Source of the DNA: Gnetum montanum
Lineage: Eukaryota; Plantae; Gnetophyta
Reading direction: 5' to 3'
DNA: 64,000 bases
NCBI GenBank assembly: GCA_015680685.1
Contig: MNCI01000550.1
Location: forward strand, 9,794-73,793
Shown here: piece by piece, positions 1 to 64,000 of the stretch
Position numbering within the stretch: position 1 is the first letter of the stretch
How the letters are laid out: the number at the start of each line of letters is the position of its first letter
Notes under the pieces: generated by a model
What the model was told of the DNA's origin: nothing
Database searches by the model: none
What the model saw: the letters and a program-made list of their open reading frames with translations, nothing else
Position numbers and translations under genes: made by a program

Positions 1-500
1 GTTGGATTGAATTTCAAATCCCTATTTTATTTATACATCATGATAGATCCTACCATATTTTGCTAACATGGAGTGGTAGGACCTAGCGACACGTAATCAA
101 GATGAACGATGGCATGAAATAGGATATCAATCCCCAAAGATACACTCTGTACGACATTAATTATATGCGCAGGGTATAAATATCTTAAAACGCAATTACT
201 GCTTAGGCATTGCGTTGCGTTGCGTTTCTGTAGTTTACTCCTCAATTAACATGCTAACTTACACTAATTAAGTATTACCACGGCCGAAAACGCTTAGAGC
301 GACCCCGAACCCGGAGGCGGTGACGCGCTCCAGCTGTCAACCCAAGCCAAGCGAACGCAAGCCACACACACAAAAACAAAACAGTAGATTTGACTGCTGT
401 GATTCCAAATCCTGGCTTTTGCTCGTTTGCTGAGAAGGCACACACACACCTTCAAACTCTCGCAAGCGAGCGGACAATACAGCACAGCAGAGCACGTAAG

Positions 501-588
501 ATGTCAGCCAAAGGTGCAAGACCTTTTCTTGATCCATCATCATTTCTCGTTGCTGTAACGAATGGTCTTCCAAGCTAAGCTAAGCTAA
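501..588 (+). other. Two overlapping upstream ORFs in the putative TOR 5' leader (501-578, 25 aa; 562-588, 8 aa)
   Basis: ATG 501 to TAA 576-578 gives MSAKGARPFLDPSSFLVAVTNGLPS; ATG 562 to TAA 586-588. The TSS is unknown, so it is unproven that they lie in the mRNA. Confidence 0.4.
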
Positions 589-760
589 GCGAAGCTAAAC
601 TCGACGACCTAAACTGGCGGACCACAACAAGAAGGCATCTCCTCATTGTCGTCGTCGTCATCGTTCATCTTCATCTTCATCTTGTTGTTGCTGCTAGTGT
701 AGTGTCGGAGGAATCTGAGTCAGTGCGTTTGCGAAGAAGAAGCAGAGCAGAGCTTCGTTA

Positions 761-3700
761 ATGGCTAGCGGCATGGCAGTTACTGGTGCTGCTCCGGGCG
801 TGCACGTGGCGGGGGCTCCGTCGAGCATGACTTTGGCGATCGCGGTGCCGTCCGAGGTACCAGCGAGGCCGCCTCCGCCGCCGCCGTCGTCGTCGTCGTC
901 GGCGTCGGTGGCGTCGCTGATTTCGTCGTCGTTGGTGGCGTCATCGGCGGCCTCCTCCATCATACGATATGCCAGCGGCGGCGGCCCGGATGCGCTTCGT
1001 CGGATTCTTCACGACCTCTGCACTCGTGGCAATCCCAAGGTGGACATAAAACTCACCGCATTTTGTTTTCGAAATCGTTGAGCTGTTTTCGTCGTTCGAT
1101 TCTTAAACCCTAGCCATTGCACAAGGTCCCAGCATGATCATGTTTTCCGCTTTGTCTTCACATGGTCGATTACGCCATTGTTCTGGTTCTTAAACCCTAG
1201 GAATTAATTGGATTCCCGGAGTCCTTGTCTCGGATTCATGCTTAAGTTGGGAATCTATGTTCTGTTGAATTGTTGGTGCTTCGCGAGGTTGTGTCAACTT
1301 GGTTAGGTGTTGTGGTTAGCTATCTTGTGACCGTGCCTTGTTGGAGGACTGATGTTTTCTGTTTCTGAACGCATTGTATTGAATGAGGGTGTACACAGAA
1401 CTGTTTTATTCCTTAGCATAAAAATTTAAATTTAAATTTGTTTTCATTCCTTATAATTATTGTTATTTGTACATTTAAAGTTTTCCATCAATTGGTCGAT
1501 GAACTTGAGTGTTGTCCATCCGATTGATGGCATATTTTTAGATGTTATCATTTTGGTCTTTTGATTATACCATTTATCCTTTGGTGCATCTATCTATGGG
1601 AGCTATGATTAGAATCAATTGAGCCAGCTATGTTCCTTAGATTAGCTAAAGTTTATGTAAATCAGCTGGCTTGAATGAATTGAGTCCTTTATTGAGTGAT
1701 CTCAGCTAAAATTGATGACACTCAAATTTGTTATTGTGTGAAGCTTCTACGGGTTTATGGTAGCGTTTTTTTATTGAAAGAATGTTTTATCGATACCTGA
1801 ATTTTGTTTAGTTGATTTTTTTTTTCATATATGGAAGTTTAGGTACTTAGATAATTTCTTTGCTTGGTTTTATTTGATTTCGATATATTGTCTCTTCAGG
1901 AAGGTGCCATTGCGGCACTCAGAAAGCATGTGGAGGAGGAGGCTCGAGATCTCAATGGGGAGGCTCTCACACGATTTCTGGACCAATTGTATGATAGGAT
2001 ATCTGCTCTTATGTTAAGCAGTGATGTTGCCGAAAATTTAGGTGCCTTGAGAGCCATAGATGTGTTGATTGATGTCAAATTAGGGGAACGTCTTTCAAAA
2101 GTATCCAGATTCTCAAATAACATGCGGTACCTATTTGAAGAAAAACATGATCATGAGGTTTTAGTACTGGGAAGCCGTGTTTTAGGGCATCTTGCTACGG
2201 CTGGAGGTGCCATGACAGCGGATGAAGTTGAGCATCAGGTTAGACAATATAAAGAATGTTTTGTATAATGTTTTAGTACATGTATGTTTTATGTTGATGT
2301 TGTCTTAACTATTCAAGAGAAATGCGTGGTTGCATCATTGACCACAGGTTAAAAATGCTTTAGGATGGCTTGGAGGTGAGAGGGTTGAGTACAAGCAACT
2401 GGCAGCTGTTTTGATTCTTAAAGTGAGTAGCTTAATTGCTGAAAGGAAAGGAGCATCCAATGACACATCCCCTTTAAAGTTAGATAAATTAGGAAAATGT
2501 CTTTGTTTCATAGCAAATTCCAATATGAAGATGAGCTGCAGTGAATAAAATGTCTGAATAATATACATGGGTTGTTCCTTTTTTCTTTTCGTTTTCTTTT
2601 TTATGCATTGCAGGAAATGGCTGAAAATGCTCCAACAGTTTTTAATGTCCACGTGCCTGAATTTGTGGATGCTGTATGGGTTGCTCTTAGAGATTCATCC
2701 TTAACTGTTCGTGAGCGGGCTGTGGAGGCCTTGCGTGCTTGTTTGTGTGTTATAGAAAAACGTGAAACAAGATGGAGAGTCCAATGGTACGTTATTATAC
2801 AATCCTTATGCTTATTTTCGTATTTCATTATAGTCAAGATGAATAATTTTCAGTTTTTGAGAATCTAGTTCAAGAGGGCATTTTATTGCAAGTTCCAAAG
2901 TGCAACTTGAAAATGAGAAAATATAACTACGTTCATTTATTATGATATAGAAACAAAATAAGCTAGAGCTGGTTGATCTTTTATTCTATTGAAGATACCA
3001 AATTTCTTTTGCATATAGAAAAAAAATATGACCAGGAGGATCCTTGGCTTTATATTTCTATATTTAAGGAAACTAGTGCTTGACCATATCCTCAATTTCT
3101 TGCTTTATGTTAGCCCAAATTGCCAAATAACTTTTAGGATTTGCCTTCCCTAAAGATCTCTATTAGTATTGTTTGGAAAAGAAGAATGGGGTTGGTTAGG
3201 TTTACAAAAAAAGCCTACAACGTTCCATGCTGTATTTTGACGTTAATGTAACATTGCATTTTGTTTGAATTTCTTTCAACTTCGCCATTAATGATAAAAC
3301 TCTAAAAGCTTCAATTTGCATTGTAACTAGTCAAAACATTTGTAATGATAGGATTCATGTATATGTGAACAGCCTAAATAACATCAACATACCAATAAAA
3401 TAGAAATCACTAATAATAATTATAATAAAACTTTTGTGTTTATTACATTGTTAGCTCCATAAGCCTTTTTTGTTTTTTGTAAGTTTGAAAATGTGTTTTT
3501 TTTTTAAAATATAAAAAGCTTTCATGTATCATTCAAAATTGAGGGGATAATCCTGATTTTTGAAAACATTTGGTTAATAAAATAACACAGTGCAACAACA
3601 TGAATGAGATAAAGTTGACTTTTTGAGTTATAAATTGTGAATAAGGCATGAGACATGGGTGTTCCTCATAAATGTTAACAGGTAGTGTGTGCCAAGAAAG

Positions 3701-6700
3701 GGCAGAAGTTGATCTACAATTATGTTTGTAAAAGATAGGTTCCATATGACAAGTGTGAACAAGATATGTTTTAGAATTTCCATATAGACGTTTGGAACTC
3801 ATGAACAGCGTGATGAAAAAAGTTAAGCTTGAAAGGCATGTTTGGGCCTAAAAAAGCACAAGAAAATTGTAATATTTTTTATACTTTTGACATGTAGCAA
3901 AAGTATTTCAGAATGACAAGTTTGAATATTGGTACAAAAACTCAATATGGAATTTAATAATTTTGACATTGCATGAAGTGTTGTTTAAAAGTATGATAGA
4001 GGTCATGATGTTCACTTTGTTTTTAGGAATCTGTTGGGTTGTGTTCTGGAAATACAAGTCATGTCATAAGGGTAGAAGTATTGTTGTTATGAAGTACAAT
4101 TCAAATGAAAGGACTGTGAATTATTCTTGAGTCTTGGTAACTTTATAAGTGATAAATTATTCTTGGATTCTCATAATATTTCATGAACCATTAAATCAAG
4201 AGTTATATCAATGTCCAGAAATTCCATGCTTCAGATGGTTTAGAGCATGGGAGGATGGGAATGTATAACTACATAAGTCTGTCAGGGACGGGGTGTTTTA
4301 TGTAAATTAGGTGGAAGTGTATGCAGAGCATGAGTTTAAAAGCAATTGATGAGAAAAATACAGAGCCGGACAGACTTTTCACATACTATTTAAGTATAAA
4401 GAAATAAAAATAGATCATGGGATAATCCTTACAATAACTTGTAACTCTTTTGGCAATATTTAACATGGATTTGAAATTCATCTGCATTTCAAATATCTAT
4501 GCATTGGGAGCATGGGAGTGTGAGAGAGCTCATGTGTAACAGAGTGCAAAAATCTAAGAAAAATCATATGTTTAGAAACTGTCTAGTCTTATTAATGTTA
4601 CGTGATTCAAAACATGGACATGATGTTGCCTTTTGTTTCCATGTTGTTTCAGATGTACTTCAAATTTTATATTAAGTTTTAATGTCGTTAAAGAAAATGT
4701 GACTATTTTTCTTCCTTGTCTTAAATTTGAGACTCTTTGATATCATTTTTTCTCACCATTTTATGCTTTCTAGGTACTATCGCATGTTTGAGGCTACCCA
4801 GGATGGGCTGGGAAAGAATGCTGGTGTTCACAGTATACATGGTTCATTATTAGCAGTTGGTGAGCTTCTAAGGTTAGATACAATATTCCACAAGTCATCT
4901 TTGTTATTGCTTACATTTATCAATTCTCTGTATTTATTCCTGGATTTTTGATGCTATATACAATTTCTTTGATACCTGTTTGTGAATTTGTGCTTTTGCC
5001 CATTAGAAACACAGGAGAGTTTATGATGTCAAGATATAAAGAAGTTGCAGATATAGTGTTTAAATACCGTGAACACAGAGATAAGCTTGTACGACGTAGC
5101 ATCACATCTCTATTGCCTCGGATAGCTCATTTTTTGCGTGACCGTTTTGTTACTTCGTATCTTAAGGTATGTTACATAACTCTGTATCAGTTAAATCTCT
5201 GATTATAGAAAGATTTTGTTGATTCATTTTATCATGTATCAAAATGTTTGTAAGCTAGAAACCATGGATTCGGTTAAAATGTTATTCTTACCTGCGTATA
5301 ATGATTCCTTGTACTGATGGCTGTATCAGATATGCATGGATCATATTCTTACAGTACTTCGGACTCCAGCAGAACGTGCAAGTGGTTTTGTTGCTCTGGG
5401 AGAAATGGCAGGAGCTTTAGATGGAGAATTGATAAATTATTTGCCGACAATAACTAACCTTCTTCGAGAAGCAGTTAAGTTTCAATTTTTGTGTTGATTT
5501 CTTTGGCAGCTTATGACACTTGTTGGAATCTTGTGGTTAATGTGCTGTGGATTTTCAGATTTCTCCTCGTAGGGGAAAACCTTCTTTAGAAGCGATTGCA
5601 TGTGTGGGCAGTTTTGCCAAGGCTATGGGTGAGGCTATGGAGCCTCATGTTCGTTGTTTACTAGATGCCATGTTTTCTGCTGGCCTATCACCAACGTTAG
5701 TTGATGCTCTTCATCAGATTGCTTCAAGGTGAGTGTTTTATATGTTGGATTATGTTGAAGTAAGGTTATGATGACTGTTGTTTACTATGGATGCATGAAC
5801 TAATAGAGGCTTGTAACATTCATGATTTTTGAAACTGAAACTGAATGTATTGAATGAGAATTGGGAACTTTTGAGGCTCTCTTGATCTGTTGAACCACAT
5901 CAGTTTCAAAAATTCCTTATATAGAATTTTTCCATATTTCAGCATTGCTTACTGGAATTGAACCTATGACCTTGATTTTTGAAAAGGTAACCTGAGCACA
6001 AATTTTAGGGATGCTTCTATAGAATCTTTGCTTCACACAAGGTGTATAATGTTATGCAATTTTGGCCTTTGATTTTATAAGCAAGTCCTAAAGATTGAGA
6101 TTAGGCCATGTTGTGAAGTTAAACTTTGCAGGTTTTTTATTTTCATACGTGGGCTGTGAAAGTAAACATTGTTGCTACAATACATAACTTTGAAAGTGAG
6201 AAAACTAATTTCATTAACTGACGTTTACAATAAAAGAGCTCGTTGCTGAGTTCTGTTACCTCATTGAGGATTTTATCTTTTGTATCTGTTGTATTATGTG
6301 GTAGGTCTTGCTTAATCTTTTACCTTTTTAACCATGAAACTATTATGCACTGAGCTGTTATCATTATTGCCTTTATTTCATGAGCATAAGGTAGACAGGT
6401 GATTTGGTGATGGTTTGTATGACTGGGTGTGCTGCTGACTCCAACCTGAAATAATGTTTTACTTGAGTTTCCAAGGGGCAGTTGTGGAATTGAACCTTGA
6501 ACCTAATATCTTTTAATTGTATTTTAACTGTTATATCAAGGTTCATTACCCATCACTTTTAAAAGTTAAAGGGATGAAAAATCATTGAATTTTTCCCTCT
6601 TATTAGCTGCTGAAATGTGTTGCGAAAGTTGCAATGCAAGGGGCTTACAAACATTTTCATTTTATTATTTCACATCTCATCGGTAGGCTTCTTTGTAGAT

Positions 6701-7726
6701 TTCCTGGTATGTTGAAACTGTTTGAACTATCTGTTAGATGCTTATTTGTGTCTACAAATTTGATGGTAATATTTATGGTATTAATATTTTATGGTCCTCA
6801 TCGCAAGTAGAAAAGGTGCCTGAAAATTCTAACATATTGTTTTTTTCTTTTAAGAAGTTATTTTTTTCTGACATTATGATTTGCCACAGTTTGCCTTCTT
6901 TGTTGCCGACAATTCAAGAGCGCTTACGTGACTGCATATCTATGGTGTTATATAAGGCATCGAACCGAATGACAAGACCAGATAATACAGTGCCTTGGAC
7001 AAATACTGTTATGAGCAGCCATCAACTTATTGATGGTATTGGTCCAGCGCTTGTACAACTTGCATTGCAAACATTGGCACAGTTTAATTTTAAGGTGGGT
7101 TATACTGCATTGGTATAGCTTAGTTCTGTGACCTATAGATATAGCTTTTGAACACAGTTGTCAATGATAGCTAAAGTCCATATTTTTTTCAGCAAAGATA
7201 AATTTTTTCTTGTGTGGGGTGCAGGGTCATGACCTTTTAGACTTTGCAAGGGATGTTGTAGTAATGTTTCTAGACGATGAAGATAGCATTACTCGGAGAG
7301 ATGCTGGAGTTTGCTGTTGTAAGTTAGTGGAAACGTCCTATTTTGCTAGTACTATGCCATCACATTTTAGCACTAGTCGAAATGGACGTCCTACCGGTGG
7401 AAGGCGACAACTATTGGTTGAAGAGGTACTTATGATATTTTGTTCATTAAATAAATATTGGCAATTTGTTAGCAGCAGTGCCCTTTTCAATATCTTCTGA
7501 TATTTCTTTAATAAAAAAATTGATAGGTTTTCTTACATTAAAAACTTGGCTTATTTGTCTTGCCACATTGCAGATTATAGAAAAGCTTCTCACTGCAGCT
7601 GTTGCAGATGCGGATGTAAGAGTTCGGAAATCTATTTTTGAATCTCTGCATGTCAATGAAGGCTTTGATGAATTTTTGGCCCAGGCTGATAGCTTGCGTG
7701 CTGTGTTTGTTTCTCTCAATGATGAG
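761..7726 (+). CDS. TOR: TOR exons 1-11 (N-terminal extension and N-HEAT repeats)
   Basis: GT-AG bounded exons encoding [19 protein letters not shown]...[18 protein letters not shown]. Confidence 0.95.
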
Positions 7727-10700
7727 GTAACGCTAGATTCTTGTTTAGTATATGATGAAGCAATTTCATATTGTAATATCTTCCTGTAGATTTTGAGAAT
7801 TTGTTAGATTTCTAACTGTTGAATTATTTCACTCAAGCAACAGTTTCTAATTTATTCTGAGTCAACAAAATCTTTTTTGGTAATGGTGTGAGACAATGAA
7901 TTGATGAGTCACATGAAGGATATGCATTGGTTGAGGGAGGACTATTTTAAAAAGGCCGATGGCTTCTAAAGTAAGAGTATGGATAAATGAAAGATAGAAG
8001 AAAGTAACATGTAGAACCAACTACCAAGAAGAGAGGTCATTAACTATTATTGGAGAACCAAATTGAAGTTAGTGCCACAAACTGAACACTGAAAGATGAG
8101 AATGGTGAGGAGTGAAACTACAGAAGGTTGAATGAGAAACAGGTGACACAGCCTGAGCAAAGAAAAGATGAAGAGTGTTTCTAACATTACTGAATGTTAG
8201 TGGACACTGTTATGGAGTGATCACAAGAGTAATTGAAATTGACTTCATCAAGAGTACATCTAGACTCCTCCAATGAATGGAATTCAATGTCAAGGAGTAG
8301 AGTAGCTATTCAGTTCATGAAGCAAGGAATATTAGATTGAAGACTGGTCTGATGTAAGAAAAGTTAGGATTAGTTGCGGTAGATTTGAGAGGATGTAAGA
8401 GGACAATCCTCTTACTAACAGAAAACCTATGTTATCAAACCATGTTGTATATCAAACCTCCTACATCTGTATCTGCAAGAGCTTCAGTAAGAAGCTTTTT
8501 GATAATCTGCAATGTATTGAGATAAATATACCACATAAGTATTTAATGTGAGAAAACCTATCAAAATTTTTATTAAAAATATTTTCAGAAAATATTAAAA
8601 AGGGCCAACCATCACTGCTTCTAACAACTTACCAGTATTTTATTTAATGAACAAAATATCATAACTACCTCTTCAAGCAGTAGCGATGGTCTTATACTGC
8701 TAGGACGTCTGTTTTGGCTAGTGTTAAAATGTGATGACATAGTACTGGTGTGTTTCCACTAACTTATAGCTGAAAATTCCAACATCTCTCTGTCTAACAG
8801 TATTTTCATCCTCTATAAAAGTTACCGCAACATAGTCTAAAAGGTCATGACCCTGCACCTCACCCACGACAAAATTTATCTTTGCCAAAAACAAATATGG
8901 ACTCTGGCTATCATTAAGATCTTTGTGTGCAAAAGAAACATCTAGAGCTTGTAGAACCAAGCTATAGCAATACAGTATAAGCCACATTAAAATTAAACTT
9001 TGCCATTGTTTGCGTTGTAGAAGAGCTGGGCCACCACCATCCATAAGCTGATGGCTGCTCATAACAGTATTTGTCCAAGGCACTGTGCTATCTGGCCTTG
9101 TCATTCAGTTCAATGTCTTAGATAACACCATAGATATGTAGTCAAGTAAATGTTCTTGAATTGGCGGCAAGAAATAAGGCATACTGTAGCAAAACATAAT
9201 GTTATAAAAACACAAAAAAAAAAAACAGTATATTAGAGCTTTCAAGCACCTTTTCTGCATGTGATGAGGACTATAAATTGTTGACTACATAAGTATTATT
9301 GTTGATTAAATCTAACAGATATTTTAAACAGTTTCAACGTATCGAGAAATTTACAAAGAAGCTTACATATGAGATGTGAAATCATAAAAATGAAATGTTC
9401 ATCAATCCCCTTGCCTTGCAAATTTTGCAACACATTTTAGTGGCTAACAAGAATGGAAAATATCAATGATTTTTCATGTCTTAACTTTTAAAAGTGATAA
9501 GTAATGAACCTTGACATAACAGTTTGGACACAATTAAAAGATGTTAGGTTCGAGGTTCAATTCCACAACTGCCAGTTGGAAAATTGAGGAAAATATAAAT
9601 TCAGGTTGGAGGAAAATACAAATCATCATCAAATCATCTGTCTACCCTAATGGGACACCTCATCCTCATGAAATAAAGGCAATAATGATAAAAGTTCAAT
9701 GTATACCAGTTTCATGGTTAAAAAGGTAAGAGAAAACAAGACGTACCACCCAGCACAACAGATACAAAAACTAAAACCCTCAATGAGGGTAACAGAACTC
9801 AGCAACTAGCTCTTGTATTGTAAACATCACATAATGAAATTAGTTTTCTGACTTTATCTGATTCACAAACTAAGTAATCTGTGTTACACAAAAGTGTGCT
9901 TGCTGCCAAATTCCTGCACTCTGAAGTGTAAGGTGTTTCGTCCTAGTAGCGCTCCAGTATTGCAGCGATAAAATATGTGAGGTATGCGTGTGCTATGGAG
10001 ACCGGAGAATGCTCATGTTAGAAGAGGTCGCTTTATTAAAGTTGAGGGGAACCAACCAAGAGGTAGACCAAAACATTCTTGGTTTGCCTGCATAAAGAAA
10101 AACATCTAGGATTTAAGTATTAACTGCTTATTTGGCTCTTAATACAAGAAAATTGTGTGAAAGAACTCATATAGCTGACCACATGTAGTTGGGATAAGAC
10201 TAGGATGATAATGATGATGATGCATGTGCTTGTATGCAGGAGTGTGAAGGTGCACAGGTGAGCATTGTGTCATCTATGTTGATCCCTGTGTGTAGTTGCA
10301 GATGACCAGTGTGAATGGGTGTCAGTGTGCTAGCACAAAAGAGGCCAACAGTTAATGGACAGAGGCCACCACATTTGTTACAATGCTTAAACTTAGTCTT
10401 CTGTAGTGTGTAATGATATCTGTAAATGCTTTCAGGGCAGATTCTATAGATACTTTTGTGTGCTCCAGTTTTGCTATTTGTTACATAGTGTATTAATTTC
10501 TGCAGCATGTTCTGGATTGTGCCAGCCTGCATAGCTTTTACGTTAGCTTTTTGAAATTTAGACGCTGCCCAAAAGAGGAATGTGTGGAAGAAACTGCATA
10601 TCTAAAGTAGAGAATTGACCAGATCTTTATATTTGTCAGTTTCTTGTTTGTCTTCTTTGTGTTTCTGTAGCTTGCCTGAAAATTCAAACAGCAGTGAACT

Positions 10701-13700
10701 GGAAAATGAGTGATGTACTCTGTACTGCTGATGTGGTGGTGGTGGTGGTCTTCAGCAGTGATGTGCTGGCCCAAAGTTTGGACACCGTTGTGCAAAAATG
10801 GTCATTGTTGTTCTTGGGTCGTAGGGTGCAACTTTCATCCTTAAAAGATCTTTAAAATAAAAGTATCCTATTCTAATGGATCCGAGCATGTAATGTACGT
10901 GGGCTATAATGCTTTCAGGGCCGATTTTATAGATACTTTTGTGTGCGTCATTTTTGGTCTTCTATAGCATATAATAATATCTGGAAATGCTTTCAGGGCA
11001 GATTCTATAGATGCTTTTGTGTGCTTCAGTCTTGCTATTTGTTGTATATCATATTAATTTCCATGGCACATTCTGGGTTGTGCCAGCCTGCATGGCTTCC
11101 AAATTAGCTTCTAAAATTTAGACCCTGCCTAGAAGAGAATGTGTGGAAAAAACTTTATACCTGCAATGGAGAATTGGCCAGATTTTTACATTTGTCAGTC
11201 TCTTGTTGGTCTTTTTTGTGTTTCTGTAGCTTGCCTGAAAACTGAAGCAGCAGTGAAATGGAAAAAGAGTGATGAACTCTGCATTGCTGAAAACTCAGAC
11301 AGCAGTGCTGTTCTGGCCCAGACTTTGGACAGCATTGTGCAAAAATGTTCTTAGGTTTTAGGGTGCTACTTGAATCCTTAAAAGATTTTTAAAATAAGAT
11401 AGGTAAGTCTAGGGAATTTGAGCATGCAATACTTGTGGACCTAGTGTGCGAGACACTATAAAACCAAAACTTAAATTTTTTATGTACTTGTTTTTCCTTG
11501 AAATGAGGAATTTTGTTGAAGGATGAAAAAATTTTATTTTTAGATTTATTTTAACAATTTTTCATTTGTGCTTTCATACAGTTTTTCTTCGCTCCCTTTT
11601 ATCTTCTCTTTCTCCTGAACTTGTTTGTGGGCACACTTCCCTACACCCATGATCCCATGTTCCCAAACCATGTGAAAAATAGCAATTGACTTAAACGCCC
11701 TCTATCCTACGATAATTTGTAATCCATATTGTACTTATTGTACGCAGTCCAATGACCACGTTATTCTGTTATCACAAATATCCAACTTGTCATTATAAAA
11801 AAATATTGCAACATATGTTGTTAAAGCAGGAGAATATTAGGAGGTAAGAGTAAAGTTTGATCGTTGATGTGCAGCCTTCCGGAGGCATTGCAAATGGAGA
11901 GATGTGAATGTGAAGAAACAAGTATGAGAAGTAGAAAGGAGAACTCACAATTGTGGCCATGGTAGGAAATAGAGACTTCTTGAGGGCACATAGTCCTACT
12001 AGTTTGCATAATTGGATTGATGGGTGATTTATATTTTAATTTTAGCTCGTGTCTGGGTGATTGAGACTTATTTCATAAGGAAGAAACATTGAGAGGATAT
12101 AATGGGTACGTCTTTGGCCTTCTTTTTTTTGGTATTTGATACGGTTGTTTTTGTTTGTAATGTTGAAATGATGAGGTTGTTTCTTTTAGATTGGGTTAGT
12201 TTATTTTCTGGTGTTGGACACTTCAACATTGTCTCTTTTATACTCGTAAAATGTTATCATCCAGCTTTAGACTGATGACTCTCATTTGACTTTCTGAACA
12301 ATTTTAATTCATTTGTTTTTTTTCTCTGTGAACTGGCCACTGTGCAAGGTGTAATTTTTGTTTGTTAGAAAATGTAAAATAAGTAAATAACTGAAGTAAT
12401 TCATTTACTGGTATTAACGTGTTTTTAGAATCATTACTGATCAAGTATGTGTTTTGTTAATGTTTTGACAAAATGTAGGCCTATGAAGTACGGGTTATTG
12501 CTATATCAATGGCTGGTAGATTGTCTGGAAGAAACCCAGCATATGTTCTTCCTGCTTTACGTCGTCATCTTGTTCAACTTTTGACAGATTTGGAACAGAG
12601 GTCAGAAGAGTGTGCATTTTCAGTTATTTTATCTTTGTCACATTAGATTTTGTTGCTACTAATGCCAAAGTTAGAAGTTTTTAATTTAATGTTCAAGTTT
12701 TCTTTTTAATTTATCAACAGTGCAGATAGCAAAAGCAAGGAAGAGAGTGCAAAGTTATTAGGGAATCTGATTAAGTCATGTGAAAGATTGGTGCTGCCAT
12801 ATATTGCCCCAGTTCACAAGGTGAGTTTAAGAAAATCATAAAGCTCTTCTGCATATCATATTTTCGTCATTGATTTTTGTCTCTGTTTTTGAGTAATTTT
12901 GCATTGGCATGATCATATTTTCTTCATTGATTTTTGTTTCTGTTTTTGAATAAATTTGAATTGGCATGATTCTTTTAGAAAGCTAATTATGGGAGGGGCA
13001 GTTTTTCATAAGCATAAAGCATGTCTGTATTTAGATGATAGGGTTAACATTTTGTGACTCAATTGCAGGCTTTAGTTGCAAAACTGTGTGAAGGTACAGG
13101 TGTTAATGCCAATAATGGAGTAATAACAGGTGTAATTGCAACAGTGGGAGAACTGGCAAGAGTGGTAAATATTCAATAGTGATTCAGTTTTCCCTAGTAA
13201 AATGTCTTGAAAATTGTTTTGATAATTATTGAAAAATGAAGAAGCTATTTTATTTGGTATTTACCAATTTTTGTGGTATGGCAAAGATTTAAATAATTTG
13301 GATACAACAGTTTGAAATGTTTTTCTTGTACTACAGTTGCTGTATGGCATACACTTGCAGATTATAATAGCATCTCTTCTCAGTTTCTTATTGTGAATTT
13401 ATAGGGAGGGTGTGCTATGAGGGATTATGTACATGAGCTAATGCCCCTGATTGTGGAAGCATTGCGTGATGGAGCAGCTGCCATCAAACGTGAAGTTGCT
13501 GTTGGTACTCTTGGTCAGGTTGTTCAGAGCACAGGGTAAGGATAATATGTTCTTTTTTTTTTTTGGGATACTATTTGTTGTCTGCGATATAAAATTTCTG
13601 GAGTACAACCAGGGAATTTTTGGAATCCTATATATCGACAAGGAACATGATCAACGGTCCATTACATAAGTATTGAATGTGAAAATGCCAGAAATTTAAA

Positions 13701-16700
13701 TAATTATCAATATGATACCTATCTATTCTTAACCTTAATTTACAGCTTATAATTTGAACACTTTTGATGACTCGGAAGTTTAAATCTCATTCTATGCTAT
13801 ATTGCATTTAAAATTTTCAAATTTTTGCAGCCTATCACCATGCTCTCTGTAAATTGTTTTGCCTTGCAAAATTTCAAAGATGACATGTGCTAGTAGCATG
13901 CCCCAAATTTTAGTTGTACATCAGTTTTTGTTATTATATAATGGTGATTTGTATCTGCCCAAACAGCATCATTGCAGGTATACACAAGTGCAGTGCAATG
14001 TATTAATTTATCCTTGTGCATTTTACAAAATCAACAATTATTAACTATGTAGCATCCCTGTGTCATCGAGTTATCTATTTTCCAAAGTCGTCTTTCTTTG
14101 TCCATTTCGTTAAATATATGAACATTAGAAATCAGATCCATTTTTTTTAGTATAACATGCTTCTGCTAACTGGGGTAAATTTGTAACTAGCATGAGGTTT
14201 AATACAATGATCGTTTTATCCACGTATGTACTGTTTCAAGTTCTCCTTGTAATACTGATGCACCAAGAATATGTACTCCTTCTAAGAATTCTTTTGTTTG
14301 ATATTAATAGTTTGCCGACTTCATCACTTTCACCCAATATTGGATATACAATTTATCTCCAGAATTTGATTAAATAATTTGATCATCCATAGGATTACAG
14401 ATGAATGAAAATACCGATTTTTACTCTCTGCAATGAACCAAGAAAGGAGAACCTGTCAATCTGCAGTGACAGAAGAAGCAGAAGGGGACAATAATGGAGT
14501 TCAGAGAGATAATGATTGATTCTTCATAAAGAAATGATGATTATTCTCTGTTTTGATATTGAAGCTATAAAGTGTTGTTGCAAACTGGTGTGTAGTTTTG
14601 GAGGAAGAGCGATGATTATCTGATCAACTTTTGTATCAGTAGAGACAGCAGAAGAAAAAATATATGGTATGAACAAGGAGGAGAAGTAGAAGGAAAGAAT
14701 ATAATCCACACCTTAGAGTAATTCTATAGGGACAGTGAGTGATTGATAGAAGATATAAAAATGGAGTGTATCTGTTTAACATATCTTTATAATAATTTAT
14801 CCATTGTCAACAAATGACGATTTTGAAAAAAAATTAATTCAAAGGTATTTTCTTTCAGCATAATAGTCAACTTTCTTGTTTAAAGATCTACCAAATTTCA
14901 ACATGATATTAGATCAAGGCGTATGAACTTTGAATGGGAATAAAGAAAAGTCAGAAGAATTCAGACTGAGAAAATCAAAACCTTCAACAAATCAATGAAC
15001 CATTGGATTTGTAAGAAAATAAGTAACCAACTCAGGAATCTGGCTGGAATGATTTCTGTTCCAAATGATGATCTGCTTACAAGAACCAATTAGAGAATTG
15101 GTATATAGTATAGATCAATGACTATTGAGGAAGACCCAAGAGGGGGAATTGCCGGATGATTGAAGGAGATGATGGCTCTTCTTGTTGGGGTGAGATGGCT
15201 CCCTACATTATCATTATTAACATCATTGGCTTGGGCTTTGTTTGGCCTGGTTTCCTTGGAACCGTTGGACTCGTATACCAGCGGCATGCCTATGTTGTTT
15301 AGGTCTTCCACCTGGTTCTCCTCCATTTCTGGGGATTTTTTTGCTATCATTAAGTTTTCTCGCCAGTTCTTTTTTTCCCTGGCTGTTTCTTCCTCTGGGG
15401 CTTCTAACCATCCGTTTGGCCATCTTGTTGTCGCATAATGTGCCCTACATCGTGCTTTGGGGTTGTGCATTGGTACTGCTGCTATTACTTCATTTGCTGC
15501 CTATACCTGGGGGCTTTTGTAGCATTGTAATACAATATGAGCGCTGGTCTCTAGGGCATCCTTGAAAATGGAACACCTGGCTGGTCCTAGGACACCCTGC
15601 CTTGTTAGCATACGTAATACCCCGTGGATAACTAGAAAGACAGTATGAGAATATCTAAGGAATACTACTAAAGAGAAACAAATAGTATGCCATAGGTGTC
15701 TGGGCATAAATTCCAGTTTGTTACTTAGTCATGTTACCTAGAATTCCAAACCACAGGACTAATCATGCATATGTTTTAATATGACAAGCAGGGAACCAGT
15801 GATTGTCATGCACTAAATGAATTTTATTAATCAATAAATAACTTATATCATGCGTTCAGTGATGTTAACCAACATTTTCAACTTACCATTATAACCAGAC
15901 TTCATGCCCAAGTTAAATAGACATCAATAGCCCATCACATACTGATATAAGAAAACCTGGACATGTAACAATAGATGCAATCACAAAATACTAAGACTAG
16001 GCCTTGGGCCCTTATGATGCTAACTAAAAACCGATGTCTGCAAGCTTCTCTAGAACTTCCTCCAAACTTGCACATCTCTAGGCCCTTATGAAGGTTATGA
16101 TGCCCTTTGTTGTTGAATTTATATGTGTAAGCTAGCTAGATGTCATAGGTCAAATCTCATCCTCGGATTAAGTCCTAGACTGTCTCTCTCTAATGTCATG
16201 ACATGTTGTAATCAAGTTACCATGTAAACTCAAGTTTTTATTCTTTAACCACTAGGAGCTGGTACCTAACTGCTAATAGCCCAATTTTACCCATCTGTTG
16301 TACGGAATCGACAATGTGTTGGCTATCTACCAACCAAACTGTTGGCTATGCTCTCCAACCCTGATTGATAACGAGTGCTCTTGGTTGGCACCAGAGTCTT
16401 GACGGCGAACTCCTTTTCCGGCCCGATTGGGATATTAATGCACCCCATTGACTCACGTGTGACAGCCAACGCTGTACCATGGTCATGCTATGCCATCGCC
16501 ATGCCATGTCACCATGACATGATTTTATATTATTTTATATGCCTATTTCTTTATGCTCGTTTGGGTATTCAAAAAAAAAGTATCGTTTCTGCGCCCATTT
16601 CTTTTTTGCACTTGGGCATTCATCATATGTACTGCTGCCGAAAAAAACAAGTTAATTTTCTTTTTGCAGAGCATGTGAAGGCCAATGATCCAGCAGCAAA

Positions 16701-17752
16701 ATGCAAAGACTGTGCAGTCCTCCCAATCTCATTCATACTCATTTTTGCTGGGTTTTCCCAATCCAATTTATATTCATTTTTTCCGGGCTTTCTCTGCTCT
16801 TTTTTTTCTTATTCCCAAGACTAACATCATGAACCACCTATCACTAATTCCATGCACCACCTATCACTAGGTCAATAGTGCCTTGCGTAACTCGGCATAA
16901 GGTATTAACACTGCATATCCAAATGATATCCCATCCAAGAATGAGAAAGAGGTGTACCAAATTTCAGTATTATGCAATCCGAGGTGCAGGACAAATCTTA
17001 CATGATTTAAGGAATAACATATACATGAGCAACAAATAAAATACTAAAAATACCATGCTCCCCAACAAAATATGCCTGTAAATTTCTTAGCATTATGAAC
17101 GTTCTCAATTATTAGCATTGAGAACTAGTGCTTAATAACTTACTGAGATAAGGACCTGATATTATCATCGAAATGAACTGCAACTGGTCGATGGAAATCA
17201 GAGGTATCTAAATATCTTTTCTTCAAAATGCTAGACATGGAATCTCGCACTATTTTACATAAAAATACATATTGAGAAAAAAGAAAAGTTATAACAGCAA
17301 TAGTTATTTGATAATGTGAAGCTATGAATAAAATTAGCCACCAGTACGGCAGCTAAATTTTGCCAGATGAATATAACTTGGGAAGAAAAGATATGTATGT
17401 GCCAGCAGTTGTATCCTCGGTTCTTAATCCTTCGTTGAATTGTGTTGAAGCATGCTTATTTTGTTTTGGTCTCCTCTATCAGGGCTTCATATGAGACCAT
17501 TACCTGTTTAAAATTTTCCTCAGCAGCATCTGCATTCACATGCCAGCCATTCAGAAGTTAGAAAGCTATTCTTAAAATAATAATATAAATGGGATTGGGA
17601 AAGCCCAGCAAAAATGAATATAAATGAAATTGGGAGGCCTGCACAGTGTTTGCCTTTTGCCGCTGGATTATCGGCCTTCACATTGCTTTGCAAAAGAAAC
17701 TTAACCTGTGTTTTTTTGGCAGCAGTATGCAGGATGAATGCTCAAGCGCAAG

Positions 17753-17795
<43 letters not shown>

Positions 17796-20700
17796 AGAAG
17801 AAGAAAAGAAAAGAAAGAGCGCAAAAACAGTATTTTTTTTCCCGAATACTCAAATGGGCATAATGAAATAGGCATAGCGATGGCAGAGCATGGCGATGGT
17901 ACAGCGTTGGTTGTCACACGTGAGTCAACGGGGTGCATTAATACCCCAATTGGGCCCAAAAAGGAGTTCTCCGAGTTTTGATTACTCTGGACTACTGTTA
18001 CCTGGTCTCTCTGCTCAGAATTGACTGCCAAGGTGTCCACTCCTCTTTCACCATTGTATCCTTTGGATGGGACTTGATCAGAATACGCTTAGTCCTTTGT
18101 GACAGGCATATGTTGTTGTTGTGTGTGTTTTTGTTTTTGTTTTTTTTTTATTAATTTTTCGTTGGTGGTGAATTGTCATTTAGCTGTGGTCCCCATCCCA
18201 GCGAGTTAATCAATCCACAGGTTACCTATTATCATTCTTAATTTCACAGTTATGATTAGTCCGTTAATTGGTAGCATTGTTTTTCATGGAAATCACAATT
18301 GGTTTTAATAATTGAATCCATTTGGTGATCAGTTGTCTTTATAACATCAAGGTCACATCGTTGACATGAGTACGCATTAGTCTCAATGCCAGTGTTGCCA
18401 AAATGTAATAGGATAATCTCCACATGCACGTTTTGGTTGAAAAACTCCACTTTCATGCAGTTTCTGCCGTCCTGACATGGGTTGCCATTGCAGGATTTTA
18501 CCTCACAATGATTTGTCAAATTCTAGGTCGTGACGTAACTTACCACACTCATTTTAATGGAAAATTGCAAAAATTGAATGCACTGTTGAAATTGTGGAAC
18601 CTCGGCGGTTGTGATTCGAAATTAAAGTCATGGTGAAAGTCCCAGCGGACTGGTACAGTGACGTTGCATGCATGACTTTCTACTACCCCCAAAGAAAGTC
18701 TATAATAACAATTTATGGGGAAAATCACAAAATATCTACTACCCACATAGGGGAAAATTATTGTTTGAAAGTGGTAAAAATAAAACGACATTTTCAATTA
18801 AATTAATCAAACAGTCCCGGTACCCATGTTGGGGAAATTCAATATATGTAAAGAAAGAGAAATACGAAGAGGCCAAATTCTAGGAAAAACAATCCAAAAC
18901 AATAATCAGTGTCCTTAAGGGAAAAAATGGAAATCATAATTTCAGTGCCACAAAATGAAATAGTGCTAGCGCCCCAAAGAGACAGCACTATCAAAATGCA
19001 ATGCCAGAACTGGAGTGGTTAAAAAACATTAACACAAGCTGTTTCAAAATCTTGAGTACGGAAAGAGTGCGTAGACCTAATTAAAAGATGCAAGAACCTG
19101 AAATTGAATACAAAATGCAAAACAAGAATCAGTAGATCTGGCTTGACTTAATTATCGGGGGTGGCTCACCTGCTGCCAAAAGTGCCCAGTCTGTGCAGAC
19201 CAGTGTAAACATTTTAAACAAGCGCATTTTGTTATGGACTCATTGCCAGTAGCCAGGCCAGGCATTAAATACAGGGTTGTATTCTTGTCATTAGCAGCCG
19301 TCCTTGTCAGCTCTGCAATGCTTTATCAGCAGCACGGTGGTTTGTTCTTTGTCATTATCAGTGTCTGTCATTGTGTGGTCCTATGTTCAGTCCTTTGCAA
19401 GCTGTTTTATGTTGAAGATCTGATTCCTTTTTTCTCCTTTGCTTCTTGTTCTTCTGTAAAACTTTTTCTCCGTATTGATTTCTCTGCAAATGCTTGAATC
19501 AAGAGGTTTTCCTGCTATGCTTGGCATAGTGCCGAAATGAACTTACGGAAAAAATAAATGCTTGTGTTTCTTATATTGCATAGTGCTTTTGTTGTGTGTG
19601 TTTGATTTGTAATCATTTTTTTAACGACATTATTTAGGAAAAAAAAGGCTACAACATTTGCAGAAACAACAGTGCAGTGGTCGGTAATGTAGCAGGGAAG
19701 ACTTTGGGCAGCGGGTGAGCCTGGCTGTAGTTAAGTTGAACCGCAGATCTAATATTGCTGGGACGTCAACCAAACAAAATGTTGTAATTCTTACATGTTA
19801 AATTCTGCAGTATTTTGAAACCCTCGCTTTGAAATTGTAGGATCTAGAAAACATGGCTTCAGCAACACCTCGGCTATGCACCAACACCTTGCTTTCTCTC
19901 CCCTAATGCAAATTCCTGGCACATGTAATTGACCTGCCGGTTTGTTGATCTGTCTGTTCTTCTTCTCTTGGTCATGAACTAGGGTATGCCTGCCACATGA
20001 TGTAATTGACCTGCCTATTTGTTGATCTGTCTGTTACTCTCCTTCTCTTGGTCATGACCTAGGGTATGATTAATGTGGGTGTATTGTTGTTTATTAATAT
20101 AATTTGTTTTTGCTTGCTGGTTTTTGGTATTAGTAATTCAGTGAAGGAAACCATGGAAGAGCTATGGGAAAAGAAAGAGGCATTTAAAATTAAATAGGTT
20201 CAATAGGAAAGTTTTTCTAATTTTGGGATTCTGGCTTTCGCAATGATTAGTTCCTACCTCCTTCTAGAAGGTTCTTTTCTTTTTATTTACAAGCCTTTCT
20301 ATTTTTTTATCATCAACAATTTCTACCGCCTAGAAGGTTCTTTTCTTTTTATTTGGAAACTTGTATATTTATCAACATCAACAAAATGGGGTTGGCTAGG
20401 GTTTGTGATGAGCAAACTCCTAACCTCTTTTTGAGTGCAGGCCAGTTATAGGTGGCTGAATTGGTTAGTTCATCCTCTTGTTCCAGATCAAGTCACACTT
20501 AAAGTATCATATTCAGTATATGTCTTGGGTGTACTCAACGACGGCACCTTACCATGAACTGTTTTATTCTTTTTTTTTTAAAGTCGAATAATTAGCCTCC
20601 TATCTCCCACCTCTAATTTATTTATTTATTTTATTATCTGAGACAGCATGATAATGTTACAGCAAAAGACTTGGTATGATTTGTTTTTGCTGTCCCCATT

Positions 20701-23700
20701 GGTGCTTGGGCAATTTGTAGAGTTTATCTTTTTTTCCATGAAAATGTAATATCTGTCCAATAGCTCGTATGGGTTTTCAGCTATAATAAAGCTCCTATTT
20801 CATTTCATTATTTACTGGAGTTTGAACCTAGGATGCTGGGTAATCGGCTCATTAGTGCTAGGATGTGTGTGGAGGTTGTTTTCCCCTAACGATTTGTTGC
20901 AGGTGGTCATCTTGGACCTACCCTCTAGGGAGGTGAAATTGACTATGAAATATGAGAATGTTCCCTCGGACAAGCCAATCTTGGTGCATCATGGTGCTCC
21001 TGCTCTCACAGGGCCTTTGGATCACAAACTTCTATGGCCCTTAGGATTGGAGAGAGCGTCTACAGGAGCTTCACAAGATTGCTAGGCATGTTCTAGATTG
21101 CCATGCCTGGGTGTTGATTAGGGACTTCAATTAGTGCCTTTACGCTTGGGAAAAGATTGGGGGAGATGTTGCTCCTTTACCAGGAAGTCATGAGTTCTTG
21201 CAATATCTTAGAACTTTTGATTAGTTGATGTGGATATCAAGGGATGCCTTTTTCACTTGGAACAATAGAAGAAAAGGGCCAGATTGTGTCCTATCCAGGA
21301 TTGATAGGGTTTGGGTCAATATGAAGATCCTCCTTAACCATGAGGTCTTTGTTATGGCCATGAGCAGTGAGCGGTGAGCTTTTGATTACCATGCTATGGT
21401 CTGCATGGTTCGCAAATTGGACAAGCTAGGGTCTGTTCCATTTAGATTTGGGCAATCATGGTTGGCGAAACATTGGCTAAGAAAGTTGGTGATGGACAGC
21501 TAGGGGAATTACCCCTTGCAAGCCTACCCTTGGGATTTTCTGAAGCATGTTCTAACTTGGCTCAAAAAGGAGATATGGAGCATGCTGATGTCAGACAAAT
21601 ATTCCTTCAAGGTCTACTTTTCTGCATTCCAGCAAAGATTGCTAGATATCCAGGTTTGACAGGAAAAAGATGAATCGCTAGAGGAGGAGGAACATGAGCT
21701 TTTGATTGCTCTACAACAACTGTCAAGGGAAGAGGAGTAGTACTGGAAAGAGAGATTGCTGGTTAAGTGGCTTAGCAAGGGTGATAGGAACACTTGGTTC
21801 TTTTTTGCCATTGTGAAGGCTAATAATGAAGCCAAAAAAGATTCGAAACATCTTTTGCATGATACACACAACATTGCCCAAGAGATGTAGAAGTATTGGT
21901 TTGGTATTTGGATGGGGGGAGAACCCTCCCCTATCTTTGTCCAAATCCAAAGGATTGTTGGGGAGGAGAATAACCATAGACTCATCACCCTTATCACCAA
22001 CCATGAGTTATTTGATGCCATGGCCTCTCTCAAAGGTGCTAAGGCTCTGGGGCCAAATGGCTGGCCTATTGAGTTCTTCTACAAGCTCTCTGACATCTTG
22101 GGGAGTGATATTTTGGATGCCTTCAACCTCATGTTGAAGTGCGGGTAAGTTAGGCATGAGATCAATTGCTCATGGATTGTGCTTATCCCAAAGATCTCAA
22201 ATTCCACAGCACCAGTGCACTTAAGGTCCATTGGAGTGTGTAATACCTTAGACTGTTCACCAAAATTTTGGTTATGTGTCCACAATCCTTGATGCTGTTG
22301 TTGGTTGGTGCCCACAAGGCTAGGTTTGTTAAGGGAAGATATATCTAGGATCAGATCCTCCTCCTTTAGGAAGTCATGCATTTCATATAGAGAGTTAGGT
22401 TCCTTGATGTGTGCATCAAGCTTGATATCATTAAAGCTTATGATACTGATTATTGGAATGCCCTTTGGGACATTATGCTCATGCAGGAAATCCACCCCAA
22501 ATTTGTTGACCTTTTCATTAACCTACATGCCATAGGAGCCTACTCAATTGACATCAATGGGCAGTTGTTGGGGGTTTTCCTTCTTCTATAGGGGGCTCTG
22601 TCAAGGGGACCTTCTTTCTGCTTACCTATTTATTATTGATATGTATACTATGAATCTATATTGCAAGATAGAAGGGGTTACTTCCATCACCAAACACTAT
22701 GTGGATGACATGATCATGATGACCCAGGTTGTTGTGCCATAGGCACAAGTGATCAATAGGGCCCTTAGCAGAATGGCAAGGGAAGTTGGTGTGGAGCTTA
22801 ATCGGGGAAAGTATGTGATACACTTATTCCATATTCAGGGGGCGGTTAAAGGTAAGGTCTATTAGACGTTGGGGATTTTGCAGGGTGTGTTGTAGGACTC
22901 TTATTTGGGACTGCCCATGTTTGCATGGAATAAGTAGGTTTCTTGGACTTGGTTGGTCTAGATGCTCCAATGCCAAGTGGGGCATTGGACCTTGCATTTT
23001 CTTACAAGAAAAGGAAAGATTATTCTGGTCACCTTGGTCCTTTTTGCTATAGCTAGATTTGTTGCCTCCATTGTTGCTTCTTTGAAAGGTGTCCTTAACA
23101 AAGTAGGCCACACTATTCAAAATTTTATATGGTCAGGAGGGAAAGTTGGTGATCGTATGCATCTAGTTTGCTGGGAAAAGGTAGCTAGGTTGAAACTTGC
23201 AGGGGGTTTGGGGGTGTTGAGTTTTGAAGATGCCATCCTGATGGGGTACCAGGGGATTATAAATAGGTTTTTGCAGAATAACGGGTGTCAACCATAGTGG
23301 GTACTTATCCTAAGAAACAAATACCAACCTTGGACCATGGATTCTAGGGACTCCTACATTTGGTGGAGCCTATGCACCTATGTGCAAAGGAAAGCTTAGT
23401 GGGGGATGATGGGTGTGCTGTTGCACGAAGCTATTAAATACAAATATCCCCTTGTGCATGGTTGTTGAACCACCTGGAAAAGGTGGCTGCCAAAGAAGAT
23501 TAAATGCTTCGTTTGGCTCTTGTTTCAAGGCACGTTGCCTGTTTGTGCCTTTCCAAGGGAGTGGGGGTTACTAATTAATGCTAGCTACCCCCTTTGCAAT
23601 GCTAACACGAAAATTGTGCAACACTTTCTCTACCTTCATCCTTCTACTACTACCGTGTGGAGGGCTGCAACCATTCCCCCATTGTTGCAGTTGCATGATG

Positions 23701-26700
23701 ACTCGCTGCTTGTAGTTGTGCTCTAGTTTGTATGGAAAGCATGGAACAAATGGATTTTTCAGTCGTGGCCGCTTAAACCTCTAGTGTAGATTGTGTTGCT
23801 TGCTTGGCATCTGTGGAATGAGGCCATTGCTATGATGGGGGTTACTCCTATGAGTGCGTTGGAATGACCCGTTGCCTTTGCTGGTGGGGGACCCTGATCT
23901 CTCAAATGCTAATTTTTGCAAACGTTGGAGTGGGTACTCCACTACGTTCCACGGAGTCTGCATTGACCTTAAGAAGTTGGCCATAGTTGAGTAACTGGGG
24001 TGCATGTGGCAAGTGAGGTTGTGTTGCTAATGTGATGGGGGGTTGTAGGATATTGAGGGTTTCTTTAAGGGGCTGATGCTAAAGATTGGTAGTAGGCAAG
24101 TGCTAAATTCTGCTTCGTGGCTTTGGCAGGATGGAGTAGAGCTTGTTGAAAGGTATTTTGTGCAATCTAGTAATGCCTTGAGGTTGCAAAGGGGCTCACT
24201 TCGACTTTTTGCATTGCATGCTGTTGGAGTGCTAGGTTAGCATCTCCAAATTTTTCTTAGCTTCCTTTCGGTGGGAGTGTAGGAGGAGATATTTTGGCCT
24301 AATTTTGGCCCTTTGGAGGGCTGTGCAACTATGGGAGTTGCCTCCAACTAGGCCTTTGCCCTCCACAATTGTGTATGTATGGCGTCCACCCATCCTTGAG
24401 GGGGCTTGTTCCTCTTCTGTTCCAGTGATGTGGGAGGTTGTGGCTGATGGGTTTGATTGGCAAGAGTCTGCCACAGACCAGCTGTTGAGCTTTCACAAGA
24501 AGTTCTTGCAGGCTGAGGAAACAATTCGTAGGGAGCTTCAGGCGAAGTACGAGGAGGATCTCTTAAGGGCAACGCTGAGTTGGAAACTAGAGTGCGTGCG
24601 GAGGAGCAGGCTAGGTGGGAGGTGGAGCTACTCAAGTGGGAGCATGAAGAACATGCTAGGGTCATGTAGGAGGAACAACACCAGAAAGAAGTGGCCGAAG
24701 AGGACATGTGCTAGAGAGAGCTAATAGAGGCCATTCTTAGGAATGATTTGGAAGATCAACTGTGCATGCAGATTAGGGAAGGCCTGCTTAGGGAGGAGTA
24801 GGAATGCATAAAACGTGAAGAAGATGAGGAGGAGTAGTGGGTTCAAGCCTTGCTTGAAGAGCAGCAAATGCAGAATAGCCAAGATACTGTGCATAAGTCT
24901 AACGTGCGCCACTAGCTGAGGATGGGGAGATGTCCATACTTTATTATGGGCATCAACTAAAATGATGTCTGGGTTGCCTTGTGAAGATTCATCCGCATTA
25001 CTTCTAGCAGGCTCTATCTGGACAGGGCTAGAACCTTGGAGGTTGAGGAGCGACAATGGAGAGAAGACCAGCATAAGGATTTCTAGAAGTCTATTGCTTT
25101 TATGGCCTCTTAACACCACAAGGCCGTTTTGGAAGCTATCCATGCTCAAGTAAGGGTGTGCTGCCAATGCACTAGGCTGCCATGATCAATTTGATGGCAA
25201 CAAAGTTCATAAGATGCCATAATGGGTGTATGGTGAGGTACATCAGATTTTTGGAGTGGAGGTTTGAGAACGTGGGCACAAAAGCCCAGATGTCAAAGGT
25301 GTGTTGAGTGTCCTCGTGGGGCTGTATTGTTCTTCACCCTTTATTGCTTGCTGCTTGTTATTGCCCGTGGGGTGCTTACCCCCTGGAAAATTTTGTCCAG
25401 TTTTGCTCAGGGGGTCTTAACTCCCCGAGGGCCAAAAAAGAAGAAGAAAAAAAGAATAAAAATCCCATAGAAAGGGTTGTTGGAATCTGATGTCATTTCT
25501 GGTAGACTGTGTATGCAAGTTCCAGCTTTGCCTGCTTTTTAATGCACTAATGTCTATTGAATTTCTTTGATTTCTTTTGTTGGCAGGTATGTTGTTACCC
25601 CCTATATAGAATACCCATCTCTCCTAGGTTTGCTTTTGCGATTGCTAAATGGGGAGCTAGCCTGGTCAACTCGAAGGCAGGTTCTGAAGGTATGTACATA
25701 GTTTCCACTTTAAATTGTGATCCCTTGAAGCATCTGCATGGAAAGGATTTTTCTTAAAGGAAATAATTTGGAAATCACTAGGTACTTGGAATTATGGGTG
25801 CTTTGGATCCACACATTCACAAACGCAATCAACAATCATTACAAAGCCATGGTGACATTGGCCGGCTCACATCAGATGGTGCCCATCATATCCAGTCAAT
25901 GGAAAATTTGCCAGTGGATCTTCATCAGTCATTTCCTACATCTCAGGACTACTTCTCGACTGTATGCATTTTGTTTGCTTTATATTTTATTCATTCAAAT
26001 AATGTTTATTATAGAAAAGTAATAATTAAAACATTTGGAATACAGGTTGCGATAAATTCCTTGATGTGCATTCTTCGGGATCCATGCCTCTCCAGTTATC
26101 ATCAGAAGGTTGTTAATTCGTTAATGTTCATTTTCAAGGTAGAGTGTTTACAATCTCACTTTCATATCTATTTAGTGAACTATTGTCTCTTCTTGAAAAC
26201 TTTTTTTGGGCCTTATTTTCATATGATATTTGTTATTGATGCAGTCAATGGGACTTGCATGTGTTCGTTACCTTCCCAAGGTGTGTGTTCAAAATTATTC
26301 TTTCCTATTGCATACAGTTGTTCGTAATAAGAAAATTTTCTACCTTTCTTTATTCAATTAGTAAAGTCTTCCATGAAGCTAGTTTTTCTGAATGTTTTAC
26401 TAATAACGTATCTTAAGAATAAACCTTAATTGCGTATATGTTATTTCCATATGTACAAACGTTTCCCTTAAAGACTTGGTGTATTTCTAATACGTTTGTG
26501 TCTATATTGGTAATCTTCCTTTTCAGGTCCTTATGACTCTGTATGACATTGTTAAATACTTCACTTTTTCAATATACATGCCTTTTATAGCCTTCGGCAT
26601 TGATTAAATAATCTGTTATGAAACATTAGATGCTTTCCAGAATGGTACAGCATATATATATTTTTTCCGTATTAGATCTTCATTTTGTATTTGTCGCTTC

Positions 26701-29700
26701 TATAATATGGTCTGAATTTTATCATCTTGGTGCTTTTATCTCATCATTATGGGCTAACCTGTTCAGTAGGTGAAGGATTTGATGATTTACTATGGTTGGT
26801 CTACCTGGTGCCATAGTTCCTGATTGTTTAGTGTGCTGCTAGGTAGTCCATGTCTCAATACATATCCATTGGGATTGAATATGTAACTTGCAGACTATAA
26901 ACTATACATACTTCAACCAAGTCAGCTATGCCTCACTAACATAATATGGTGGGAATGTGATTTTGACAAAAATTTTGGAGATTGGCCTTTTGTTTTCCTT
27001 GTAGCTATTAACATATGAACCATCTTGGTTTGATTTTGGAGGGCTATGCTAAGTTATAAAATTCTAATTGTGGATTATATTTCTTGGGAATTATTTCAGG
27101 GTTCCAACACTCCCAACATATGAACCATCTTTTTGTGCACTTTTTTTTTTTTTGTGTTTCATTAATTCTCTTTTGTTTTTATAAATTGCTACATAAAAGG
27201 GGTTGGAGGCCCTCCAAGGCAGGGTTCTAGGAGGGCATATGTATGAATGAAAGCCTAACATCTTTTTGAATGCCTATTCCAGGCTTGAATCTAGGTACTA
27301 CGACTTGGGAAAAAGTAACCTTACTGTTCTTACTCTCGCCCTCTACTGTGTCTTATTTTCCAAGGCCTCAGGTAGTGGCAATTGTGGACAAAGCGATAGT
27401 ACTGGCTGTTCATCTTGATGAGTTTGGATCTAGAACCATAGGTTAAGGGATTGTCATTCCGAGGCTCAATGTTCATCTCTTGAGAAATGGGAACCTTACC
27501 ATTATTCCAAAGGATGACCCCCTAAAGGGTAATCGTTTGGAGGTTCAATGTTCATACTACTAAGGTAGGTTCCTGGGAAGGTCAATGGATGCGCAAAAAC
27601 CTAACTGCTCTTTGAGTGGCTGTGTCCATGCTTGAATCCAGGTCTTCTGACTTGAGAAACAGATACCTTACCATCACTCCAACTGATGGACCTATGAATT
27701 ACTGCATGAATACTAAATTAAAAAAGAAAAGAAAAAACTCATAATTCATTGGGATTGAGAATTTGAGATCTGTCTTTGTGTCTGAGAAATTTGTGGTGCA
27801 GATTGCCCAGATCATTTATTGATTAGCAGCAAGTAACTGTAGCTGTGATAAATCTATCAAAATGTATGGAGATATAATTTTAAAATAAAATTCAGTGCAG
27901 AAAACAGAATTGTGATGGAGAAACAGCCAAAAGAAACCAGCATGATTTTGGCATACTTTGTCCTAGGATAGAAACGTGAACAGCCCTACAGTGAATTTCT
28001 TGAGAGCATGTTACTTGTGTTCATACTCCTGAACCATGGGGAATATAATAAAAAGATTTCTGTGTTCCAAAAGCATGGGATTGGATTGTAGAATAGAATT
28101 CATTCCTAAGGGCAAAGGGGATGGTGGGCCTGACTAGTACAATATTTTGACATTTATTATGATTTCTGAGTTTGTTAGTGTTTAAGATTCTAGGTGTTCT
28201 TTTGAAAATTTTATGTTGGTTGGAAAATCTACTAGTTGAGAAACCCTGTTTATTAACTACTGTTGTAATTTATATTTTGTTTTTCGGATTACAGCAACCT
28301 GCAAACATGAAATTTTCATGGTTGGTAAATTTTCACGGTTGATTATTGAGATTTCTAAAATCTGATGCATCATGCAGAAGTCGGTTAGTTAAGAAGCTAG
28401 ATGTTGGAGAAAAATAGGTCTTTGTTTAAAGTGCATCTGGATTTCGAGATGACAAAAATTGGAAGATCTTTGACAAAAGATAACTTTGTTAAAGCCGAGG
28501 ATGTTTGGCAGTTAAGGTTTGAAGAACATTATATAGAGGATATGCTTTGACTTCCTGTTGCTTTGAAACTTGCACGATTACAAGATATAAATCTAGGTGT
28601 ATAATGAGTTGATTTCGCTGTTTTATGTTTTTTTATTATTTTGAATTGGCTGCATGTGTATCATATCTTTGGTAATTCTTCTAGCTTGGTGTCTATAATT
28701 TTACAGAATTCCTGATTTCCTGGATGACTCAAAGTCTAGGGTTTGTTGCTCATACGATTCCCATCCTACCAGTTCATGAAATGAAATTAGAAACTAAAAT
28801 CATGCGGTTTTAAGCCATTTATTGTAATGTTATAAATCACGTAAAAACTGTATTCTTCCAGGAAAAATGAATTTCCTATGTTAATGTTTGATTTTCCATT
28901 TTGATGCATTTCCCCGTGGGTTTGTAGCTCATTTTCCTTATACAAGTTGCTTTTGGCTTCAAATTTCCTGAACTGATCTAATTTTAAAAATCCATTTTTT
29001 TATATAATTTTTCCTCATAGGTTTCTATTTTTTAATCATGGACATCATGCTTTTGGATTTTGATGTGACTATCTGTTGCAGGTGTTACCTGACCTTTTTT
29101 ACGTTGCTCGTACTTGTGAAGAAGGCTTGAAAGAATTCATTACTTGGAAACTTGGAACATTGGTTTCTATTGTACGCCAGGTGAAACTCTGATCTTTAAA
29201 TGACATTTTTATTTTATTTTTGTTTATTGTTTTTTTATTTCCTGCTTCTTTGATATCACTTTGAGAAGTTGCTAACCTGAATGATCAATTTCAGCATATA
29301 CGAAAGTTCTTGCCAGATCTTCTTGGATTTATTTCTGAACAGTGGGTTACTTTTAATTTGCCAGCCACAAGTCACCCTCAAAAAATAACTCCGGTAAGGG
29401 GAAGGAATTTTACTCTATTTAAGTCAAATTAACAGAATGTATCATTTTTAGTGATTGCAAGGAATTGGTGTATGAACGTGTTTATCAAGCATTCAAATAA
29501 GTGAAACATGCTTTTGCAGGTCCTGCACTTGGTGGAGCAACTTTGTTTAGCTCTTAATGATGAATTTCGTGCATATATACCAGACATTTTGCCTTGCTGT
29601 ATCCAGGTGTTAAGTGATGCTGAGCGTTCTGGAGACTACAGCTATGTGATTGCAATTCTGCATACTCTTGATGTATTTGGCTGTAAGTGTAGAGACTAAT

Positions 29701-32700
29701 TTTGGCTATATTTAATGCTTCTATTTGATTAAATTTAAATTTGATTTAAGAAATGTAATGAGGGTTTTTTGTAACAAATGTACCGACATTTTTTAATTCT
29801 TTATTTAGGTACTCTAGATGAACACATGCATTTGCTTCTTCCTGTTTTAGTTCGGTTATTTAGGCCAGATGCTTGTAATGCATCTGTAGAAATAAAACGT
29901 GCAGCGGTTAGAACACTGTCAAAGCTTATTCCTCGTGTCCAGGTATGCGTTAATTATTTTCTTCAATTTTACTGTAAAATCAGTTTGGTGAAAAGATTGT
30001 TTCTTTCTGTCCAATGTTTTTGAAATGTTGCAGATTTCAAGCCATGTGTCGGTACTAGTACATCCTCTCAAGCTTATAATTGACGGGTGAGATATTCTAC
30101 ACTTGAATGATGAGTATCACAGTGTTATTTATTCTTTTATGTAGAATTTTCACAGTGGCGTCGTTGCATGTGAAAAAAGTGGGGAAATAGGACATTTTTA
30201 ATAGTGTCATATTTTCATTTGCCTCTTTCAAATTAACTGATGCTTGTGTTTTCTGATTACAATTCCTGCATGTTAATACAGTACATGGAGGCAATGAAAC
30301 TGTTTCTCAAGATGCTTGATTATTTTTTAAATCACAGAAACCTGGAGTTGAAATGTGCATGTTCCATTACTGGAGTTAATGAAGCTAGCAAGTTAGGAAA
30401 TCATGTATCATACAAACTAACATTCTTGTGTAAAAATTCAAAGTGCATCCTGATTTGATGGTCTTATTAATGGATGTTGAACATATTTTCTTCTAAAACG
30501 TTGTACCTCGAAGAACAATATGTTTCTGCAGTCTTTAATTATATTTTTCAAAGGTATATCGTATTGGTAATACTTTGTGACTTGTATCCTATAGTTACAT
30601 GTTGAATGCCGATGGCGTACTTGAGTAAATAAAAGTTACAAAATTCAAAATAACAGTTGCCACAAGTCTAAGGTACAATAGCAGAATTTCCACATCATGA
30701 TAATCACGGTCCCTTTATCCCAACAACATGGGCTAACTTGTTAAGGTGGGTAAATGATTTGATGATACATTTTTATTGTCTGCTGTGTACAGTGGAATTT
30801 CCATTTATGTCATAGCAAAAAGCTTAAAGAAGTCTAGAAGGTATAATGGAAAAAATTCGTAACATATAAAAGGGATTAAGTTCCTTATTAAATGAAAGTA
30901 CTCAAATTGCGTCAAACTGATTCTGTACATAAATAGTTGAATGTTGTAGTAGCTTCAACAATTTATCTTGCGGAGAACAAGATTTTGATGTTTTCACAGA
31001 ATTTTCAGAACGTTTCTGCTATATTTTGGATCATATAGAAACCCTATTTGTCTTTGCATTTTGCAAAACATTTAGCTGTAACAACACTAAAACCTTGACC
31101 AATAGTACATTCCATCTGTTTTTCCTTGGTTTCTTCATCTAACTTATGACATTGCAGATTGTTGGAAAAATGAAGACAAATACATTAATTGTTGTATTTC
31201 CTTTTATGTTGCATTTCATGTGGGAATGTGTTTTATCCCACATGTATTAGGATTGGGGTTTGGTCCTCATGTTTGTTCATAAATAGAAGGCTTGGGGTAG
31301 CCTTTAGTGTGTGCTTTGAAGTGAAAGCATTGTATCAAGGTTTTACCTCGGAGACGTGAGTCTTGTTGGTGTTGATCTGAGATCTGTTGGAATAACAGAT
31401 TGGGTGTTTGAAAAGTTACAAGGGTGGCTTGTGTCCTGAAGATTTGAGAAGAATAGAAGGCAGATCAACATTGTTGTGGAAGTAGGGTAAAAAGGGCCCG
31501 AACCACATAACTCTCTGTGTTCTTGTGCTATTTTTACTGTTTTCAGTCTGCTTTCATTTTGTTGTCAGCAAATGTTTGCTAAAGTTTAGAACGTTTTGAG
31601 AGTGATTTATAGTGTTTCTTGACCTGCTACAGTGAAATATTTTGCCTCTAATGATTTATTCAGATCTGTAATATTATCATTTAACAACAGAACATGATAA
31701 TCCTAACTCAAAGTTGTAGGTAGGATCAATCTCAAAGTTGTAATGAGAGATAAAAACATGAATGAAAAAAAAAGGGTGAACCGAAAATCCTTCCAATAGA
31801 ACCATACAATCTTTACATGGACATAATAAAAGACTAGAGTTTCAGTTTTAAAGGCACTGACCAAGGTTATGGAACTGATGTATCTTCTTTGCAGAGTTGC
31901 TTTATGGTATAGTAAGAGAAATTTTGGAACTGGATATTTATTCTCATTTTTGGTTCCAGGAATAATGATGACCTTCGAAAGGATGCTGTTGATTGTATTT
32001 GTTCTTTAGTACGAGCCCTAGGGGATGACTTTACCATTTTTATTCCCTCAATTCGAAAGCTTCTTCAGCGTCATCGGTTACAGGTTTGACCATTTAGCAG
32101 GAGAATTTTGCTGTCAAATTTGGAAATTAATTTTTGTGATCATAAGCCTAAGATCTATTCTTTGTCTTTTGTGCTTTTACCTTTTATCTGCATGAGAGCA
32201 GCACAAGGATTTTGATGAAATAGAAGCTTGCCTTATGCGACGAGAGGCTCTTATTGTAGACGCAAGCAGTGGTTCCAAGTCTTCACCGAAGAATCCTGCA
32301 GATACGGTCAGCGATCCTTTGAATGATATGGAAATGGACCATTATGAAGAGGGAAATGAGCTTCAACGGCCATTCAAAAACTATAAGGTAATTTCAGCTA
32401 ATATTGTTTTGAATGTCAGTTTTTCCCATTATCTCTTGTTCTATACGTTTTCTTTTATTTTAAATTTACTGCAAGTGTTATTTTTTGCATTATAGTCAAT
32501 TTTTGTTTATATCGAAATTTAGTTGCCTGTGTTTACCGTTTTCTTTGGACATATGAGAAGCTTAATTTTCTATTTATTAACTTAAAATTTTCAATCTTCA
32601 TTATATCCGGAAAAAATATAGCCACCATGAATTGAATTACTGTAAATTAAAATCAATCGGGCTTTTATCCTTTCTGGGCCGCATTAGATTTATGTTGTCG

Positions 32701-35700
32701 TTGAGCTCATCTTAGCATACCTGCAGACACCTATGTTGTCTTTTAACGGATGTATTTCTCCATTCAAACTTCTTATGTGACTGTCCATGTGTCTTGTTAA
32801 TAATGGTCCTCTTTTCATTTATCTTGTGCAGGCATCTGTAAGTATCTTTTTTATGTTAGTTGGATGCGTGGCTGCAGTTGAATAAATATTCTATATTGTA
32901 CCCTATAGTATGGGTGAGATTATATAAACATTTTTCTTTGTTACTCATGATGCTAATTTGTAAGGCAGTTCAATTAGGCTCACAGGTTAAAGGCTTCTAA
33001 GGCAAATCTAAAAAGATTGTGTGTGTATACAAATGAGGAGTAACTTGGTTAAGGCTTGTGATATGCATACTGCAGGTCACAGGCTTAATCCCGTTGGGTT
33101 AGTCTGAGACACACAGATATTATGTAAAAGATGATACAGAAACTGAACTGGTCCAACAGATCTGTAGGGTTATCATGTAGATGTAATAAAAATATCTCAG
33201 TTTAGTTTAGGACATGAGATTAGCTTGCTCCTGTTGCTTCATCTTATGTTTCATTTTCTGATTTTCAATTATTGTAGTTTGCTGTCTATGCGTTTCCTTG
33301 AATCAGTTTTGCCATGACAGGTCAATGATGGACGTCTAAGAATGGCTTGGGAGGCATCCCAACGAAGCACAAAAGAAGACTGGGCTGAATGGATGCGACA
33401 TTTCAGCATTGAGCTACTCAAGCAATCTCCATCACCTGCATTGCGTACTTGTGCCCGATTAGCACAATTGCAGGTAGAAAAAAAATCTTAAATTTTAATA
33501 TTTTTAGAGCTTTATCTTTTGTTTCAAGTTTCTTATTAAGGCATACTGAGTGGAAGATATCATGGTTATTTAGGAGTAGCTTTTTTTTTTTTTGGGTTTG
33601 TTTTAATTTTTTTCTCAATTATTAAAATACACTAATCTGGGTTTCTTTTATAGCCATCTGTTGGCAGAGAGCTTTTTGCTGCAGGTTTTGCTAGTTGTTG
33701 GGCAGAGCTAAATGAAGCTTGTCAACAACAATTGGTTCGCAACCTTGAGATGGCATTTTCTTCCCCAAACATTCCTCCTGAGATTCTAGCAACTCTCCTC
33801 AACTTGGTATTTACAGAAATTGAATTGCTGGTTTTAGTGCTGGGGTAATTATGCACAAATAGTTTTTTTAGATATGATTCTAGTCTGCATTGCAGGCTGA
33901 ATTTATGGAGCATGATGAGAAACCTTTGCCAATAGATATTCGACTTTTGGGAGCTCTTGCTGAAAAGGTTTGAAAGAGAGTAATTTGTTTTAGACGTAGA
34001 CAATAGCACGAAGCTTTCCTATATGAAAACAGATTCGCATTTTTTTTTATTCATTCTATGGCAATTTGTTTTTAGTGTCGAGCTTTTGCAAAAGCTTTGC
34101 ATTACAAGGAAATGGAATTTGAAGGTGCTCAATCAAAAAAGATGGAAGCAAATCCAGTTGCTGTTGTTGAATCTTTAATACATATAAACAACCAGTTACA
34201 TCAGCATGAGGTTTTTACACGTTTGGTGTTTGCATCTGCATTCTTTGTCAGTTCTTCAGATATCGTGTGGCACTAATTCATGAGCTGTGTGCGACAGGCG
34301 GCTATTGGAATTTTAACCTATGCACAGAAACATCTCGGTGTGCAGTTAAAGGAATCATGGTATATTATAATCTCATGCTACTAGTTTCCTTTGTTAAATT
34401 TTACTTATCAGCACTCTTGTTACCTAGCCATCGTTATATATCAATAGATATTTTATGGCACGGCTGTTTTTGTAATGGCCCCTTTCACACAAACCGTATT
34501 ATTTAAGCTGTTTGTCATTTCAACTAGCAGCTGGAAGAGACCAGGGATATGTGTTTGTGGAACACATCAATCATCTTATCGATGTGAGAGTGAAACAGTC
34601 TATTTTTTGAAAACGCCAAGAAAGTTACAGATCCTAGGAAACATGTTTTCTACTATTCATATCTCTTTTTATATCAGATTCTTCCATAAACGGATAAAAT
34701 CCCACCTCACTTTACTGTAATTTTTAAAAGATTAATTTACTCAGAAGAATTATTGCCTATAACGTTATATAATTTGTTTATTTTATAGGTATGAAAAGTT
34801 ACAGCGGTGGGAAGAAGCACTAGCAGCATATACTTTAAAGGCCTCTCAAGCTTCAAGTCAAAATCTTGTTTTGGAAATGACATTAGGTCTGTGAGGACTT
34901 AAAATGAATGAGTGTTCAGGCTTGCTTGTTTTATTTATGGATTAAATGCTCACTTAATCTTTGCAGGTAGAATGCGTTGTCTTGCTGCGTTGGCTCGCTG
35001 GGAAGAATTGAGTAATCTAAGTAAAGAGTTCTGGGCGCCTGCAGAACCAGCTGCACGGCTTGAGATGGCTCCTTTGGTTTGTTTTTACTTATATATAACT
35101 CTGTATTGCTAGAGGCCAATATCTGCTGTCATCGCTTTGATCACTAAGGCCTTATCGATTTTATCATATTTGATCTGTATTACTTAATGTTTTAGGCTGC
35201 TAATGCTGCTTGGAATATGGGCGAATGGGATCAAATGCAAGAGTATGTATCTCGTTTAGATGATGGTGATGAAACTAAATTGCGCATGTTGGGAAATACC
35301 GGTGGAGGTGGAGATGGCAGCAGCAATGGGGCATTTTTCAGAGCTGTCCTTATGATTCGTCGAGGGAAGGTTGGTTTCTGAAAAGAGTGTTGTTTTGCAA
35401 AGCTTTTCTCATATGAGACGTTTATAAATAACGTTTTGTGTCAGTATGATGAGGCCCGGACTTATGTGGAGCGTGCACGCAAATGCCTGGCTACAGAACT
35501 TGCTGCTTTGGTAACTGTTATTCTCTGATGTTCAATTTTTTCTTCGTTCATTGATATTGTTATTTTTTAGTGAAAGATATTCATGAGGTTTTTAATTGTT
35601 TCTTAAAAGAAAGTTAGGAATGCACCCCGAGTCATTTCTTACATTGTAATTTGTAACAATGGATCATGCTAAACAGTCTGCAGCTGGTTTCTTTGGTGCT

Positions 35701-38700
35701 TATCCTTTTGCCATTATGTCTCCAATCTGAGATGTTGAACGTCTTCATTACATGCAACCCAATGTCCGAAGTACCACCTGTTCAAAATAAGTTTGCTGTT
35801 CTGGACTTAAATGATTCTTATATCTGTAGCTCTGACAAAATTTAGGCACGTGGGTGGCTTTATCCATGACCTGAGCATACCAATATAAGGCTCCCAATTT
35901 GGCTTATTGCCTTGATGCAGACATATTATCTAACTGGAATGAAATAGAGACAGATTATGAAATTGAAACGTTTTTGCCAGTTCGTTGAAAGTAGTTATTC
36001 TGGAGCAGAGATGAGAGGTATAGAAGTTGGCATTGAAGATTTCAGGTTTACAAAGGGTTTGTTATTTTTGGGAGTAGGAAAAGCTTTTTTTGGTCCAAAA
36101 TTAGTCATTTCTTGAAGAATGAAGTTTACAGAAAAATATTTTGAAGTTTTTTCTTTTTTCCAAATTCCATAACATTGTGAAAGATGACTTATGTATTGCC
36201 CTAGGATTGTTTACCTTGTCTTCATGTAAATATTGTTTGCCATATTTTTGTACTTTGACTCCATTTGTATTTTTTCACTAAAGTTTTTTTCATTAATGTT
36301 TAATAGGTACTTGAAAGCTATGATCGTGCTTATAATAACATGGTTCGTGTTCAGCAGCTAGCTGAGTTGGAAGAGGTATCAGATAGCATACTTCCCGTAT
36401 ATTGTCTAATATTCCTGTACAAGTTGTTTTTTAATTTTATTTTGATATGAATTTTTGATGAGAAACGTTGTTCCTAAAATAAAACATTTCATTAGTTTGT
36501 ATTTTCTCATGATGGTTGCAGGTCATAGATTATTGCACTCTTCCTACATTAAATGTTGCCACAGAAGGAAGGAGAGCCTTGATTCGCAAAATGTGGATTG
36601 ATAGGATCCAGGGAGCAAAGCAAAATGTTGAGGTAGCTACAGTTAATTTTTTAAAGGTATATTTATCTTATACATTTTGGAGATGTTCTTCATGTTTATT
36701 GATGCATTCGCAGGTCTGGCAAGTCCTATTAGCTGTACGTGCACTAGTTCTTCCACCAACAGAGGACATAGATACGTGGTTAAAATTTGCTTCTCTTTGT
36801 CGTAAAAGTGGTCGTATCAGTCAAGCTCGGTCTACCTTGATCAAATTGTTGCCGGTATTGTTGTTGAAGATAGTCTGAAAAGTTCTGAAATGTTTGTCGA
36901 ATGTTATAGTTTCCTATTGCTTACTGATTAGTTTTACGTCAATGCAGTATGATCCAGAGTTGTCTCCTGAAAGAACTATATTTTCAGGACACCCTCAAGT
37001 AATATTAGCATATTTAAAATATCAGTGGTCTCTCGGAGAAGAATCTCGACGCAGGGAGGCATTTTTGAGGTTGCAAGTATGTAAGCCATCAGGAGTTACA
37101 AGCTTTTTAGTCTTGTGAAATGCTATTTTTTAGCACTCTAATTTGTGGTCATCGTTTGTGATTTATGTATAGCAATTATCAGTGGAACTTTCGGGGACAC
37201 TACAATCGCCAACGATGTTCATGTATCCTATGGCAAATGTTTCATCTCCTTCATCAAATTCCAGCATTCCATTACTTTCACGTGTATATATAAAACTTGG
37301 CACTTGGCGTTGGGCATTGCATCCTTCTTTGGATGATATATCTATACGAGGTGCCAATATCAAAGTTTACGATTTTTCAACACCTTGTTAGTGTAATTTT
37401 AGGTAAATCTGTATACTTGAATTTTCTGGAAAGATTATTTAATTTTATATGCTTTCCTTGGTTGTTTTGCAGAGATTCTCATGGCATTTCAAAATGCAAC
37501 AAATTATGCTAGAGATTGGTCAAAGGCATGGCACAAATGGGCATTGTTTAATACAGCTGTGATGTCACATTATACTCTAAGAGGCCTTCCTTCTGTTGCT
37601 AGTCACTATGTTGTGGATGCAGTAAGAGGATATTTTTGTTCAATAGCATTTGGAGCAAATACAAGAGGTGGCGATGACAGCTTACAGGCATGTTGCATCC
37701 ATTCTTTAATTGCTTTGCCTTGTCAAGAAAATATGCTTGTTTGAGGGAAGTTCACATATTGAATCATTTATGCAGGATATTCTTCGGTTGCTTACTCTCT
37801 GGTTTACCCATGGAGGTACACCAGAAGTTCAAACTGCTCTTCAAGAGGGATTTACACACGTGAGTATTGACACATGGTTAGTTGTGTTGCCTCAAATAAT
37901 TGCGAGAATCCATTCAAATATTCCTGCTGTTAGAGAGTTAATCCAGTATCTTTTGGTGGAAATTGGACAAAGGCATCCACAGGTATTCTTTCACTCCAAC
38001 TTTGATCAAACCATATATTTTATTTAACATCTCAATATAAACTCATGGTAGATTCTGGGAATAATTAACTAGAGTAGTTATGTCATTTTTATTTTTTCCA
38101 AAAACACATTCAAGTTTTTGCATAGAAACACAATTTAGTAGAAGAATTCCATGTCTACATATTAAATGGTTAAAGTATTTTAACATATCACATTGTTTAG
38201 TGGCTATGTAGACGATGCATCCGCTAGTTATAATTTTTTATTTAAGTATTGGAGTTATCTTAGGCTACTAAAAACGTCGTTTGGGAAACACAATCTTGTG
38301 TAAATAGTATGTTCCTGCAATGTATATGGAAACTCAAATGACTATCCATTATTCCACAATTGTGGAAAAGCCTAAGCAGGCAAGGAAAGACAATGAACGT
38401 TACAGAATGAACCTTGGCGAATTAATCCCGTGGAAAGAGAGTAATATAAGCTTGATCTTAAAAATAAATGAAAATTGAATAGTTAAAAAAAGCACATCTA
38501 TTCAAAAATATTGTTGCACTGATTCAACCATAACAAATCCCGTAGGACGTTGCAAAAGTATGTGCTGAAGAAGTAAGAAAAAACAAGTGTGTAACTTGAA
38601 GACGTCATTACTGAAGAAATTGGTGGCTGATGGTTTCAAAAGGAAATACTCTTGATACTGGCACTGATTTATTTGTATTCGATCAAAGAAAGTCATATAT

Positions 38701-41700
38701 TGTTGAACTCATAGATTAAAGATGTGGATCAGAATGACAATCTAGACGATTCTGGTTCTTGATCTAGAAATAAATGTATTGAATTGGATCAGAATCGCGA
38801 TTTTAAGTGCGTTGCAATCCATAGAAAAATACATGTTTTAAAATTACATGTTTGGAATCAGATCTGCATGATTCCACATTTCTGTACTGTGCCGTCATGG
38901 CTCATCTGTATCTGCGTCTTTCTGCAGGCAGTTTCATCCAACAAAGCTATCCAAATTGAGTGAAACAGGAACATCCTGTTAACTTTTAAGCCAATGCCAA
39001 ATTTTTCCATTTTCATATTTCATGTCCAAAAGGTTTGATTTCATTGTTGCCATTTCTATATGTCATGTCTAAAAGGTTAGAAATCAAAGTTGTACACGAA
39101 GGATAAATTATAAAAGTCAATGATATGATAAAAAATAACAAAGAAAAAGGGATAAAAATCACATGAAGAAGGGGCCAAGCCTCTCTCCCCGCAAGAGAGT
39201 TAGGGAGCAGCAAGTGAGGGAGCGTTGAATGAACAGCCATGAGTGGTGTAATTTTGTTTTGGCTTCTCTCTTACTCCTCAATCAATCCATATGAAGATTT
39301 TCTTCATTGTAAGCATTGAAGTTTCTTAAGAAGTTTTGCAATTGCAGCAATAAAGTTTGAAAATTTTTCAATCATTTTCATATCTAAAGCCCTCCATTTA
39401 TGTTTCATGAAACTTTGAAGCTTTTTTTTTTGTTTGAAAAACCCTCCATAACAATTTCAAATCCAAAATCATTCATAATCATTCACAAATCCTCTAAGAA
39501 TGATTTCACAATCTCACCATTCTCAATTCTCTCACAAGCCCTCCATCTTACAATTCTCACATCTGACAATATCTACAAGTTCATCAAAGAATTCAAGAAA
39601 TCATGTTTTCACAAGTCCATTTTAAGTCATTTTTGATGCTTTTATCACCATTTTGATTCATTTTCATCATATACATGAAGATTTCAATTTATTCAGGTCA
39701 TTTGTTAGTCAATACGAAGATTAGAAGTCATTTAACATCTGATCTTACATAAAATGATGCAATTTCAAGAATGTCAAATTGTCATTTCATGTCAAAGTTC
39801 AAGTTTCTCCTCTATGTCACTCCTTTTGTCTCAAATTTGCATCAAATTATTCATTCTCCTCTAGATCTATGTTCTTTGGTCAAAGTTATGTGGATTCAAA
39901 GCAAATTTGAGGCAAAACAGATGAGAATTTATTTAGATTGGGTGTTCAAAAACTTCATGTTTCCACCAATCGATTTGTATCGATCTGTATTTACCGGCCA
40001 TGATATATTCATTTTCTACCCAAGGAATATTGATTTTCTCAGCGCATGGGTGACTGAAATTAATGAAGATCAACATTGTCGGTTACCATTGCTTTGGCTA
40101 CAAGAATCAAAGTGACAACGATTGGTATCATATTGATTCTTACAGATTCCAGCGGCTTTCGGCAATAAAGTTGAATTTCAAAAGATTCAAAGCATTTTGC
40201 CTTAGATTGCGATCAGCGATGTCTAGTCACATAAAAAAAAATCATCTATCTTGCAAGATCTCGATCTTGGTGACATCCAATGACATGCTGAGAGTTCAGA
40301 ACAAATTTTCATGCTTCCACTTGCCTCTGACACATCCATGGTGGCAGTGACACTTTGAGTGGTGCATTAGTGGTTTTGGCACCATTTTCAACTACATTTG
40401 TGGTAGTCTAACGTTGAAGACTATTGGAATTTGTACCGGTGATAGTCTGTATTCTGACTTAGTGGTTTGGATATTTAAAAACACTGCAATACGAGTGTGA
40501 CTATGACTACCAACAACGTTGAACCATTTCGTTGGAAACCTGACGGAAATATTCAGCATCAGTATTGCTAGTCTACCTTAATTGTGGATGCAGTCTATGT
40601 ATGTCCTGCCCATGCTTATGTCCCTTAATGAATGTCATGTTCTAAATGTAGCCTTCCAACAGTAGAAACAAGTAGTATGGAAATAAAAAGCCTTACTTCC
40701 CTAGCTTGCATGAACATACTGCACGTTTTCTTTTATTTTGAAATGTTTTTGTTAACAAAAGTGTTCGTTTATTACAAAAATCTTTTAAAATTTTTGTTTT
40801 AAATTGTTTCTTACTTATACGATTCAACATGAGTCAGATTGCGATTAAAACCAATCTGTGATCAAGAATCTTTATGCCTCAAAAGGCAATCCATGGTCTG
40901 CTCCACATTTTTAATCTATTGTTAAACTGTAATAATAATATTTTGTATTCATGCAGTAAATAATAAATAATTAATTTGTGGTTTTGATGTGACCAAGATA
41001 ACTTTAGTTTGGTATCAAAGCAAGTTTCAAAAGATGTTGGAAGTCAAAGAATTGGAAAAACATGTCAAAGGTTTATTATATTCTTGATCCATCATGCATA
41101 AGATTATGTAAGGGTTATACTCTTGAAAAACATGTCAAACGTCCTGTAAATATTTTATGGCAAACAGTGCATAGTAGATAACCAATTTGTGTTTCCACTA
41201 GAGCTATAATAGGTTTCATAGGAAATGTAGATTGTGAGTTTGTTAACATGAAAGAAAAATTGGTTGGATGTGTAAACATGATTTAACATGCACCCGCTAA
41301 CAGGCAATCACAAAAGTCTGCACTAATCGGTGTGGTAGTGAAACACACTATAACACTCATTCATAAGGAGCAAGAGCTAGCACCCAAAGCCCCCTAAAAA
41401 GGAGAAAGTTGAAAGAAGAAAATGCCTAGGTGGCTTTCTTTCTACAACCATCACACTAACGTTATCCTATAAAATTAAAATGAAATCAATAATGCCTAGA
41501 TCTAGCTCAAAAACAGGTCAATCAATATTAATTTAAGAATTAAGAGATAATTTTAAAAAGAAATAGGCATAGTAAAATATCTGTGCAAGATTCATTAGAT
41601 TAAAAAAAAATATCAGACTTTTTATTATTCAACCTAAAAAGCAATATTTAATCGGGATCATTTGCACATTTGAAAACCAAGGAATGACCACAAAAGCAGA

Positions 41701-44700
41701 TAAATTAATAATCTCCTATTTGTTCAATCACATAATAATATTTTATAATTTTCAGCCACACACAAAAACAAGATCTGAATTTAACTTTTGTAACCATTTT
41801 ACCACTAATCATTAAACCAGGAAATTCATATGTTCAATAGCAGAGAATAGATAGATCACAATCATAAATTAACATCTTAGGTTTTCCCCCACTCCATCAA
41901 CTTATAGAAAGATATTAAAATCAGACTTAAGAAGGTATAGGAAAAAAATAAGTATAATTCAAGATTCAGATCTAAGATTTATGCATTCAAAAGGGGAAGG
42001 GTTCATCAACCAAATTCCAACCAAAATCCAAGAATTCAACAATTTTAAAACATTCACAATTATCGATGGGCCCAAGGATGCTCTCACTTTCTGCCGGCAG
42101 TACCAATCCTCACATCAGGGATCCATAGCCCCTGTTGGCAATCCTTTGCCGAAAATGCCCGAAATTGTTATGGGTGTTTTTGAATCGTTATAGAAACAAT
42201 TCTCATCCAAGTCATTTAGGTATGAGAGTGCAGAGGACAGGTGGAGAGATCCAAAGAAAAGGTAATAAAGGATTTAAAAAAAAAGTCAAAGCTTACAACA
42301 ACAATCTTGATATTTGCAGACAAGCATTGTGGAGGTGGTTAGACAAGCAAGAAGAGAAAAGTTTTAGAAAATCAGCCCTTGCTAGCCATTATCAAACATA
42401 ACAAAGATGGATCATTTTACCTCCTTGCTTAGATGTCTTATCAAACATAACAAAGATGGATCATTTTACCTCCTTGCTTAGATGTCTTGCTTACTAGGAG
42501 GAATTATCCGAATATTGGATTGCTATGCTGCACTTTTTTTCTTTCTCTTTGCTATCTCTTGTAGTAGCGACACTCTTGTTGATGTATCCTTTTTTTTTTT
42601 GTTTGTGTTTTGCAAAGCTACTTTTGCCTTGTGTGTGTCCTCTTTTCTCTTCTCCTCCTCTTCCTATTTGTAGGTGGAATAATGGATAATGAATGGTTTC
42701 TTGTAACTGACTTTTTGGGGACTGTTCATAACTGTTCATATTCTTTTCTTTCTTTTTAAAGTTCTCTCTCTCTCTCTCTCTCTCTCTCTAGCAATGGGTC
42801 ATGAGTTCAATTCTCTTCATGATCACTATAATAAAATCAATAAAATATGTATATTCATAGGTTGTAGGCTCAATTCGTAAATCAATGATTTTTGATATTT
42901 CAGAATTTAGATTTTGCTAGATCTCAGGTTCAATATCTCTTGATAATTACAAAACATTCTGGCATAATATCTATCTCTTTAGCATTCGGAATTGTCATAA
43001 GATGCAAGGAAAGAGTTTTCAAATAGATTCATGATAAGGGCAGTTCAAGATACATAATCAAATAAGGCACCTTCTTTTTCAGGTCATCAACGATGCGAAT
43101 TTTTCCATCTTCTTACGAGCCCTGAAAGGTCATCATGTGACCTTTCTACAGCAATGGAGAGGGTACCTATACTCTACTATTTTAAATTAAAAAGAGCAAT
43201 GCATCACATTTAGATAAAATAAAATAAAAATGTTAAAATATAAAGCTACAGTATTTGCACACAATATCCCTGATTCATGGGTCAGGTTCCTCCAACTTGA
43301 TTCATAGGTCAAGTTCCTCGATATGTGCATTCTTTTGCATCTCAACATACCTTCTTTAGCTCCTGAGGCACACCTTAGAGTATTGTCCTCTGTTTTTCTT
43401 TTGTTTCTCAGCATCTTTGTTGAAATAGAACAGAAAATATTTTGTTTTTCCATATATTATTTATTATTATTATTTTAAAACATTCCCAGCATGTATTTTA
43501 AATCATATTTCTTATGCATAAAGTATTTAAACATTTAATCATACTACATATAAAAATATGGTCAACAAGTTTATTACTATTCCAATTAGCCTTTTCCACC
43601 AAAGCACACACACAACTTGTCAACAAAACATGCACACAAACACACAAAAAGACTACTACAATCATTAACACAAAAACCCAAGGAGATGTGGTTCGTTACA
43701 CACACTTTCTTGAAATTCACTACATTTAGTTGAGGATTCCCACCTCTTGTAAGTCCACATTTCCCTAGGCAATATCTATTTACCTATCGCATCTCAAATT
43801 CTGCGAAGCACAATGCATCTATTGGGCTTGGGCAAAGCCGATTACTGTTCCCATTTGTACCCCTTAGTGGGGAATTTGAACCTGGGACCTTGCTCTGATA
43901 TGACATTAGGAAACGTTGATGTTAAATGATAGCAGTAGTTTATACTTTATTTTTAGTAACATATAAGAAGATAATATTTTAGCATAATTATTTGAATTGT
44001 AAACATTCCAGTATAGAACTGATAGACATTGTTTATTTTGAGTACATTTTTTGTAATATGACAAATCTTAAATACTTTTTGACTGCAAATAAAAGTGAAG
44101 AATCGCAAAAAATTTAAAAATTAAAGCTGATAGTTGACATAACAGAGTTGGGAAAATGCATTTGATGCCGTTAAATCATTTCTTTATGCATTACCTTGTA
44201 ATTCTTCATATTTGGAATAAACTTTGGGCAGCCTTTGCTTTGCATAATATATATCCAAAATGTTTACAAGATTTGCATCCACTTGGACATGGAGTGGTTG
44301 AACACAACACACGAATAAAATTTGGAGTGGATTGCTTGGCCATGGGCAGATAAGCAGACTGATGAGGACATCAAATAGACCAATGTGTCATCTATTTAAT
44401 GATGGGGGGTTTTCCTAGAGTTTTAGCATATTTGGGGATGTTTTGACCCTATTTTGATGAGTCTAGGGGGTTCCAGGTCAATGGAGACTTGTTTGCAGGT
44501 ATCTGGAGATTCCAGACCTCAAAACAAACATCTTTGTTTTTGGCCCTGGCAGGTGACACGTCTCAGCTGCACCCAAGACGTCTCCTTTGTCAACTGCCAA
44601 CTTTTGGTTGGGACATCTCACTTTCCTCCACTATGTCTTAGGCCAACATGAGACATTTTTGTACAAATTTTTAAGGATTCAAATTATGAATTTGAGAGGC

Positions 44701-47700
44701 AGGGAAGATGAAGAGACAGGGAAAAGTATAAATAGACCTCTTGAGTCTTCATTGTGGCTAAGAGAGTCTAGGGAGAGTAAGAGAGTCTAGGGAGTGAACA
44801 GTGAGTTGAGAGAAGAGAGTAGTGAGAGAGTCTTGGCCAATTGTCTTGGTGATCATCCTTGTGTGAGTATGATTATTTTGATTGAGTGTTGTATGGGGAT
44901 TGGATTAAATATCTTGTCTGTCCTTGGGAGTGTATGCTTCCTTACTTTTGTAAATTCTCTTTTTGAGCAAGAATAAAGCTTTCATCTTTCATTGCTTGTT
45001 CAAATTTGCTTGCTTTTGGAATTGAGAGAGCTTGGATTATGGAATCCAAGGAAGCTCATCATCACGGACTGAAATAACATCAGCAGACTATGTTGTGAAC
45101 ATACTATTTATATAGCAGATATTCATTTTAACTTCGTAATAGAATTTATTCAATACAAAAGTTTGTAAGAGAATGAGTTTTCAAATGATACACTGAAGTG
45201 ATAATGGAGTGAAATAGTTGCATTTCTTGTTCATTTGCAAAGACATAGTATTTATGCTTATTAGTTTTTTATTTCTCCGAAGAAGTAAATTGAATGCTAT
45301 ATTGAGAAGAGAATTTGTTTGCTTTTGTGCTTGACATTTGCACAATTTATAAGGTGCTATTGTTGCTCAAGCACCGTTTGTTAACGTATTACAGGCCTTA
45401 ATGTATCCATTACTAGTTGCTTGCAAGTCTATCAGTAATCTTCGAAGAGAAGCTGCGCAGGAGGTGGTGGACAAAGTTAGACAACACAGTGGTGTTCTTG
45501 TGGATCAGGTATATGCCTTTCTTTGTCTTACTCTAGGTGCAGTTATATTATTTTTATTGAAATGCTGGAAGATTTAATAAGGACTTTTTTTTTTCTGATT
45601 AGCACTATTCGTTTCTTATTAACAAAACTTCTTTCATTTTTCCAATAATGTTTTTTATCCATGTATTGAAATTTTTAAGCTAATGGCTGGTTACTTTTGA
45701 TACAGGCACAACTGGTGTCAAAGGAGCTAATTAGAGTAGCAATATTATGGCATGAAATGTGGCATGAAGCATTAGAAGAATCTAGCCGATTATACTTTGG
45801 GGAGCACAATGTAGAAGGGATGTTGAATGTACTTGATCCATTGCATGAAATGTTGGAGGAGGGGCCAACTACATTGCAAGAAGTGGCTTTTACGCAGGTT
45901 GAGTAACTAAAGTCTGTATTTATGATGAAACAAAGAATTCTTCTCCAAAAAATATAATTGCCACATAACTGATAGGTTTTAAACTGGTACATGGTTCTGC
46001 AATTTACATTCTTTATGATATCTGCAGCAAGGTCCTATCAGTGCATCTTGATTCAAAACAATAAACAATAAAGACAACTGTTATGCTTATTTTTCTTGAT
46101 TGTAGCAAATAACTTGGGATAAAATTTTCTTTTTACCTGTTTGAGCATCACAGTAGACGATTGAAAAATGGTATCCTCAAGAAAATAAGATGTTTTTATA
46201 TTATTAATACTGTATGTGTATACACAAATTAATAGCATTCAATTTGAAATTAGTAATTGGTTCAGGTGATTTCAAATGATGTTGGATTATATTTTTGAGG
46301 AATCCTCGATCTGGAATCTCTGGTATGATAAAAACAATCTGCAATCTGATCTGCATTACAGAATTATGATTGTATCTGGTTCTGCCTTTAGCCTTCACCT
46401 TGCGGCAGCTAGAACTCTATATTTGTTGCGTTGTCAGTCCCCTTTTCACTCTTCTACTTCTTTGTTCTACCCACGTCATTGCTTACGTCTCATCACTAAT
46501 TCTTATGTATTTGTAAAAACATTTTCTTTTGTGCCATCTGCTGTCATTTTTCTTTATTTTGGCTTTTTCTTTTGTCTTATATCTGCTAATGCTGTTGGAG
46601 CTCAATAGAAACTAATTGAACTGTCAATTATTAGGTTGCATGTTTGAGCTTCTCTGGCCACCATTATTCTCTCTAACCAATAGTTTCTGAAGTATTCTCT
46701 CATGGTTTGGGTTCGTTTGTTTTCTCACCCAGCATATCAATTTGAATTATTTTTAAATTGTAGCATTGGAAGGAGGATACCAAGAATGATAAGAATTGGC
46801 TGTGGCAAGAAACTGCTTAATAGAACTGTTTGATGTCAAGATTAGCTCTGCCAAATCTTCCACCGTTTGTATAGGATTAGGAACCTTTCGTAACTGCTTA
46901 GCCTCAAGGTACACTAGTGCACTGCAACAATTATGGAAACACCAAGTTGCTGAATACCATATAGTTGATCAAGTTCCCAGCTTATCTCTGCAGTGAACGT
47001 TATTCTAGTACTTGTGCTAGTTGGGTTTGTAATGCACACTTATTGGTTTGGGTGAGATCTGCAATGGATTTGATACAGCCTTTATCACAATCATAATTCT
47101 TCTGTTTAATTGGTTTCTTCTTTGCTTTTTTCTCCTTATATTCTTATCGTATTTAAATGCTTTTGTCAGTCGACAGCATTTTTGGAGTGCACTAACGGAA
47201 TAAAACGGTAAGGTTTCTGTAGTAGAGGAGCAGCATCAGAGGATAGCCAACGTCATTGTTTACCGGCTTTGTCATCCATGGAATCCGTTTGTTTGCATTG
47301 TTTTATATTTCCCTGCGATAATTAAGATATCAAAGAGGACATTAAGGAATGTGACCAAGTGTTTTGGATTGTTAAGGACAGTACAATTAATTTCTTCTGG
47401 TATATATTTTAGTGGATCAATGCCGTTGCAACTCTTTGAAGAGCCTGATACACCAAGCAGATTGACTAGTAAAGCTTGCAAACCTTGTGATGCTAAATAA
47501 TATTGCAGATATCTCAGTTGAAAAGTATAATTCAATTCAAATAAAAGTTTTCCCAGGATACAAGAGTTATAATTGGATCTTAATTCAAAAATAAAAAGAT
47601 TTGTCAAGCATATTGTAAATAATGATTTTACGTTGGCTCATAATTTCTGGGATTTTTGATAGGATGGAGTTCTTGATATCACATCTTACAAGAAATGCTT

Positions 47701-50700
47701 GGCAGAACTAAATGTTTTCTTGGTTTTCAGACTTTCCAGTATTGATATTATGGAAATTATAGTCAGATATTTGAATATGGTTTGTCGAGACGTGGTGCCT
47801 TGTTATTTGCGCCGCGCCCCACCGCGCCCCCGTGATTGTTTTTGGCTTTAGTGTCTGGTTTGTTCGGTTCCCGCAACCGATTATGGCTCGAAGTCCCCCC
47901 AGCTGGGCCAATATCGTTGACCTGCATTTGTAATATTTCTTGTATTTAACTTTTCAGTAATACAATCCCGAACATTCACTCAAAAAAAAAAAAAGTATTT
48001 CAGTAGAAATTACGGTTGTTAAGACGGTGAAAAGCTTCAGTAGGATACTAAATATTTTGAAATGTTCAGGCCTATGGTCGAGAACTACAGGAAGCGCATG
48101 AATGTTGTCAAAAGTACCGAAGAACCGGAAAGGAGGCTGAGATTACCCAGGTATTCATATTATTTGTGGAATTCTCATTTTTATTTTATCTAGAACACCA
48201 GAAGAATGATGGCTTTATTGTTATCTTGCAGGCATGGGATTTATATTATCATGTCTTTAGGCGTATCAACAAGCAGCTACCTAGTTTAACAACTCTGGAA
48301 TTGCAGGCAATGAATGCGAACTGATCTCAGTGTTTGGATGCATAATTGCATTTTAGTTTCTTGTTACTAATTTGTTTGTCATTTCTTGTTCTGTTTCCTC
48401 ATTTAATTCAGAGTGTTTCTCCAAAGTTGCTTGCTGCACGTAATATGGAGCTTGCAGTGCCAGGAACATATCGGGCAGGTGCTTATTGTGCAATTTAATC
48501 AGATAATATTACTTCGTATGGCTTCTTAACAGTTTTTGTTCAATATAAGGAGCAAAGTTTGGTCAGAGAAAGTTTCTGAATAGGAGCATCGTATTTCCTG
48601 TAACATCGATATCCATCAGATAGCTAATTTTCGTCTTGCCTTTTTGGTCCCATGATTTTAACAGGATCACCGGTAGTGACAATAGCAGGCTTTGCACCTC
48701 AACTTGTCGTTATACCATCAAAACAACGTCCTCGAAAATTAACTATTCATGGAAGTGATGGAGAGGATTTTGCTTTCCTGCTGAAGGGTCATGAGGATCT
48801 TCGTCAAGATGAACGTGTCATGCAGGTATGTGTAATGCTAGTGTTAGATCTTTTGTACCTATTATCATTGCTGTAATCAAAGTTGTTTTGACTTGTCAAC
48901 TATGTGTTTTGATGCAAACTTTTAAATTTAGTTAGCAGATGGTATATGCCCTGACTTTTTGGTGTATTATTAAGCCTTGCAATTGATTTGCTGAAAGCTT
49001 AATAAAGTGGGCTAGTGTGTTTGCAATTGATGTTGGATTGCTTCCATTAATTTCTTTATCTTTAATTTGTGTTTTGGGTAAAGCTATTTGGTCTAGTTAA
49101 TACACTGCTAGCGAATGCAAGACAAACTGCAGAAAAAGACCTTTCCATTCAACGTTATTCTGTGATACCGTTGTCTCCAAATAGCGGACTGATTGGCTGG
49201 GTTCCTAATTGTGATACCCTTCATCAGCTGATTCGTGAGTATAGGGAAGCAAGGAAGGTAATTTATCATATCTGTATGGCCTGTATTATCACATATGCTT
49301 TAAGCACATTTGGTACAATATTCAGATGTTTTCCTTTGTTTTTCACTTGTTACTTTCTTGGCTTTTGTGTTCAGATTTTTGTTAATTGGGAACATCGGTT
49401 AATGCTAGCGTTTGCTCCTGATTATGAACATTTACCCCTTATAGCTAAAGTTGAAGTTTTTGAACATGCTCTGCAAAATACAGAAGGAAATGATCTAGCA
49501 AAGGTACACTTCTGTAATTATAAGTGTTATACGAGTTCAAGATGCATGTATTTGAATTCTAGATGGTAATGTTGCCCAACATACAGCAAATGTCACCTAC
49601 ATATTTAAATCATTGATGGAATGTTAAACACCTATTTTTATCTCTAGGGATTGTCTGTTTGGGCTACTTATTTCTGCAGATGCCATACTGTCCTAAAATA
49701 TTGCAGGTAGTTTTGTGCTGCATCGTGTTATGCACTTGAATGCTTGATTTACGTCTTGGGGTCATCGGCCATAGTTCTTGCTTTTCTGTGAATCGTTGTG
49801 CCCATTAGCAAATCTTGAACACTTATGTTCACTATTTAACGAGTCAAGTCAATGGATGTGCCTTTATGACAAGTATTTTTGTGGAGGGGCGATCACAGAA
49901 TGCCATCTTGAAAGTGCTTGATTTTGAACAATGAGTTATGACTCGATTATGCAAAATATTGTAGAAATTTGTAGATGAAGTTGCTAACAGACTTAAATGT
50001 GATTGGACAACCGGAGGCAAGCTACTGCTTTTTTATGCAATTGTAGAATTCTAATAAGACATCACCATCATCAACATCCTGTCCTTATCCAACTACATGT
50101 GGTCAGCAGTATGAGTTATTTTCCACCATTCACCTCTGTTCAGAGCAAAATTAACATTAGTTCCCAAATCTTGGATGTCTTTCTTTATTCTTGCATACCT
50201 GGCACTTCTAACTTTGGTCTTCTCTGCACATGACCGAAACCAAAACTATCTGAGATGAGTTTGCTTTATCTTATCTAGTGATCACCAACATCTACCTTAG
50301 CATTCTTGTCTATGCCACATCCATACAGTTCTGATGCTTTTCGATAGGCCAACGTTGTATACCATATAGAATTGCAGGTGTCATAACACTTTTGTAGAAG
50401 TTTACTTTCAGTCTAATGGGGATTCTGTCACAGAGCACACCACTTCTTGCTGTTTCATCCATTTGCTTCAAATCTGGTTGTCACATCATTGTTAATCTCA
50501 CTGCCCTTTTGTAAAACTGATTTCCAGGTATTTGAATTGCTTAATTTATGTTACTTCTTGGTTGTAGATTTTAATCTTCATAGCTTCAATACTTCAGTCG
50601 ATTAAAATTGCAGTTCATGTATTATTTTGCGTATACTAATCCTTAAGCGCTTTTGATTCAAGGGGTTTTCTCAAAGTTTCCATTTTCATAGCAAGGACTT

Positions 50701-53700
50701 CGATAGATTTATCATTGAATACAATCTGTTAAGAGTTGCATCACTGAATATTTTCTTTAGTGAGCTCATCCATAACAATAGCAGAGGGCTTATAGGAGAT
50801 CCTTGGTGTAGGCTCGACAATTTGAATGATAGTTATGGCTCCATCACACATATTTTGAATAGCATTGAGATATCCAATTGGGATACCCTTGGTTCTTTAA
50901 AGACCATTGAATAATCTCTTTGGGGACTCTATAATAGGCCTTCTCAAAATTAGTGAAAATCATATGCAAATTGTTTCTTTCACATCTAAATTTCTCCATT
51001 AATTGGCTTAACAAGAAAATAACTTTCATAGGTGATCTGTAATGCATAAATCAAACTGATTTTCAAACACCATTGATTCTTGTTGCCTATGTTATTCTAT
51101 TACTCTTTTTAATAGCTTCATAATGTGTCTCAAACTTAATTCTTCTATAGTTGGCATAGTTTTGAATGTCTTTCTTCTTCTTGTAGATAGGCACTATTGC
51201 ACGTAACCTCTAATTATCTGGCATTTTTTTCTTCATTCATGATCTTGTTTGTAAATTTGTCAACCAAGTAATCCCATCATCTTCCATAGAAATTCAGACT
51301 TTTATTGGTACCTCTAATCATCTGGCATTTTTCCTTCATTCAGGATCTTGTTTGTAAATGTGGCAACCAAGTAATCCCATCATCTTCCATTGATATTCAG
51401 ACCTTTATGGGAACACAATCTGGCATAGTCACTTTATCATTTTTCATCTTCATTATAGCTTTGTTTTGTTCACAGGTGTAAGTATAGTTTGTCATTCCCG
51501 CATTTGGATTTTGAAAATAAATTTTATCTTTTGGAAGTTCCTCTTGTAGCCACTGAAAATAGATCATCTCTCTAAAATTGCCTTGTCTATAACCAAAATT
51601 CTTTCGTTGTCTGACTTGATAAATCAATACTATCAATATCTTTGCTTTTTGTATATCAATGTCTTTGCTCATTGTATTTTGAGACTTTGCCAGCTTGTAA
51701 ATAGATTTCACACCAACCTTTGTTCTTAGCTTCTTATAAAAGGTATCGAGAACATTATGTTTAGCCTTGTTCACTGTCATATACACAACATTCTTTGCTA
51801 TCTTATGTCTTTTAAATTTCATCTCCTACTATGTTGCTAGTCCTTGAAACGCTTCTTATTTTGAATTTTTTCTGGTACTCTCATTCCACTACTAGGGTTT
51901 CTTCTGTATGTACTTATGTTATTTCAATTCTCCAAGAATGTCTTTTCCTATCCTCTTACTACAACTTTTCATTTGAATCCATAGATTATTCGCAGTGGTA
52001 TATAAATACAAGGTCTTTCTGTTAGCAGGGTATCCTATATTTGTGACACTTTATCTTCTTTAGATTCCACTATTTTATACGAAGCACTCCTTTTATAGGG
52101 ATTCAGTTGAAATTTTTAATAGCCAAATCTGTTATTATTAAATTATGTTGAGTTGCAATGCTTTCTTCGTGTATGACTTTGCAATCCTTTGATATTCTCC
52201 AATCCGTTTTCCTTACCATGATGTAGTCTATTTGTGTTGTGTTTATTCAACTTTTGAAAGCTACCACATGTTCATCTTTTTTCTTCAAATAGGTATTTGT
52301 GATTGCAAGATCAGACGCCTTTGCAAACTCAAGGATGGTCTTTCCCATTTATTTTCATTCCAAAGCCATGTCTATGAATCCTCTCATTCTTCCACATATC
52401 TGTTGACATCTCCTCTAAGGAGTATACTTTCTTGCTCTGGAATTTGTTGCATTAAACCATCCAACGAATCCCAAAAACTCCCCTTAATATTATCACCTAA
52501 ACTAACCTGAGGTGCATATAACACTTCAAATGTTAAACTTCTTTTTCCAAGATAAGCTTATTGCTTATTATCCTATCACATTTTCGAGTAGCTTCAACAA
52601 CTTTGTCTTCATCCGTTGATCAACAAATGTCTTTTTCTCTCTTCCTTCCATTTTGTTTCCTATCAATGTGTTGATATTCAAGTAGCCATATAAATTTTCT
52701 GATTTTTTTCCTGGGTATTATGTTGAACTTGCTTCTTTACCCACACTTTTCCATGGTAATGTAGAAACCCTTACCCATTTGGCATAACAGTTCGGTGCCA
52801 TTATCTCATACTGCTTCTAGGGATGTCCTAGCAACTGCTTGCTCATTTTTCACAGCCTTTGTGTGGTTGTTTGTCAATTATTAAACATCCTACTGCTAGG
52901 GATGCAAAGAAAAGAACTCAAATCATATGATGGGTGTTTTAGAGGGAAATGCCAATTTGACGCCAATCCTCTTGCTTTCTCACCTGGGCTTAGCATTTGC
53001 CATGGAATTAAAATGCTAATTAGACGTTGAAAAATGAAATTGCTCAAAAGTACTAGTGTAACCTGGAATGTAATATGTTGTGCGGGGATATCTGAAATGT
53101 ATGTGTCGAGACGGATGAGAGGGGGACTAGATGGTTTGACTATGTTCAGGATATACCAAAGATGCTGCTATCTCGAGGATTTGCATAATCCGATCTAACA
53201 GAATCAAAATATCCAAGTAAAAGTAAATAGTGGAAGTGGTAGACGAGAAAGATACGAAATGAAATAGTTAGAAATAGGACTTACAGGAGCAATTACAAGC
53301 CAGAATAACATGTATCTCTCTTTGCAGCGTACCTATACATGAAACTAATGTTACCATATCGAAGCAGATTTCACCACTTAAAGCAGTGTGACATTTGCCA
53401 ATAAATCAGAATCTGGTCAAGGCCTGCAGCCAATGAATGTGCGCTAGAATTATACCATGTTACAAATGGAACATACAAACATACAAAAAAAGGTAACGCA
53501 GGCAATTATTATAGGTATATCTATATGTGGACTTTAATTCCTGATGTTACACCTGGTAGAAAAGGCGAACTAGCTGTTTCATGTTTAAACTGTGATGAGA
53601 GTAATGAAGTCATATTAGGCACACAAGTATTTTCTATTAAACTTGTTATATCAAGTGATGACTATGACAATGATGATCAAAGCTGGCATACACAATTTTC

Positions 53701-55324
53701 AGTGTTGTGCGCTTTAGAAAAATGCTATTGGGAATTTTAAAATCCTATTCTATTCACTGTTTGAGGTTCCAATCATAAAATGGTTTAAACTTATTTTATA
53801 GTGTTGTATTGTAGTCTTCGAGAATTCTTCGTTTTTCTCATTGGACCTTATTACATTTTACTGGTATCTCTTATATATTCATAGGTATTATGGTTAAAAA
53901 GCAAAACTTCTGAAATTTGGCTTGACCGTCGGACAAACTACACTCGAAGTTTGGCTGTAATGAGCATGGTACGTATTTGAAGTTACTTTACTTGATTCTT
54001 TAGGTGGCATTGATGTTTCAATTTAGTGGCATTGCACCTAAATAATCTACTCGTTTTCACAGGTCGGTTATCTTTTAGGGTTAGGTGATCGACACCCTAG
54101 CAATCTCATGCTTCATCGCTACAGGTTTTTAGCCATATTTAGTATGTTCAATGATTCCAATAGCTTTCTTGTTTTGGAAACTTTGAAAGCATTTTTTTTT
54201 GTGCAGTGGGAAAATTATACACATTGATTTTGGAGACTGTTTTGAAGCTTCTATGAACAGGGAAAAGTTTCCAGAGAAGGTATGTCTGTAGTTTGATTAA
54301 TGGTGAAAGAATATTTCTTAAATTATTCAACAAAAGACACTATAAGATGTCATTTTAAAGTAATAATTTTTTTGCAGGTTCCATTTAGGTTGACTCGAAT
54401 GCTTCTGAAAGCAATGGAAGTTAGTGGCATCGAGGGGAATTTTATATCAACTTGTGAAAATGTTATGCAGGTTCTTCGAACAAACAAGGACAGTGTTATG
54501 GCAATGATGGAGGTGACTACGGACAGCATTAAGTTTCAAAGCAGATCTAGCTGACCCCAAATGGATGTTACAAGCTGAAGACGACTACTAACACTTTTTG
54601 GTCTTGTTTTGTGGTTATGCACAGGCATTTGTTCATGACCCTCTTATAAACTGGAGACTTTTTAATATTAATGATGTTCCCCATATGTCGAATCTTACAA
54701 GCACCCATGTGCAGAATATGGGGAGCAGTGAAGATTTGGTCTCTGCACGAGATAATCATTCTTCCCTGCATCCTCGTGGTGCTCGTGAAAGAGAGCTTCT
54801 GCAGGTTTATTGTCTGCATTATGTTTTTCCTTGCTCTTATGTACATGTGATAGAGAGCTTAAGACGTTTTTCTTTTAAATACACATCTTCGCATTTCACT
54901 TACGACGTCACGTTGTACTGTATCTAGGCTGTTAATCAACTGGGTGATGCAAATGTTCTGAATGAAAGAGCTATGGCAGTCATGTCACGTATGAGCAATA
55001 AGTTGACTGGTCGTGATTTCCCTTCTGGTGGAAGTGCTTCTGCCACCAGCAATTCTATCCTGTACTCTACAGACCGTTCTGTTCTTAGCGTGTGTGATAC
55101 TCGTGAAGTTGATCCAGGACTGACTGTCAAATCTCAAATTCAGAAGTTGATTGCTCAAGCAACTTCTCATGAAAACTTATGCCAGAGCTATGTCGGGTAA
55201 ATTATTTATTTGACTACAATGAACAATATTTTATGTTGGTGTTTTCACGAGAATTTCAATTTAGGATCAGAAATCTCCAACGTTAGTCTTTTATGTTGTT
55301 GCTAGGTGGTGTCCTTTCTGGTGA
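761..55324 (+). CDS. TOR: Serine/threonine-protein kinase TOR (target of rapamycin), complete 57-exon gene, ~2534 aa
   Basis: Spliced exons match plant TOR throughout ([89 protein letters not shown]). Hand-traced exons: 761-1039, 1900-2238, 2348-2422, 2614-2786, 4774-4872, 5007-5166, 5330-5473, 5559-5728, 6890-7094, 7225-7425, 7574-7726, 12479-12600, 12721-12820, 13069-13164, 13405-13535, 25587-25689, 25782-25961, 26046-26138, 26245-26280, 29082-29180, 29295-29393, 29520-29682, 29809-29942, 30034-30086, 31960-32083, 32202-32387, 33321-33473, 33654-33806, 33896-33967, 34076-34210, 34298-34359, 34789-34886, 34967-35076, 35196-35369, 35445-35510, 36307-36375, 36522-36632, 36714-36854, 36948-37076, 37173-37350, 37473-37687, 37776-37982, 45395-45508, 45706-45897, 48070-48150, 48232-48306, 48412-48478, 48665-48825, 49084-49257, 49375-49503, 53885-53968, 54063-54124, 54207-54279, 54378-54512, 54625-54804, 54928-55196, 55306-55324. 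Sum is 7605 nt, phases are consistent and there are no internal stops. Confidence 0.97.
1105..1199 (+). promoter_or_regulatory. Two telo-box motifs (AAACCCTA) at the start of intron 1
   Basis: TTCTTAAACCCTAG occurs twice (motif at 1105-1112 and 1192-1199). Confidence 0.45.
8457..9855 (-). pseudogene. Inverted partial duplication of TOR (3' part of intron 8, exons 9-10, 5' part of exon 11) inside intron 11
   Basis: Reverse complement aligns with ~6190-7625, including intron sequence. Minus ORF 8724-9104 reads [23 protein letters not shown]...QGHDLLD. It carries a CGA>TGA stop and indels. Confidence 0.92.
10160..10222 (+). mobile_element. 3'-terminal remnant of an RTE-clade LINE/SINE with (GAT)n tail
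   Basis: actcatatagctgaccacatgtagttgggataagactaggatgataatgatgatg matches the RTE 3' ends at ~57555-57609 and 50061-50116 (minus). Confidence 0.65.
10424..11445. repeat. Diverged tandem duplication (~470-bp unit x2 plus a truncated third copy)
   Basis: aatgctttcagggc(a/c)gatt(c/t)tatagat starts at ~10424, ~10908 and ~10986; the long copies share downstream blocks up to ccttaaaagat. Confidence 0.85.
12479..13535 (+). CDS. TOR: TOR exons 12-15 (HEAT repeats)
   Basis: [31 protein letters not shown]...[17 protein letters not shown]; not in the ORF track in the correct frame, translated by hand. Confidence 0.93.
15090..16203 (-). mobile_element. Degenerate LTR-retrotransposon 5' fragment (LTR plus start of a gag-like ORF)
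   Basis: Minus strand starts TGTCATGACA, has LTR-like composition with TATAAAT, and is followed by hydrophilic ORF 15090-15470. No intact PBS. Confidence 0.35.
16404..17972. mobile_element. Non-autonomous Mutator-like element (MULE) with ~370-bp TIRs
   Basis: TIRs at ~16404-16775 and ~17583-17972 (termini GG(C/A)GAACTCC). 10-bp TSD GAGTCTTGAC (16394-16403) / GAGTTTTGAT (17973-17982). Confidence 0.85.
19923..20068. repeat. Tandem duplication of a ~70-bp unit
   Basis: atgtaattgacctgcc...tttgttgatctgtctgtt...ctcttggtcatga.ctagggtatg occurs twice. Confidence 0.8.
20830..25463 (+). mobile_element. Degenerate L1-clade LINE (ORF2 endonuclease/RT/zinc-finger remnants) with an extended 3' region and A-rich tail
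   Basis: Ordered motifs: [109 protein letters not shown]. Many stops and frameshifts; A-rich tail at 25432-25463. Confidence 0.88.
25587..32387 (+). CDS. TOR: TOR exons 16-26 (middle HEAT/bridge region)
   Basis: [84 protein letters not shown]. Confidence 0.93.
27195..27692 (-). mobile_element. Cluster of 2-3 degenerate Au-like tRNA-derived SINEs
   Basis: Minus strand reads agggcgag..gtaaggtt..ttcaagcctggaa..ccctcctagaaccctgcc..cccctttt (27195-27345). Similar copy at ~27560-27692 and a fragment at ~27460-27525. Family assigned from recalled Au SINE layout. Confidence 0.55.
31160..31689 (+). mobile_element. Probable Ty1/Copia-type solo LTR
   Basis: TGTTGG...AACAACA termini, internal cccacat, TATA-like cataaatag and cccgaaccacat..gtgttcttgtg; TSD not clean. 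Confidence 0.5.
32832..32837 (+). CDS. TOR: Candidate 6-nt TOR microexon (GCATCT, Ala-Ser)
   Basis: ttttcatttatcttgtgcag|GCATCT|gtaagt in phase-0 intron 26; frame preserving. Confidence 0.55.
33321..37982 (+). CDS. TOR: TOR exons 27-42 (FAT domain)
   Basis: [87 protein letters not shown]; GC donor after exon 41. Confidence 0.95.
42389..42488. repeat. Perfect 49-bp tandem duplication
   Basis: ttatcaaacataacaaagatggatcattttacctccttgcttagatgtc x2. Confidence 0.9.
42763..42789. repeat. (CT)n microsatellite
   Basis: Uninterrupted TC run. Confidence 0.9.
44360..45064 (+). mobile_element. Solo LTR (Ty3/Gypsy-like)
   Basis: Termini TGATGA...TCATCA, 5-bp TSD CAGAC/CGGAC, internal TATAAATAG (~44728), GA-rich tract and AATAAA (~44972). 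Confidence 0.8.
45395..48306 (+). CDS. TOR: TOR exons 43-46 (end of FAT plus FRB rapamycin-binding domain)
   Basis: [62 protein letters not shown]; GC donor after exon 46. Confidence 0.95.
48412..55324 (+). CDS. TOR: TOR exons 47-57 (PI3K/PI4K-like kinase domain and FATC)
   Basis: [63 protein letters not shown] stop at 55322-55324. Confidence 0.96.
50061..53011 (-). mobile_element. Near full-length degenerate RTE-clade LINE in TOR intron 50
   Basis: Minus-strand motifs [39 protein letters not shown]. 3' end has a (GAT)n tail; candidate 14-bp TSD aattctaataagac (50047-50060) / aatgctaattagac (53012-53025). Confidence 0.85.
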
Positions 55325-56369
55325 GTCCATGCAAACCGGTATTACTTATTTCCTAAGAGCAGATTGCGACATTATATTTGACATTCTGTGGCTTTATGTT
55401 GGCTACCTTCTGAGGCTGTGCTATCACACGTTGGATTCGAATGCCTGCTGTGCACATGGTAAAATTAGCTGTCCTCAAAATCATTCCTTTGTATCCATGA
55501 TTTTTGGAGTTGCAGGCCAGTGTATCAACAGAAAATATCGAATATTTCCCAGCTTGTGTAGCTCAGAGTGTGCAATCTTTGTATTTATGCATTGGTGTAA
55601 AGCAATCACCTGTTGTATATATCCAACTTTTGTATTATATAATTCTTTTTGTATATAATGAAGTCGATCATGTGGATGAGCTGTCTCGTATCTATATTGC
55701 AAGGTGCGTCCTTTTTCCATGATTGTTTGTGTGCGCGTGTTTAAAAGGGCGTCCTCGCACGTTTGAAAACAAGTAATGTCTTACAATCCAGGCTATCCAT
55801 ATTTAAATTAACAAGTATCATTTTTAAAAAATAATCTACCGAGTAATTGACAGTGAAGAGTATGGTGATTATAAATGAAGATACATGAGGTAACTGATAA
55901 TTTGTTTTTAAGTGTTTCTAAAGTTAATTATACAATTAATTTTCTTTTAACAATTGATGGGTTGTGGAATGCATTGCGATGCATATTTAACACTACAGTT
56001 CCCTAGAACTTAGGTGCATTTGAGTGTAATTCTAATTCATAAATTCGATTTTTCTTGTATTTATTTTGGAGAAAATTGAAAATTTTAGATAGCGAATAGA
56101 ATAAAAAATACAGGACGATAACGAATGAATGTTTGAACCGATTTTATGTTGAACTTTGCTATACTAAATTTGGAGGGTTTTGGAATTAAAATTTATAGCT
56201 TCATGTTATATCAACGATAAAGAGAGCTCTACAAAGATGGTAAATGGAAAAATTGCTGATAACAGTCCATTCTTATAAAAGCTGAAGGTTGGAAAGTAGC
56301 AGGAGATATGTTTTCATGATAGAGAGATGTTTAATAATTGGAGAAAAACATGTTTCACATCTAAAAAAT

Positions 56370-57609
56370 AAATGAGATGTGTAAAATTTGAGTAAATTAT
56401 AGAGGGATTAAGCTAATAAGTCATACTATAAAGCTTTGTGAGAGTCATAAAGTAGCTGGACAATTGGAGAAAAACATTGTTGTTCAGTTCTAAAAAAATA
56501 AATGAAATGCACAAAACTTGTGCAAACTACATAGAGGTCAAGCTAATGAAAGACATGGTCTTTAAGGAGTATAGTATCAGAAAATCATTTTGGATTTATA
56601 CTAGAGAGATTTACTATAGAGATTGTTTTTTTCTTGATATTACATGGAGAAATTTTAAAAATATAGAGAAAAATCAACATATGATTTTCAAGCATATCAT
56701 AGGGCTTGAGATATTATTGGGCCTTGTTGAGGAAAAATGTCCTTGATAAATATAGTGGAGTGATTCATGACGTATAAAGGAACTTTAAGATATGTACGAA
56801 GGAATTAGCATTCAAATTAAAATAGCTTGTGGAACCACATTTGAATATCTAGTTGCACTTGATTTTTCAATCACAATAGACTTACCTTAAGGGTTTGTGC
56901 TTATCCTATATACTTGTTTTTGCTTAATATAGATGAATGAACCAAGGAAATACAAAATGAAATCCTGTAGTGTATGCTATTCTAAAATGGAGAAGTGGAG
57001 ACATGTTCTAGAATTAAAAGGCTTAAAAATTAGTAGAAAATCAAATATGTGAAATTGATAAAAATATAAGATGTAGGATAAAGGTGGGATGGTCAAAATG
57101 GAAATACACTAGTGGTGTTGTATATGATGAAAGAATTTTGATAAACCTAAAGAGAGAATTTTACTAGACAACAATCATGCTTACTATCTTATATGGTGTT
57201 GAATATTGAGCAGTACAAAAGAGACATGAACAACAAATTAGTGTGGTAGAAGTGCAAATGTTTAGATGGATGTTGAATGTTTACTAGAAGAGATAAATAA
57301 TACAATAGAGACATTAGAGGAAGACTTGGAGTGATTTCTATTTTAGATAAGTTACTTGAATATCATCTTTGATGGTTTGGATATGTATAAAGAATATTAG
57401 ATAATGAACCTATAAAAAAAAGGTTGCTACATCATTATTTTAGAGAAGCCATCGAAAGGAAAACTAAAAATGATATATGAAAACATGATTGAAGATGATA
57501 TGAAAAAATTGTAAGGAAACGAAGGATCTAGGTCTATGAGGTGAATGGCGAAAAAGAACTCATGTAGCCAACCCAATTTTGTTGGGACATGGCTAGGATG
57601 ATGATGATG
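56370..57609 (+). mobile_element. 5'-truncated degenerate RTE-clade LINE downstream of TOR
   Basis: NYRGIKLISHTIKL, FGFI, LRYVR/DMYEG-like, MFRWML remnants; RTE 3' end tgtagccaaccc..gttgggacatggctaggatgatgatgatg. Confidence 0.8.
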
Positions 57610-60600
57610 TTATAGCAATGATACTTTTAGGTTGTTGATGCTCTAGTACATTTGTTCATGAGTTTTTATTTTCTGTCCTATTAGCACTACTTGTTGAGGA
57701 GATATTTTTTAATGTGACTTTTTTGATTGCTATATGGTCTGAATTCTTGGACTTGAAAACCTAGCTAGTATAATGTAGAGAGAAAATATAGGATACTTTA
57801 GTGGAACATCCTCCTCCTCCTAGTGTTGTCCTAAAAGAATGGGTTGATGAACTCACCATTTGCCTCTATAAAAAGTTAGATCCTTATTTATTTGTAGTTT
57901 TTTCATATAATCTTTAATTTTTTGGGTTTTTTTAGGGGCTTTTCTTAGATAATGATGTAGCAACCTTTGTTAATAAGTTCATTATCTAATGATGTCATTT
58001 CCATACCTTTTTTAAAATAGAATCCACTTGCACTTTTTCTCTTCTTATAATATTCAAAATGCATTTAAGCATTCATATTTATGCTACATTGATTTATTGT
58101 TCATGTCTCTTTTATACTACCCAACATCCAACACTAGATAAGATAGTAGGCTTGATTACTATCATGTACAAATTTTTGTTTAGTTTTATTGAGATTATTT
58201 TATCACATAAGATAAAATAATACTAACTTGATTCTATTTTGACTATTAAGCCTAGGACATGCTATTCAATACTTCATTTTTTAGTTGTGCCAGTCTTGCT
58301 CCTTTTGTTTTCTTTATTTGTAGGCTGATTCTCGATGCTATTTTTGAGTATCTTCTGAAATCAAAATGAGAAAATATTGATTAGAGTTGCCAATGAAAAG
58401 TAAAACCAAATTGATCAAAGTGAGGTTTTGGTGGCAAGGGTTTCAATGACAAGGATTTCAGTGTTGATCTAAGGTAGCAAGGGGTTTGACATTAATATTA
58501 TGTGCAATGCTGCCAGATTCAGTAAGTGATTCTTTAAGTAGAACCACCACTTCTTTGCCTTTTTATGAATTGCCTAATGATTTATATGAATCTATTACTC
58601 AGAAAATTTCTAGATGGTATTTTTGGTGTAAATTCCAAGTTATTTATCTTATTCCTTAAGTTTTTTTAATCATTTAAATTTAGTTTGGAAAGATCAAAGT
58701 TTGGATGCTATCCATGCATGTTTTTTGTCAAACTCATATTGTTGGTAGAATATGTTGATTTGATGATAGTTTCTAAGGCCCTTGATATCAGTGTTTTCAA
58801 TCATCATCTTGTTTTATTGATTATTTGAAAGTGGACTCCCTCTTTTAATCAAGCATCTTTTGAATTTTGAAAGATTCATTATTTTGTTGAATTGTTGAAT
58901 CTTTCATTAATTTTTGAAAAAGTTAAAAAGGGTATTATCTCTTGTATTGGGCCAATTAAGCATTTTGAATCCCTTGCTGCACCTAGTGGTTTTTGTAAAA
59001 TTCGATATATGGTTGAACTGGATCTTGATTCGCTTAAGTAAGAAATTCTTCTATGTGATAGCGGAATTGATTATGTGTAAAAGACTGTTTATTAAAATCT
59101 TCTAAAGTCATGTCACTATTGTCATTGAGAGTATCACATATTTGATTCATGTCCTTTTATGCTACCAAAAAAGGCAATGCAAGCACATCAATAAGAAGTT
59201 ACTGTAAATGCTACTAAGGTTTGTTTTGCAAATGTTATAGATCTTGCAAAAATTTTTTCTACACATTCTGCAAATTTTGGGATGATTTATTTTGCTAATA
59301 TTTCAATACTTAGCCCAACCTTTTCTTTTATTGTTGTTCAATAGAATATATCTTCAAGGAAAGTTTTGATGAAATTAGTTTTAAAAAATTCCTCAATGAC
59401 TAAGGTAATATATGTTCCTTAGGTTTCACAAAATCCTATTGTTGATTTAGATGGTGTTCAATTGGTTCATCATAATAAAAAATGTCGAGGAAGTCTATCT
59501 ATCGGTGATTACATGCCAAATCTTCAGAATAAACAACATGTTTAATATCTTTTAATTGCTAATATTTTGTTTGTTGTTATTGGTTTAGATCTGAAGATAC
59601 TATCTTTTGATATTATTGGTTCTATTAATAGGGCGGGGGCTTTCTCCCCCTCTGCCGAATGTTAATCTTTTCATGGAATGTCCAATTTTCATTTTTTTGA
59701 TCATTAAGAGAGATGCCTAAGCTATTGTAGAATTAAAATCTCAACCAATAATAGGTTTCATCAATTTTGTTTTACTTTGGTTATTAATTTATGATGTTGC
59801 AAAGTTGGGCATTGGTTAAACCTGTATCTCTCATTAGGATAATTGATGAGTGCTGAGTAGTCCCTATGTCCAACCATATAAATCACAAGCATTGTAAATG
59901 ACCTTGTTATAATTTGTGGATGGATCTAATGTGGCTTCTAGATAGTTGAGAGTTGATTGTAGGTTGTTGTCTTCCCAATTGGACTATGTGGTTTTAATGG
60001 GTATGGTTTATTCCAACATGAGATGTATGATTACATGTTGTGTGGCGTTAATATAGAAATTAAGTATTTTAATATAATAAATGATCAAAATAAGTCGTAA
60101 ACTAGCCTAAGGCAATGAGCATCTATTTCCAATTTATTGAACATGTCTTAGACTAGTGTAGTTACCATTGGGATTATGTTGCTACGCATAATAAGCAATA
60201 TTGCTATTGGGTTTCCAAGTGATTACATGCCATGCTTGAAACCAATTGTGCACATTCTACCAACTTACTAGTATGCATAAAAATGTAAACCATCAACTAA
60301 ATGCATTAAAATATAAAGAACATAAGAAAATAAATTCTTAAGAAGGTAAAATTTATCTAAGTTAGAATGCTACAATGGAGAGAATCAATTTGGATTTTTA
60401 TTATCTATCATGAAATGTAACTAGGTCAAACCACATTGTAGGCATTTATTGACTACTACTACTAGAATCATGGAAATAAACTAACAAAGTTTAGTTATAA
60501 TTATGATCAAACTATGCATTAAATGTAGTAGGTGAATAGTATTTATAGTTGATTTAATATATCACATCAGCGACATCACATGATGACATACGATATTGTA

Positions 60601-60739
60601 GTTGCAATGTCACAATTGAAAATTTCATTATTTATCATACCTCCACAATTGACTAAAAACTTGTTATTGATTTAAACAAAATTGGGATAGAGTTTGTTAC
60701 AAAAATTATGGGAGTATCCCAAATTAACTCACATTACAA

Positions 60740-61322
60740 AAGCTCATTTAAATGGAGGTTGAGCATATAGTCAATGTTCTCTAAGTGTTTGAAAGATGAT
60801 TCTTAGAAGATGCTCATGTAGGTCATCTGATGCTAAATATATCAATATGTCATCAATGAAAACAATCATAAATTAGTCTAAGTATGGCCTCATGACATTA
60901 GTCATGAGATGCATAAACATTGTCAGAGCATTAGTGAGTCCAAATGATAAAATCAGAAACTCATAATGCACATACCAAGTTCTAAAGGCTATCTTAGGAA
61001 TATCACCTTCTCTAATGCAAACATGGTGGTACCTTGACTTCAAATCTATCTTGGAGAATACTTGAGCTTCCCTCAATTAGTTAAATAGATCATTTATGCA
61101 AGGCAATAAATATCTATTCGTTACTATCACTTGATATAGTTAATGATAGTCAATGCATAACCTCATGCTTTCATCCTTCTTTTTAAGAAAGAGGATAATA
61201 GCTCCCAAAGGAGATACATTTGGACGAATCAAGCCTTTATCTAGAAGTTCCTAAAGTTGAACTTTGAGTTTTGTCAATTTAACAGGTGACATCCTATGCA
61301 AAGCTCTAGAGATAGTTTCGAT
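60740..61322 (-). mobile_element. Ty3/Gypsy (chromovirus-like) reverse transcriptase fragment, pseudogenised
   Basis: [75 protein letters not shown]. Confidence 0.9.
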
Positions 61323-61324
61323 AC

Positions 61325-61597
61325 TAATGAACCATGATATCACATCCATGATATCGTGTCCGCGATATTGGATCGACCATGCAATATTAGATACCCGATA
61401 TTGTGGCCTGCCTCCTTGCTTATAAATAAGAGGTGGCACCCTTTGTTTCCACATTAGTAGTTAGTCCCTTAGCCAAACTCTTGCCAATTTCTTCCCCCAG
61501 AGTTAGAATTATTTCTGCGTGCCTGTAGTAGGAGTCATAGAGTGAATGGATCTTTATTCGAGCATTGTGTGCCTGAGCACACTTTTTGTATGGCAAT
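61325..61597 (+). mobile_element. Older, interrupted LTR related to the adjacent Athila-type LTR
   Basis: Aligns with ~61620-61890 (gatatcg.., tataaataagagg, ccagagttagaatt, gtaggagtc.tagagtgaa, ctttattcgagca) and shows CpG decay. Confidence 0.8.
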
Positions 61598-62629
61598 TGA
61601 TGAGACGCGACTTACACTAGGCTGCGATATCGTGTACGCGATATCGCGGTCGACGCGATATCGCATCTTCTCCTGCGATATCGCGTACGCGATATCGCGT
61701 CCCGCCGCCATTTCTATAAATAAGAGGCGGCACTCCCTTCATTTCCCAATCCTGGCTAGTGTAGCGAAGCTCTAGCAGATTGATCACTCCAGAGTTAGAA
61801 TTTTTCCCCATGTGCCCGCAGTAGGAGTCCTAGAGTGAACGGCTCTTTATTCGAGCAGCTTGTAACCTGAACCCAAGTTGTGTACAGCAATAAAGATGAA
61901 CTTGCTTTATTTCCTGCTTTCCTAGTGCGTTCAAGTACGACTTGATTACGAGCGTCTACGGACGTGTACGGCTAGTCAAGGAATCGGCTGCTTGACGCAA
62001 TGCATGAGTACGACTCAATTACGAGCATTGGATGCTTGGTAACCCAGTAGCGTATTCCAGGATTCTGCGCTTGGTAACTCCCGGGTCTAATGTGTACGGC
62101 TAGTTGAGGAATCGGCTGCTCATTGCTAGGCTAGATCGTGTGATAAGTACGACTTAGTTACGAGCACCCACGGGTGTGTACGGCTGGCTAAGGAATCGGC
62201 TGCTTATCACACGTAGGCTAAATAGGTGCCTCAGTACGACCACTTCGAGCACTTGCGTTACGTGTGGCGATCCCAGTAACGATTAGCGTTTGGTAAGCTG
62301 CAGTTGCATAGTTCAGGGTGTGTCCGGTAAGTGGGAACGGATGCTGACGCTAGTTAATTTAGACTTAGATCTTAGTTAGAGTTAGCTTAGTTTCTCAACC
62401 CTTTCTCCTGGTAGCATAGAAGATAAGCCGAAAATACCAAAAAAATCACATACCTCAGACTTGCTTAACCATACACCGTGACACATACAAGCAAGCCTGG
62501 GAAGACAACGAACGATTAACCCCAAGTGTTTCTTGTGGCGTTAAGGCATTTAGTCTGCGGAGTTCGACCGGATCGCGCGTGTACGCTCGTTTCGTATGGT
62601 GGAGTGTAGGGGTACCTCGCCACTCATCA
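61598..62629 (+). mobile_element. 5' LTR of a young Athila-type Ty3/Gypsy retrotransposon
   Basis: Inverted termini TGATGAG...CTCATCA, TATAAAT (~61715), AATAAA (~61889), CpG-rich; immediately followed by a PBS. Confidence 0.88.
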
Positions 62630-62630
62630 T

Positions 62631-62648
62631 TGGCGCCGTTGCCGGGGA
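62631..62648 (+). promoter_or_regulatory. Primer-binding site complementary to tRNA-Asp
   Basis: TGGCGCCGTTGCCGGGGA one nt after the LTR end; typical of Athila-lineage elements. Confidence 0.9.
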
Positions 62649-62775
62649 CTAAGTGTTTTTTCGCCAATTTAACATAAGGGATATCACTCACATCGTTGTG
62701 AGCTTAAAACGAACCTTAGGGTTAATCAGTTAATCAAGAACAATAAATAACGGTGAAGTTAGCACACCAATAGAA

Positions 62776-63005
62776 ATGGCTTCTTCTCACGAAATCAACT
62801 CACCTAAGGACAATACAGGAGAAAGTCAGCATCATACGCATAACCGAGATCAACCATGTCCTCAACAGGCTAAAGTCACATATACTCACCCCGATGAGTA
62901 TATGCCAGATTCTACCTTTGTTTTCCATCAAGATGAGCAACTGCGGTGGAGAGACATGCAAGGTAACATTGTGTTACCCCCAGATCGCTCTGCTTCCAAC
63001 ATGCT
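62776..63005 (+). CDS. Probable N-terminus of the retrotransposon gag-region ORF (cut by assembly gap)
   Basis: ATG ~130 nt after the PBS, open frame up to the N gap; no diagnostic motif seen. Confidence 0.45.
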
Positions 63006-63370
63006 NNNNNNNNNNNNNNNNNNNNNNNNNNNNNNNNNNNNNNNNNNNNNNNNNNNNNNNNNNNNNNNNNNNNNNNNNNNNNNNNNNNNNNNNNNNNNNN
63101 NNNNNNNNNNNNNNNNNNNNNNNNNNNNNNNNNNNNNNNNNNNNNNNNNNNNNNNNNNNNNNNNNNNNNNNNNNNNNNNNNNNNNNNNNNNNNNNNNNNN
63201 NNNNNNNNNNNNNNNNNNNNNNNNNNNNNNNNNNNNNNNNNNNNNNNNNNNNNNNNNNNNNNNNNNNNNNNNNNNNNNNNNNNNNNNNNNNNNNNNNNNN
63301 NNNNNNNNNNNNNNNNNNNNNNNNNNNNNNNNNNNNNNNNNNNNNNNNNNNNNNNNNNNNNNNNNNNNNN
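63006..63370. other. Assembly gap (365 N)
   Basis: Run of N. Confidence 1.
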
Positions 63371-64000
63371 GATATAAGGCAGGAGAGCCAACATTCACTA
63401 CTGAAGGGCAAGGTTCCCCACGTCATTAGTGAAATAGGAGAAGAGGAACCCCTCACTATGGGTTTCTTAGAAAGTGATGTTCCTCCTCCTCACTCTAGTG
63501 AAGAGGTTAGGTATCAGGACCTTAGATCAACGATACATATTCCAGGCTCTGATCTCCATGAGCACCAGCTGTTCACGGCAGGAACAACTACTCACACTAA
63601 TGATAGACATTGAGATCGTCACAACGATCGGGGACCAAGCAGCCGAAGAGAAGGTAAGAAACATCACCATGGTGATGGATCCCCTTCTTCTTCCCCTTCA
63701 TCACATCATTCCCCCTCTCCTTCCACATCTGGGCGCAGCCACCATGAGCATAAGGCGGAAAGTAAAGGTAGAAGAGATGAAATGCCTCGACAGGAAGGTC
63801 GAGAGGAGTTAGGACAAGGGCAAGGACGTAGGGAGAATAGGGAACCACAACGTAGACATCACAGACGTCATGAAAGAGATGATCATGACGAACCCCTATT
63901 CGCAACCCGAAGTATGCTTGATATTAGAGAGGCAGTTAGGATAAGGCATTTAAGAGACAGTAGGATCAAGCGTTTGGATATAAATATAAATAATATCCCA

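What the first reader, a model, noticed from the sequence alone, without database searches (positions are those of the whole stretch)
6190..9855. TOR carries an antisense copy of its own exons 9-11 in intron 11 (built-in ~1.4-kb pre-mRNA hairpin)
Seen: ~8457-9855 is the reverse complement of ~6190-7625 (exons and introns, diverged with indels), separated by a ~830-nt spacer. Every TOR pre-mRNA could therefore fold a long imperfect duplex over five splice sites. Established: inverted duplications of coding sequence are the accepted route to plant hairpin siRNA and young miRNA loci. Inference: a self-targeting small-RNA source, or a structure causing skipping of exons 9-11, i.e. a possible cis autoregulatory or dosage-damping device on TOR.
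Basis: partly seen in the sequence, partly recalled or inferred. Interest (0 to 1): 0.8.

Follow-up and report, generated by a model that had tools for sequence, protein, structure and literature searches.

The report
Old inverted exon copy inside TOR
The growth-control gene TOR of this plant carries, in intron 11, a worn backwards copy of 1.4 kb of its own upstream exons and introns; the unspliced RNA is predicted to fold on itself, but the mRNA is spliced normally and the copy is most likely a harmless old copying accident.

Summary
Window 8458-9855 is a reverse-complement copy of 6193-7622 (78% blastn, E=0; 84% ungapped). It covers 697 nt of intron 8, exons 9-10, introns 9-10 and 49 nt of exon 11, and lies in the 4.75-kb intron 11. 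Contigs from another study bridge both junctions, so it is not a misassembly. A fold pairs 1189 of 1430 arm-1 bases in register, over five splice sites.

Nothing shows that this is used. Spliced contigs from 2 runs join exons 8 to 12 canonically, with no skipping or back-splice joint. The copy decays like a pseudogene: frameshifts, a stop, and 31 of 38 polarised amino-acid changes. There is no significant G-U bias, conserved block or conversion tract. The same gene holds other local repeats of similar divergence.

Best reading (0.72): an old neutral inverted duplication. A leaky self-targeting siRNA source stays open (0.15): 102 of 1377 arm-2 21-mers still score as guides for TOR mRNA. Small-RNA, degradome and methylation data were not available, and diverged relatives were not read. 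The scan noted the same kind of copy in four genes of other genomes.

The parts
761..55197 (+). TOR gene (host). Exons 1-15 mapped exactly, later exons roughly; the end coordinate is the last tblastn match
   Evidence: tblastn of plant TOR proteins; exons 1-15 give an 815-codon frame with no stop and GT..AG borders; 83% identity to the nearest unnamed conifer-like proteins
6193..7622 (+). Arm 1, the original: last 697 nt of intron 8, exon 9, intron 9, exon 10, intron 10, first 49 nt of exon 11
6890..7094 (+). Exon 9 (205 nt); holds the longest exact match to the copy, 6987-7024 (38 nt)
   Evidence: splice joints
7225..7425 (+). Exon 10 (201 nt)
7574..7726 (+). Exon 11 (153 nt); only 7574-7622 is copied
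7623..8457 (+). Spacer/loop, 835 nt: rest of exon 11, its donor site, start of intron 11 and a purine-rich stretch of unknown origin
   Evidence: no second copy in the window by nhmmer; no Pfam family above cut-off in 6 of its ORFs
8458..9855 (-). Arm 2, the inverted copy; broken reading frame (deletions of 7, 9 and 8 nt in exon-derived parts, one in-register stop)
9042..9095 (+). Best candidate source of TOR-targeting small RNAs (sense strand of the pre-mRNA, antisense to exon 9); untested
   Evidence: 34 consecutive 21-mer starts at 9042-9075 with target score <=3, including perfect matches
7727..12478 (+). Intron 11 (4752 nt), which holds arm 2
   Evidence: GT..AG joint in contigs of X8 and X15

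Best explanation
A 1.4-kb stretch of the TOR gene is copied backwards into intron 11, most likely by an old one-off DNA copying error, and the copy likely has no regulatory job. Shown: the copy includes introns, so it was made at the DNA level; it has lost its frame; mature TOR mRNA still contains exons 9-11. Inferred origin: a template switch in replication or break repair that jumped about 0.83 kb back to the other strand, copied 1.4 kb and returned. Inferred reason it is tolerated: each covered splice site is transcribed 0.9-2.3 kb before its complementary partner, so the short introns can be committed to splicing first; the one site needed afterwards (exon 11 donor) is not covered by the arm; and arm 2 is removed with intron 11. 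Any duplex would be transient and nuclear, and weaker with each mismatch gained.
For: Copy decays as a pseudogene: mismatches flat over codon positions (25/144, 24/143, 25/144). Of 48 amino-acid differences, 31 fall on the copy, 7 on the working gene and 10 are unresolved. No significant sign of selection for pairing: G-U-compatible versus A-C mismatches 75:55 (p=0.10 against 0.5, 0.19 against composition); longest exact run 38 nt (p=0.15), run clustering p=0.20, even identity in 8 bins (p=0.45); intron indels go both ways (10 events with extra bases in the copy, 7 with bases missing). A strand-symmetric model with equal neutral rates in both arms is not rejected (p=0.08; best ratio original:copy 0.43). 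Canonical joints exon 8-9-10-11-12 in contigs of X15 (depth 96) and X8 (54-84), and none of the 13 listed joints skips or circularises these exons. Background: a 0.5-kb direct duplication in the same intron (82% ungapped) and a 0.4-kb inverted pair in intron 15 (78%). About half of all 1430-nt stretches of this gene touch an exon and up to 27% cover 400 nt or more. Lags of 934-2295 nt between splice sites and partners.
Against: Neutral-looking decay does not exclude small-RNA output: a long imperfect hairpin needs no fine conservation. The fold is strong and 102 of 1377 arm-2 21-mers score <=3 against the mRNA, 19 perfectly. The sense-strand duplex is computed to be more stable than the antisense one (-756 vs -703 and -847 vs -808 kcal/mol; no null run for this). 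The 20 nt round each of the five splice sites match at 17-19 of 20, 89 of 100 in all, against 84% overall (not tested for significance). At birth the hairpin was perfect over 455 nt of exon of a gene known to be essential in plants (recalled), yet it was kept. RNA evidence is two contig sets that drop rare forms; X23 and X24 gave only 41 and 67 reads and almost none on exons 6-11. Junction microhomology cannot be read after this much change.
Confidence: 0.72

Rival explanations
1. Self-damping siRNA source. Some nascent TOR transcripts fold the hairpin before intron 11 is removed, Dicer-like enzymes cut it, that transcript is lost, and the arm-2 small RNAs guide cleavage of mature TOR mRNA or methylation of the gene body.
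For: Long predicted duplex, still present once introns 8-10 are spliced; 102/1377 candidate guides, 19 perfect, five perfect ones with 5' U at 9049-9062; about 4 kb of transcription between the start of arm 2 and the end of intron 11. Long imperfect Pol II hairpins are DCL2/3/4 substrates (PMC10827316, passages). Cutting of an intronic hairpin lowers DCL1's own transcript (PMC12825306, passage). The copy may evolve faster than the original (ratio 0.43, not significant), as a methylated copy might.
Against: No small-RNA data. No conserved guide block, no Rfam family above noise. TOR mRNA is assembled intact in 2 runs. Sites conserved in the protein are freely mutated in the copy (23 of 152 zero-fold sites), so target complementarity is not being kept.
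Confidence: 0.15
2. Splicing modulator. The duplex hides five splice sites and loops out exons, giving skipped forms (9-11, 9-10 or 9: early stop; 10, 11 or 10-11: in frame) or circular RNA of exons 9-11.
For: All five sites are paired in the fold. The intron-8 part pairs with intron 11, the geometry of inverted-repeat exon skipping (PMC13019944, abstract). Reading-frame outcomes computed.
Against: No skip or back-splice joint among 13 listed joints in 4 runs, 2 of them informative. Partners are made 0.9-2.3 kb after the sites. Nonsense forms could be hidden by decay and contigs drop rare forms, so this is weak evidence.
Confidence: 0.07
3. Same neutral status but another origin or upkeep: made by aberrant transposition of a nearby element, or kept alike by gene conversion between the arms.
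For: A dispersed repeat lies at about 9995-10224, 140 nt from arm 2. Alternative transposition can make inverted duplications (10.1101/2020.01.07.897926, abstract). One allele in run X8 (6961 C>T) equals the copy's base.
Against: No target-site duplication longer than 5 nt and no second copy of the spacer in the window. No conversion-like tracts. Five of the six informative X8 differences break a match rather than make one. The 6961 site is a CpG that can mutate twice.
Confidence: 0.05
4. Assembly artefact.
For: None.
Against: The arms differ at 16% of sites, which a mis-join cannot produce. Single X8 contigs span 7698-9026 and 9215-10034, across both junctions (no listed piece spans 9027-9214).
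Confidence: 0.01

Closest known systems
Templated inverted duplications from template switching or break repair (MMBIR/FoSTeS, fold-back); PMC8421209, PMC11724301, PMC3907307, seen only as search listings with abstract starts
   Same: Local inverted copy of neighbouring genomic DNA, introns included, with a short non-duplicated spacer.
   Different: Old and apparently fixed in a plant germ line; junction signature erased; mechanism inferred only.
Endogenous inverted-repeat siRNA loci (endoIR-siRNA, such as Arabidopsis IR71); PMC10827316 passages, PMC6120631 passages
   Same: Long imperfect fold-back inside a Pol II transcript.
   Different: Those are listed as non-coding loci with shown siRNA populations. 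Here the hairpin is inside a coding pre-mRNA, one arm is working exons, and no siRNA is shown.
MIRNA birth by inverted duplication of the target gene (Allen model); 10.1101/2024.07.25.605110 passages, PMC3237417 passages
   Same: Inverted copy of coding sequence that could yield guides against the parent gene.
   Different: Source and target are the same transcript; 1.4-kb arms with an 835-nt loop; no miRNA duplex shown. The A. halleri paper calls this route relatively rare.
DCL1 intron 14 hairpin (miR838) feedback; PMC12825306 passage
   Same: A hairpin in a pre-mRNA whose cutting would destroy the host transcript.
   Different: There the host encodes the cutter, which closes the loop. No such link from TOR output to hairpin processing is known to me or tested.
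Inverted Alu pairs and loop-out exon skipping; PMC13019944 abstract, PMC13019027 listing
   Same: Complementary intron stretches on both sides of exons.
   Different: Arms are the gene's own sequence and the exons are in the stem, not only in the loop; no skipping seen.

Membership tests
Local templated inverted duplication | Inverted copy of adjacent genomic DNA including introns | tested here: met
Local templated inverted duplication | No target-site duplication of a transposon at the copy's ends | tested here: met
   only 5-nt direct repeats near the ends; weak test given age
Local templated inverted duplication | Microhomology at the switch points | tested here: inconclusive
   flanks printed; 16% divergence hides it
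endoIR-siRNA locus | Long fold-back within one Pol II transcript | tested here: met
   both arms lie in the TOR transcription unit; fold predicted, not probed
endoIR-siRNA locus | Non-coding inverted-repeat transcript | tested here: not met
   arm 1 is coding exons of an intact TOR frame; class definition from PMC10827316 Table 1
endoIR-siRNA locus | Populations of 21-24-nt siRNAs, DCL2/3/4 dependent | not testable with these tools
   no run labelled small-RNA among the 24 listed
Young MIRNA from inverted target duplication | Arm similar to the target gene beyond the guide | tested here: met
Young MIRNA from inverted target duplication | Hairpin locus separate from the working target transcript | tested here: not met
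   one arm is the target's own exons
Young MIRNA from inverted target duplication | Precise miRNA/miRNA* duplex in reads | not testable with these tools
   no reads; Rfam gave 2 matches at E 0.5-1, both far below gathering score
Inverted-repeat exon skipping / circRNA | Complementary intronic stretches flanking the exons | tested here: met
   intron 8 (6193-6889) pairs with 9184-9855
Inverted-repeat exon skipping / circRNA | Skipped or back-spliced RNA | tested here: inconclusive
   none among 13 joints, but contigs drop rare forms and raw reads were too sparse

The most novel reading that the evidence does not exclude
TOR in this lineage carries its own RNAi trigger. A race between splicing and Dicer cutting of a 1.4-kb exon-intron hairpin sets the TOR dose, and arm-2 guides (best block 9042-9095) slice exon 9 of mature TOR mRNA. 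It would be a miRNA-like locus born inside, and aimed at, its own essential host gene, tuned down by decay.
Probability: 0.1. Interest if true: 0.7.

Novelty: new member of a known kind. Interest (0 to 1): 0.22.

Why it matters
As a neutral relic it matters little. It shows that a central plant growth gene can keep a once-perfect hairpin over three of its own exons, which suggests that splicing usually wins over RNA folding and Dicer at lags of 1-2 kb. The locus is a natural test of that race. If small RNAs are made, it would be a cis self-silencing route for TOR dosage, for which my searches listed no case (listings only).

Tried and rejected
No whole genome is held, so no genome-wide count of such copies and no check for a second TOR gene. 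No RNA holder on record and no run labelled small-RNA was listed. Raw-read runs X23 and X24 (about 2% of each read) gave 41 and 67 reads, nearly all partial, with almost no depth on exons 6-11: uninformative. The opposite-strand joint 9206-13553 in those runs (5 reads, 18-20 letters on the short side) joins an A run to a T run; I set it aside as an artefact. Intronic X8 contigs (depth 7-10) may be DNA or pre-mRNA, so I used them for structure only. Runs of organisms E, F and the second B sample (shares 0.15-0.48) were not read, so presence and rate of the copy in diverged relatives is open. A protein search with the copy's 126-codon frame found nothing (1 candidate, weak test). Rfam and Pfam on 12 nearby frames, 6 of the 18 ORFs listed for the spacer among them, gave nothing above cut-off. 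I first read the equal exon and intron divergence (17.2% vs 15.7%, p=0.53) as selection or fast decay of the copy. After allowing for G/C-biased mutation it fits equal rates (p=0.04 with CpG sites, 0.08 without, 0.80 at A/T sites; p=0.08), so a mild excess in the copy stays possible. Columns within 3 of a gap were dropped. Gene conversion: not supported. The inverted pair near 57-58 kb is made of a dispersed repeat, so I do not count it as a self-duplication.
Full report
Observation. A self-comparison of the window finds 6193-7622 repeated as a reverse complement at 9855-8458 (78.2% over 1463 columns, E=0). Three shuffled windows give no hit. The pairwise alignment gives 84% ungapped identity and 20 indel events. 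The spacer is 835 nt.

Host gene. The gene is TOR: plant TOR proteins match in order from about 1 kb to 55.2 kb, and exons 1-15 form an open 815-codon frame with GT..AG borders. A tree of 17 rows places it with conifer TORs on a long branch (100/100). The tree has no fern, cycad or gnetophyte row and is midpoint-rooted, so 'gymnosperm-like' is all I claim. No whole genome is held. Arm 1 holds the last 697 nt of intron 8, exon 9 (6890-7094), intron 9, exon 10 (7225-7425), intron 10 and the first 49 nt of exon 11. Arm 2 lies in intron 11 (7727-12478).

It is real. Twenty of 24 listed runs hold part of 5300-10000 and 8 hold half or more of its words. In run X8 (label D, a third study) single contigs cover 7698-9026 and 9215-10034 with 4 and 5 differences, so both junctions exist in another sample. 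X8's status as RNA is a guess by the tool.

What the RNA could do. The minimum-energy fold of 6190-9860 pairs 1189 of 1430 arm-1 bases in register; the longest unbroken helices are 44, 39 and 36 bp; five splice sites are in the stem. With introns 8-10 removed, 385 of 455 exon bases still pair with arm 2. Of 1377 21-mers from arm 2, 102 score 3 or better against spliced TOR mRNA and 19 match perfectly. Skipping exons 9-11, 9-10 or 9 gives an early stop; skipping 10, 11 or 10-11 keeps the frame. These are predictions.

What the RNA does. Four runs were laid. X15 has a 2793-nt contig with exons 9, 10 and 11 joined canonically and on to exon 12 (depth 96); X8 has the same joints (54-84). None of the 13 listed joints skips or circularises these exons. 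Contigs drop rare forms, and the two raw-read runs had almost no depth here, so minor isoforms are not excluded. No small-RNA, degradome or methylation data were available.

How the copy evolves. It has exon deletions of 7, 9 and 8 nt and a stop. Mismatches are flat across codon positions (25/144, 24/143, 25/144). Against six conifer-group proteins, 31 of 48 amino-acid differences are on the copy, 7 on the working gene and 10 are unresolved (11 gapped codons left out). So the copy keeps seven residues that the gene has since likely changed, which marks it as old. Intron divergence is 0.18 after correction; at recalled plant neutral rates of 1-5 x 10^-9 per site per year this is about 20-90 million years. 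Exons are no more alike than introns (17.2% vs 15.7%). G/C-biased mutation accounts for most of this: equal neutral rates in both arms are not rejected (p=0.08), although the best fit has the copy about twice as fast. Tests for kept pairing are not significant: G-U versus A-C mismatches 75:55 (p=0.10-0.19), longest exact run 38 nt (p=0.15), no clustering (p=0.20), even identity along the arm (p=0.45). Small leanings the other way: the sense duplex is 5-8% more stable than the antisense one (no null), and splice-site neighbourhoods match at 89 of 100 positions.

Background. The same intron has a direct duplication of about 0.5 kb at 82%. Intron 15 has an inverted pair of 0.4 kb at 78% with a 0.77-kb spacer and no other copy in the window. 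Several shorter tandem copies lie in other introns. A random 1430-nt piece of this gene touches an exon half the time. An exon-bearing inverted copy therefore needs no special cause.

Mechanism. Shown: DNA-level inverted copy, broken frame, normally spliced mRNA. Inferred: origin by template switch (no long target-site duplication, junction signal erased) and tolerance through timing, since each covered splice site is made 934-2295 nt before its partner and the exon 11 donor is outside the arm. Confidence 0.72. Rivals: self-targeting siRNA or Dicer cutting of the pre-mRNA 0.15; splicing or circRNA effect 0.07; transposon origin or conversion 0.05; artefact 0.01.

Comparison. It would work like an endogenous inverted-repeat siRNA locus if processed (PMC10827316, passages; PMC6120631, passages), but it is not a non-coding locus and its siRNAs are untested. 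It resembles the first step of MIRNA birth by inverted duplication (10.1101/2024.07.25.605110 and PMC3237417, passages), except that source and target are one transcript. The DCL1 intron-14 hairpin is the nearest case of host-transcript loss by Dicer cutting (PMC12825306, passages). Inverted Alu pairs are the nearest splicing case (PMC13019944, abstract). Six searches listed no paper whose title or abstract start describes this TOR structure. I read listings only, no supplements, and the library lacks most subscription journals. Earlier notes of this scan describe inverted copies of a gene's own exons in slit, VAX2, RIM-BP and MOB1B in other genomes, each judged likely debris. I did not check them and do not count them as support; they suggest the pattern recurs.

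Verdict. Real, old, most likely neutral. New member of a known kind. Interest 0.22. The bold reading, a built-in RNAi brake on TOR, has probability about 0.1, and one small-RNA library could test it.

Noticed in passing
window 16391-16793 and 17560-17990: Second inverted pair inside TOR (intron 15), 402 aligned bases at 78%, spacer about 0.77 kb, close to the 0.83 kb of the main one; no other copy in the window. Local duplication or transposon ends.
   Followed up: partly
window 10393-10894 and 10954-11430: Direct duplication in intron 11 at 82% ungapped identity, with a partial third piece at 10908-10979. Its age is similar to the inverted copy 0.5 kb away, so both may stem from one complex repair event.
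   Followed up: partly
window 57007-57611 and 57805-58335: Inverted pair (75%) past the last TOR match, built from a dispersed repeat also at about 9995-10224 and 50063-50444. Its end looks like the 3' tail of an RTE-type LINE (recalled motif, not confirmed by a call).
   Followed up: partly
window 761-955: The predicted TOR N-terminus has an extension of about 65 residues rich in Ala, Ser and Pro ahead of the conserved start, longer than in the conifer-like proteins. The start codon is inferred.
   Followed up: no
window 6961: Run X8 carries T where the window has C, the same base as the inverted copy (Ser to Leu). Parallel CpG decay, ancestral allele or conversion.
   Followed up: partly
window 20900-23900: Decayed LINE-like reverse-transcriptase remains in the 12-kb intron 15, judged by eye from the sequence; one frame tested gave no Pfam match.
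   Followed up: no
window 63006-63370: Assembly gap of 365 N, far from the finding.
   Followed up: no
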